This document shows positions 1 through 47,822 of a stretch of 47,822 nt of DNA, piece by piece. This DNA is from an uncultured Methanosarcinales archaeon. Lineage in GTDB: Archaea; Nanobdellota; Nanobdellia; Woesearchaeales; UBA12501. Position 1 is the first letter of the stretch; each line of letters begins with the position of its first letter. Where the stretch lies: contig CAYNHV010000007.1 of the NCBI GenBank assembly GCA_964397315.1, positions 1 through 47,822 of the forward strand, in the 5' to 3' direction. The translations under genes and the position numbers were made by a program. The notes beneath the pieces were generated by a model, which saw only the letters and a list, made by a program, of their open reading frames with translations, was not told the origin of the DNA and searched no databases.

Positions 1-109
1 GAGGATATATAGCTTATTAAAAAAGCTTATGTCAGAGGGTTTCTGTAAAGCCGTTGCTTGTGACATTGGATTGAGTGTCTTGCCTGAGGGGGACAGTAGG
101 AGCGCGCTC

Positions 110-795
110 ATGCCGATAATCCTGGTAATTCCTGCAATTAAGGAGATATGTATATGATTATGATTCCTATTGCTTCCTGCCCTTAGATTGGTTTGTTTAT
201 GATAATAAATCATGGTAATTCCTAGGAGGTAATAAGTTTGTGCTGGCCCTTCCAGGTACTTCCCACCCTTGCGAGGCTGGGTTAATGCTGATAGCTCCAG
301 ATTCTTCCCACCCTTACTGCACAACTGCTTAGCAGGTTCACACCTTCTGGAAAAGCACAACTCTCCGCTTCTGCCTCTAATAAGCCCACCCAGTAATATG
401 CTCAACTGCTCTTTGGCTAGGTTGGTGTTTGTGCAATTAGCATATGTGAGGGGGATGGAGGGCGGGACTTATCCATATGTAAGTGCGACCTGGGCGGTGG
501 TCAGGTATGGACTAATCAAAATACTTTGGGAAGGCTTTTAATCATAGTACTTCCCACCCTTTCTGCACAACCACCTAGCAGGTTATCTGATTCTGTCTCC
601 GCACAACTACACTCTTCTGCCTCTAATAAGCCCACCCAATGATATGCTTGAAATGCTCTGTTGGAGTTGGTGCGCTAAGCATGTGTGAGGGGGAGGTGGG
701 AGGGCTTTATCCAGATGTAACTGCGACCGGGGCGGTGGTCAGTTCTGGATTAATCAAAATACGCACAGGAGATTTAATCATAGTGCTCCCATGCT
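110..795. repeat. Non-coding composite repeat: degenerate ~45-bp units followed by two tandem ~238-bp structured units
   Basis: Recurring TTTATGAT..A.TCMTGGTAMTTCC..CCCTT-like motif at ~110, 150, 196, 237, 282. Long units ~300-545 and ~546-790 align (TCCATA 472 vs TCCAGA 710, period 238). Homologous to 47283-47822. Confidence 0.85.
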
Positions 796-942
796 TAAAG
801 TGCTCTGTTCGTGGGATTGAGCGCAGTGAAATCCCGCTTACGCGTGAACAGAGTAACGCCATTCAGGAGAAGTCAGACACTTTTCATCTTTAGGCATCAA
901 AACAATTAACTTTAAAAACATGCGCGCCTCAGGCTTAAGCTT

Positions 943-1632
943 ATGGGAAGGGCTTTTGCATTCCGGTTTCAGAGCGCGGTAATGCCCCTGCTGGTGATCA
1001 ACATAATCATGTTTCTCGTCCAGCAGATACTCGGGCCGTGGTTTACTGAGTCTTTCATGCTTGTCTCAGGCGATGTTCTTGCGAGGCCGTGGATACTCCT
1101 CACTTCCATGTTCCTGCACGCCAACACACTGCACCTTATCTTCAATATGTACGCGCTTTTCCTTTTCGGCTCGCTTATTGAGCAAAGGATAGGGCCCAGG
1201 AGGTTTCTTCTCATCTATCTTGTGTCAGGCCTTGTTGCAGGAGCAGCTGCAACACAGTTCTACCAAGCTGCTCTTGGTGCAAGCGGGGCAGTGACAGGCA
1301 TACTTGGAGTTACCATAATGCTCATGCCTGACCTCAGGGTTCTGCTTTTCTTTGCAATACCCATGTCCCTCAGGACAGCGGGAATAATCTTTGCAATTAT
1401 TGAGGTGTTCGGCGTCTTCACTCCCTCTGGGGTGGCCAACATCGCCCATCTTGTCGGCCTTGGGTGCGGGCTTGCTTATGGCTATTACCTGCTTAAGAAG
1501 AAGAGGAAATTCTCAAAAAGGTTCCACAGGGAAGACACTAGATGTCGCTCCGCTCGCGGAGGCGCAGCAGGAGGCAGCATGGAGATGAACCAGGAGGACA
1601 TTGATGATTATCTGCGTTACGGCAGGATATGA
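943..1632 (+). CDS. Rhomboid family intramembrane serine protease
   Basis: Multiple TM segments; PW.LLTSMFLH, H..FNM, catalytic GASG and AHLVG motifs. Confidence 0.93.
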   Translation: MGRAFAFRFQSAVMPLLVINIIMFLVQQILGPWFTESFMLVSGDVLARPWILLTSMFLHANTLHLIFNMYALFLFGSLIEQRIGPRRFLLIYLVSGLVAGAAATQFYQAALGASGAVTGILGVTIMLMPDLRVLLFFAIPMSLRTAGIIFAIIEVFGVFTPSGVANIAHLVGLGCGLAYGYYLLKKKRKFSKRFHREDTRCRSARGGAAGGSMEMNQEDIDDYLRYGRI

Positions 1633-1684
1633 GCTTGAAATGGCCTGAAAAAAGGTTTGAAAGTCGTTATCCGCACTTTTTCAT

Positions 1685-3694
1685 TTATTTTTTCAGGGAG
1701 CTTCTGAGCCTCTCTATCTCTTCCTCAATCTTTTTCATCCTGATGCCTGACATGGCCTTTTCAATATGGCTTTCAACCCAGCCGTGCCTTTTAAGATGCT
1801 TTCTTATGTGCTCCTTTTTGAACCCCCTATCTATCATCCTTTTAATATAATGCTCAAGCTCCTTTATCTTGCTCTGCTCAATGTCCTCAAGCAGGCCGTA
1901 GATCTTCTGGTATTCTGACTCATAGGCATTCTCAAGATCTCTGATCCTGTTTTTTAGTTTCTTCTGGCTCTCTGCCTCAATTCTCTCAACCTTTGACTTC
2001 AGGCGGAGGGCAGCAATGGATGCTGATGCAATCAGGGCCACTGACACGAGGATTATAAGGGCTACATACCATCCTTTTTTCTCTTCTGCTATCTCTCTTG
2101 CCTCTTCAATCCTCTGCTCCCTGCTCTTTGACACATAAAACATCTGGCTTGATGTTGATATGGAATCCTCATACATCACCCTGGCAGCTATTATGTAATT
2201 CCCCTCCTGCATATCCTCAGGCAGTCTTATGCTTTTTGTGACAATGGTCTGTTCCTTTATAGACACCATTTCAGAGCTTCTTTTTATTATACTGCTGTCC
2301 ATGCTCTTTATGATATACTCTATCTCAACTTCCACTCTTCCTGTGTCTTTCAGGTTAAATATTGTGAAGTCAGCTTTTATCTCCCCTCCTGCAAGGATAT
2401 CCCTGTACCCTGAATGAATGTTTATGCTGGTGTCAAAAAGGACTTCAACCGACTCAATCTCTATTATTACAAGCACTTTCTTGATAATCCCCTGCCCGCC
2501 TTTCAGGATATTGATGTACAGCTCTCCTGTGTAGATATCCGGAACAGTATTTTCAGGAGCTGAAAAGAACAGCTCAACAGTCCTGTTGCGGCCTGCCATA
2601 ACAATGAACTCGCCTGCAGGGAAATCAAGGAACCTTTTTATCTCATTGGAGGCATTGAGCACCATTTTAAGGTCGTATCTTCCTGTGTTCACTATTGTGA
2701 GGGGCTGGCTGTGGTTTCCTCCTGCCCTTAGAAACACCTTTACTGTTTCAGGGTATGTTTCAACAGGCAAGACAGCCTCTCTTGACACAGCATGCCCTCC
2801 CTCAAGCATTGTCACCCTCATCCTTGCCTTCCTGTTGCTGTCAATCTCAAGAAGCGCAATATTAAGATCATCCCTGCCGTCAAGATTCATGTCAATTCTT
2901 CCGGCCTCGTCCAGCCCAATAACAGCTTCTCCAGAGCCTGCCCTGACCTTTATGGAGCCATCCTCTACGCTCTCTATGACCATTGTGTGGGCGGTTATGC
3001 CGTTAAATGTGAATATTATGCTGTCGCCCTCATATCCTGTCACAAGCTTGCTTTCCACTCTTGTGAAATCAATATCAAACATCATGCCTCCTGCGCCTCC
3101 CCCTCCAGAGGGTCGGCGTTCCTCTTCAGGGCATGTCCCGCAGTCTGCAGGGCAGCTGGAGCAGTCCTCATTCCTGCCGCAGATGCCGTCACCGCAGTAC
3201 TGGCTTGTTACGCTCAGGTTGAAGATGATTGAATGGCGGTTATTAGAGCAGGAGCTGTTGTCCCTTGCTGTAATGTTTATTGAATGCTCTCCTGCGTCAT
3301 CCTTCTTTGGAGTGAATCTTATCAGGCCTGTTGCAGGCTCTATGTCAAAAAGTCCGGTGTTGTCATAGAAAGTGAGGTTCTGGCCGTTTTCATCCACAGC
3401 ATCAATGTCGCATGTGTAAGTGGTTCCGATGTATGATACGCCGCTGCAGGAGTGGCTTATGACAGGCCTTGCATTGATGCACATCTCAATGGTTCCCTTG
3501 GATGCCTCTTCAGAGGATACAGCACCTGCAGCATTGCTCACGCTTGCTATTATGTAACTGTTCATTGCAAGGGAGGCTAGAACTATAGTCATTGCAAAAA
3601 TGCCCAGTGTGTTGTTTGAGACATGCCTCATTTTATATGTTTGACTGCCTGTCCCTCCTGCACTGTTGTCATTGGGATTTTCAGCTGTCAGCAT
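1685..3694 (-). CDS. Membrane-anchored surface protein (cadherin/Ig-like domains, Cys-rich CGDG.C repeat, C-terminal TM and cytoplasmic helical tail)
   Basis: N-terminal TM; 'IDAVDEN..LTF..LFDIEPATGLIRFTP' cadherin-like; 'CGDGICGRNEDCSSCPADCGTC'; Gly linker; C-terminal TM. Start could be Met at 3631. Confidence 0.75.
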   Translation of the reverse strand: MLTAENPNDNSAGGTGSQTYKMRHVSNNTLGIFAMTIVLASLAMNSYIIASVSNAAGAVSSEEASKGTIEMCINARPVISHSCSGVSYIGTTYTCDIDAVDENGQNLTFYDNTGLFDIEPATGLIRFTPKKDDAGEHSINITARDNSSCSNNRHSIIFNLSVTSQYCGDGICGRNEDCSSCPADCGTCPEEERRPSGGGGAGGMMFDIDFTRVESKLVTGYEGDSIIFTFNGITAHTMVIESVEDGSIKVRAGSGEAVIGLDEAGRIDMNLDGRDDLNIALLEIDSNRKARMRVTMLEGGHAVSREAVLPVETYPETVKVFLRAGGNHSQPLTIVNTGRYDLKMVLNASNEIKRFLDFPAGEFIVMAGRNRTVELFFSAPENTVPDIYTGELYINILKGGQGIIKKVLVIIEIESVEVLFDTSINIHSGYRDILAGGEIKADFTIFNLKDTGRVEVEIEYIIKSMDSSIIKRSSEMVSIKEQTIVTKSIRLPEDMQEGNYIIAARVMYEDSISTSSQMFYVSKSREQRIEEAREIAEEKKGWYVALIILVSVALIASASIAALRLKSKVERIEAESQKKLKNRIRDLENAYESEYQKIYGLLEDIEQSKIKELEHYIKRMIDRGFKKEHIRKHLKRHGWVESHIEKAMSGIRMKKIEEEIERLRSSLKK

Positions 3695-4115
3695 TCCATA
3701 ATGCCCTTGTGAAAGTTATCCTGACTTTGCCTGTGTAATTGCCGTACTCAACAGAAGCAGGCACGTCAGCTGACAGCCTGATCTTCTTCTCCTCTCCCGG
3801 CTGAAGCAGAGCCCTTCTTTCCCTGGCTTTTATCCACCTTGCAATATCTCCACTGAAGCTGAATTCCGCCTTTATGGGATAATCTTTCTTGTTGCTCAGC
3901 TTTATGAATCTTGCGCTGCTTGATGAGCCGGGCATGACCATTCCGAAAGCAACACTCGTGTTGTCAGTGTTAAATCCTATATGATCGCCCACCATGATAC
4001 TTGCATTGTATTCTCTTGCCCCCTCCACATAGAAGAAAGAGTATGAGACTATTGCAAGGCAGAATCCTGCTGCTGCCATTATCAGGAGTAGGATTGCTAG
4101 GCTGCTTTTTTTCAT
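3681..4115 (-). CDS. Secreted/anchored single Ig-fold protein, putative minor pilin-like subunit
   Basis: N-terminal TM; 'VAFG', 'IKLSN', 'VPASVEYGNYTGKVRITFT' pattern parallels the neighbouring pilin-like paralogs. Confidence 0.6.
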   Translation of the reverse strand: MKKSSLAILLLIMAAAGFCLAIVSYSFFYVEGAREYNASIMVGDHIGFNTDNTSVAFGMVMPGSSSSARFIKLSNKKDYPIKAEFSFSGDIARWIKARERRALLQPGEEKKIRLSADVPASVEYGNYTGKVRITFTRALWNADS

Positions 4116-4155
4116 ATTTTCCTGATAAAAACGCTAGTTTTATATATTTTGCTTT

Positions 4156-5304
4156 TTAATCCCGCTTTTTCCTCTTCAACAAAAGCATGACATTGATTAT
4201 GGTGAGAAGGATTATCAGCGCCACCACAGCAAGCCCGCCTGTGATTACCAGGCTTTTAGGGGCTTCCAGGATTCCTGGCTTCAGGACAGTGATATTGCCC
4301 CTATGGACTGCCTTGTTCTTGCCGTAATGCACCTCTATCATGACAGGATACTCTCCCGGAACAGTATTGTTTGCGTCCAGATGCCCTGTGAGGGTATTCC
4401 TTGAGAGAGGGGGTATGGGCTCTGTGGCTGTCTTGGCTGTGATATTATGAGGTTCTGCGCTGACTGTCACAACAGCAAAAGCATTCACCTCGTTGTTCCA
4501 TTCATTTTCCACTTCCACATTGAACTTGTTTATCCTTCCTGAGTATATGCTGCGGGTGTAATTAATAGCATTTACCTTCATCTGGCCGATCCTGAATGAC
4601 TTGTTAATGCTCATCCTGCTGCTGTCATAGTTTATGACTGCTGTGACATTGTACTCTCCAGCAGCCAAGCCGGCAGTGTCAACACCTATATTCTTTGTTC
4701 TTTTCTGTCCTGATGCAAGGGGGAAATATCCTGACTCAGCTTTCTTGACCAATGTTTTGTTTGAATCATATATGTTCAGGACAGCATTTATTAATCGTAT
4801 GTCCTGCTTTCCAAGGTTGCTTATTGTAAGCTTAAAATCCGCGGTTTCATTGGTATCCACATTCTGCGTCTTAAGAGACGCGGTTATGTACTTGCCAGGG
4901 TAAAGGATAAACACATTAAGTGGACTCTGGACTCTTGTCCTTACATTTATGCCTCCGCTTTCCCTCTCCACAACCTCTGCAGCCCCTACCATTATCTTGT
5001 GCATGCCGGGCTCTGCTGTTATGTTGGCAGGGAACCTGAGTGTTGCAGTAAACTTCTTCTTGCTTCGGCCCACAAGCTCTGCTTCGCTTAGGGTAACATA
5101 ATCCTTGAGTTCTCCCTCAACATAGGGCATGACATCATTTCCGAAGCCGTTTGCCACAAACTCAAAAGAAACAGTCTTGCGGGGCTCTGCTATTATGTAG
5201 TCAGGAAGGGGCTCTGAGCTTAATCCTATTGCCTGGGAAGGCTGCGCGAGAATGATTGCTGCCAAGAGCAGCGCAAGAGCCAAACAGGAGTTTCTGAAAT
5301 CCAT
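4156..5304 (-). CDS. Signal peptide + multi-Ig (chaperone-like) protein with C-terminal TM anchor
   Basis: Signal peptide ending SQA|IGLS; beta-rich domains; C-terminal TM then KRKKRD; paralogous architecture to 8714..9952. Confidence 0.65.
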   Translation of the reverse strand: MDFRNSCLALALLLAAIILAQPSQAIGLSSEPLPDYIIAEPRKTVSFEFVANGFGNDVMPYVEGELKDYVTLSEAELVGRSKKKFTATLRFPANITAEPGMHKIMVGAAEVVERESGGINVRTRVQSPLNVFILYPGKYITASLKTQNVDTNETADFKLTISNLGKQDIRLINAVLNIYDSNKTLVKKAESGYFPLASGQKRTKNIGVDTAGLAAGEYNVTAVINYDSSRMSINKSFRIGQMKVNAINYTRSIYSGRINKFNVEVENEWNNEVNAFAVVTVSAEPHNITAKTATEPIPPLSRNTLTGHLDANNTVPGEYPVMIEVHYGKNKAVHRGNITVLKPGILEAPKSLVITGGLAVVALIILLTIINVMLLLKRKKRD

Positions 5305-5352
5305 GCTGTTCTGCTGTCCTTTTCTCTTTTTAAATTTTGCTGAAAACCGGTT

Positions 5353-6675
5353 TCAGCTTAGTGTTGTCGCTGTCATGTTGAAGCTTGTGTTTAGGAGCCC
5401 TGTTTTTGAGTTGTCAGGTATTCTCAGTTTTATGTGTAGTTCAATCTCGTCGTTGTCCTGTCCGGGGTGGAAGTTGTCGCAGTTTCTCCACTCCCTTTCA
5501 CTGACATCGCTCCATGAATCGAATGAGCTGGTGTCGTTGCAGCTTCCTGCCTCTATTTCTGTCCAGTTTCCCTGGTAGATGGGGTCTGTTCCTCCTATGA
5601 ATGTGCTTGCGTCATCCGTTGTTGAGGAGTTGAGGGTGATGTTTCTGTTTCCCACGTTTTCTATGCGTATTCCTGTGTCAGGTGTTATGAATTCATTGCA
5701 GCACTTTTTTGAGTCTGTGTTCCTTTCCCTGTCGTACCTTTCCTTTATCTCTTTTGGGCTGAGGCTTCTGTTGTAGATTCTTACTGTGTCTATGATGCCT
5801 TTAAAGGGATTACCGCCCACATATGACCCAATCACGGTTAGGTTAGCCCGCTGCACTTTTCCGTTGAGGGGGGTAGCGTTTTTCTGCTCGCCGTTTATGT
5901 ATATTGTCATGTTGCTTCCGTTGTATGTGAGGGCCACATGGTACCATTCATTCTCAGCGGTTGATGTGGTGGAGGTAACTGCGTTTTTATCACCTGTCTC
6001 GTTCCGCACCTCGCATATTATGATATCCCCCCCGAATGGATAGTTGTCCATCATGCCGGCTGCTTCGTGATCCCTAAGGCACTTGAATGCGGGATTTGAA
6101 GTTGATTCTATCAGGTTCTGGTTGTTAGCGGTGCCGCCCATTGAGTAGAACCAGTACATCACAGATATTTCATCTGTGTCCCCTATGGGGCGCGTGGTGC
6201 TGTTCCCCATAATCCAGTCGTCATCTCCGTCAAAGTGGTATGCCCCCCATGTTCTTCCTCTTCTAGGCTTGTATGTTGCCTTAATGTCGCTTATGTTTAT
6301 GTTGTTGTGGTATTCCCTGCTGTAGGTGCTGTTGCTGGTGGAGTTCTCGTCGTTGTTGAATGTCCATGCCGCCACCAGGCCTGTGTCCGAGCCGTTAATT
6401 TTTGATTGTTTGCCCGGCGTGTGCATTGTGCAGTTGCTGCATGAGGGGTCTACTGTTCCGCTTCCGAAGTTCAGTCTGTGTACTGTGAGGTTTATTGCTG
6501 TGTTTGATGTTATTGTGGCGTCTACGCTGCCTTCCTGGCTCAGGGTGTCATAGCCTGTTATTGTTGCTAGCTGTATCTTCTGGAGTTTTCCGAGGCTTAG
6601 GAGTGTTCCTCCTAGTGATACTGCGATTGTGGCTATCAGGAGGATTGTGATGGTTTTGTTTGTTGTGTTTTCCAT
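5353..6675 (-). CDS. Pilin-like secreted protein with inserted LamG (concanavalin-like) domain
   Basis: N- and C-parts match 7926..8561; insert has LamG motifs 'GAYHFDGDDD', 'WYHVALTYNG', 'FKGIIDTVRIYNRSLS'. Confidence 0.8.
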   Translation of the reverse strand: MENTTNKTITILLIATIAVSLGGTLLSLGKLQKIQLATITGYDTLSQEGSVDATITSNTAINLTVHRLNFGSGTVDPSCSNCTMHTPGKQSKINGSDTGLVAAWTFNNDENSTSNSTYSREYHNNINISDIKATYKPRRGRTWGAYHFDGDDDWIMGNSTTRPIGDTDEISVMYWFYSMGGTANNQNLIESTSNPAFKCLRDHEAAGMMDNYPFGGDIIICEVRNETGDKNAVTSTTSTAENEWYHVALTYNGSNMTIYINGEQKNATPLNGKVQRANLTVIGSYVGGNPFKGIIDTVRIYNRSLSPKEIKERYDRERNTDSKKCCNEFITPDTGIRIENVGNRNITLNSSTTDDASTFIGGTDPIYQGNWTEIEAGSCNDTSSFDSWSDVSEREWRNCDNFHPGQDNDEIELHIKLRIPDNSKTGLLNTSFNMTATTLS

Positions 6676-6798
6676 TCTCTCTTTTCCTTTGTTGTTTTCT
6701 GTGCTTTTAATGCTTTGGCTTTCTTTTTGCTCCTTTGTAATGCTTAATTCTCTCCTGTGAGGGGTTGAAGTCCAAACTGCTATATAAAGTTTTTTTTT
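6419..6798. repeat. Near-identical duplication of 8305..8684 (promoter, 5' UTR and 5' part of pilin-like gene)
   Basis: Direct alignment at offset 1886 with few mismatches. Confidence 0.9.
6781..6798 (-). promoter_or_regulatory. Archaeal BRE/TATA promoter of pilin-like gene 5353..6675
   Basis: Minus strand AAAAAAAAACTTTATATA about 105 bp upstream of the ATG; identical copy at 8667..8684. Confidence 0.6.
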
Positions 6799-6899
6799 AT
6801 ACTGTTATCTCAATTATGGATTGCAGGCGCTTATCATAAAAGTAGAAAAATATTGCAAGAGCTGTGGCAGATCAACCATCACCTGCTATCTTTCCCTCT

Positions 6900-7556
6900 T
6901 TATACTGTAGATGCTGTTGCAGTTACTGTGGCATTCCTCAGCCCTGTCTCTGAGTTGTCAGGTATTTTCACCTTGATGTCAATGCTGAGCTCATCATTTG
7001 CCAGTCCTGGCCTGAATATCTCGCATATCTGGGGGTCGTCTGTCTTCACATCAGCAAATGTGTGATTCCATGTCACGTTTATTCCTGAGGTTTCAGTTCC
7101 TGACGCGTTTATGCAGCTTCCTGCCTCTCCCTCTGTTAGATTCATCTGCAGCAGGGGAGAGCTGCCGCCTATGAAAGATGCCGCGTCCTGGCTGAAGTTG
7201 AGGTTTATGGATGCGTTCCTGTTTCCGACATTCTCAAGCACAAGCCCTGATGCCGGAGCAGTGAAGCCGCTGCAGCAGGTTGAGTCAGTTACGCTTGGTG
7301 TGTGCATTGTGCAGTTGTTGCATCCTGATGTCACTGTGCCTGTGCCGAAGCTCACGGTGTTTGTTGTGAAGTTTATTGCTGTGTTTGATGTCACTGTTGC
7401 TTCCACACTGCCTTCCTGTGTGAGTGTGTCATAGCCTGTTATTGTTGCTAGCTGTATCTTCTGGAGTTTTCCGAGGCTTAGGAGTGTTCCTCCTAGTGAT
7501 ACTGCGATTGTGGCTATCAGCAGGATTGCCAGTGTTTTGTTTGATATCTCTCTCAT
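6900..7556 (-). CDS. Pilin-like secreted protein (paralog 2)
   Basis: TM + ATITGYDT; 'SFGTGTV', CNNC...CC, 'LENVGNRN', 'DELSIDIKVKIPDNSETGLRNATVTATA'. Confidence 0.8.
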   Translation of the reverse strand: MREISNKTLAILLIATIAVSLGGTLLSLGKLQKIQLATITGYDTLTQEGSVEATVTSNTAINFTTNTVSFGTGTVTSGCNNCTMHTPSVTDSTCCSGFTAPASGLVLENVGNRNASINLNFSQDAASFIGGSSPLLQMNLTEGEAGSCINASGTETSGINVTWNHTFADVKTDDPQICEIFRPGLANDELSIDIKVKIPDNSETGLRNATVTATASTV

Positions 7557-7589
7557 TTGTGCCTGCCTCCATTATTTTTTATGAGCTTT

Positions 7590-7844
7590 CTAATTGCTGT
7601 TTGGGTTATTCCCCTTTATCTCAAGGTTTATGTTGCCTGCTATTCTCGGCTGCTCCTCTACATTGAGTGATACTGTGCCTGAATTGCTTCTGCTGGCTGT
7701 TTTGCTCTCATAAGCATCATCCATGCCATGTATCCTGTCAGCTGATTCAAGGACAGCGAAAGTGCCTGCAAAAGACACTGCTAATACCAGAATAGCCAGA
7801 AATATTATTGTCCTGTTGGATATATCCCTTTTATTCCCATCCAT
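7590..7844 (-). CDS. Small membrane-anchored protein with pilin-like N-terminus
   Basis: 'DISNRTIIFLAILVLAVSFAGT' resembles the paralog signal; ends with strand-like 'SNSGTVSLNV' matching pilin 'QEGSVEATV'. Confidence 0.6.
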   Translation of the reverse strand: MDGNKRDISNRTIIFLAILVLAVSFAGTFAVLESADRIHGMDDAYESKTASRSNSGTVSLNVEEQPRIAGNINLEIKGNNPNSN

Positions 7845-7925
7845 GAGTGTTAAAATATGAGCCTATTATATAAATTTTACTCTTTTGAGGCTGTTGGAGC
7901 TTTCTCAGAGCCTTTTTAAGGGGTT

Positions 7926-8561
7926 TCAGCTTAGTGTTGTTGCTGTGAGGTTGAAGCTTGTGTTCAGGAGTCCTGTCTTGGAGTTGTCCGGTATTCTCAG
8001 TTTTATGTGTAGTTCCAGCTCGTCATTAGCTTGCGTGGGGTACAGATTGTCGCATAAGCGCGCTTCTCCAATGTCTAAGTCTCCCCAAGAGCCCCAGCTT
8101 GATCCGCTGGTGTCGTTGCAGCTTCCTGTTTCTAATTCTGTCTTGTTGACCTGGTAGATGGGGTTTGTCCCTCCTATGAACGTGCTTGCATTGTCTGTCA
8201 ATGAGGCGTTGAGGGTGACGTTTCTGTTTCCCACATTCTCTACTCTCAGCCCTGTTGCCGGTGCAGAGAATCCGTTGCAGCATGTTGAGTCAGTTACGCT
8301 TGGTGTGTGCATTGTGCAGTTGTTGCATGTTGGGTCTACTGTTCCGCTTCCGAAGTTCAGTCTGTGTACTGTGAGGTTTATTGCTGTGTTTGATGTTATT
8401 GTGGCGTCTACGCTGCCTTCCTGGCTCAGGGTGTCATAGCCTGTTATTGTTGCTAGCTGTATCTTCTGGAGTTTTCCGAGGCTTAGGAGTGTTCCTCCTA
8501 GTGATACTGCGATTGTGGCTATCAGGAGGATTGTGATGGTTTTGTTTGTTGTGTTTTCCAT
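7926..8561 (-). CDS. Pilin-like secreted protein (paralog 1)
   Basis: True start MENTTNK at 8561 by identity with 5353..6675; the ORF-track extension to 8693 covers the promoter/UTR. Confidence 0.8.
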   Translation of the reverse strand: MENTTNKTITILLIATIAVSLGGTLLSLGKLQKIQLATITGYDTLSQEGSVDATITSNTAINLTVHRLNFGSGTVDPTCNNCTMHTPSVTDSTCCNGFSAPATGLRVENVGNRNVTLNASLTDNASTFIGGTNPIYQVNKTELETGSCNDTSGSSWGSWGDLDIGEARLCDNLYPTQANDELELHIKLRIPDNSKTGLLNTSFNLTATTLS

Positions 8562-8666
8562 TCTCTCTTTTCCTTTGTTGTTTTCTGTGCTTTCAATGCT
8601 TTGACTTTCTTTTTGCTCCTTTGTAATGCTTAATTCTCTCCTGTTAGGGGTTGAAGTCCAAACCGC

Positions 8667-8684
8667 TATATAAAGTTTTTTTTT
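8667..8684 (-). promoter_or_regulatory. BRE/TATA promoter of pilin-like gene 7926..8561
   Basis: Minus strand AAAAAAAAACTTTATATA. Confidence 0.6.
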
Positions 8685-8713
8685 GCACTGCACAAACTGC
8701 TGGCTTGAATCCT

Positions 8714-9952
8714 CTATGGGAATATCCTCCTCCTTCTCCTTTTCAGGGCTATGAAAAGGATTATGTTGGAAACTGCCAGAACAGCAAGGGCTATAATGAG
8801 CATGGAGCTTCCTGACACCCTGCCGTCCCTTCCATGATCTCCTCCAGTCACAGCTCCGGCTGCATTCACCCCTCTTATGCTTATGCTGTCAAATCCCACA
8901 TCCATTATGAACTGCTTTTCTGTGACAAGCCTTGTATAATGCAGTATTACATTAAGGGTGTAAGTGCCGGGACTGACATCCTCAGTGTCCCAATAGGCAT
9001 TGAGAACCCCCACAGAATCCGCCTCAACATTTGTTGATGCAGTCTTGAACATTGTGAGCTGCCTGTTGCTGCTGTCCTTGACTTCAACATCAGCATAGAC
9101 ATCCTCTATCCTCTGGTTCCACATGTTCTGCAGGAATATGTTAAGCTTGGCTATTCCTCCAAGCTTGAAATTCTCAGCCCCCACCCCTTGTATCTCAACG
9201 AGCTTTGACCCAATGAAAAACTCCTTCTCTAGCACCTCCTCTTTTCCTGCATAACTTACTTTTATTACAGCCCTGTACCTTCCCCTTCTTCCATCTCCAT
9301 GGTATTCTCCTGTTAGCTTTCCCTTTCCCCATTTTTTCAGGCTTATGCTGTCTGTGCTTATTGCTCCTACAAGGTCTCCTTCAGGGCTGTAAATCATTAT
9401 CTCAGCGCTTATTCCCTCAATGTTCTTGTCTCCCCTGTTGAATACTGGTATTGTGAACCTTGCAGAGCCCCCCTCAGAAGGCGTGTTGATGTAAACATCA
9501 GAGACTTCTGCGTATACCTCAGGGTATGGGACATTGATTCTGATTTGGTGCACAACCTCCACAGTAGCCGAGACTCTTGCGGCATCCTCCTCTCCCTCAG
9601 CTGTTTTCGGCATCTCAAGTATCTTCAGCTTTATCTCGTTCTGGCCAGGCTTCTTCTTCATATTTCCTGTCATCACAACATTTGCCTCTATTGTTCTCAT
9701 TGACTCGTCACTGCTCATGGTTATTATGTTATCCTCTATCTCAAGGAGGTCAGAGAATTCCCCTTCAGCCTGTATGAACAGCCTCATGTCCTTGAGCTCG
9801 TTGTTGATTATGTTGACCTTAATGCTCTCCATGCCCGGCTTGAAATCCAGTGTTGTTCTTGCAGGCGTGACTCCAAGCGCTGCTGCAGTGCCTGATAAGA
9901 TTATCATGGCTAGGATAATCATGCACATCCTGCTTGTTATTCTGGTTTTCAT
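8714..9952 (-). CDS. Signal peptide + chaperone-like Ig domains + C-terminal TM anchor
   Basis: AAA|LGVTPA N-terminus typical of PapD/DUF916-like domains; C-terminal TM + KRRRRR; ATGA overlap with the upstream adhesin. Confidence 0.65.
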   Translation of the reverse strand: MKTRITSRMCMIILAMIILSGTAAALGVTPARTTLDFKPGMESIKVNIINNELKDMRLFIQAEGEFSDLLEIEDNIITMSSDESMRTIEANVVMTGNMKKKPGQNEIKLKILEMPKTAEGEEDAARVSATVEVVHQIRINVPYPEVYAEVSDVYINTPSEGGSARFTIPVFNRGDKNIEGISAEIMIYSPEGDLVGAISTDSISLKKWGKGKLTGEYHGDGRRGRYRAVIKVSYAGKEEVLEKEFFIGSKLVEIQGVGAENFKLGGIAKLNIFLQNMWNQRIEDVYADVEVKDSSNRQLTMFKTASTNVEADSVGVLNAYWDTEDVSPGTYTLNVILHYTRLVTEKQFIMDVGFDSISIRGVNAAGAVTGGDHGRDGRVSGSSMLIIALAVLAVSNIILFIALKRRRRRIFP

Positions 9953-12900
9953 CCTGACATCGCACCTGTTATTATGACTGTGGAGGTCTTTGAGCCCATG
10001 GGCTCGTCAGCCGGAACCTTGACCCTGATATCCACCTCAGCATCATCCTTTGAATCTGAATAGTTCAGGCTTGAGATCACTGTCTCATTCGCCACATCCA
10101 CATCAGGCATATCTGTCCATGTTGTTATGGAGGTTGCCCAGTCAAACGCCCCTGATTCTGTGGTCCTGTTGTTTGCCTTGAACTGGAAGAATGAGGTGCC
10201 CAAGCCGACAGCGCTCCATAAGCTCTCATTAGCCCCTATCTCCACAACATCAGCCTCTGTGTTGCCGTCATTCCGGACTTTTAGAGGGTTAGCAGGGGCT
10301 CCTTCATAGCTGGTATTGTAATCCTCATTAATGCTCACGCTTCCGAAGCTTGAGTTGTCATTGGGCAGGCTGATTATGAGGGAGGATGCAACAGTAAAAT
10401 TCCACTTGTCAGATGCAGTTCCATTTACGGTTCCGTCGCTTGGGGTTATGGTCCAGTTATACAGGCTGTCCAGGCAGAGGTCAGAGCTTGGGGTGAAGTT
10501 AGTGTCTGTTATGCCTCCCTCAATGATATCCGGGCAGGTTGCATGGGTTATGTTGATTGTGTACGTGATACTGTCTCCGTCAGGATCTGATGATTCTGTC
10601 CAGTTGAACAAGGGAGTCCTGTCAAACACTGTGGTGTTGCCGTTGGCAGGGTGGATGAGAGTGACCTGCTGAGGCTGTGAGTTCTCTATTATGAGGCTGT
10701 TGGACCATGCCTCTGTTCCGTTCAGGCCATATTCGTCTATTGGTGTGGCCTTTACTGTCCAGTTCTCCCCTGCGTTTGTTGCGCTGGAGTGGGTTGTGTT
10801 TGTTTTGTTTGCGTAGAGGAGATTGATTTCTGCTTCTGAGAGGGTTCTGTTGTAAATGCGCACCTGGTCTATGCTGCCGTCGAAATTATAATCCCCACTG
10901 GGAGCAATTCTCCCTATCCAAAACTTATTTGCTTCATATGTACCCACACTGCCAGAAGAAGATACATCATACTCTACTCCATTTACATAAACTTTTGGAG
11001 TATCTCCATCGTAAACCCCTACTATATGATACCACTCACCTGATGTATCAATTGGACCTGCGCTGGTTACCCAGTAATTACTTCCATCACCTGCATCATT
11101 CGGAAAGAAAATACGAACATCATTATCCATTTGATATACATCAACTCTTGTTCCATCTGATAGAGTAAATCCAACAACACCATGAATACCGGATAATACA
11201 TCTGGATTTATCCACGCAGAAGCCGTATAGTTTACTGTACTTTTAGCAAAATCACCCATAACATAATCATCACTACCATCCAATTCATATGCTCCTGCTC
11301 CGTCATATCCTCCTGTTCTGTTCCATTCTGCTCCTTGTATTGTTCCGTGGTTTTGGTTGCCTGAGAGGTCGTAGGTTTTGTTGTTTTTGTCTGGTGCTGT
11401 GAATGGCATGTTGAGGGTTGTGTCTGAAACACCGTCTATATACCAGTTGTAGTTGATTGTTACTGCGTCATTGTCGGGGTCTGTTGTTCCGCTTGGGTGT
11501 GCTGTGAGGTTGTCTGTGGTTAGGTTGCTTGCGCTTGTTGCGTTGAGGAGTGTTGAGCTTATGGCGGGCTTTTGGTTTACGCTGAAGTTTCCCTCTGTTT
11601 CTGTTGTTCTGTTTGCTGTGTCGTTTACGTAGACTGTGTAGTTTGTGTGGGAGGGGTATGATTCGTTGATTGGCACTTCTGCTGTCCAGAGGCCTCCTGT
11701 TAGGCTCATGAGCCCTTCCCACAGTGTGTTTCCTGCTGATTTGGTTGTTTCCCATAATTTTATCCAGACGCTGCTTATTGTTCCTCCTATGTTGGTTATG
11801 TTGAATCTTATGCTTAGGTTTTGGTTGGGGTTTACAGGCTCTGTCTCGTTGACTTTCTGGGAGGGTATGTTTGCTGGTGTTTGGTTGTAGAGGCTTGAGA
11901 GCATCTGTGTTATGTTGAGGCTGTTGGACCATGCCTCTGTTCCNNNNNNNNNNNNNNNNNNNNNNNNNNNNNNNNNNNNNNNNNNNNNNNNNNNNNNNNN
12001 NNNNNNNNNNNNNNNNNNNNNNNNNNNNNNNNNNNNNNNNNNNAGAGGCTTGAGAGCATCTGTGTTATGTTGAGGCTGTTGGACCATGCCTCTGTTCCAT
12101 TCAGGCCATATTCGTCTATTGGTGTGGCCTTTACTGTCCAGTTCTCTCCTGCGTTTGTTGCGCTGGAGTGGGTTGTGTTTGTTTTGTTGGCGTATAGGAG
12201 TTTTATCTCGTTTGCAGAAAGGCTCCTGTTGTAGATGCGGACATGGTCTATACTGCCGTTGAAAAGCCTTCCAGTATCAATATCATCAACCCTTCCAACA
12301 AAAAAATCATTAGAAGTAGAAGGAGTTGCGTCACTATCTTGAGTAGTACCAGCTGACAATTCATTTCCATCCAAGTATGCTTTAGCATTACTTATGTTCC
12401 CATCATACCAGAAACAAATATGATGCCATTGTCCATCTGTAGTGGTAGGAGTGGAAGAAAAATACCTATATCTTTGACCATTTAAATACAAAAGAGGTCT
12501 TCCTGAAGACCAAGAATTACTTATCATTGGTCTTACACCACTACTATGCCACCCAAACAAAACTTTTTGGTCTGAACTATCATCACTTTTTATCCAACCA
12601 CAAGCAGTAAAATTCAAATGATTATTCATAATATCCTTCAAAACATCATAATTGGCTTCAATATAATCATTAGTCCCATCAAAATCATAAGCTCCAAATC
12701 CATCATATCCTCCTGTTCTGTTCCATGTTGCGCCTTCAACAGTTCCGTGGTTGTCATTGCCTGAGAGGTCGTAGGTTTTGTTGTTTTTGTCTGGTGCTGT
12801 GAATGGCATGTTGAGGGTTGTGTCTGAAACACCGTCTATATACCAGTTGTAGTTGATTGTTACTGCGTCATTGTCGGGGTCTGTTGTTCCGCTTGGGTGT

Positions 12901-15900
12901 GCTGTGAGGTTGTCTGTGGTTAGGTTGCTTGCGCTGGTGGCATTCAGAAGCACCGAGGTTATGGATGGCTCTGAATTCACAAAGAAACTGCCGTCCTCAG
13001 CGTATGTGGCGTTTATCCTTGAGCCCTGCACCCATGGTATGACCAGAAGGCTGTGGTTGCCTGCAATATTGAGCAGGTTCAGATCTACAGTCAGGTTCTC
13101 TGATGTGGTGTTGTCAATGTTTGTCCTGCTTCCATCAGAAGTCCTGTTGAGTATAACCTCATAACTGACAGTGTTAATTGATGACTGCTCTGTCCAGTTG
13201 GCGAGGAAGGAATCCCAGGGGTTGAACACCTCACCGGATGCGGGATAGGATGCGTTGGAGGGACCGCAGTCACCGCCCCCCATGTATGCGGAGGCTATGC
13301 TCTCTTCGTAGAAGTTCCCATCCCCTTTGATGCAGAAGTCTGCTGAAGAGCCGTTCTCAATGCCTCCGATGTAAAAGTTGTTCAGCCAGACGCTTGCTGT
13401 GTTGCCTTGCAGGTTGAGGCTGTACAATACTGGGAAGTCATACTGGTTGAATGTGTTGCCTGTGATGTTGTTATCACTTCCGGATGAGTCTATGGCGTAA
13501 TGCTCGTGCCGGCTTGTGTTTTTGAAAGAGAGGGTTGGCGGGTCCGTGTTTCCTGAAACCACGGACACCTCAGCAGGCATGTGTAATGTATAATCGCTGC
13601 TGAACCCATTGGCCTCCCAGAAGAGGCTGTTATTATAGTGGGAGTCCCCCTCTCCGAAGTAAAGCTCGGGTGTCTGGTTTGGTTTAAAATACAGGGCAGG
13701 GTCTGAATAGCCCGAGACCACAGAGACCTGGTCTGACTGGTTGAGAGTGTAATTATTGCCGTAGCCGTTCTCTATCCAGTAGATGCTTTCGTTGTACTCT
13801 GAGTTGCCGCCGTTTGCTGCGTAGAGGTCTTGGCATTTGTTAGGGCCTGGTTCATAATAAATAGTGTACTTGTTTCCCCCCACGTCTCCAAGGCAGAGTG
13901 TGAAGTTGGTATTGCCATCAGCAACTTCTGACACATTCTCCCCGTCTGCTGTTACCTCTACGCTTGTGCCCATGTCATTAGTGAAGTAGTAAACCTGAAA
14001 ATCATAATCAGTTCCTCCATGACTCATCGGCGAGAGGGTGGAATAGAAATCCCCTACTGTGGAAACATTAGAAGAGCTCTGGAGGGTGTAATCATAGCCA
14101 TAGCCGTTCTTTATCCAGTATGTCTCATTATAATGGGAGTTGCCGCCGTTTGCTGCGTAAAGGTCCTGGCATTTGTTAGGGCCTGGTTCATAATAAATAG
14201 TGTAATTGTTTCCCCCTACTTCCCCAAGGCAGAGTGTGAAGTTGGTGCTGCCATCCACCACTTCTGACACGTTCTCCCCGTCTGCTGTTACCTCCACGCT
14301 TGTGCCCATGTCATTCGTAAAATAAAGAATTTCATAATCATACATTGTTCCGTTCCACCTGACTGGGGAGAATGTGGAAAAGAACTCCTTATCGCCGTAT
14401 ATCTCATCAAACACATTCTCGCAGTCATAGCTTGTCGGCTTCTCCACCAGCAAAGTCACATTCACCCCTCCTCCAAAGGTTGAATCGCCGAGGCAGAGCA
14501 TGAAATCATTGCTGCCATTAACTATTTCGCTGACATTGGTGTCGTCAGAGCTGACCCCCACACTCTCTGTGGTGTCATTGTTGTAATAAAGAACATTGGT
14601 GTAATCATACTCCACTCCATTGTAAGCCAGAGGAGAATAAGATGAAACATACCTCTCCTCGTTTATCTCTTCCCCGCACGTGAGGAAAGTGTTGTTTTCT
14701 ATGGTGTTGTTGCTCCCGCTTATTATCATGCAGCTTCTTTCAAGGCTGCTGCTGTTGAGGGTGTTGTTGTAGGCGTGGGCGTTGCTCCCGCTCATTGTTG
14801 TTTGGTTGTTGATGATTGTGTTGTGCACCACACTCCTGCTGTATGTTGTTAGGTAGTCTGTTGTGCTATTAGAGAGGTTTGAGTTAGAGTAGATGTGAAT
14901 GTTCGGGCTGTTAATATCCCATGATGTCGTGTTCTCCCCACTATCAAAATCACCATTCTTGCTTGTGAGGGTGATGTTCCAGAACGTCCCATTCTGGACA
15001 GTAGCGTCGTCGAGGCGGAAGCCAGCATCTTCTGAGAATGTGATGTTCCACACCCTCACATTCTGAAGATTATTATCGGACAGGCATGAGAAGGCATCAG
15101 CGTTAGGACTATCCCGCAGGTCAAGGTCAATCACGTGAGGCGTGCCAGTAGCAGCAGAGTCCCTGCCGAAGCTTACCTTGCCGGACACGTTCCAAACCTC
15201 CATGCCCTGCAATGTCTCATTACCATAAGGCCGGAACGTCACGCTCGTGCTGCCTCCGAGATTGTAAGCTGTTACGTCCCTCATTGTGGTGTTAGTGTCA
15301 GCGTCCTCGCTCCCAAGGTCAAGAGCTACTAAATTGGTGCTGACATCATGCACGCTCACGTTAGAAATGTTGCCTCCTATGCGAACAGCGTGCTCGTCCT
15401 CAAAAATGTCGTGAATGCTCACGTTACTACTGCCGAAGAAATGGTTGATACTGTCTCCACTATACCAATAGAATGCTCCTCCGTTGAGCACTCCAGCACC
15501 ACGCCCCATGTCAGTAGCGTTCAAACTCCGGACAGTAATGTTCTTGTAACCCTCTGGTATTTGAACTCCAACACCATCAACATACGTTGTCAGCCTGGTA
15601 TTCCACTCCCTGCTACCCATGTCCAGCGTCGTATCATTTGCCTTCACCTGAATCATGGTGCAATCATCAATGGCGCAGTGGAAGGAGGAGTTCTCCCCTC
15701 CAACGTACTGCTCCTCAATCTCCGCTTTGGAAAGGGTTCTGTTGTAAACTCGCACCTGGTCTATGCTGCCGTTGAAATACCCTGTACTATCCCTTCCCAC
15801 CCATACGGGAGCACCATTATCAACCATTCCTGAATAACTCCCTCCAGAAGCACTATTGGTATCAGCTATTTCCCCGTTCAGGTATATGTCAATACCCTCA

Positions 15901-17843
15901 AGGGTCTCACTTCCGTCATACACTGCCACAAGATGGTTCCACTCTCCTGTGCTTATAACCCCTGCATCAGTAAATCTTTGAATGTAATAAGGTGCGCCCC
16001 CTGTCTCCTGCAATATTACCAAACGCAACTTATCTGATGAATCCAGATAGTTGATTGTCCATTCTCTTGAACCAATCTCATCATACTTGCCCACCAGCCC
16101 CATATCAGAAGATAAAGAGGATGCGCTAAACCACAAAGAAACACTAAAAGGCGTGTCGTCAGCGCCGTCATTAAAGTGAAATCTTCCCGCATTACTCACA
16201 TTAACATAATCACTGCCGTCAAAATCATAAGCCCCACCATAAAAGGACGTGCTATTCCAAAATGCGCCATGCACTGTTCCGTTATTCTCCTGCCCGGAAG
16301 AATCCCAGGTCACGTTCTCACCAGTATGATTCACGTCAAAATCATAAGCCAGCAACAAGCCATCCTTATCAAAATAAGGCTGAGATGAATTAATAGCCCA
16401 CCTGTTAATCCCATAAGAGCCAGGCTCATTAATAACACACCTGAGATTAGAATCATTATTAACCTTCAAACAAGCTGTGATGTTAGTGTAAGAAGAAGAA
16501 TTAACAAAATAATCAGAGAAATGTTCAACCCTGAATATATAAGAGCCCTCTTTAATCTCAACATCATTATACATCCTTTTGTTCTTCCTGTAGGGCTCGG
16601 CCCTGCTGAATTCTGCTTTGCCCTCTTCTTTTATGTAAAGCTTTGGTGCTGTGCTTATTCCATCTGGCCTCTCTCTGGGCAGGGTTATCTCTGCCTCCTC
16701 AATATCCACAGGATCCACCTGCAGCACGCCATCCCTGAACCTTATATTGCTTATACTGCTCTTGTTCGCGCCCCTTATCTCCAGCCTCACCCCCTTCTTG
16801 TCAAGGATGGAGATAGGCACTGTCCTGCCTCCTGCCTTCCTTTGTTCTGTCCTTATGTCAGAGCTGGTGAAATCAACATCAAAGGGGCTTTCAGGCTGTT
16901 CTGCTGTATAATCTGCAGATATATTATGCAGAGCCTCTTCTGCCTTCCCCACAGACGCATTAATGGATTCATTGGCGCTCTCTCCTGTAATGTTTGAGCT
17001 TGTTGCATTAGCCCCCTCCTGCGTTATTCCGGTTGTCATATTTGACTGGTTCAATGCTGTCTGGTTTAATGCGGTCTGGTTCAGGCTTTCATTGAGGGAT
17101 GTCGCATTTAGGGAGGTTGCATTAGAGGCTTCTTCAGAGGATATGTTTGCTGTCAGATTGCCTGTCTCAGATCCATCCCCTTCTGTCAGGTTCACGCTCC
17201 TGTTTATGCTTTCATTTTCAATAGGGGTGGCATCAGCTTTAGGGGCTATAACCTCAAATAAGGAATTCAAAGTAACTGATGAATTGGCCTTGCTTATTGT
17301 CGCTTTGATGGTGTAATTCCCTGCCCTCTCTACAGGAAAGTTCAGGGCGCTGGCATAAAGCTTTCCGCCAGGCCCGTAAACCTCAATCTCATAGTCTGCG
17401 TCATGAGGCATCACAAACACATGGACCATATCGCTCTTGTTGTACACATCTTTCCCTGTGAAAACCTCTGCAGATTCAAGGCTGTCTGAAACAGTGTGGC
17501 CTGTTATTCTTGCCTGGTTGCCTGCCAGGAATCCCAGAAGCAGGAATATGAGAAAGCAGGAGAGGGCAACAGCAGTGTGATGCCTGGCTGAGCTTAGGCT
17601 TTCAATCCGCCTCATCTTCTTTTTAAGTTCCTCCTCTTTTCTGTCATAATATGCCAGCCATTCAACAGGGTCCCATCCCCTGAGGTTGTTTTGTATTCTG
17701 GAGCTGTACTCATCATATCCCATCCTTCCTTCTTCAACTTCCTTAAGGAGAGAGAGGGAATACTCTTCTACCTGTTTCCTGTAGCTCCTGCATCTGCTTA
17801 TATCCTGCCTGAGCTCTTTGATGCTTTTGTTTGCGCTGCTCAT
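9949..17843 (-). CDS. Giant adhesin (~2580 aa if the gap is closed): TM, Ig, HFS module, three LamG domains, beta-helix repeats, C-terminal pilin-like domain
   Basis: ORF-track pieces 9949..12087 and 11910..17888 are split by an N gap with 55-bp duplicated flanks; merging stays in frame. ATG 17843 overlaps the stop of the upstream HTH gene (ATGA). Confidence 0.8.
11944..12043. other. Scaffold gap (100 N) inside a repeat of the adhesin gene
   Basis: 11889..11943 is identical to 12044..12098. Confidence 0.95.
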
Positions 17844-18358
17844 TTTCCTCTTTTTGACTTTTTTCCGGCCCTTTGGTAGGCTGTCCATACAGTACGGTCA
17901 TTCCTCTTGAGAGCCAGAGCTATCTCATGATAGCTCCATCCCAGATTATCCTTCAGATACGTGACGATGCTTTCCTGCATTCCTAATTCCCTGCTCCGCA
18001 ATATGCTGAGTGGTATTTGTGTGTGTTCTGATGGGGAGAATGCAGCCGGCTTTTTGGATGATGCCTTGTTGTATGCTGTCCACACTGTCTTGATGTTCCT
18101 TCCTGTAATCTTTGCTATCTCCCTGAACCTGAGCAGAAGGTTCTCCCTAAGGTACTTAACAAGCGCCTCAAATGCCCCAAGGTTTTTGTTCCTGAAAATG
18201 CAAACCGGAACTGATTGTGGAGGCTCAAAAACCAGCGATAAGAATTCATCCCTGAATATGTTCCTTGCTGTGTCATATGAGAGATTTCTGTCTGCGAATG
18301 TTCTAAGGCTCCTGACAGCCTTTTCATCCTTAAACGGCTTTTGCAGAGATGTTTGCAG
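17840..18358 (-). CDS. Tandem-HTH DNA-binding protein (~172 aa), probable CTG start
   Basis: The frame of ORF 17840..18085 stays open to ~18385 and contains a second copy of the repeat (...YLRENLLLRFREIAKITGRNIKTVWTAYNKA / ...YLKDNLGWSYHEIALALKRNDRTVWTAYQRA). GAGGGG lies 6 nt before CTG 18358. Confidence 0.75.
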   Translation of the reverse strand: MQTSLQKPFKDEKAVRSLRTFADRNLSYDTARNIFRDEFLSLVFEPPQSVPVCIFRNKNLGAFEALVKYLRENLLLRFREIAKITGRNIKTVWTAYNKASSKKPAAFSPSEHTQIPLSILRSRELGMQESIVTYLKDNLGWSYHEIALALKRNDRTVWTAYQRAGKKSKRGK

Positions 18359-18382
18359 ATAGCTCCCCTCTTTTATTGATTT

Positions 18383-18564
18383 TTCTTATTAAATAGGTAT
18401 TATTTATAAATATTTTGGTATCCAAATCTAATACTCCCTATTTAGTAAGTATATGGTCTGTATCTCCCTGCCATTTTGTCTCTCTGCTATCTATTTTCTT
18501 ATTAAGTAAGTATAACTATATTTACATTAGGGTTTACATCTAATTTTTACTTACTGAGTAAGTA
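18383..18564. promoter_or_regulatory. Four 17-bp palindromic operator-like sites
   Basis: TTCTTATT-A-AATAGGTA (18383), TCCCTATT-T-AGTAAGTA (18435), TTCTTATT-A-AGTAAGTA (18496), perfect TACTTACT-G-AGTAAGTA (18548). Confidence 0.75.
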
Positions 18565-18699
18565 TCAGACTTTTCTGCGCTTAAAAACGCTCTTAACACT
18601 GTCAAAAACAATAAAAATAAAAATAAAATGTATTTCTGGTGCTAAAAGCAGTAAGCCATAGGGAAGCGCGAATTGACACACAATAAAAAGAGGTTTTTT

Positions 18700-19461
18700 A
18701 TGGGCAACAATAAAAGAAACATTGAGTACATAAAGACAGGCATTACAGGCTTTGACTCCCTTCTCAAGAACGGAATTCCAAGAGGCTCTTCAGTTCTTGT
18801 TGCAGGCGGCCCGGGCTCAGGAAAGACAATCTTCTGCCTGCAGATATGCAACTATTACGCGAGCAAGGGGGAGAAATGCCTTTACATGAGCTTTGAGGAG
18901 CCGGAGAAAAGGCTGAGGCAGCACATGCACGACTTCGGCTGGGATCCTGAGAAGCACGAGAAAAACGGCAATCTCCTGATAAAGAGATTTGACCCTTTTG
19001 ACATAACAAGAAGCGTTGAGGCCCTGCTCACAAAAGCAAAGAAGGAGCTCATGATAGAGGTTGAGCCTGTGTTCTTTCCCCAGGGCTTCACCCCCAGCAT
19101 TGTGGTGCTTGACTCAATGTCAGCTGTTGCTGCCGCTTTTGTAGGCAGGGAGGACAGCTACAGGATTTACATAGAGCAGCTTTTCAGGTTCTTTGAAAGG
19201 CTCGGCGTGACATCATTTCTCATAACAGAGGTTGACAATCCCGAGAGCATGGGCCTGACAAAAAGCGGTGTTGAGGGATTCCTTGCTGACGGCATAGTCC
19301 TGTTCCAGTATTCAAAAGAGAAAGGCATAAGAAATAAGGCAATTGAGATACTCAAGCTAAGAGGGGGGGGCTTTGACAAGAAGGTTGTGGAGATGGACAT
19401 AAAACCAGGCAAGGGGATAGTGGTTAATCCAAACAAGACAGTTTCAATAAGAAGGATGTGA
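18700..19461 (+). CDS. KaiC/RAD55-family RecA-superfamily ATPase (single domain)
   Basis: 'IKTGITGFDSLL..GIP', Walker A GGPGSGKT, 'YMSFEE', Walker B 'VVLDS', 'ILKLRG'; GAGGT before ATG 18700. Confidence 0.92.
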   Translation: MGNNKRNIEYIKTGITGFDSLLKNGIPRGSSVLVAGGPGSGKTIFCLQICNYYASKGEKCLYMSFEEPEKRLRQHMHDFGWDPEKHEKNGNLLIKRFDPFDITRSVEALLTKAKKELMIEVEPVFFPQGFTPSIVVLDSMSAVAAAFVGREDSYRIYIEQLFRFFERLGVTSFLITEVDNPESMGLTKSGVEGFLADGIVLFQYSKEKGIRNKAIEILKLRGGGFDKKVVEMDIKPGKGIVVNPNKTVSIRRM

Positions 19462-19496
19462 TTTTCTTAGTCCGGATGAGCGTATCCTGAATTAGC

Positions 19497-20042
19497 TCAT
19501 CTCTTGTGGAGAAGCCCGAGGATAAATCTTTTCTCTCTCATGCAGTACCATATGCAGTATGCAGCAGCTCCTCCTGCCAGCCCTGCCAGCAGGTAGGAGA
19601 GCGTGGAGTTGATCAGGGTCTTTATGCCTGCGCTTATGTCAGCCTTTACCATAAGGCCCAGCACCCACGGCAGCACAGCTGCGGAGACCGCAGCTATGAG
19701 TATGACCATCCATGCTTTCATCTCAAGCTTTCCCCCTGCTATAGCTCCCAAAGCGCTGAACAACACACCCAATATTATGAAAAGCAGCACTATGCTGTAA
19801 TTCGTTAGCTGGCCTGCTGCAATCCTCATTCCAGCTGCAAGCGCCCCTCCTATGATAACAACGCCTGCAGGGGTGAAAGGCTTTCTCGTGAGCAGAAGCA
19901 TGAATGACATTAAGAACACTGTAACAATGACCATGACATAAAAGTCCAGGCCTGAAAATGCGTATATGAGAGCCCACAGCAATGCAGCTATAACCATGCC
20001 TGTAAGGCCCGCCTTTCTTGCCCCTCTCCTGCTCATTGTCAT
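19497..20042 (-). CDS. Multi-pass membrane protein, unknown function
   Basis: About six hydrophobic segments; directly downstream of 20051..20995. Confidence 0.7.
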   Translation of the reverse strand: MTMSRRGARKAGLTGMVIAALLWALIYAFSGLDFYVMVIVTVFLMSFMLLLTRKPFTPAGVVIIGGALAAGMRIAAGQLTNYSIVLLFIILGVLFSALGAIAGGKLEMKAWMVILIAAVSAAVLPWVLGLMVKADISAGIKTLINSTLSYLLAGLAGGAAAYCIWYCMREKRFILGLLHKR

Positions 20043-20050
20043 GCTCTACC

Positions 20051-20995
20051 TCAACTTTCCTGTTTATCTCCCTTAAGCTTTCCCATGACTATGGGTATCT
20101 CCTTGTTCACTTCCACGAGCCTTTCCTTGAACCTCTGCACCTTTATCTCAAACTCCTTCTTTGTTATCTGCCCCTTCTGGAACCTGTCCACCTGGGCTTT
20201 TTTTATGAGGTCGTTGAGTATGTCCCTCTCAAGCTTTAGGTTCTTCAGCCTTCTCTTCAGAAGCTCCCTCCTTGTTATCCTGTAGGTGGCAAAGCCAACA
20301 ATAAACGCTGCCGCAGCCACTATTATTATCCAGAGCCAGTTGTTCTTAACAAAGGATGTCAAACTTTCCCTTCCCTGCTTGTACATGAGCTTTAGCTGGG
20401 TTGCCTCAGCAGCTCTCTTGTCCAGCTCGTCAAATCCCTTGTTGGCCAGCTCTTCTGCCTCGTCGTATGCTTCCTGCCTGAACTTTGCCCTTGCCTCTTC
20501 CAGGAGCTGCCTGACTATTGTGACGTTTATTGTTCCCTCCAGCTCGCCGGACCTCATCTCAAGCGCGGTAATAAGGTCATTCACCTCAAAAGCCCTCTCC
20601 TTTATCTCTTCTATCTCTTTTGTCTTCTGAATGACTGTTGCGTAGTCAGTCTCCTGCCCTTTCATGGCCTCTTTTGCCGCGATGATAAGCTCTTTTGCCT
20701 CCTCTCTCTTCTTTGTGTCATTTATGGACTCAGTCTCTTTTAAGAGCTTGGTGTAATTCTCCCCATAATACGCGACCCTTGCTTCCTGGTATGTTGTGTT
20801 TACCCTTTCCACGCTGAAGCCTGCCTCGCTCATCTCTGTTATGTCCTCCTCTGCCCTGCTCAGCGCGCTCTTTGCCTGCTCTTTTGTTACCTCTCCCTGT
20901 GCAGCTGAGGAGACAGCAAGGATTATAAACACAGTGAACACAGCGGTAATTAGCGCTGGAATTCCTCCTTGTTTGGCTGTTCCTTTAATTCTCAT
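20051..20995 (-). CDS. Signal peptide + helical ectodomain + TM + cytoplasmic helical tail; paralog of the adhesin C-terminus
   Basis: 'ITEMSEAGFS', 'KERAFEVND', 'DLIKKAQ' match 'IEEMKEAGFS', 'KELAFSTND', 'DLIKQAQ' in 20992..27768. Confidence 0.75.
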   Translation of the reverse strand: MRIKGTAKQGGIPALITAVFTVFIILAVSSAAQGEVTKEQAKSALSRAEEDITEMSEAGFSVERVNTTYQEARVAYYGENYTKLLKETESINDTKKREEAKELIIAAKEAMKGQETDYATVIQKTKEIEEIKERAFEVNDLITALEMRSGELEGTINVTIVRQLLEEARAKFRQEAYDEAEELANKGFDELDKRAAEATQLKLMYKQGRESLTSFVKNNWLWIIIVAAAAFIVGFATYRITRRELLKRRLKNLKLERDILNDLIKKAQVDRFQKGQITKKEFEIKVQRFKERLVEVNKEIPIVMGKLKGDKQES

Positions 20996-23900
20996 TTTTT
21001 CCTTCCCTTGTTTTCCATCCTTTCTTTTATGTTCCTGAGCTTGTCCCTTATGCCGCTCTCGTCCTTCTTGAGCTCCTCTATTCTGGAGTCAAGCTCTTTT
21101 GTCAGCCTGTAAAAGGGGTCCTGCTTTTCCTGCTCTTTTTTATTAGCTGCTTCTGCTTCAACCTGTTTTTTCCCGGAGGTTTCCTCGCTGGCGCTTTCTT
21201 CCCTCTTTTTAGATTTTTTACCCTCTTTTACGCCCTGTTTCTTCTCAGGCACTCTCAACCCTGCTCTTTTTCTTTTTTCAAGGAATTTTCCCCATGGCTT
21301 TTCCTCTTTCTTTTCCCTTCTCTCTTCTTCTGCCTCGTGCTTCTCTGGCTCTGGTTTCTCTGCTGGTTTGGCTGCCTCTTTTTCCTCCTTGCCCTCTTCC
21401 ATTATCCTCTTCTGCTCTTTTTCTATGTCCTCTACAGACACATTCCCCCCTTTCTTTTTCTTTTTCTCAAGTATGGCCTTTGCTTCAAGCATGGCCAGCT
21501 CTTTCTCCACCTCAGCCCTTCTGGCATTCAGGGCCTCTATCTTTGAGGTGTAGGTCTCCCAGTCTGCTGTCCTGTCCTCAAAATAGCTCTTCTGAACGTC
21601 CTTGATAAGCTTAAGCAGGTAGTCGTTCTCTCTCTTGAGATTGTCCAGCTCGTTGGAAACCCTCAGCAGGCCCACCTTCTTTGACCTAAGGGCAACCCTC
21701 TGGTGCCTGATCTTCTCCAGCCTCTTGTTGTAGCGGTACATCATCTTGTGGAACTCAAGCACTGTCATCCTCTTTTCCTCAAAGCATTCCTTCTGGGCCT
21801 GCTTTATCAGGTCTTTTATCATTATCTCTGACTTGTCAAGGTATTTCATCTTCCTGAGTATGAGGAGGGAGCTGATTCTTGTGTATATCAGGAGCCCTAT
21901 TATCCCTGCTGCAATCAGGCCCGCTATTATCTTGAGATAGTTTCTCATAACAAAGTTCACTATGTTGAACTTTCCTCTTGTCTCTACGAGAAGAGTAAGC
22001 TGGGCTTCCTGGGCCCTCTGCTGGGCTGTCTCGTAATCCTCCCTTGCAAAGGCAACATTGGCAAGGCTGAGGAGGTTCTTTGTCTCTATGACCTTTATGC
22101 CCCTGTATTCCGCGTCCTCAACACCCCCCTCCACTTTTTCTATTATGTCATTGGTGCTGAATGCAAGCTCCTTCATCTCTGAAATTCTCTCAGTTTCCTC
22201 TTCAGCGAGCCTGTACCTTCCTGCATTGTAGTATGAGATGGCTTTTTCGTATATCCTTGATATCTTCCTGGTGCTGAAGCCCGCCTCTTTCATCTCTTCA
22301 ATGAGCTTTCTGCTTTCATTGAGGCTGGAGTCCGCATTCTCCTCGCTTGTCTCGTGTATCACAAGGTTGATTATTCTCTTGTCTGTGAATTCTGTCTTTA
22401 ATGTCTCATTGCTGTCTGTTACCCTCACAATCTCAGCCATGAGATCAACATTGAGGGTGTAATTGCTGTATTTCATGTAAGGCGGCGCTTCTATGTTTAT
22501 GGTGAATGTTCCGCTCTCATTGAATCTCAGTTTCCCTATTCTGAGCGGAGAGACATTGAGGTACTGTGGCAGGTAGCCGTCCACTCTTATTGTTATGTCC
22601 TCAAGAGTGGCATCCTCGTAAGAGTTTGTTATGGTGACAGGGAACTTCCTGACAGTGCCTTTTACTGTGTCTATCCTGTGGGTGGGGCCCTCAACAACCT
22701 TGCCCTTGCTTATTGGAGCGGATACTCCTGCTCCGCCTCCGCCTCCTCCGCCTCCTCCGCCTCCCTCACCCTCACCTGCATCAGCCTTCTCGCAATTTGG
22801 GTCTGTGGCAGAGGTACAGTTTTTTCCGCATACATTGTCTGTTGTGTTGCAGTACACAGTTGCAGTAGATGAAGCATATCCTGTCTTCCCTCCTGCCTCG
22901 CTGCTGTTCACGTAAAGCAGGACGCTTCCTGCTTCCGCTGCCGAGGCATTCAGGGTCACTGTCAGATTGTTGTAGCCTTCTGATGTGGGGCTGAGATTTC
23001 CGAGGTACTGGCTCAAGTTTCCTGATGTGTTGTTCCACCCTGCAGGCAGGGTCCAGTTAAGCCAGGTGTTGGTGGCTGTCTCGTTTCCGAGGTTCCTGAC
23101 TTTTGAGGAGAGTGTGAGGCCTTTCTGGCTCTGGAATGCTGCTGAGGGGTATGTTTCTATTGACGTGTCAAGGTAAGGCCCTCCTGCATATGAGTTTATT
23201 GTTGCGCTTATTTTAGCCGTGGCAGGATCAGCTGCAGTGGGGGTGTGGGTTGCTGTTATTGTGATGTTGAACTTGTCTTCCCTTGTTGTGGACGCGAACG
23301 TTGCATTGACCCTTATGCGTTTCACCCCCTTTGCGCTGACAAGGAAAGGCTCTGAGACATTATACGAGACCCCATAAGGCGAGTTGTCGCTGAGGTCAAA
23401 GCTTATGGCATCGTCTCCTGTATTGTTTATGGTGATATTGCCTATCACGCTGCTTGTTGTTATCAGCCCCTGGGTTGTGCCGAGGTCTGAAGGGCTTCTT
23501 GTCCAGGTGAACTCATGGGCTGATGTGATTGTGCTGTTCCCTGAAATGTTCAGGTTGGCGAAAGATTCATTGGCAATAACCCTTATGGTGTATGTTCCCT
23601 CTATGCCGTCTGTTGTGAAGCTCGCATTGCATGCCCCTGTGGTGGCATTGTAATCCATGCTAATGTTGCTGAATGCGTTCACGCTTCTCTTGTACTGCAG
23701 GATGACGCTGTCTATTGAGTGGGTGTCTGTTACGTCTGCATTGACATTAATATCAGTGTTTGGATCAACCCCTGCTGTGCTGTTCGGGCTTATTGTTATG
23801 CCACTGATGGTGGGGGGTGTCTGATCCAGTATGAAGCTCCTGTTCTGGCTGTGGTTGCTGTTGCCTGCCTCATCCCTGCAGGTTATGTTCCACCAGTAAT

Positions 23901-26900
23901 CATTGTCAGCCAGGCTCTGAAGCTCAAATGCAGCTACTGTGTTGTTCTGTATTGAGGTGTTGCTCTGGTTCAGGGTGTCCCTTATGTAGAGGGAGCAGTT
24001 CATTGTTGATGCGAGATTGTCTGAGACATTAAATTCAAAAGTAATGTCAGGATTGGATGTGTTGAGCAGGTCTGAGGGAGACATGAGCTTCAGGACAGGG
24101 TCTGTGTTGTCCATTATGAAATAGCTGTAAACATGGGTTCCATTGAATGATCCATCAAAGGGTGTGAGCCTTACAGCATAGGTTGTTTTTTCCGCAAGCC
24201 CTGATATGTCCCAAAGGTGGCTTAAACTTGTGTTCGCGTTCAGGAAGCTCCAGGTGGAACCCGAATCATCAGAGTAATGTAAAGTGTAGTTTATAGTGTT
24301 GTGGCTGCTCTGGCCTTCCCATGTTACGTTAAGAGGACTTGAAGCTGAGGGAGAGTGCTGGCTGCTGTTGAGGGGGGTTGTGAAGTTTGCAGCGCCGCAG
24401 TCTTCATCAGGGGCTGTTATGCTTTCCTCGTAGAAGTTGCCCTGGTTGTTGTGGCAGTAGGTATTGCCTGTGCCAGAATCGTCTATGGCTGCATAGTAAA
24501 AATTGTTGAGCCAGATGTTGTTGTTATCTCCGCTTATGACAGCTGAATGGTATAGGGGATTTGTGCTGTTGAGAAATGTGTTTCCTGTAATATTATTATT
24601 GCTCGCTGTAGCTGTGAGGTTAAGTGGCGCGTTGACCTGTACCTCTTCTGAGCTGTGCCTCAAATAAGGTGGGCTGGTGTATCCAGATATTGTGTTTGAG
24701 TCAACGTTTGAGTCCCAGGTGTAATTAGATGATGAGCCGGTGCCGCTGAGAGCTTGATCATGAGCCAAATGACAAGTGCCTCCATAAGCTCCTACAACTT
24801 GAGCGCAAGTATTGCCGTAGGAACTGTCAATGAAAAGGGTTATCTTAGCGTTTGCTCCGCATCCCAACGCAGGACTGTCATCATCCTCATACAGCCACAG
24901 ATCATAGTCATTGCTTCCTGTGGCGTGCGTTATCTCTGTGTCATCAGATGTTACGCTCACTGAATTACTTGCGCTGTCATCGTAGTATTTTACGCAGTCA
25001 TCAAACTGCATGCCGTTATATTCCTGTGGAGATGCTGATGCCAGGAACAGGTCTTCTATTTCTGAGTTGCCAGTCTTGTTGAGGGTGTTGTTTTCTATTG
25101 TGTTACTGGTGCCATCTACTTTTATTCCTGTACTGGCGTTGTATATTGTGTTTGATAATATACTGTTGTAATTGGCGCTGTCAGGAAGTTCTATTCCTAT
25201 GCTTGTGTGTCTGAAAGTATTGTTTTGTATGGTTTGGCTGTCGTAGGATTCTCCTCCTCCCCCTATTCCTTTTCCGCCGTTGCATTGAAAGAGGCTGTTT
25301 TTTATTGTTCCATCTTCAATCCTGTTTGTTGATCCGGCGAATTGTATGCATGTCTTGCTTCCGGATAAGCTTTTTATCTCTAAATCTTCTATAGTTACAT
25401 TATCGGCTGTTGAATAGAGAGTTATTATTTCGTTATTTACTGTGGCGTTGTAGATGAGGAGGTCATATATGTCAGCAGAATTCCGAATCTGGACGGCCCA
25501 GTTCGTGTTTTTGGTGTGGTTGCAGTCTGTATTGTTCACTACTGTGTCCCCACCTCCTATGTCAAGGCATTGCTCTCCTTCTATTGTGTTGTTGATGAGG
25601 GTTACGTTTTTTCCGTCAATATCAAATCCCTTATCTATACCTTTCAACTTACAATTTTTTATTGTGACATTTGGGTGGTTTATGTCTATCCCTATGTCAC
25701 TTCCTGTTGCGTCGCCTGTTAGTCTGGCTCCTTTGCAGTCTAGTGTGATGTCTGAGCCGCCTGTTTGGATGGGTGTACCATTAAAACTGTAATCTGCCTT
25801 TGCCGTTGAGTTGTGGTTGGTTATATTGAACAGGAAATAATTATATGTAACGCCTGCTTCCTCTGCGTGCATCTCGAAAGGCGCTTCAGTAGACTCATCA
25901 TTATCTTTTATAAGGAATCCATTGTTGCTTGTGTTTTTCCAGTAATTGTACCACTCTACAGGTATTGTGACTGTTTTCCTGTCTTCGTTGTTTATGAATA
26001 TTTCAGGGTCCCCTGAGCTCCAGGCGTAATAGTCAGTGCCGGAGAGATTGCATCCTGCCTCCCCTGCCCAGTTTTGGGTGGGTATCCTATCGTTCCATGT
26101 AGCTTCCATCTCTTCCCAGTAGTTACCGCTCTTCAGCCTGTAAAACCTTATGGTGGGCTTATTATCCCATACATTTCTGACTGCGAAAGAGAAACTTATG
26201 CCTGTTATTTCTCCAGAAAAAATGTTATTATGGAGCGTGTCGTTTTCCATCTTGAGTAATGCTCTATGCAAGCCAGCCGCGTTCTTTCCAACAGGCAGAT
26301 AGTTTTGGCTTCCATAATTTGTGTCTGGCGAAGAATTCTTAAGGATAGTATCGTTTATGTCGTAGATTCTTGCGTTGGTTATGTTGGTGTTGTTGCAGTT
26401 TTCTATGGCCCATTCTCCGGAGCTTATGACACACGTATCGGATGTGCCTTCAATCCATTCAAGGCAGGTGGCAAGGCACTCAAAACCCGCTCCTTGCTCT
26501 ACAGTATAATCAGAAAAATGCTCCACGTTAAACTCATAGTGTGTTGGCGTCACTTCAACCCTGTTGTAGGTCTTGTTGCCCTTTTTGTAAGGCTCTGCGG
26601 GCCTGAACTCTGTTTCATTGTCTTCTTTCACGTAAAGCTTCGGCGCGGTGGTTATTCCTTGCAGGGGCTCGTGAGGCACCATTATTGTTGCCTCTTCTAT
26701 CTGCCCCGCATCCACATGCAGCACGCCGTTATTATACCTCACATTCCTGATCTCGCTCCTGCCGGCCCCCCTTACATTAATCCTTACCCCCTCCTTGTCC
26801 ATCACTGTCTGCCTTACCTGCCTGCCGTTCTCTGTTATTGTCTCTTCAACCATGTCCTGCCTGGTGAAGTTCACGCTCCTGTTCATTGCCCTCTCAGGCA

Positions 26901-27768
26901 CAACCCCTCTTGTCCTGTTGAGGTCTACTGAGCTGCCTGTTCCGTTTGCTCCTGTCTGTATGGTTATCTCAATGTCAAACTCAAAAACCTCTGAGTCCGG
27001 GCCTATGTGCAGCCTGAACCTGGGCAGTCTTGTCCTGTTCCTGACAGGTATGGTGAGGTTGATTGTCTCATTTGCTGCTGCGCTCTCTTTTGTAAGATTG
27101 TGTTCAATATCCCCCTCTACCCATACCGGCTGGGTTGCGGTGGAGTTATGGTGGAAGCTTATCACGAAGCTGTCATTTATCCTTCCTATGAAGGTGAAGA
27201 ATGTCTCAAAATCCTCCTCATCCTTTATCTTCTTACCTACATGCTTGTTTTCGCTGTCACTGATGCTTTCGTTGACTTTGGGTTTCTGAACCCCTGCAGC
27301 AGAATCAGATTTTTCTGAATTGTTTGTGGGGGTACTTTTTGCTGCAGGGGTTTCTGAGAGATTGTTATCCTTTTCAGCCTGTTTTTCAGGCTCTTGAGCA
27401 TCCTCAGGCTCCTTCACAATGAAGCTTGTGGAAAGCTCTTTTGTTATGTTCTCCTGTTGTATTACCGCGATGACAGTGTAATTTCCCACCTTTTCAACAG
27501 GAAAATCCTTTGACACAGCCACAAGAGCGCCGTCCCTGAGCACCTCTACTGAATGATTAGAGCTTGCAGGAACCACAAAAACATGGGCCATGTCTCCAAC
27601 ATCATACTCATCACTTCCTGTGAATACTTCTGCTTTCTCAAGCGCTGCGTGGCCTGTTATTGAACCCATATATCCTGAGGTATAGAGGAATCCCAGTATG
27701 CCAAGTGCTGTCAGTATAAACAGTATCTGGCCGAGTGTTGCCTTCCTATTCCCCATGGCTTTTATCAT
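20992..27768 (-). CDS. Giant surface glycoprotein (2258 aa): TM, Ig, HFS module, DNRLRE-like domain, right-handed beta-helix, Ig repeats, C-terminal TM and charged cytoplasmic tail
   Basis: 'DT.LKNSSPDTNYG...RALLK...EATWN' (DNRLRE-like); N..I.NN beta-helix repeats; many N-x-S/T sequons. Confidence 0.85.
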   Translation of the reverse strand: MIKAMGNRKATLGQILFILTALGILGFLYTSGYMGSITGHAALEKAEVFTGSDEYDVGDMAHVFVVPASSNHSVEVLRDGALVAVSKDFPVEKVGNYTVIAVIQQENITKELSTSFIVKEPEDAQEPEKQAEKDNNLSETPAAKSTPTNNSEKSDSAAGVQKPKVNESISDSENKHVGKKIKDEEDFETFFTFIGRINDSFVISFHHNSTATQPVWVEGDIEHNLTKESAAANETINLTIPVRNRTRLPRFRLHIGPDSEVFEFDIEITIQTGANGTGSSVDLNRTRGVVPERAMNRSVNFTRQDMVEETITENGRQVRQTVMDKEGVRINVRGAGRSEIRNVRYNNGVLHVDAGQIEEATIMVPHEPLQGITTAPKLYVKEDNETEFRPAEPYKKGNKTYNRVEVTPTHYEFNVEHFSDYTVEQGAGFECLATCLEWIEGTSDTCVISSGEWAIENCNNTNITNARIYDINDTILKNSSPDTNYGSQNYLPVGKNAAGLHRALLKMENDTLHNNIFSGEITGISFSFAVRNVWDNKPTIRFYRLKSGNYWEEMEATWNDRIPTQNWAGEAGCNLSGTDYYAWSSGDPEIFINNEDRKTVTIPVEWYNYWKNTSNNGFLIKDNDESTEAPFEMHAEEAGVTYNYFLFNITNHNSTAKADYSFNGTPIQTGGSDITLDCKGARLTGDATGSDIGIDINHPNVTIKNCKLKGIDKGFDIDGKNVTLINNTIEGEQCLDIGGGDTVVNNTDCNHTKNTNWAVQIRNSADIYDLLIYNATVNNEIITLYSTADNVTIEDLEIKSLSGSKTCIQFAGSTNRIEDGTIKNSLFQCNGGKGIGGGGESYDSQTIQNNTFRHTSIGIELPDSANYNSILSNTIYNASTGIKVDGTSNTIENNTLNKTGNSEIEDLFLASASPQEYNGMQFDDCVKYYDDSASNSVSVTSDDTEITHATGSNDYDLWLYEDDDSPALGCGANAKITLFIDSSYGNTCAQVVGAYGGTCHLAHDQALSGTGSSSNYTWDSNVDSNTISGYTSPPYLRHSSEEVQVNAPLNLTATASNNNITGNTFLNSTNPLYHSAVISGDNNNIWLNNFYYAAIDDSGTGNTYCHNNQGNFYEESITAPDEDCGAANFTTPLNSSQHSPSASSPLNVTWEGQSSHNTINYTLHYSDDSGSTWSFLNANTSLSHLWDISGLAEKTTYAVRLTPFDGSFNGTHVYSYFIMDNTDPVLKLMSPSDLLNTSNPDITFEFNVSDNLASTMNCSLYIRDTLNQSNTSIQNNTVAAFELQSLADNDYWWNITCRDEAGNSNHSQNRSFILDQTPPTISGITISPNSTAGVDPNTDINVNADVTDTHSIDSVILQYKRSVNAFSNISMDYNATTGACNASFTTDGIEGTYTIRVIANESFANLNISGNSTITSAHEFTWTRSPSDLGTTQGLITTSSVIGNITINNTGDDAISFDLSDNSPYGVSYNVSEPFLVSAKGVKRIRVNATFASTTREDKFNITITATHTPTAADPATAKISATINSYAGGPYLDTSIETYPSAAFQSQKGLTLSSKVRNLGNETATNTWLNWTLPAGWNNTSGNLSQYLGNLSPTSEGYNNLTVTLNASAAEAGSVLLYVNSSEAGGKTGYASSTATVYCNTTDNVCGKNCTSATDPNCEKADAGEGEGGGGGGGGGGGAGVSAPISKGKVVEGPTHRIDTVKGTVRKFPVTITNSYEDATLEDITIRVDGYLPQYLNVSPLRIGKLRFNESGTFTINIEAPPYMKYSNYTLNVDLMAEIVRVTDSNETLKTEFTDKRIINLVIHETSEENADSSLNESRKLIEEMKEAGFSTRKISRIYEKAISYYNAGRYRLAEEETERISEMKELAFSTNDIIEKVEGGVEDAEYRGIKVIETKNLLSLANVAFAREDYETAQQRAQEAQLTLLVETRGKFNIVNFVMRNYLKIIAGLIAAGIIGLLIYTRISSLLILRKMKYLDKSEIMIKDLIKQAQKECFEEKRMTVLEFHKMMYRYNKRLEKIRHQRVALRSKKVGLLRVSNELDNLKRENDYLLKLIKDVQKSYFEDRTADWETYTSKIEALNARRAEVEKELAMLEAKAILEKKKKKGGNVSVEDIEKEQKRIMEEGKEEKEAAKPAEKPEPEKHEAEEERREKKEEKPWGKFLEKRKRAGLRVPEKKQGVKEGKKSKKREESASEETSGKKQVEAEAANKKEQEKQDPFYRLTKELDSRIEELKKDESGIRDKLRNIKERMENKGRKK

Positions 27769-27925
27769 CCTCTTTTTCTGAATCGCTTACTGCAAGTATT
27801 ATAGAATCCTTTGTGTGGTCCTTGAACTCCATGCGAATGCCTTTGCCCCATCCCTTGAACTCAGCAAGCCTTTTGGGTATTGTTATGATGAGCTGGCCGT
27901 TTGGGAGCTTTTGTATTCTTACCAT
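27746..27925 (-). CDS. AbrB/MazE/SpoVT-family DNA-binding protein (59 aa; below the ORF-track cutoff)
   Basis: Manual translation MVRIQKLPNGQLIITIPKRLAEFKGWGKGIRMEF...; GQ.xITIPK..A...GW..G signature; overlaps the start of the adhesin gene. Confidence 0.85.
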   Translation of the reverse strand: MVRIQKLPNGQLIITIPKRLAEFKGWGKGIRMEFKDHTKDSIILAVSDSEKEDDKSHGE

Positions 27926-27936
27926 TGGAGATTATT

Positions 27937-28014
27937 AATATTCAGAAGACTATTCGTTAGAATATTTGAAATACTATTAATTTTATTAATCAAAAACATA
28001 TTTAAAAGACTATT
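27937..28014. promoter_or_regulatory. Three 18-bp repeated operator-like sites upstream of the AbrB gene
   Basis: AATATT-CAGAAG-ACTATT (27937), AATATT-TGAAAT-ACTATT (27961), CATATT-TAAAAG-ACTATT (27997). Confidence 0.6.
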
Positions 28015-28135
28015 TGATACAATATTATTTAAATGTTTCGCTTATTATCCCAGCGTTGCGCAGGCGACAAGCACCCATCTGGTTTTGCCGGCACTTACAG
28101 CAAAATTAATATACCCATGAAACAAGCAAGCCCTT

Positions 28136-29344
28136 ATGGAGCCATGGACAAGAAAATACCAGCCAAAGAACACTGCTGAGGTGACAGGCCAAAAAGAGGC
28201 TGTCAGGAATGTGAGGGAGTTCATAGCAGACTACAGGAACAAGAAAAAGAGAGCAGCAATAATACACGGCCCTGTAGGATGCGGAAAGACAGTCTCAGTA
28301 TACGCAGCTGCCAATGAGCTCGGACTTGAGATAATAGAGGTGAATGCCTCAGACTTCAGGAACAAGGACCAGATAGAGTCAGTAGTCGGCTCAGCCTCGC
28401 AGCAGATGTCGCTCTTCTCAAAAGGCAAGGTCATACTTATAGACGAGATAGACGGGCTCAGCGGAATGCAGGACAGGGGAGGCATCTCAGCTCTTGTTAA
28501 GCTGATAGACAAGACAGCATTCCCCCTGATATGCACTGCATCAGACCCATTTGACAAGAAGTTCTCTGCATTAAGGAAAAAGAGCACAATGATAGAGTTC
28601 AAAGAGCTTGACCACAAGCACATATTTGAATCCCTTAAATCAATATGCGGCAAGGAAAGCATAAAATTCAGGGAGGATGACCTGAAGACACTCTCAAGGA
28701 GGGCTGGCGGAGACTTGAGGGCTGCGGTAAATGACCTTCAGACGCTTGCAGAGGGAAAGAAAGAGCTTGTTAAGGAGGAGATGGACAAGCTGAGCCAGAG
28801 GGAGAGGACAGAAAGCATACTCAATGCAGTGATGAAAGTCCTGAAGACAACAGACCCCTCAATAGCAATAAGCTCATTCAACAACATTGAAGAGGACTTT
28901 GACGAGGTAATGCTCTGGATGGACGAGAACATGCCAAAGGAGTACAACAAGCCAGGTGACCTTGCAAGGGCGTATGATTACATCTCCAAGGCAGACATCA
29001 TGAGAAGGAGGATAAGAAGATGGCAGCACTGGAGGTTTCTTGCTTATGTCAATGCTTACCTTTCAGCGGGCATCGCAGTGTCAAAGGATGAGAAATACAA
29101 AAAGTTCATCAGGTACGGGCCGACAAAAAGGCTGCTAAAGATATGGATGGCAAACAGGAAATACCAGAAGAGAAAGGCAATAGCCGAAAAGGTTGCTGAG
29201 AAAACCCACTCCTCAGCAAAAAGGGCGCTGCACGACACGCTGCCCTACCTGCAGGCCATATTCCAGAAAGACATTGACAGCGGAATGAAACTTGCAGACT
29301 GGCTTGAGCTTGACAGGGAAGAAGCAGAGTGGATGTGCGGGTGA
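28136..29344 (+). CDS. rfcL: Replication factor C large subunit
   Basis: 'PWTRKYQPK', Walker A GPVGCGKT, 'EVNASDFR', 'IDEIDG', 'GDLRAAVNDLQ', 'WMDENMP'. Confidence 0.93.
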   Translation: MEPWTRKYQPKNTAEVTGQKEAVRNVREFIADYRNKKKRAAIIHGPVGCGKTVSVYAAANELGLEIIEVNASDFRNKDQIESVVGSASQQMSLFSKGKVILIDEIDGLSGMQDRGGISALVKLIDKTAFPLICTASDPFDKKFSALRKKSTMIEFKELDHKHIFESLKSICGKESIKFREDDLKTLSRRAGGDLRAAVNDLQTLAEGKKELVKEEMDKLSQRERTESILNAVMKVLKTTDPSIAISSFNNIEEDFDEVMLWMDENMPKEYNKPGDLARAYDYISKADIMRRRIRRWQHWRFLAYVNAYLSAGIAVSKDEKYKKFIRYGPTKRLLKIWMANRKYQKRKAIAEKVAEKTHSSAKRALHDTLPYLQAIFQKDIDSGMKLADWLELDREEAEWMCG

Positions 29345-29394
29345 ATGCGGGGTAAATGCGCGCTACGGTTGTTCTTTAAAATCTTCAGACTCCC

Positions 29395-30333
29395 TTACTT
29401 AATCGTCGTCACAGGCCTGGCCTGCAGTATGTACACCTTGCCAGCCTCTATGGCCCACTCTATGTCCATCGGGATGCCATAGTGCTTCTCAATATCTTTT
29501 GTGAACCTTGTCAGGGCTTTTGCTTCCTTTTCATCCAGCACTTCAATGTGGCCGTGCTCAATGCTTCTCTTCTCTGTCTTTCCCTCCCTGTTCCTGAAGT
29601 AGCCCCACTCAAGTTTCCCTATGCTTTTGTCCTTTATGTCGTGGCTCTCCTTGTGTATTATGTAAGAATGGGGTGTCAATTCACCGGCAACAACCGCTTC
29701 TCCAAGGCCGTAGGCTCCCTCTATTATTATCTCCTCCCTGCTGTTTGTTACCGGGTTGACAGAGAATATCACTCCTGCCTTGTCTGCATTGATCATCCTC
29801 TGAACAACAACAGCAAGATATACCTTCTCATGAGGAAAGTTGTTTCTCTGCCTGTAGTATATTGCCCTTGGAGTGAAGAGAGATGCAAAGCATTTCTTTA
29901 CTGCCTCAAGAACATCACCCTCCCCTTTTATGTTGAGGAATGTGTCCTGCTGGCCCGCGAAGCTCGCATCAGGAAGGTCCTCTGCTGTTGCAGAGCTTCT
30001 CACTGCAACAAAATCCTCTATTCCTTTATAGTTCTGCTTAATGTCTTCAACAAGGTTCTCAGGCATATGCGACTTGAGTATCAGATCCCTTATCTTTCCT
30101 GCAGTGTCATTCAGCTTCTCAGTGTCCTCAACATCAAGCCCGTCAAGAAGCTCTCTTATATTTTCCTTTATTCCCGCTTCTGTTATGAACCTGTCATATG
30201 CCCTTGCTGTAACAACAAATCCCTCTGGCACTGGCAGGCCTATGCTCGCGAGCTCCCCCAGGTTGGCGCCCTTTCCTCCCACGAGAGGAATGTCTTTCTT
30301 TCTTATGTCCCTGAAATGCTTTATGTTAGGCAT
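29395..30333 (-). CDS. Stand-alone PEP synthase/dikinase N-terminal ATP-grasp (nucleotide-binding) subunit
   Basis: 'VGGKGANLGEL', 'AVRSSATAEDLPDASFAGQQDT', 'GLGEAVVAG', 'DIEWA', 'LQARPVTT' followed by a stop; no His or PEP-binding domain. Confidence 0.92.
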   Translation of the reverse strand: MPNIKHFRDIRKKDIPLVGGKGANLGELASIGLPVPEGFVVTARAYDRFITEAGIKENIRELLDGLDVEDTEKLNDTAGKIRDLILKSHMPENLVEDIKQNYKGIEDFVAVRSSATAEDLPDASFAGQQDTFLNIKGEGDVLEAVKKCFASLFTPRAIYYRQRNNFPHEKVYLAVVVQRMINADKAGVIFSVNPVTNSREEIIIEGAYGLGEAVVAGELTPHSYIIHKESHDIKDKSIGKLEWGYFRNREGKTEKRSIEHGHIEVLDEKEAKALTRFTKDIEKHYGIPMDIEWAIEAGKVYILQARPVTTIK

Positions 30334-31163
30334 CAGCTTCCTGCCTCCATTGCAATCTCATACCTGCTTTTGTCTATAAATTTTTCTATTTTAGGCATGT
30401 ATATGACTGCCTTCAGCTTTCTGAGCCTGAGAAGCCCCAGGTCTTCGTAATCCCCTATTATTACCCCCACTTTTTCAGGTTTCATCTCCTTGATGAGCCT
30501 GTCAGCTATTGCCTTCTTGTCCCTGCCGTCCCCCACCCTTATCATGTATCCTGTTATCTTTCCTCTGCTGTCTGTATAGAACATGTTTGAATTCATTGAG
30601 TCTGTGCCCAGGATGCGAGCCATGGGGTCTTCTTTCCCTTTTATGGAGAAGTGCTGGGATATTGCTGCAACGTGCATGCCCGGATTTATCTCCTTTATCC
30701 CTTTGTACAGCAGGCATACTCCCTGGTTCATGTTCTGCTTGAGCAATTCCTTGTCCATTGTGTAATCTTTTTCTGTGATTCCAATTTTCTTCACTGCCTC
30801 AGCCCATCTCTCTATTATTCTCCTGTTGCTCATCCTCCCTCCTAATGAATTCACTGCCTCTCTTGCTGTGTTCATGCAGTAAAGCACCAAACCAGCATAC
30901 GAAAGCCTCAATAGCCTGGCAAAGAGCATTTTGTCAGGCCTGAACCCTGTGACTCCTTTAATCATGGTGCGGATCGCCTTCAGGAATGCCTCTTTTGTCG
31001 TGAGGAACTGTTTTTTTGTTTTTGTGCTGAAAAGCCCTGACACAGTGTCAAGGAAGATCCAGTTTGCCGCTGCGACAGTCCTGTGGTAGATGAAGCAGTC
31101 ATCTATGTCTATTATGAGAAGATCAATTCCTTTTAGCGTGTTCTTGTTAATGGTTTTTTTCAT
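30333..31163 (-). CDS. HAD-superfamily hydrolase-like protein
   Basis: Motif I 'IIDIDDCF', motif II 'AAIS', Lys in 'RDKK', motif IV 'IGDYED'. Confidence 0.65.
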   Translation of the reverse strand: MKKTINKNTLKGIDLLIIDIDDCFIYHRTVAAANWIFLDTVSGLFSTKTKKQFLTTKEAFLKAIRTMIKGVTGFRPDKMLFARLLRLSYAGLVLYCMNTAREAVNSLGGRMSNRRIIERWAEAVKKIGITEKDYTMDKELLKQNMNQGVCLLYKGIKEINPGMHVAAISQHFSIKGKEDPMARILGTDSMNSNMFYTDSRGKITGYMIRVGDGRDKKAIADRLIKEMKPEKVGVIIGDYEDLGLLRLRKLKAVIYMPKIEKFIDKSRYEIAMEAGS

Positions 31164-32209
31164 GCAGCTTTCTCTTTTGTGTAATGCGAAACCGGCTTAT
31201 AGTGCTTGTCAGGGTTTGCCATCATGTCAACAAGGATTTTGTTGATCCGGCTGTTTGACCCGCTTGTTCCGAAGTGGGTGGAGTCCTTGTGGTCAATGAC
31301 TTTCATTCCTTTTGCATGCCTGTAATTTATGTCCTCTGGTTTCACGAGCCCGTCAGCCTTTCCTGTGCTCATGTACACGTCCACAAACGGCTTGCCCCTC
31401 TTGTAAAGCTCTGTGGCGGCTTTCTGTCCCTTTGCCTTGTCTTTCCTGTCATAATCTATGTTTGTAACCAGCCCCATAAGCCTTCTTTCAATTGTGTCAG
31501 CAGCAATGCCATGAGGTGTTGCCGCGACCCCGTGAACCTCCTTTATTCCAGTGCCTTTTATCCTGGGGTCTGTTGCCATGTACAGGCCAGTGTTCGCTCC
31601 GCTGCTGTGGCCCATGTACTTGTCACGTCTTCTCTCGGGGTTTTTCAGCCCTGTTTTCTTGTGCAGATTGTATATCTGGTCAAAGGACTGGTCTGTTGTG
31701 TGCTCATGGCCTTTGGAGTGGTTAGCGCTGAGGCCGTACATCAGTTTTCCCTGCTTCCTGCCTTCTCTCATCAGCCTCCACTGGTTGTGCTTTCCCTGCG
31801 CGCTGCCGTGTTCAGTATACCATATCTCCTGTTTTGCTTCAGGATTCTTCTTGAGAAACCTTCTGGTCTGCCAGTTGTACATGCTGGAGATCGGCCTGCC
31901 CACAACCGTGTCCACTGCATTGTTGGCAATATTCTTGACATTGCCTATTGCTGTCCTTGCTCTCTGGCCCAGCGACCTCATGTAATTCTCAGAGAGGATC
32001 TTGCTTCCTTTTTCAGCAGAACTTCCAACAACCCGCTTGTACTCGCTTTCTGGTGTTGTCTTTGATTCATAAGGGGCTCTTGTTTCAGGGGTGAAATCAA
32101 CATACTTTATATTGCCGTCCTCCCCAGTAACACGCTTCTGGCGCTTGAAGGTGGCTGGCGCACTACCCCCTTCCTTTTTCTCTTTCCTGACTTTATCCTC
32201 AATAGTCAT
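31160..32209 (-). CDS. Alpha/beta-hydrolase-fold protein
   Basis: 'EHG' oxyanion-like, GHSSG nucleophile elbow, 'ADGLV' Asp, 'THFG' His; start uncertain (32209-32242). Confidence 0.6.
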   Translation of the reverse strand: MTIEDKVRKEKKEGGSAPATFKRQKRVTGEDGNIKYVDFTPETRAPYESKTTPESEYKRVVGSSAEKGSKILSENYMRSLGQRARTAIGNVKNIANNAVDTVVGRPISSMYNWQTRRFLKKNPEAKQEIWYTEHGSAQGKHNQWRLMREGRKQGKLMYGLSANHSKGHEHTTDQSFDQIYNLHKKTGLKNPERRRDKYMGHSSGANTGLYMATDPRIKGTGIKEVHGVAATPHGIAADTIERRLMGLVTNIDYDRKDKAKGQKAATELYKRGKPFVDVYMSTGKADGLVKPEDINYRHAKGMKVIDHKDSTHFGTSGSNSRINKILVDMMANPDKHYKPVSHYTKEKAA

Positions 32210-32315
32210 TAGATATATTATCACGACCATGAAAATCCCCATTGGCCGTTTCTATATATAATTTACTAAAAAGGCGGGCTTAAAGCTCCGCACGTTAAGG
32301 TGGAGACAAAGGTTT

Positions 32316-33470
32316 TTACTGTTTCTTTTTCCCTTTCTTCCTCAGTGGCTTGGCAGGTATGCCTCCCCAAACCTCATTTGGAGGGATTTCCTTCTGGCAC
32401 ATGCTCCACGGCTCTATTGTGGTGTTCTCCCCTATTGTTGTGCCTATTCTGACAAAGGTGTGATGCTTCAGGTGGCAGCCTTTCTTTATGAGAACCCTGC
32501 CGAACACTGTCTGGGATATTGTGTACTCATGCCCGTCAAAATAGCAGTGCTCGCCAATCCTGACATTGTCCTCTATTGTTGTCATGTCACCATATATGTG
32601 ATCAAATATTGTTCCCTTGCCTATGCGCACGTTCTTTCCTATCCTGACTCCTATCATCCTGAGCAGCAGCGTCTTCAGGAAGCAGTGGGGCAGCATTCTT
32701 GAGATCTCAACTATTATGCCGTTGTAGAATATCCTGAGTATGTTCCTTGCCCTCCACCAGTCACTGCCTGCTCCTGCTCTGTTTCCTCCATAGTAGATTT
32801 TGAGGTAGTTCTGGGAGGGGTCTTTCCGGAATGCCCTGACCTTTTTTCTGAACTCCTTGTAATACTCCTTTGTGTCCATGTCCTTCTTTTTGAAGTACTT
32901 GTCAATGAGCTCCTGGGAGAGCTTAAGCTGCTGGTTTGCGGGCTTTCCACCCCATAGCTCGCCCTCAGGAACTTCCCTGTCAAGCTCTGAGACAAGGTTT
33001 ATCATTGAGTTCCTGTTGACCTTTGCTCCTGGCCAAAGTGTTACAAAGCCGGCTATCATGACCTTGTCTGCGAGCTCCACTCTGCCGATTTTGAGTTTCC
33101 TGCCTTCAAGCTTATGCGCCCAGAGGCTTGAATCCCCGCCAATAAGCGTTCCCCCACCTATGCTTATGAGCTCAGGAAAGTAAGGGTCAAAGTCAATGTA
33201 GTGGGGGATGCACGCGTCATGGCCAACATTCATCCCTGTAGTCCTCAGAAGCCAGTTCTTGAAGTGCATCGGCACCATCCATCTCTGGATGAAAAAGATG
33301 AATTTATTCCACCACAGCAAAGGCAGAGGCTTTATGTTGAAGTCCTTGTCTTTGAGAGTTATTGTGACTTTCTTCTTTTTTCCTGACCTGATGTCCTGCA
33401 CTGCCTGCTTTATCTGTTCCTTCTGGTCCTGTTCGGCAACTTCTTTTTTTACTGAGCTCTTGCTTTTCAT
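32316..33470 (-). CDS. Tandem hexapeptide-repeat (left-handed beta-helix) acyltransferase
   Basis: Two LbH units ending 'VPEGELWGGKPA' and 'IPPNEVWGGIPAK'; 'LLRMIGVRIGKNVRIG'. Confidence 0.85.
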   Translation of the reverse strand: MKSKSSVKKEVAEQDQKEQIKQAVQDIRSGKKKKVTITLKDKDFNIKPLPLLWWNKFIFFIQRWMVPMHFKNWLLRTTGMNVGHDACIPHYIDFDPYFPELISIGGGTLIGGDSSLWAHKLEGRKLKIGRVELADKVMIAGFVTLWPGAKVNRNSMINLVSELDREVPEGELWGGKPANQQLKLSQELIDKYFKKKDMDTKEYYKEFRKKVRAFRKDPSQNYLKIYYGGNRAGAGSDWWRARNILRIFYNGIIVEISRMLPHCFLKTLLLRMIGVRIGKNVRIGKGTIFDHIYGDMTTIEDNVRIGEHCYFDGHEYTISQTVFGRVLIKKGCHLKHHTFVRIGTTIGENTTIEPWSMCQKEIPPNEVWGGIPAKPLRKKGKKKQ

Positions 33471-33494
33471 GTTAACCACCCTTTAATTAAATTT

Positions 33495-34124
33495 TCAGGC
33501 TATCCCCAGCTTTCCGAAGTGCAGCCTCAGGGATTTCAGGTACCCTGGTTTTATCTCATCCCACACCTGCTGGACTGTCTTGTTGAAACCTGCATTCATA
33601 TTGCTTCCTTTGGTCAGCCTGAGGTCACCGTCCTTGTATCTCATTTCTATCCTTCCTTCCCGGTCAATAGTTATGGGGTCTCCACCCTTGTAGTCCTGGA
33701 CTGCTGAGCTTATCCTCTCCTTAAGCTCTTCAGATGGAACCTTTCTCCCATACCCCCCTCTTAACTGCTCTTGCCTCTTCAGGTGCCAGTTGTATGGCTA
33801 TATCAAGAAGGATTCTTGTTATCTTGTCCCTGTGCTCCTCCACTGTATGCTCCCTCTCAGGGATTCAAGGTTGGTTACCTCCTTCAGAAGGTCCATCTCC
33901 AGCTCCATGTTCCTGGTCAGCTTTCTCAGGAGCTTTCCAACCATGTATTTTTTGTTTTTCCTCTTTGCATTTATAAGCCTGTTGACAAGCTCCCTGTCCT
34001 TTTCACTCAGGTGATCCAGGTCAGCAAGATATCTCTCTTCATGTTCGTCCAGTGCAAGTATCCTGTGCATGTCCAGGTAGGATTTTATCCCTACAGCTTC
34101 CATTACAGCATTAAGTATTCCCAT
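33495..34124 (-). pseudogene. Hypothetical ~209-aa gene interrupted by two compensating frameshifts
   Basis: Frame A reads to ~33860, a shifted frame reads EEHRDKITRILLDIAIQLAPEEARAVKR, and frame A resumes after the G6 run (33753-33758) to TGA at 33495. Confidence 0.6.
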
Positions 34125-35691
34125 CGGCCTCCCTTTTTATCTTTCTCACAACCCCCTCATCAGCATCAACTTCAACCATAACCCCATCCCTGAGAGTTGT
34201 GGTAGCTGTTTTTGTCCCTATGATACACGGCACTCCTATCTCCCTGCTCACGATTGCGGCATGAGAAGTTACTCCCCCCTCATCTGTCACAATTGCTGCT
34301 GATTTCCTCATTGCAGGCACATAGTCAGGTCTTGTCATCACAGCCACGAGTATATCTCCTTCTTCAACTTTGCTTATCTCGGTAGCGCTGTTCACTATCT
34401 TTACAGGCCCTGTTGCCTTGCCTGTACATGCTGCAAGGCCCCTGAATTCTTCAACATCAGAAAGGTCCTGGCTTCCCAGGACAGCATGTATTATCTCGTC
34501 TGCTTCTCCTGAGTGCAGGGCATCAATTCCCTCCTCATCCCAGTAGTAAGCTCCTTTTTCCATTCTTGCCTTCAACTCTTCCTTGCCTGGATTGTCCTTG
34601 AATATCCTGCTGACCTCCCTACATGTCATGTACTTGATGTCCTCAAGACCTATGCCTGTCCTTTTCCCTATCTCTTCAAGAATCTTGCTGAAGTAATGTG
34701 TTGCCCAGAAAGTGGCCTTCTTTCTTTCATCCTGCCAGTAGGTGAAATCTTCTGATATCCTTATCAGTGTTTTAATTTCAGGGCTGAGCTCTATCTTTTT
34801 CATGAGCTTACCCTTATTCTTCCTGTTTCTCTTAGGTGTTCTCTCAACTCTTTCAATCTCTTTCTTGATGTCAAGGTCGGTCTCAAAAATATTCTTCAGT
34901 TCTTCTATGAAATGCGCAACTCCCAGAACATAGGAAGAAACATAATTATTATTTATCCAGAAGTAATTCCTCTGGTGCTCCTCAAGGAGATTAAGTGTTT
35001 CTGTCCCCCTGATATGCTCATGGATCTTTTCATGCCTCTCGCTGTTAAAGACATCTTTAAGCCCCTCTTTCTCGGCTTTCACAGCAACCCTGAGCAGGGA
35101 AACCTCAGCCTCATTTATGAATGATAGATGGACAGGGGCAGTGAGACCAGAGAACACATCAGTGAAGCCCATGTTGTCTTTAAGGGAGGAGTTTTCATAG
35201 GCTTCTTTTATATGGTCGGCTATCATAACATCCGTGCCAAGAGCAAAGCCGTCTATAAGCGAGCTGCAGCTGCTCCTGTGCAGCGTGATTTCAGCAAAAT
35301 CATCATGCAGTTTCATCAATCCCCTATCATCAAGCCCGCCCACGTCTGTTTTGCCCACTTCAATGCATTTGTTGTAAAACCTGTCATAGTCAGGTTTCCA
35401 TTTCTGTATGAACTCAGAGCTTATATCCGGATTATTTTTGCTGGCTCTGATAACCGCATCAACGACCCTTTTTATGTCATCCATAAGGATGTACCAGTCT
35501 GCTTTTCCCTTTTCATAGAAGCAGTAATGCACAGTGAAATAGCCCCCTTTTTTCCTGTCTTTGTCCATTGATATCTCACCTTCTGCAATGAAATGCATGA
35601 AATAAGGGCTGCCGTCAAACCTCTGGTGATACCAATCCCTGTTCATCCAGTTGCTTACTTTCCTTTTTGCAAGACCTTTGATGAATTTCAT
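34111..35691 (-). CDS. PEP-utilising enzyme phospho-His swivel domain with large helical N-terminal domain (paralog 5)
   Basis: C-terminal 'MTRPDYVPAM...TDEGGVTSHAAIVSRE...VDADEGVV'; 'YWQDERKK'. Confidence 0.88.
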   Translation of the reverse strand: MKFIKGLAKRKVSNWMNRDWYHQRFDGSPYFMHFIAEGEISMDKDRKKGGYFTVHYCFYEKGKADWYILMDDIKRVVDAVIRASKNNPDISSEFIQKWKPDYDRFYNKCIEVGKTDVGGLDDRGLMKLHDDFAEITLHRSSCSSLIDGFALGTDVMIADHIKEAYENSSLKDNMGFTDVFSGLTAPVHLSFINEAEVSLLRVAVKAEKEGLKDVFNSERHEKIHEHIRGTETLNLLEEHQRNYFWINNNYVSSYVLGVAHFIEELKNIFETDLDIKKEIERVERTPKRNRKNKGKLMKKIELSPEIKTLIRISEDFTYWQDERKKATFWATHYFSKILEEIGKRTGIGLEDIKYMTCREVSRIFKDNPGKEELKARMEKGAYYWDEEGIDALHSGEADEIIHAVLGSQDLSDVEEFRGLAACTGKATGPVKIVNSATEISKVEEGDILVAVMTRPDYVPAMRKSAAIVTDEGGVTSHAAIVSREIGVPCIIGTKTATTTLRDGVMVEVDADEGVVRKIKREADGNT

Positions 35692-37133
35692 TTCTTTATC
35701 CTCCTCACAACCCCCTCATCAGCATCAACCTCAACCTCATCCCCGTCCTTCAGGACTTCAGATGCATTTCCTGTGCCTATTACACATGGTATGTTGAGCT
35801 CCCTGCTGACTATTGCCGCGTGGCAGGTTATTCCGCCTTCGTTTGTGACTATTGCTCCTGCCTTTTTCATGCCTGCTGTGAAATCAGGCGATGTCATGTT
35901 GGTGACAAGCACCTCCCCTCTTCCAAGCCTCCCTATGTGTTTGGCATCAAGTATTATTCTTGCCTTTCCCTTGTGTTTTCCTGAGGAGGCGGGAACTCCC
36001 TTAAGGCCCTCTGATTTCTGCCTCACGCTCTTTTTTATCCCTCCTATGATTCTCTCTGCTTCCTTCCCCTCGCTCATGCTTATTTTGTCTTCAGTGAAAG
36101 TCAGGCAGCAGAGCTCTTTTCTCCCTTCTATGCCTCTTTTATCCGGCTTCTTTCTCTCCACAAGCCCTTCATGAGCCTCATCCCACATGAGGAACTGCAC
36201 TCCTGCAAGGCTCAGGCCTGTCCTTCTTGCAGCCTCCTTCAGAAGGGGCCTTATTGCGAGGTGGGATTTTGTGAACTCCTCCTTCTTGCGGTCCATGATG
36301 AACGCGCAGTCCCTCACATCCTCAAGAAGCTGCTGGTGTTTCATGTCAATATCCAGCTCTTTTATTATCCTTTCCTGCTCTTTCTTCAGGCCTGAGAAAT
36401 AATCTTTTATCTTCTTCAGCTCTCTCTCAGGATCTTTTTTCTCCAGAGTATCATCAAGCTCCTTCTTAAAATGCTTTCTGGTCCAGGTCATCACGCCATA
36501 ATCATAAGGTATCCAGCGCCATTTTTTTGTGTGCTCTTTCAGCAGCATTTCCCTTGCTTCCGGATTCCTTCTGACTTTTGAAGCCAGATTTAGCATGTCC
36601 ATCTCCTCTCTTCTGATAAATGATATATCCAGGGGGGATGAAAGCGTATTGAGGTATCTATGGGCTTTTTCCGGGGCTGTCTTACTGAGCATGTACTCCA
36701 GGAGGTATTCTGCAATGCTGTCTTTTGTCAGGAAAGGCACAGGCTCTGACCACGCATAGGCGTGATTGTATGCCTCATAAAACCTTTCCAGCAGCGTGTA
36801 TACATCCTTTCCTGAGAGTTTTGAGGGGGAGTGTCCTGCGACGTGTTCAACAGTCCTTTTGAATTCTGAAACGCGCTCAAGAAACGTATCTTTTAATCTG
36901 CTGATGAATCCCGGGTTTTCAAGCACAGCTTTTTTTAGCCTGTTGCTCCTTCTTATATGGTCATCCTCATCCGTCGCCCACATTATGAGGCCTTTCTCGT
37001 AGATTCCGTATGCCTTTCCCATGAGAGGCCATCCTAATATCTCCCTTGTTGTCTGTGTGAAGGATTTCCCTATTGCCATCACCAGAGGGAAGGGATATGC
37101 GTTGGCCTTTCTCTGCAGTATAAGCATAGCCAT
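35688..37133 (-). CDS. PEP-utilising enzyme phospho-His swivel domain protein (paralog 4)
   Basis: 'TNEGGITCHAAIVSRE'; 'WRWIPYDY'. Confidence 0.88.
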   Translation of the reverse strand: MAMLILQRKANAYPFPLVMAIGKSFTQTTREILGWPLMGKAYGIYEKGLIMWATDEDDHIRRSNRLKKAVLENPGFISRLKDTFLERVSEFKRTVEHVAGHSPSKLSGKDVYTLLERFYEAYNHAYAWSEPVPFLTKDSIAEYLLEYMLSKTAPEKAHRYLNTLSSPLDISFIRREEMDMLNLASKVRRNPEAREMLLKEHTKKWRWIPYDYGVMTWTRKHFKKELDDTLEKKDPERELKKIKDYFSGLKKEQERIIKELDIDMKHQQLLEDVRDCAFIMDRKKEEFTKSHLAIRPLLKEAARRTGLSLAGVQFLMWDEAHEGLVERKKPDKRGIEGRKELCCLTFTEDKISMSEGKEAERIIGGIKKSVRQKSEGLKGVPASSGKHKGKARIILDAKHIGRLGRGEVLVTNMTSPDFTAGMKKAGAIVTNEGGITCHAAIVSRELNIPCVIGTGNASEVLKDGDEVEVDADEGVVRRIKK

Positions 37134-37134
37134 C

Positions 37135-38145
37135 TTATTCCTCTGAGTTTGCCTCCATTGCAGCGGTTATTATCAGGTTTGTCACTGTCTCCTGAGGCGT
37201 GCTCCTTCCGAGTATTGCCACCGGCTTTCTTATGCCCATCATCATGGTAAGGTCTATCTTCAGGTCAGAGAGCTGGGTGAGGAGATGCATTGTTATGTTC
37301 GCTGCTGTGAGGTTGGGGAAGACAAGCACGTTAGCATCCCCTTTTATCCTTGCATCAGGGCATTTCCTCTCTGCTGCCTTGGGGTTTATTGCAGCATCGC
37401 CCTGGTATTCTGCGTCTATTATATAGTCTGGCCTTTTCTCCTGCGCGAGCTCTGCAGCTTTCCTTGTCTTCTGGATTATGTCTCCCTCCCCTCCGGAGCC
37501 CTTGGTGGAGAAGCTCAAGAGGGCTATTTTTGGGTTGAAGCCAAGCTCTCTGGCAGCGTCTCCTGCATTGACCGCTATCTGCGCAAGCTGCTCCTCGTCA
37601 GGGTCTATATTGAGGCTTGAGTCAGAGGTGAAAATAATCCTGTTGTTCCTGACATCCTCGCTCACTATGACCTCTGATATCAGGCCAGAGTCCTTTTTTG
37701 TCTTTATTATCTGCATAGCCGGCCTCATGAGGTCCCCTGTGGGGCATATTGCGCTTCCTGCCATCGCGTCTGCATAGCCTGTGTGCAGGAGCATGCAGCC
37801 GAAGTAATTGACATCATCCATTAGCTCGTCTGCCTTCTCGTCTGTCATGCCCTTGTGCTTCCTCAGCTCAACAAGCTCTTGCGCCAGCTTCTTCCTCATG
37901 CCGGATGTCTTTGGGTTTATTATTTCAGCAGAGCTTATGTCTGTTTTGTGCTCCTCTGCTGCTTTCTTGATATCCTCCTCATCACCGAGCAGGATAAGGT
38001 CAGCATATCCTTCCTTAAGAATATGGTCTGCTGCCCTGAGGCATCTTTCATCCCACCCTTCTGCTATGACAATCTTCCTCTTGTCTGCTTTCGCCTTATC
38101 CTTGACATGCTCCATGAGCTTGTCCAGTTCCCCCATGTATATCAT
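37135..38145 (-). CDS. pta: Phosphate acetyl/butyryl-transferase family protein (divergent active site)
   Basis: 'IVIAEGWDERCLRAA', 'PKIALLSFSTKGSG', 'EYQGDAAI', 'ANVLVFPNL'. Confidence 0.8.
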   Translation of the reverse strand: MIYMGELDKLMEHVKDKAKADKRKIVIAEGWDERCLRAADHILKEGYADLILLGDEEDIKKAAEEHKTDISSAEIINPKTSGMRKKLAQELVELRKHKGMTDEKADELMDDVNYFGCMLLHTGYADAMAGSAICPTGDLMRPAMQIIKTKKDSGLISEVIVSEDVRNNRIIFTSDSSLNIDPDEEQLAQIAVNAGDAARELGFNPKIALLSFSTKGSGGEGDIIQKTRKAAELAQEKRPDYIIDAEYQGDAAINPKAAERKCPDARIKGDANVLVFPNLTAANITMHLLTQLSDLKIDLTMMMGIRKPVAILGRSTPQETVTNLIITAAMEANSEE

Positions 38146-39620
38146 CCTCCTGCTTGTTTTTTGTTGGTATCTTCTTCTTTTCTCTCCAGCACAATAACCA
38201 GGCCGTGGTTGCCTTTTATCTCAATAAGGTCGCCGTCATTGAGCGCTTTTGTGGCATTTCTTGTGCCTATTATGCATGGTATGTTGAGCTCTCTGCTGAC
38301 TATTGCAGCGTGTGATGTTATACCCCCCTCATCTGTTATTATTGCCGCAGCTTTCTTCATCGCAGGGACATACTCAGGCCTGGTCATTGACGCAACCAAT
38401 ATCTCGCCTTCTTTGAATTCTTTTATTGAATCCAGGGTCGTGCAAACTCTAACTTCTCCTATAGCAGTGCCTGTTGATGCTGTTATTCCGTTTATCTCCC
38501 TTACCTCTGCCTCTTTTGAGCTGCTGAACCTGCTGACAAACTCTTCATAATCCTTTCCTGAGATGATTGGTTCATCGCATTTTTCCTGAAGGTAGACACA
38601 GCCCTTCCTTCTTTCTTTTAGCTTCTCATAGAACTCTTTAGACCTGAGATTCTCAAGCCGCATCTCTCGGGGAACCATGTATCTCAGGAATCTTATATCC
38701 TTATTGAATCTGGAAGCAGCCTCTTCAACAAACCTTTCAAGATAATCAACTGCTTTAAGTATGTTCTTTTTTCTTTCATCCTGCCAGTGAATTAAATATT
38801 CTGTAACCTTTATCTTCAGCACAAGGCCCTTATCAAGCTTCAGCTCTTTTATCATATTCTCCTTTTCTCTCACAATCTTGGCAAAGCCTATCTGCTTCTT
38901 CTCCTTCATTGACTCTGCCTCTTGAAGGACTTCCTTTTTTGTTAGTTTATGCCTTCCTGCATACCCATTCCTTATCCAGAAAAAGTTCCTTATGTGCTCT
39001 TCAACAAGCTTGTCTTTTTTCTCTTTATCTTTCTCCTTTGCTATGAGCCTGAGATGGTCTTCCTGCTCATTCACAAATGATTTTTTTACAGGAGACATCA
39101 GGAGTGTGAAGGCCTTGTTAAGGGGATGGGATTCTTTTATGTATTTTGACAGCTGCTGCTTTATCTTCCGGTCTGTTGTCAGGGCAAATGGCTCTATAAC
39201 ATGGGCAACCCCTACAGATATTAGCACTGCTTGAGAAGCTTTTTTGACAAACCCCATCAGCTTCTCATCTGACATTTCTTTCAGGTCTGTTTTTTCAGCC
39301 AAGGCAAAGAACTTCTCAGAATCGCTTATATGGCCATCATACACACTCTTTATCTTTTTGAAATAATCAGGGTCTTTCTCTATTTCCTTGTTTATGATTT
39401 TTGCGAGCCTTCTGAGGTCATCCTCAAAATAATGCATATTCCCATAATCTTCCTTGAAGATGTAAAGGTATTTTGTGTATCCATAACCGAGATAATCCTT
39501 CATGAAGATTCCGCTTCCTCCTGCAGAGCCTATAAGCAAGGGGGTTGTGTTGAATCCCTGAGCATACCATCTCTCATTAAGGCTCTTGTCCAGCATTTCC
39601 TTAACATCTTTTGAGCTCAT
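38142..39620 (-). CDS. PEP-utilising enzyme phospho-His swivel domain protein (paralog 3)
   Basis: 'TDEGGITSHAAIVSRE'; 'FFWIRNGY'; 'HWQDERKK'. Confidence 0.88.
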   Translation of the reverse strand: MSSKDVKEMLDKSLNERWYAQGFNTTPLLIGSAGGSGIFMKDYLGYGYTKYLYIFKEDYGNMHYFEDDLRRLAKIINKEIEKDPDYFKKIKSVYDGHISDSEKFFALAEKTDLKEMSDEKLMGFVKKASQAVLISVGVAHVIEPFALTTDRKIKQQLSKYIKESHPLNKAFTLLMSPVKKSFVNEQEDHLRLIAKEKDKEKKDKLVEEHIRNFFWIRNGYAGRHKLTKKEVLQEAESMKEKKQIGFAKIVREKENMIKELKLDKGLVLKIKVTEYLIHWQDERKKNILKAVDYLERFVEEAASRFNKDIRFLRYMVPREMRLENLRSKEFYEKLKERRKGCVYLQEKCDEPIISGKDYEEFVSRFSSSKEAEVREINGITASTGTAIGEVRVCTTLDSIKEFKEGEILVASMTRPEYVPAMKKAAAIITDEGGITSHAAIVSRELNIPCIIGTRNATKALNDGDLIEIKGNHGLVIVLERKEEDTNKKQAGG

Positions 39621-41047
39621 TTTATCCTCCTCACAATGCCCTTGTCGGCCTCCACCTCAACCTCCTCGCCGTCTTTCAGCGAGATTGTGGCTGTTTGTGT
39701 TCCCACAATGCAGGGCTTGCCCATCTCCCTGGAAACTATTGCGGCATGGCAGGTGATGCCTCCCTCATCCGTAACAAAAGCAGAGGCTTTCTCCATCACA
39801 GGAGAGAACTCAGGCCTGGTCATTATGGCCACCAGCACCTCCCCTTTTTTGACCCTGCTGAAATCGCTGCGTGCCATTACAATCCTTGCCTTTCCCCTTG
39901 CATTGCCCCCGTTTGCGGCAATGCCCCTTATGTCCTTCTTTTTTATGCTCTCCCTGAGAGTCTTTACCACCTTATCCATCTCCTTTCCATATAACCACAA
40001 TCTTTTCCCTTCCCTGTTGCACATGACCAGGTGTTTCTTTCTTCTTTTTTTCAGGGTTTCAGCATATTTCCTGCTTAACTCAGTGCTTTCTATCTCAGAC
40101 GGAACAGCGAACTCAAGAAGTTTTTTGTCCGCGCCGCTCCTTTTGCTGAGCTCCTCCAGAAATCCGTAAAGATAGTGGTTTGTGATAAGCACGTCTCTTT
40201 TTCTTTCCTCTCTCCAGTCCGAGAGCAGCTGGAAGAATCTTAATATGTTCAATACCCTCCTGTTCTTTATCCTGCTCATCAGCGCCTTCCTGTTCTCTTT
40301 TTTCTCTTTTATCTGCCTTTTAATCCTGTCATGTTTCCTCTTCATTTCATCAAAATTCCTTATATCCCCCCTTATCTTTTTTATGAACTCCTCCTTGCTT
40401 ATCCTTTCTGTGTGAGCCCAGGAATTTCCTGTCCAGAAATATTCCCTGGCGTGTGATTCCGCCAGCCTGTCAAGCTTGCCGGGCTCCTTTCCCGCCTTTT
40501 CAGCAATCTTGTACCTGTCAAGAAACTCTTCAACCGTAAAGCTGTTCAGTTCAGGAGCCAGCCCCGCCTCTTTTTCTTTTGGGCTCAGGGCGATGCCGCT
40601 TTCCCTGAGGTACTCCTCAAAAAGCTCATGCCCGCAGGGGTCAAAAAGCTCAATCATTATGACGGTCTGCCACTGTTCTGCAAGAAGATCTGATACTCTT
40701 GATAATGTCTTTATGAATTCCCTGTCGCTCATGCTTTTGATGTCTTTGGCAAGCTCTTTCTTTGCTTTTCTGCTCTTTTCTCTCCATTCTGCAATCTTTT
40801 TTTTTATGTGGCTGGTGGAACTCTCGTTCTTTGACAGTGTCTCCCTTGCCAGTTTTGTCTCCACAGCCTTGTTGAAAAAGCCCTCGTTCTTCAGCCCCTG
40901 ATTGAAGAAGATTGAGTTCTGCCTGCCCCACACCTTCTGGGTCTGAAGGTAGGGTATTGCCACAAACCAGGGAATAATCTCTCCTCCCTGCTTGTACCAC
41001 TGCGTTTTCCTGATCCTTTCCAGGTCCTCTTTGGTCACCTTGCTCAT
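39617..41047 (-). CDS. PEP-utilising enzyme phospho-His swivel domain protein (paralog 2)
   Basis: 'TDEGGITCHAAIVSRE'; 'YFWTGNSW'; 'DWREERKR'. Confidence 0.88.
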   Translation of the reverse strand: MSKVTKEDLERIRKTQWYKQGGEIIPWFVAIPYLQTQKVWGRQNSIFFNQGLKNEGFFNKAVETKLARETLSKNESSTSHIKKKIAEWREKSRKAKKELAKDIKSMSDREFIKTLSRVSDLLAEQWQTVIMIELFDPCGHELFEEYLRESGIALSPKEKEAGLAPELNSFTVEEFLDRYKIAEKAGKEPGKLDRLAESHAREYFWTGNSWAHTERISKEEFIKKIRGDIRNFDEMKRKHDRIKRQIKEKKENRKALMSRIKNRRVLNILRFFQLLSDWREERKRDVLITNHYLYGFLEELSKRSGADKKLLEFAVPSEIESTELSRKYAETLKKRRKKHLVMCNREGKRLWLYGKEMDKVVKTLRESIKKKDIRGIAANGGNARGKARIVMARSDFSRVKKGEVLVAIMTRPEFSPVMEKASAFVTDEGGITCHAAIVSREMGKPCIVGTQTATISLKDGEEVEVEADKGIVRRIK

Positions 41048-42528
41048 TCTAACTTCTTCACAACGCCCTTGTCGGCATTTACCTCTATCATGTCCCCGTC
41101 CTTTAAAACCTTTGTGGCTGTTCTGGTGCCTATTATGCAGGGTATGTCAAATTCCCTTGAGAATATCGCCGCGTGGCAGGTTATTCCGCCTTCGTTTGTG
41201 ACTATTGCTTTTGCCTTTTTCATTATAGGGGTGAATTCCGGCCGTGTCATGCCTGTGACAAGCACATCCCCCTCGCTGAACTTCCCGAAATCCTTCTGCT
41301 CATGGATTATCCTTGCCCTTCCTGTGGCCTTTCCCGGATTTGCAGAGTTTCCCTTTATCTCGCCTTTCTCATTATCCAGGCTTTTGTTGACTATAATGTT
41401 GAAGTATTCCCTCACATTGTCATGGTGTGCCCTGAGTTCCTCTGGCAGGTACTCAAGCAGGAACATGCTCTTTCTTTTTCGCGCCTCCTCCTGCAGTCTT
41501 CCGCTCTTTATCAGGGTTTCAATCTCTGTGTTGTCAAACAGCTTCAGGTCATCATACTCAAGGGTGAATCTTCTTGCGAACTCCCTGAGGAACAGGGTCT
41601 CGTAATGGACATACATCAGGGCATTCTCTTTTCTCAGGTCCTGCCAGTAGGAGAAAAATGCTGTCAGCTCTGCAAGATCAATGATGTCCTGGTTGAACTT
41701 GTGCTTCCGGATTAACTCCCTCTTTCTTTTGATGTTCTCCTCAACAATGCCTTTCATCCTCTTTTCAGACTCTTGTATCCCCCCCTCCAGCACATCCCTT
41801 ATGCCTGCCATGACATCCTCAGGGGCGTATTCATAGTACCCTCCCCAGTTGCTTTTTATCCAGCAATACCTGTCCATGTGCTCTTTTACGAAATCCAGCT
41901 TTGAGAATTCTGCAGGCTTGTCCAGCAGCTGCATGAGCTCTTCAGAGGTGCTTATCCTCTTTGCCATCTCAATAAGCTCTATCTCCTTCTGTCTGATGAA
42001 GGACTCCCTTTCAGGCAGTATAAGTGTGGTGTAAATCCTGTTTATATCCTTTATTCCATTCTCTTTGCAGAACTTTCCCAGCTTCTCGGTCATTTTTCTC
42101 TCTGAGCCGAGGATAAAAGGGTCTATTATCATGTCAATCTTCCTGCACTTCAGCACAGTCTGCCATGCCCTTTTGTGGAGGTCAAAAAGCTCTTCATCAG
42201 GCATCTGGCTGAGGTCCCTGCTCTTTACTTCCTCGTACAGTTTCTCATACTGCAGGCGGTGTTTCTTCCACTCACTGAACCATCCTTCCAGCCATTTCCT
42301 GTCACTTCTGTGCCTGCTGATTATCTCGTCCGATAAAACATCCTGATCCTGCTCTGGCGTGAGCCACCATATTCTGTTGTTTTCGCAGAAGATCAGAAGA
42401 ACGCTGTATTGTTTCTCAAGAGGATCCAGATGCCTTAAGGACTGGCCTGCCAGGCTGGCGAATACAGGGTTACCCTCTGCTGACTCCTCATACCATTCTT
42501 TGTTTTTGTATTTCTCTTTGATACCCAT
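41044..42528 (-). CDS. PEP-utilising enzyme phospho-His swivel domain protein (paralog 1)
   Basis: 'TNEGGITCHAAIFSRE'; 'YCWIKSNW'; 'YWQDLRKE'. Confidence 0.88.
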   Translation of the reverse strand: MGIKEKYKNKEWYEESAEGNPVFASLAGQSLRHLDPLEKQYSVLLIFCENNRIWWLTPEQDQDVLSDEIISRHRSDRKWLEGWFSEWKKHRLQYEKLYEEVKSRDLSQMPDEELFDLHKRAWQTVLKCRKIDMIIDPFILGSERKMTEKLGKFCKENGIKDINRIYTTLILPERESFIRQKEIELIEMAKRISTSEELMQLLDKPAEFSKLDFVKEHMDRYCWIKSNWGGYYEYAPEDVMAGIRDVLEGGIQESEKRMKGIVEENIKRKRELIRKHKFNQDIIDLAELTAFFSYWQDLRKENALMYVHYETLFLREFARRFTLEYDDLKLFDNTEIETLIKSGRLQEEARKRKSMFLLEYLPEELRAHHDNVREYFNIIVNKSLDNEKGEIKGNSANPGKATGRARIIHEQKDFGKFSEGDVLVTGMTRPEFTPIMKKAKAIVTNEGGITCHAAIFSREFDIPCIIGTRTATKVLKDGDMIEVNADKGVVKKLE

Positions 42529-42566
42529 ATTTTAGTCACTTTATTATTTTAATTTATTAAATTATC

Positions 42567-42785
42567 TTACCAGTTCCTTTCAAAATATATGAACGCGAAG
42601 ACGAGGAGAATGGGCCACTTAAGAAAGCCCCCTACAAATAAGAGGGCATATACTGTAGCCACAAGCAGGAGCATATTGAACAGCAGGTTTTTCCTGGTCT
42701 TGGATATGTGATTCTTGTAGCTCTTGGCGCTGAGACTGTCTTTCCATTGAAAATCTTCTTTTGTGATTCTGACCACCTGATTCAA
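42567..42785 (-). CDS. Small membrane protein, hypothetical
   Basis: 72 aa with two C-terminal hydrophobic segments; TTG start. Confidence 0.5.
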   Translation of the reverse strand: MNQVVRITKEDFQWKDSLSAKSYKNHISKTRKNLLFNMLLLVATVYALLFVGGFLKWPILLVFAFIYFERNW

Positions 42786-42826
42786 TTATTCCTTAGGTAA
42801 ATATAACACCGCCCAAAAAAGAGCAT

Positions 42827-43579
42827 TCAGGGCATCCCAAAAACATAGCCAAGATACTCCCGGTCACCTTCTCCTGGATGGCAGCCGTACATATTGTTGA
42901 CATACTCAACAGGATTATGCCATCTGAGCATCATTTTCCTGCATTCTGATACAGTTGGAATCACGCTATCAACTGAATGTTCTGCGCCCCTGAAACCCAT
43001 CTTCATGCCTTTGATATCATCTATGTTATGGTCAACAATCAAATCAAGGCCTTCTCCAGGATTGAAGTTTCCACCCATGCTTCTTATATCCCTGTTTCCT
43101 GTAAGCATTGCGAGCCCTGCCTCAAGAAGCGGGGCATGGCTTATCCCCTCAATTCTGGCACCGTCCTCTACATCATCTGTGTTCATGACAGAAGCAAGAT
43201 GCACAATGATGTTCCTGCCAGCAGCATACATGTCTCCCCTGCTTCCATCCCGCTTCTTCCACTCATTGTCTAACCAGTACTGTATAATATCATCCCTGTC
43301 AGTTATCCCTTCAGGCTCAGGAGGATCAAGAGGGCTCAAGGCATAAGCAGGAAGAACCCTTTTATCATATCCATAACCTTTAATTATGTTCTGCCCTGTC
43401 TGGACAGCCCTTTCAACAGGAGATGAGTATACCTCAATTGAGGGATGCTCTTCCCTAAGCTTTTCACCTAATTTTCTGCTGGCCTGTACGCCCTCATTAG
43501 TGAGGTTACCGTCAGGCCCCTTTTTACCATGCCTTCTTACTGAATAGGTTACTCTACTGATATTGCTCATTTTCACCAC
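42827..43579 (-). CDS. Histidine phosphatase (phosphoglycerate mutase-like) family protein
   Basis: RHG, 'LTNEG', 'YSSPVERAVQT', 'ISH' motifs. Confidence 0.88.
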   Translation of the reverse strand: MVKMSNISRVTYSVRRHGKKGPDGNLTNEGVQASRKLGEKLREEHPSIEVYSSPVERAVQTGQNIIKGYGYDKRVLPAYALSPLDPPEPEGITDRDDIIQYWLDNEWKKRDGSRGDMYAAGRNIIVHLASVMNTDDVEDGARIEGISHAPLLEAGLAMLTGNRDIRSMGGNFNPGEGLDLIVDHNIDDIKGMKMGFRGAEHSVDSVIPTVSECRKMMLRWHNPVEYVNNMYGCHPGEGDREYLGYVFGMP

Positions 43580-43678
43580 CTGGGGGTTACATAGTTATCA
43601 CACATATTTAATACTTTTTAGTTTATTTTCTTACATTTACGCAATATTTATATAGAAATAACCCAAAATACTGCTTTT

Positions 43679-44641
43679 ATGGCCTTCAAACTTGACCTCA
43701 AGGACAGAAAGCTCCTCACCCTTCTGGATGAGAACTGCAGGCAGAGCAACTCTCAGCTGGCCAGAAGAGTGGGGCTGAGCAAGCCTGCTGTTGAGTACAG
43801 AATAAGAAGATTAGAAAAGCGTCAGGCAATATTTGAGTATTACACTGTAATAGATTTCACAAGGCTGGGGTTTTCACAATACAAACTATACTTCAAGTTT
43901 CAGAACGCTACCCTTGAGGAGGAGAAACAGATAATTGAGTATTGGAAGGGATCAAAGAATATTGTGTGGGTTGCTCAGCTTAGGGGGAGGTGGGACCTTG
44001 CTGTGTCGGTGCTTGCAAGGTCAAACTTTGAGTTCGGAAGGATACTGAGCAGGTTTATGAACAGATACTCAGGATTCATACTTGACAAGGATGTGCTTCT
44101 TACTGAATACTCACCAATCTATGCAAGGGAATACATGACAGACACAGAACCAAAAGAGTTCATGTATGGCATTCCTGGAGGAAAATACAATCCTGACAGC
44201 ATAGAAAAGAAACTCCTGAGGCAGATATCAACAGACGCGAGGATTCCTATATTTGAGCTCTCAAAGAGGACAGGCCTTACAAGAGACATAATAAACTACA
44301 GGCTGAGGAAGCTCTCAAAGGATAAGATAATAGACCAGTTCAGGTGCTATCCCAACCTTGAGGAGATAGGCATAAACCTCTACAAGATAATATTCAGGAC
44401 AAAGAATCTTGATGAGAAAGCTGAAAAGGAGATAAAGGCATATGTTTCAGCAAACAAGAAAGCCCCTCAGATGCTCAAGCTCATTGGATCATGGGACCTT
44501 GAGATTGAGTTTGAAGTTGAGAATGAGGACGAACTCTACAAGCACCTGGCAGACATCAGGAAAATGTTCTCCTTCATCATAAGGGATTTTGACATAATAA
44601 GAGTGACGAGGATCTGCAAGTATGATTACTTCCCCTTTTAA
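43679..44641 (+). CDS. Tandem (double) Lrp/AsnC-family transcriptional regulator
   Basis: Two HTH+RAM units: 'LDLKDRKLL..LDENCR..SQLARRVGLSK..V.YRI' and 'ISTDAR...ELSKRTGL...INYRL'; 'GRWD'/'GSWD'. Confidence 0.9.
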   Translation: MAFKLDLKDRKLLTLLDENCRQSNSQLARRVGLSKPAVEYRIRRLEKRQAIFEYYTVIDFTRLGFSQYKLYFKFQNATLEEEKQIIEYWKGSKNIVWVAQLRGRWDLAVSVLARSNFEFGRILSRFMNRYSGFILDKDVLLTEYSPIYAREYMTDTEPKEFMYGIPGGKYNPDSIEKKLLRQISTDARIPIFELSKRTGLTRDIINYRLRKLSKDKIIDQFRCYPNLEEIGINLYKIIFRTKNLDEKAEKEIKAYVSANKKAPQMLKLIGSWDLEIEFEVENEDELYKHLADIRKMFSFIIRDFDIIRVTRICKYDYFPF

Positions 44642-44689
44642 GCTGAGCTTCCAAAAACTATATAAATAAAGGAAAAGGATTATCAAACC

Positions 44690-46156
44690 ATGACACTCAC
44701 AATAGACCAAATGGCAACATTCTGCAAGAAAAAGGGGTTTATCTATCCCTCTGCAGAGCTCTATGGCGGGCTGGCAGGATTCTATGATTACGGCCACCTT
44801 GGTGTTGAGCTGAAGAGGAACATTGAGGAGCAGCTCTGGAACCGTTTTGTAAGGTCAAGACGCGATATAGTCGGCATTGACGGCGCTATAATCACAAGCC
44901 CGAGGGTCTGGCAGGCATCAGGACATGTTGACTGCTTTGAGGACATAATGATTGAGTGCTCCAAGTGCAGGCAGAGGTTCAGGGGAGACCACCTCATAGA
45001 GGACAAGCTCAGCGTAAATGCAGAGGGCATGTCAAAGGAGGACATCAACAAGCTGGTGAGGGAAAACAAGATAATGTGCCCTGAGTGCGGGTCAGAGCTT
45101 GGAGAGGCCAACAAGTTCAACCTCATGTTTGAGACAGATGTGGGGCCTGTGAAAGGTAATACATCATATCTCAGGCCTGAGACAGCCCAGCTCATCTTCA
45201 CTAACTTCAGGCTTGTGCAGGAGCATGCGAGGATGAAGCTTCCTTTTGGCATTGCCCAGCTGGGCAAGGCATTCAGGAATGAGATATCGCCGAGAGACTT
45301 CCTGTTCAGGACAAGGGAGTTTGAGCAGTTTGAGATAGAGTTCTTCATCAACCCTGGGAAGAAGGATGACTGCCCTCCAATGGAGGATATCATGTCAATG
45401 GAAGTCAACGCCCTCCTTGAGGGCGGGAAAAGCCAGAAAAAGACAAAGTTAAAGGATCTTGTCTCAAAAAAGAAACTCAGCAGGTGGCACGCCTGCTGGC
45501 TCGGCCAGTTCTACAGGTTCTTCCTGGACCTGGGCATAAAGAAGGACAGCCTGAGGATAAGGCAGCACACAAAAGACGAGCTTGCCCATTACGCAAGAGC
45601 CTGCTTTGACATTGAATACAAATTCCCTTTTGGCTGGAAGGAGATACACGGCAGCGCTGACAGGCAGAGTTTTGACCTTGAGCAGCATGCAAAGCACTCC
45701 AAAAAAGACCTCTCAGTCTTTGATGAGGATGCAAAAGAGAAGATAACCCCTGAAGTCATTGAGCCGAGCCAGGGAATAGGCAGGGCCCTTCTGGCTTTCA
45801 TGTTTGATGCTTACAATGATGACATGAAGAGGGGCAATGTGGTGCTGAAGCTTGACCCCAGGCTTGCTCCTGTTAAGGCGGGAATATTTCCTCTTGTTGG
45901 CAACAAGCCTGAGATTGTTGAGCTGGCATCAAGAATATATGATGACATCAAAGGCGAGCTTGCATGCGTGTTTGACAGGTCAGGAAGCGTTGGAAGAAGG
46001 TATGCGAGAGCTGACGAGGCAGGCATGCCCTTCTGCGTGACTGTTGATTTTGACAGCCTTGAGGATGATTCAGTCACCATCAGGCACAGGGACACCACAA
46101 AACAGGAGAGGGTTAAGATAAACAGCCTGAAGGAAAAGCTGAAGTCCCTGCTTTGA
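44690..46156 (+). CDS. glyS: Glycyl-tRNA synthetase, alpha2 type
   Basis: 'YDYGHLGVELKRNI', 'YLRPETAQ', 'FRNEISPR..FRTREFEQ.E', 'VIEPS.G..R', anticodon domain 'GRRYARADEAG'. Confidence 0.96.
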   Translation: MTLTIDQMATFCKKKGFIYPSAELYGGLAGFYDYGHLGVELKRNIEEQLWNRFVRSRRDIVGIDGAIITSPRVWQASGHVDCFEDIMIECSKCRQRFRGDHLIEDKLSVNAEGMSKEDINKLVRENKIMCPECGSELGEANKFNLMFETDVGPVKGNTSYLRPETAQLIFTNFRLVQEHARMKLPFGIAQLGKAFRNEISPRDFLFRTREFEQFEIEFFINPGKKDDCPPMEDIMSMEVNALLEGGKSQKKTKLKDLVSKKKLSRWHACWLGQFYRFFLDLGIKKDSLRIRQHTKDELAHYARACFDIEYKFPFGWKEIHGSADRQSFDLEQHAKHSKKDLSVFDEDAKEKITPEVIEPSQGIGRALLAFMFDAYNDDMKRGNVVLKLDPRLAPVKAGIFPLVGNKPEIVELASRIYDDIKGELACVFDRSGSVGRRYARADEAGMPFCVTVDFDSLEDDSVTIRHRDTTKQERVKINSLKEKLKSLL

Positions 46157-46180
46157 GCGTCATCAGGGTTCAGGTGCAGA

Positions 46181-46576
46181 ATGCCGAAAAAAGAGGATGT
46201 GGGTTATGGCATAATAGGAATCTTCTTACTTGTTGCTGTGTCGCTTGTGGTGCTTATGCTTCCTTACGAACCCCTCACAACTTACGCTGTTGCGGACACC
46301 CAATCTCTCTCAGGCATACTGGCAGAGAACCTCATTCTTGTCACAGCTGTATCCATTGTTCTCATAATGGTTATTGCAGGAGCTGTGTTTCTTGTGAAAA
46401 AGCATAGGGAGAGGGAGAGGATTCTCGCGGGCATACCTCATGAGGCCCTGGAGAGGGTGGATGACTACATAAAGCACACCCTTGCAGAAGGATACTCAAA
46501 AGAGGAGATACAAAAGGCGCTTGTTGAGGCAGGATGGCAGGAAAAACAGGCAGAAGCCCTTCTGCACCACATATAA
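46181..46576 (+). CDS. Small two-TM protein with C-terminal helical domain
   Basis: Two TM segments; 'YIKHTLAEGYSKEEIQKALVEAGW' resembles the tail of 1685..3694. Confidence 0.7.
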   Translation: MPKKEDVGYGIIGIFLLVAVSLVVLMLPYEPLTTYAVADTQSLSGILAENLILVTAVSIVLIMVIAGAVFLVKKHRERERILAGIPHEALERVDDYIKHTLAEGYSKEEIQKALVEAGWQEKQAEALLHHI

Positions 46577-46640
46577 GGTCTTCCAGGCCATTCATGTTTC
46601 AGAAAACTTTATATAACACGCCCCACAAGCCTTCTATCCT

Positions 46641-47108
46641 ATGAATATAAATGAACTGCAGCCAAAACAAGGAAGTGTGGAAATCACCGCAGAGGTAGTT
46701 GAGAAGGGTGACGTGAGGGAGTTTGAGAAGTTCGGCAAGAAAGGCAGGGTGTGCAATGCAAAGGTCAAGGATGCCACCGGCCAGATATCCCTCTCACTCT
46801 GGAACGAGCAGATAGACCAGGTAAATGTGGGAGATAAGATAAAGATCTCCAACGGCTATGTCAATGAATGGCAGGGAGAGCCTCAGCTTACAACAGGAAA
46901 GTTCGGCACTTTGGAGGTTGTAGGATCTTCAGAGGCTGCGGCCCGGCCAGCACCTGAGGAGTCTCCTGCAGAAGAGGCCGCTCCAGAGCCTGCACCAGAG
47001 ACTGCTTCAGAATCAGCTTCAGGGCCTGAAGAATCCCCTGACAAGTCTGCTGAGCCAGAGCCTGAAACAGATTCAGACCTTGATATTGAGGAAGAAAAGG
47101 TTGAATGA
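46641..47108 (+). CDS. ssb: Single OB-fold ssDNA-binding protein with acidic Pro/Glu tail
   Basis: 'GRVCNAKVKDATGQISLSLWNE', 'NGYVNEWQGEPQLTTGKFG'. Confidence 0.88.
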   Translation: MNINELQPKQGSVEITAEVVEKGDVREFEKFGKKGRVCNAKVKDATGQISLSLWNEQIDQVNVGDKIKISNGYVNEWQGEPQLTTGKFGTLEVVGSSEAAARPAPEESPAEEAAPEPAPETASESASGPEESPDKSAEPEPETDSDLDIEEEKVE

Positions 47109-47119
47109 TCATGCTCAAA

Positions 47120-47269
47120 GGGGCAGTAGCTCAATCTGGGAGAGCACTAGACTGAAGCTGATTGCCTGGATGTGATGACGCATTAAGCGGGTGATTATAA
47201 GACATCTAGGTGTTCCGGGTTCAAATCCCATGGAGCAACAACTCCTGGCTGGAAGTCCCGGCTGCCCCA
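47120..47269 (+). tRNA. tRNA-Phe(GAA) with two introns (47158-47203 at 37/38; 47226-47255 at 59/60)
   Basis: GGGGCAG/CTGCCCC acceptor, GCTC/GAGC D-arm, CTAGA/TCTAG anticodon stem with GAA at 47154-56, CCGGG/CCCGG T-stem; removing both inserts gives a canonical cloverleaf. Confidence 0.92.
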
Positions 47270-47282
47270 CTCTTTTTCATTC

Positions 47283-47822
47283 TGTGTTAATTACAGTAAT
47301 CCCTCTTCAGAAAAGGCTTGTTTATGATTATACTCATTATTATGATTCCTGATGCTTCCCTGGGAATATTGAGTTTATGATTGTTATTCCTGGTACTTCC
47401 CTCCCTAAAGAAACCGATATTTTAGTTTTTACAGCTCCAGGTTCCACCCACCCTTAGGAAGGTTTATTTATGATAATAACTCATGGTACTTCCATCCCTT
47501 GCGAGGCTGGGTTAATGCTGATAGCTCATGGTATGTCCCTCCCTTACTCCAGAACCAGAAGGTGGGTTCACACCTTCTAAGTTTGCACAACTTACTCCTT
47601 CTTCCACCAATAAGCCCACCCAGTAATATGCTCAACTGCTCTTTGGTTGGGTTGGTGCGCTAAGCATGTGTGAGGGGGATGTGGGTGGGACTTATCCATA
47701 TGTAACTGCGGCTGGGGCGGAGGTCAGGTATGGACTAATCAAAATACTTTGGGAAGGCTTTTAATCATAGTACTTCCCACCCTTTCTGCACAACCACCTA
47801 GCAGGTTATCTGATTCTGTCTC
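47283..47822. repeat. Second copy of the composite non-coding repeat, truncated by the window end
   Basis: 47484-47822 aligns to ~254-599; 47722-47822 is identical to 499-599; ~45-bp degenerate units at ~47373, 47420, 47467, 47511. Confidence 0.88.

Follow-up and report, generated by a model that had tools for sequence, protein, structure and literature searches.

The gene cluster at positions 1685-17888, on the minus strand of the window (the whole 47,822-nt stretch of DNA that was analyzed), is read here, with a probability of about one half, as encoding an archaeal, usher-free fibre of the chaperone type, with strand-linked subunits, tethered helpers and a giant tip adhesin. The fibre probably has its bacterial analogues in the Elr/WxL and Pam pili, the relation meant being one of analogy, with no claim of membership in either system. 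The principle has bacterial precedents in the accessible parts of two 2026 preprints (10.64898/2026.10.17.759780 and PMC13278184), and no archaeal description was found in the literature searched, which agrees with the initial annotation of the system as undescribed. If the reading is true, a small-genome DPANN-type archaeon has a kind of pilus that had until now been reported from bacteria alone. The earlier fibre interpretation is partly supported, being in agreement with the co-conservation of the genes, the predicted fold, the division of the subunit profile, the similarity to WxL chaperones and the unlinked type IV genes.

All genes annotated initially were confirmed by ORF and sequence reading (table 1), and many N-X-S/T sequons and TM anchors are found in the encoded proteins. 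The adhesin is one gene: a public contig (run X3) connects 11888 to 12044 in a single 2594-aa frame, and the 100 N at 11944-12043 with the 55-nt duplicate at 11889-11943 are a scaffolding artefact. The P7 ORF from the GTG at 8693 is over-extended, since the family N-terminus and the identical P4 leader point to the ATG.

Table 1. Features of the cluster and their positions in the window
Feature	Positions	Strand	Description
P1	1685..3694	-	669 aa; SNNT-type N-terminus, Ig-like ectodomain, TM near C-terminus, cytoplasmic coiled-coil tail
P2	3681..4115	-	144 aa; N-terminal TM anchor and one PapD/ASH-like Ig domain
P3	4156..5304	-	382 aa; signal peptide SQA|IGLS, three Ig-like domains, C-terminal TM, KRKKRD tail
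P4	5353..6675	-	Subunit paralogue with inserted LamG lectin domain
BRE/TATA-like box AAACTTTATATA	6781..6792	-	Upstream of P4
P5	6900..7556	-	Candidate fibre subunit, 218 aa
P6	7590..7844	-	84-aa membrane peptide; family N-terminus and TM helix, no core domain
BRE/TATA-like box AAAATTTATATA	7867..7878	-	Upstream of P6-P5
P7	7926..8561	-	Candidate fibre subunit, 211 aa from ATG
BRE/TATA-like box AAACTTTATATA	8667..8678	-	Upstream of P7
P8	8714..9952	-	412 aa; signal peptide, Ig domains, C-terminal TM, basic tail
Giant adhesin	9949..17888	-	Single 2594-aa ORF once the scaffold gap is removed

The three paralogous subunits with cores of ~210 aa, as they had been annotated, are P7, P5 and P4 on the minus strand, with P5 and P4 being 62% and 83% identical to P7, respectively. 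In detail, P7 consists of a TM signal (residues 5-33), a T-G pair (40-41), an N-terminal extension (~42-60) and a beta-sandwich (61-209). P5 holds the position of the single subunit in the core cassette. P4 carries a Laminin_G_3 domain of ~229 aa (E 1.9e-25) in a loop and matches the subunit profile in two pieces (positions 3-93 and 90-210); it is proposed as a candidate adhesive shaft subunit. At E<=1e-3 the profile retrieves 1712 cluster representatives, of which 1191 remain at E<=1e-10, and 163 of the 301 high-quality genomes sampled from the phylum encode the subunit (118 of 225 genera). It is matched by none of the sequence families in Pfam, NCBIfam or PDB, and at E<=0.01 none of 150 members hits a WxL, TasA or pilin family; the nearest named Atlas clusters of the mature subunit carry WxL (0.83), as a lead only.

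The extension follows a conserved pattern among 150 sequences, with G/A at position 49 (148 sequences), V/A/I/L at 51 (132), L/V/I/F at 53 (139) and I/V/L at 55 (all 150). Further upstream, a conserved SN[KR]T-LA motif stands where the hydrophobic helix begins. A plain Sec signal does not account for this motif, which differs from an ordinary signal peptide; it is missing in 50 of 157 family proteins, and some members, such as P0059 and P0070, have plain short Sec signals in place of the long helix. The helix is followed by a near-invariant, signal-peptidase-like T-G (T in 134 and G in 144 of 150), and a variable, gap-rich linker (alignment positions 32-38 and 45-47) lies between helix and domain.

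The AF2 monomer model of the subunit (pLDDT 91.1) predicts helix 5-33 with high confidence and leaves residues 34-60 outside any sheet. Donor-strand filament subunits head every list of the three structure searches. In the VIA-align comparison with 48,161 chains, Z values were 7.7 for TLP-1b (rmsd 2.8 A, 131 aligned), 7.1 for Hyper2, 7.0 for Csu, 6.8 for FimG, 6.6 for CanA, 5.7 for Saci_0406 and AbpA and 5.6 for Tafi, all below 8 and thus middling for this tool, in a range that the common Ig-like arrangement can give; MSP/ASH domains also score ~6. The Foldseek comparison suggested in the initial annotation placed Hyper2, CS20, Csu, AbpA, TLP-1 and TasA at the top, but none at E<=1e-3. As modelled, the fold seems nearest to donor-strand filament subunits, with middling scores.

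The subunit profile is divided between two other proteins of the cluster. The adhesin, which had been annotated as ending in the subunit fold, matches with its C-terminal domain (~9958-10404) only positions 52-208 (E 2.1e-15), that is, without the N-terminal extension. P6 matches only positions 3-62 (E 9.1e-7): as had been noticed, it is devoid of a core and retains the shared N-terminus and two short strands. It contains two tandem copies of the donor-strand-like motif, a weak but repeated match, and is proposed as a candidate terminator or membrane anchor. The adhesin further has an N-terminal TM with an ITG motif, giant adhesins sharing the N-terminus of the subunit family, and at least three LamG modules (Laminin_G_3, E 1.9e-44 and 6.2e-29). 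P1, a proposed candidate for the fibre anchor, bears a donor-strand-like GTIEMCI stretch. P1-type proteins of seven loci have one such motif immediately after a T-G-type site, and 9 of the 34 related loci (382 kb) sampled for synteny have a P1 homologue downstream of the cassette.

P3 and P8 are, as annotated, proteins with a signal, Ig domains and a TM (C-terminal in both), and they are paralogues of one family. WxLIP_HBD (DUF3324) is matched by 12 of 33 P3-family members (best E 3.5e-5, all under the Pfam gathering score), CARDB by 8 of the same 33, and PapD_N or PapD_C by none; one P3 relative has a precomputed WxLIP_HBD assignment. The Atlas feature match of P3 (0.89) is to a WxLIP_PGBD+WxLIP_HBD (DUF916+DUF3324) cluster, and P8 shows a faint WxLIP_HBD match. 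P8 orthologues (E 4.5e-56 to 5.7e-61) directly follow the adhesin in L023, L025 and L046, whose adhesins match the C-terminal domain of the one in the window (E 7.5e-26 to 1.2e-22); this order is thus seen in all three loci with a C-terminal subunit-type adhesin, as well as in the window. P3 is proposed as a candidate membrane-tethered chaperone or assembly platform, and P8 as a candidate membrane-tethered chaperone for the adhesin.

P2 had been taken for a minor subunit, but it is instead a TM-anchored PapD/ASH-like Ig protein. In profile comparison it is related to the subunit profile (85%, E 6e-6) and homologous to domain 1 of P3 (93.5%, E 2.3e-7). Its family matches PG_0320-like_C (12/30), ASH (8/30) and WxLIP_PGBD (4/30), and in many loci its start is adjacent to the P3 stop or overlaps with it. 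A candidate co-chaperone or base anchor is proposed.

Co-conservation of the gene set, on which the initial annotation had let its claim depend, is strong. In 28 of the 34 loci the genes are again arranged as small peptide, subunit, Ig-TM protein and TM-Ig protein. Subunit, P3 and P2 follow one another on one strand, with a P3-type gene in 29 loci, a P2-type gene in 29 and both in 28, and P6 is directly upstream of the subunit gene in 20. L032 and L039 have subunit genes with no P3 or P2 match in the at least 5 kb downstream.

We infer the following model, with its strand exchange, chaperone role, cleavage site, order of assembly and use in host attachment. All parts would be exported through the family-specific N-terminal signal (SN[KR]T, hydrophobic helix, [ILV]-T-G), which is probably cleaved after T-G. 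The mature subunit would be a beta-sandwich behind a ~17-residue extension with alternating G-x-[V/A]-x-[L/V/I]-x-[I/V], and this strand would complete the fold of the preceding subunit (donor-strand complementation), resulting in a linear polymer. The 2594-aa LamG adhesin, having the core without the extension, could only accept a strand and would therefore form the tip, and P4 would contribute a lectin to the shaft. At the base, P6 (strands only, TM helix) and P1 (donor-like strand, C-terminal TM) would only donate, ending and anchoring the fibre. Tethered P3, P8 and perhaps P2 would keep subunits and adhesin on the outer side of the membrane until strands are exchanged, the role given in bacteria to ElrE (10.64898/2026.10.17.759780) and PamC/D (PMC13278184) in the accessible parts of these sources.

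The Elr/WxL pilus of Enterococcus faecalis and other Bacillota, in the accessible part of its description (10.64898/2026.10.17.759780), comprises the tip adhesin ElrA, the WxL pilins ElrC/D, the DUF916/DUF3324 membrane chaperone ElrE and the base ElrB, and is reported as confined to Bacillota. By that account, common features are the lack of an usher (proposed here), a signal-Ig-C-terminal-TM helper beside the pilin gene, an alternating N-terminal donor strand with small residues first, tip adhesins with a lectin payload and a C-terminal pilin-type domain, and a small base protein with the donor strand only. Weak sequence and feature leads also connect P3 to DUF3324/DUF916 and the subunit to WxL. 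On the contrary, the present host is an archaeon that lacks a cell wall, LPxTG and sortase (the genome, 93% complete, yielded no sortase, as had been annotated for the stretch), and anchoring must rely on TM helices. The subunit is unmatched by PF13731 (0/150), P3, a protein of three Ig domains, gives no above-threshold match, and the TM-anchored single-Ig P2 is additional.

The Pam pilus of Candidate Phyla Radiation bacteria, as far as its source is accessible (PMC13278184), has PamA/B/E pilins reported as exclusive to these bacteria, the tip PamT, the TM-anchored PapD-like chaperones PamC/D and the anchor PamR. Compared by description only, it resembles the cluster in the ultra-small episymbiont lifestyle group, the proposed host-contact role, the lack of an usher (proposed here), two membrane-anchored chaperone paralogues, an acceptor-only tip, and an anchor with an N-terminal strand and C-terminal TM helix (cf. 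P1). Pam pilins, however, are two-domain proteins with a linker strand.

Archaeal donor-strand filaments include cannulae (CanA/Hyper2), bundling pili (AbpA), threads (Saci_0406) and Tafi (TafA/E, with TafC as tip and TafF as anchor). Their subunits are similarly Sec- or Tat-exported beta-sandwiches linked by an N-terminal donor strand, and resemble the present one in fold by the Z values above; Tafi, in the part of its description available, also carries LamG in its tip protein and combines TM and jelly roll in its anchors. In contrast, the proteins are unrelated in sequence (TafC is matched with 40 bits where the cut-off is 410, and over LamG only), the present subunits have no twin-arginine signal, and the cassette comes with Ig-TM helper genes, whereas the accessible accounts describe or propose those filaments as chaperone-free. 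Archaic and classical chaperone-usher pili (Csu, Fim, Pap) share the class of incomplete Ig-like pilin folds (see Csu and FimG above), a donor strand of alternating hydrophobic residues that includes a small one, and a tip adhesin of a receptor-binding part and an extension-less pilin domain; unlike in these pili, there is no outer membrane here, the helpers are membrane-anchored and PapD_N/PapD_C are unmatched.

That no filament is formed, and that the genes encode a cell coat or adhesion complex of glycosylated surface proteins, Ig-like or lectin, that are anchored in the membrane, with helix-tethered subunits or monomeric lectin scaffolds, is considered unlikely. The monomer model is confident by itself, its scores lie within the generic Ig-like range, sequons and TM anchors are numerous, and the fibre itself is a prediction. 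Nevertheless, the exact division of the profile between the extension-only P6 and the core-only adhesin end, the alternating extension outside the modelled sheet, the plain Sec signals of some family members and the closest structural neighbours being donor-strand filaments argue for strand-linked subunits. Slightly less probable still is a donor-strand fibre built without chaperones, as in cannulae, bundling pili, threads or Tafi, in which P3, P8 and P2 would be anchors, spacers or separate surface receptors. The archaeal donor-strand filaments in the literature surveyed, as far as accessible, are all reported or proposed as chaperone-independent (cannulae, Tafi), and the DUF3324 similarity of P3 is sub-threshold; yet a P3-type gene adjoins the subunit in 29 of 34 loci, the paralogue P8 is dedicated to the adhesin, and the signal, Ig, C-terminal TM architecture is that of ElrE and PamC/D in the available descriptions, where the domain order of P3 (PapD/DUF916-like, then DUF3324-like) also finds its parallel in ElrE.

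It is quite improbable that the subunits are divergent type IV pilin-like proteins, with SN[KR]T|LA as a class III signal cut by the prepilin peptidase, the helix as core, and one of three ATPase/TadC loci elsewhere as the assembly machinery. The motif is exactly before the confidently predicted helix (K/R at -2 in 114 and T/A/S at -1 in 115 of 150), and the genome has Peptidase_A24, five T2SSE and six T2SSF matches outside the cluster. However, no ATPase, TadC or peptidase homologue is in the window or in the 382 kb of the 34 loci; the annotated absence of PilB/TadC is thus correct for the window but not for the genome, which has them together with a prepilin peptidase. The initial annotation saw no class III signal, and no Pilin_N match was obtained; the subunit N-terminus, with its SN[KR]T-LA motif, is no ordinary signal peptide. 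The linker splitting helix from domain, the T-G site after the helix, the family members lacking the motif, some of them with ordinary Sec signals, and the giant adhesins headed by the same N-terminus also speak against type IV pilins.

The subunits had been annotated as having their own promoters, and the upstream regions are in accordance with this. The box AAANTTTATATA occurs in four copies in the window, against 0.01 expected, and three of the four precede P4, P6 and P7. The ~125 nt of upstream sequence of P7 and P4 are near-identical.

The gene cluster is read here, with a probability of about one half, as encoding an usher-free, chaperone-type donor-strand fibre, in which both the strand exchange and the chaperone binding are putative. 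All genes of the candidate cluster lie on the minus strand, and a search of the window's genome with the subunit profile showed a single cluster of this kind. The initial annotation had claimed three paralogous subunits, and this was borne out by the candidate subunits P7, P5 and P4, as P5 is 62% and P4 83% identical to P7; a Laminin_G_3 domain is inserted within P4. The motif AAANTTTATATA has four copies in the window against 0.01 expected, and three of these four are located upstream of P7, P6 (an extension-only peptide) and P4, respectively. Over ~125 nt, the leaders of P7 and P4 hardly differ. These features make the proposal of separate promoters for the genes a reasonable one, and P4 has the look of a recent duplicate. 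The sequencing runs containing the stretch are three DNA runs only, all from one microbial-mat study, with no RNA run listed. The cluster is flanked by genes for a rhomboid protease (943-1632) and a KaiC-like ATPase (18673-19461). The rhomboid was dropped as a candidate processing enzyme, since it adjoins the cassette in just one of the 34 related loci from genome collections.

Positions of the genes of the candidate fibre cluster and of the PEP-utilizers paralogues
Feature	Position	Strand	Remark
Giant adhesin	17888 down to 9949	minus	first in order of transcription
P8	8714-9952	minus	412 aa
P7	7926-8561	minus	211 aa
P6	7590-7844	minus	84 aa
P5	6900-7556	minus	218 aa
P4	5353-6675	minus	440 aa
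P3	4156-5304	minus	382 aa
P2	3681-4115	minus	144 aa
P1	1685-3694	minus	669 aa; last in order of transcription
PEP-utilizers paralogue	34111-35691	minus	
PEP-utilizers paralogue	35688-37133	minus	
PEP-utilizers paralogue	38142-39620	minus	
PEP-utilizers paralogue	39617-41047	minus	
PEP-utilizers paralogue	41044-42528	minus	

The adhesin was seen as two ORFs because of a run of 100 N (11944-12043) within its gene, with an identical 55 nt on both sides. In the public contig of the sequencing run X3, position 11888 is joined to 12044, 155 nt being skipped, and by arithmetic this join places both adhesin parts in one 2594-aa frame. The segment 11889-12043 is a scaffolding artefact inside the adhesin gene. 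The gap sits within a repeated LamG module.

The subunits belong to a large family. The profile search returned 1712 cluster representatives at E<=1e-3, of which 1191 remained at E<=1e-10 and 144 at E<=1e-30. P7, P5 and P4 had no match in Pfam or NCBIfam, no pilin, WxL or TasA family was found among the 150 family members scanned, and a PDB sequence search with the subunit profile gave nothing meaningful (best E 0.37). Conservation is unusually high at the N-terminus. Across 150 sequences it runs from S-N-[K/R]-T-L-A through a hydrophobic helix and a variable linker to [I/L/V]-T-G, where T is present in 134 sequences and G in 144. The extension downstream of T-G follows the pattern G/A49-x-V/A51-x-L/V/I53-x-I/V55. 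The SN[KR]T-type motif is present in 107 of 157 family proteins, and some of the others have ordinary short Sec signals, which speaks for the helix being an export signal rather than a part of the mature structure. In the window's subunits the N-termini with S-N-[K/R]-T-L-A lie at 8538-8561, 7533-7556 and 6652-6675. This motif and [ILV]-T-G are common to the subunits, with variant forms in P6, the candidate anchor P1 and the giant adhesins, and therefore suggest a dedicated sorting or processing step.

The AlphaFold model of the subunit reached a pLDDT of 55 from 9 sequences and 91.1 from 150. It consists of a helix (5-33), a linker and a beta-sandwich (61-209), with residues 34-60 outside any sheet. 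In the Foldseek search, which the initial annotation had proposed against TasA, AbpA, CsuA-B and WxL, Hyper2, CS20, Csu, AbpA, TLP-1a/b, TasA and CfaB form the top rows, but none is a match at E<=1e-3. VIA-align was run twice, on Foldseek's list and independently on 48,161 chains, with the same picture. The matches include TLP-1b (Z 7.7, rmsd 2.8 A over 131 aligned residues), Hyper2 (Z 7.1), the Csu pilus (Z 7.0), CanA (Z 6.6), FimG (Z 6.3-6.8) and the TasA fibre (only Z 5.8); none reaches Z 8, and such values may reflect a common arrangement only, as MSP/ASH domains score ~6. TLP-1 fibrils are donor-strand assemblies according to the available part of the source (PMC11494351).

Donor and acceptor parts of the subunit seem to be divided among neighboring genes. 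In the search of the window's genome, P6 matched the subunit profile at positions 3-62 only, that is, signal and extension, and the initial annotation's description of it as a signal plus first strand agrees with this. The last ~150 residues of the adhesin matched positions 52-208 only, a stretch that covers the core and leaves out signal and extension; the adhesin ends in a subunit-like domain, in agreement with the earlier claim of the same fold. A small profile restricted to the extension gave weak but repeated matches to P6-type proteins, in two tandem places each, and a similar alternating stretch directly follows the T-G-type site in P1-type proteins of 7 loci. By analogy, this split between P6, the adhesin and P1 is the logic of donor-strand pili. 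The acceptor-only adhesin, with a subunit core lacking the extension, would be the tip protein; the shaft would consist of proteins able to donate as well as to accept a strand; and the donor-only proteins, P6 and P1 with its donor-like stretch, would be at the base.

The candidate chaperones P3 and P8 form one family with a signal, three Ig-like domains, a TM helix and a basic tail. WxLIP_HBD (DUF3324, PF11797) matches 12 of its 33 members (best E 3.5e-5) and CARDB 8; the window's own P3 and P8 score 18.7 and 16.6 bits, both below the Pfam cut-off of 28.9. PF06030 (DUF916) matches none of the 33 P3-type proteins and 4 of 30 P2-type proteins. One P3 relative has a precomputed PF11797 match; a word-indexed search by the P3 profile gave 9 proteins only. 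A language-model feature search placed a Bacillota DUF916+DUF3324 cluster at rank 27 (score 0.89), which serves as a lead only. Searching the PDB sequences with the P3 profile gave nothing meaningful (best E 0.11), and hhalign found no relation between the P3 and subunit families (probability 4%). P2 is a single Ig domain anchored N-terminally, and its 30-member family matches PG_0320-like_C (12), ASH (8) and WxLIP_PGBD (4). Noted earlier as minor-subunit-like, P2 is rather a TM-anchored Ig protein; it is related to domain 1 of P3 (93.5%) and less strongly to the subunit (85%).

Synteny was counted by phmmer with the window's proteins against the 34 related loci. P3-type and P2-type genes were each found in 29 loci and both in 28, in the constant order subunit, P3, P2 on one strand, frequently with stop/start overlaps. 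The neighbourhood conservation on which the initial annotation's proposal turned is therefore present, the three genes being kept together in 28/34 loci. Six loci do not have both P3 and P2: contig ends cut three (L016, L034 and L035), L044 has no P3 match, and L032 and L039 have no match to either despite at least 5 kb of downstream sequence. P6 is directly upstream of the subunit gene in 20/34 loci, and P1 homologues are downstream in 9/34. P8-type orthologues (E 4.5e-56 to 5.7e-61) were found only in L023, L025 and L046, where, as in the window, the preceding gene encodes an adhesin with a subunit-like end. Two loci, L014 (3529-4098, 4085-6967) and L022 (11735-12295, 12282-15191), have two extra genes between P2 and a 1400-aa P1-like protein, encoding a protein of ~186-189 aa without signal and one of ~960 aa with an HLSNN...ITG N-terminus. 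The operon is therefore variable in its distal part.

The related loci were collected with a 9-row subunit alignment and two narrow peptide patterns, and their taxonomic range is a lower bound. They are labelled Woesearchaeota, Nanoarchaeota, Pacearchaeota and Nanobdellota, while nine of the 34 (including L015, L017, L020, L022, L028, L030, L031 and L033) bear the label "uncultured Methanosarcinales archaeon". The cassettes of these nine are closest to Woesearchaeota cassettes; this means that the label or the binning is doubtful or that the system extends past DPANN.

A divergent type IV-like pilin is very unlikely. The genome has one Peptidase_A24, five T2SSE and six T2SSF matches, all on other contigs, but no homologue of these proteins is present in the 34 loci (382 kb) or in the window. 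Pilin_N had no match in the subunits or in the family scan, and the SN[KR]T-LA motif of the N-termini does not discriminate between signal types. The earlier statement that PilB/TadC and sortase are missing holds for the type IV genes of the window and for Sortase in the genome, but not for T2SSE/T2SSF genome-wide. A surface complex that forms no filament would agree with fold similarities below Z 8, whereas the divided subunit profile speaks against it, and it seems rather unlikely. In the available parts of the sources, the archaeal donor-strand filaments (cannulae, bundling pili, threads and Tafi) are said or proposed to assemble independently of chaperones. A fibre assembled without a chaperone would conform to these; against it, P3-type genes adjoin the subunit in most loci, and we consider it unlikely.

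The chaperone-type donor-strand fibre can be compared with several known systems. Classical chaperone-usher families are not recognized, as PapD_N and PapD_C were unmatched by the 33 P3/P8-type proteins at E<=0.05, and Archaea have no outer membrane. The Elr/WxL pilus is usher-free with a C-terminally membrane-anchored Ig chaperone and confined to Bacillota, and its Enterococcus chaperone ElrE has the domain order DUF916, DUF3324, TM, according to the available part of the source (a 2026 preprint, bioRxiv 10.64898/2026.10.17.759780). The kinship of P2 with P3 domain 1, together with the DUF916/DUF3324-type matches, would give P3 the same domain order, with PF11797 sub-threshold in the window. 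The Elr/WxL chaperone gene is expected within 10 kb of the pilin gene, and the P3-type gene adjoins the subunit in 29/34 loci. The pilin domain PF13731 matched 0 of 150 family members at E<=0.01, and nothing was found in the window's three subunits at E<=0.1. The nearest named clusters of the mature subunit carry WxL, with a feature score (0.83) often reached by random sequences. Unlike Elr/WxL, the window's archaeon shows no sortase-dependent LPxTG base anchor: its 93%-complete genome has no Sortase (PF04203) match and the P6 C-terminus no LPxTG.

For TasA/camelysin, no Peptidase_M73 (PF12389) or TIGR04088 signal match was found in Pfam and NCBIfam. Unlike in that system, no SipW-type peptidase adjoins the cluster, the two archaeal-type signal peptidase I genes being on contigs C4 and C6 of the same genome. 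From the Tafi families the TafC model alone matches, in the LamG part only (40.2 and 23.9 bits against a cut-off of 410), and, unlike in haloarchaeal Tafi, the subunit N-termini have no twin arginine. The Pam pilus is CPR-specific and usher-free with C-terminally membrane-anchored Ig chaperones, and the likeness to it is one of architecture only, by the available part of its description (a 2026 preprint, PMC13278184). A description of such a system in DPANN or other archaea was not found in the literature, supplements aside.

DPANN archaea have a host-attached lifestyle, and to our knowledge their contact structures are largely unknown. The sample of the window's phylum has subunit matches in 163 of its 301 genomes and 118 of its 225 genera. 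As the cassette is present in about half of these genomes and is accompanied by giant lectin-rich adhesins, it offers a concrete candidate for an attachment fibre that can be tested. With an archaeal fibre that has membrane-tethered Ig helpers, the Bacillota/CPR mechanism would extend to the third group of single-membrane cells, and a large protein family without a family match would be defined. It is doubtful that the cassette serves Woesearchaeota-type DPANN as their main organelle of host attachment and that it is truly, if very distantly, homologous to the Bacillota WxL/Elr pilus, with the subunit as counterpart of the WxL domain and P3 of DUF916-DUF3324-TM. If so, it would be the first chaperone-dependent fibre in Archaea, and usher-free chaperone-guided donor-strand exchange would exist in both prokaryotic domains, either anciently or by transfer.

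A second giant surface protein of 2258 aa is encoded at 20992-27768 (minus strand); it shares with the adhesin the initial TM, the S-I-T-G-H motif and the N-terminal domain. The two differ at the C-terminus, which here lacks the subunit-like domain and has a TM helix and then a long cytoplasmic tail, charged and coiled-coil. Next come genes for a 314-aa signal/coiled-coil/TM protein (20051-20995) and a polytopic membrane protein of 181 aa (19497-20042); the proteins of 19497-27768 had no Pfam family above threshold. The region 29395-42528 (minus strand) is an unusual split, amplified PEP-utilising enzyme array. It contains five tandem paralogues of 476-526 aa, each with only the C-terminal PEP-utilizers mobile domain, an interleaved phosphate acetyl/butyryl transferase (37135-38145) and a separate PPDK_N protein (29395-30333).
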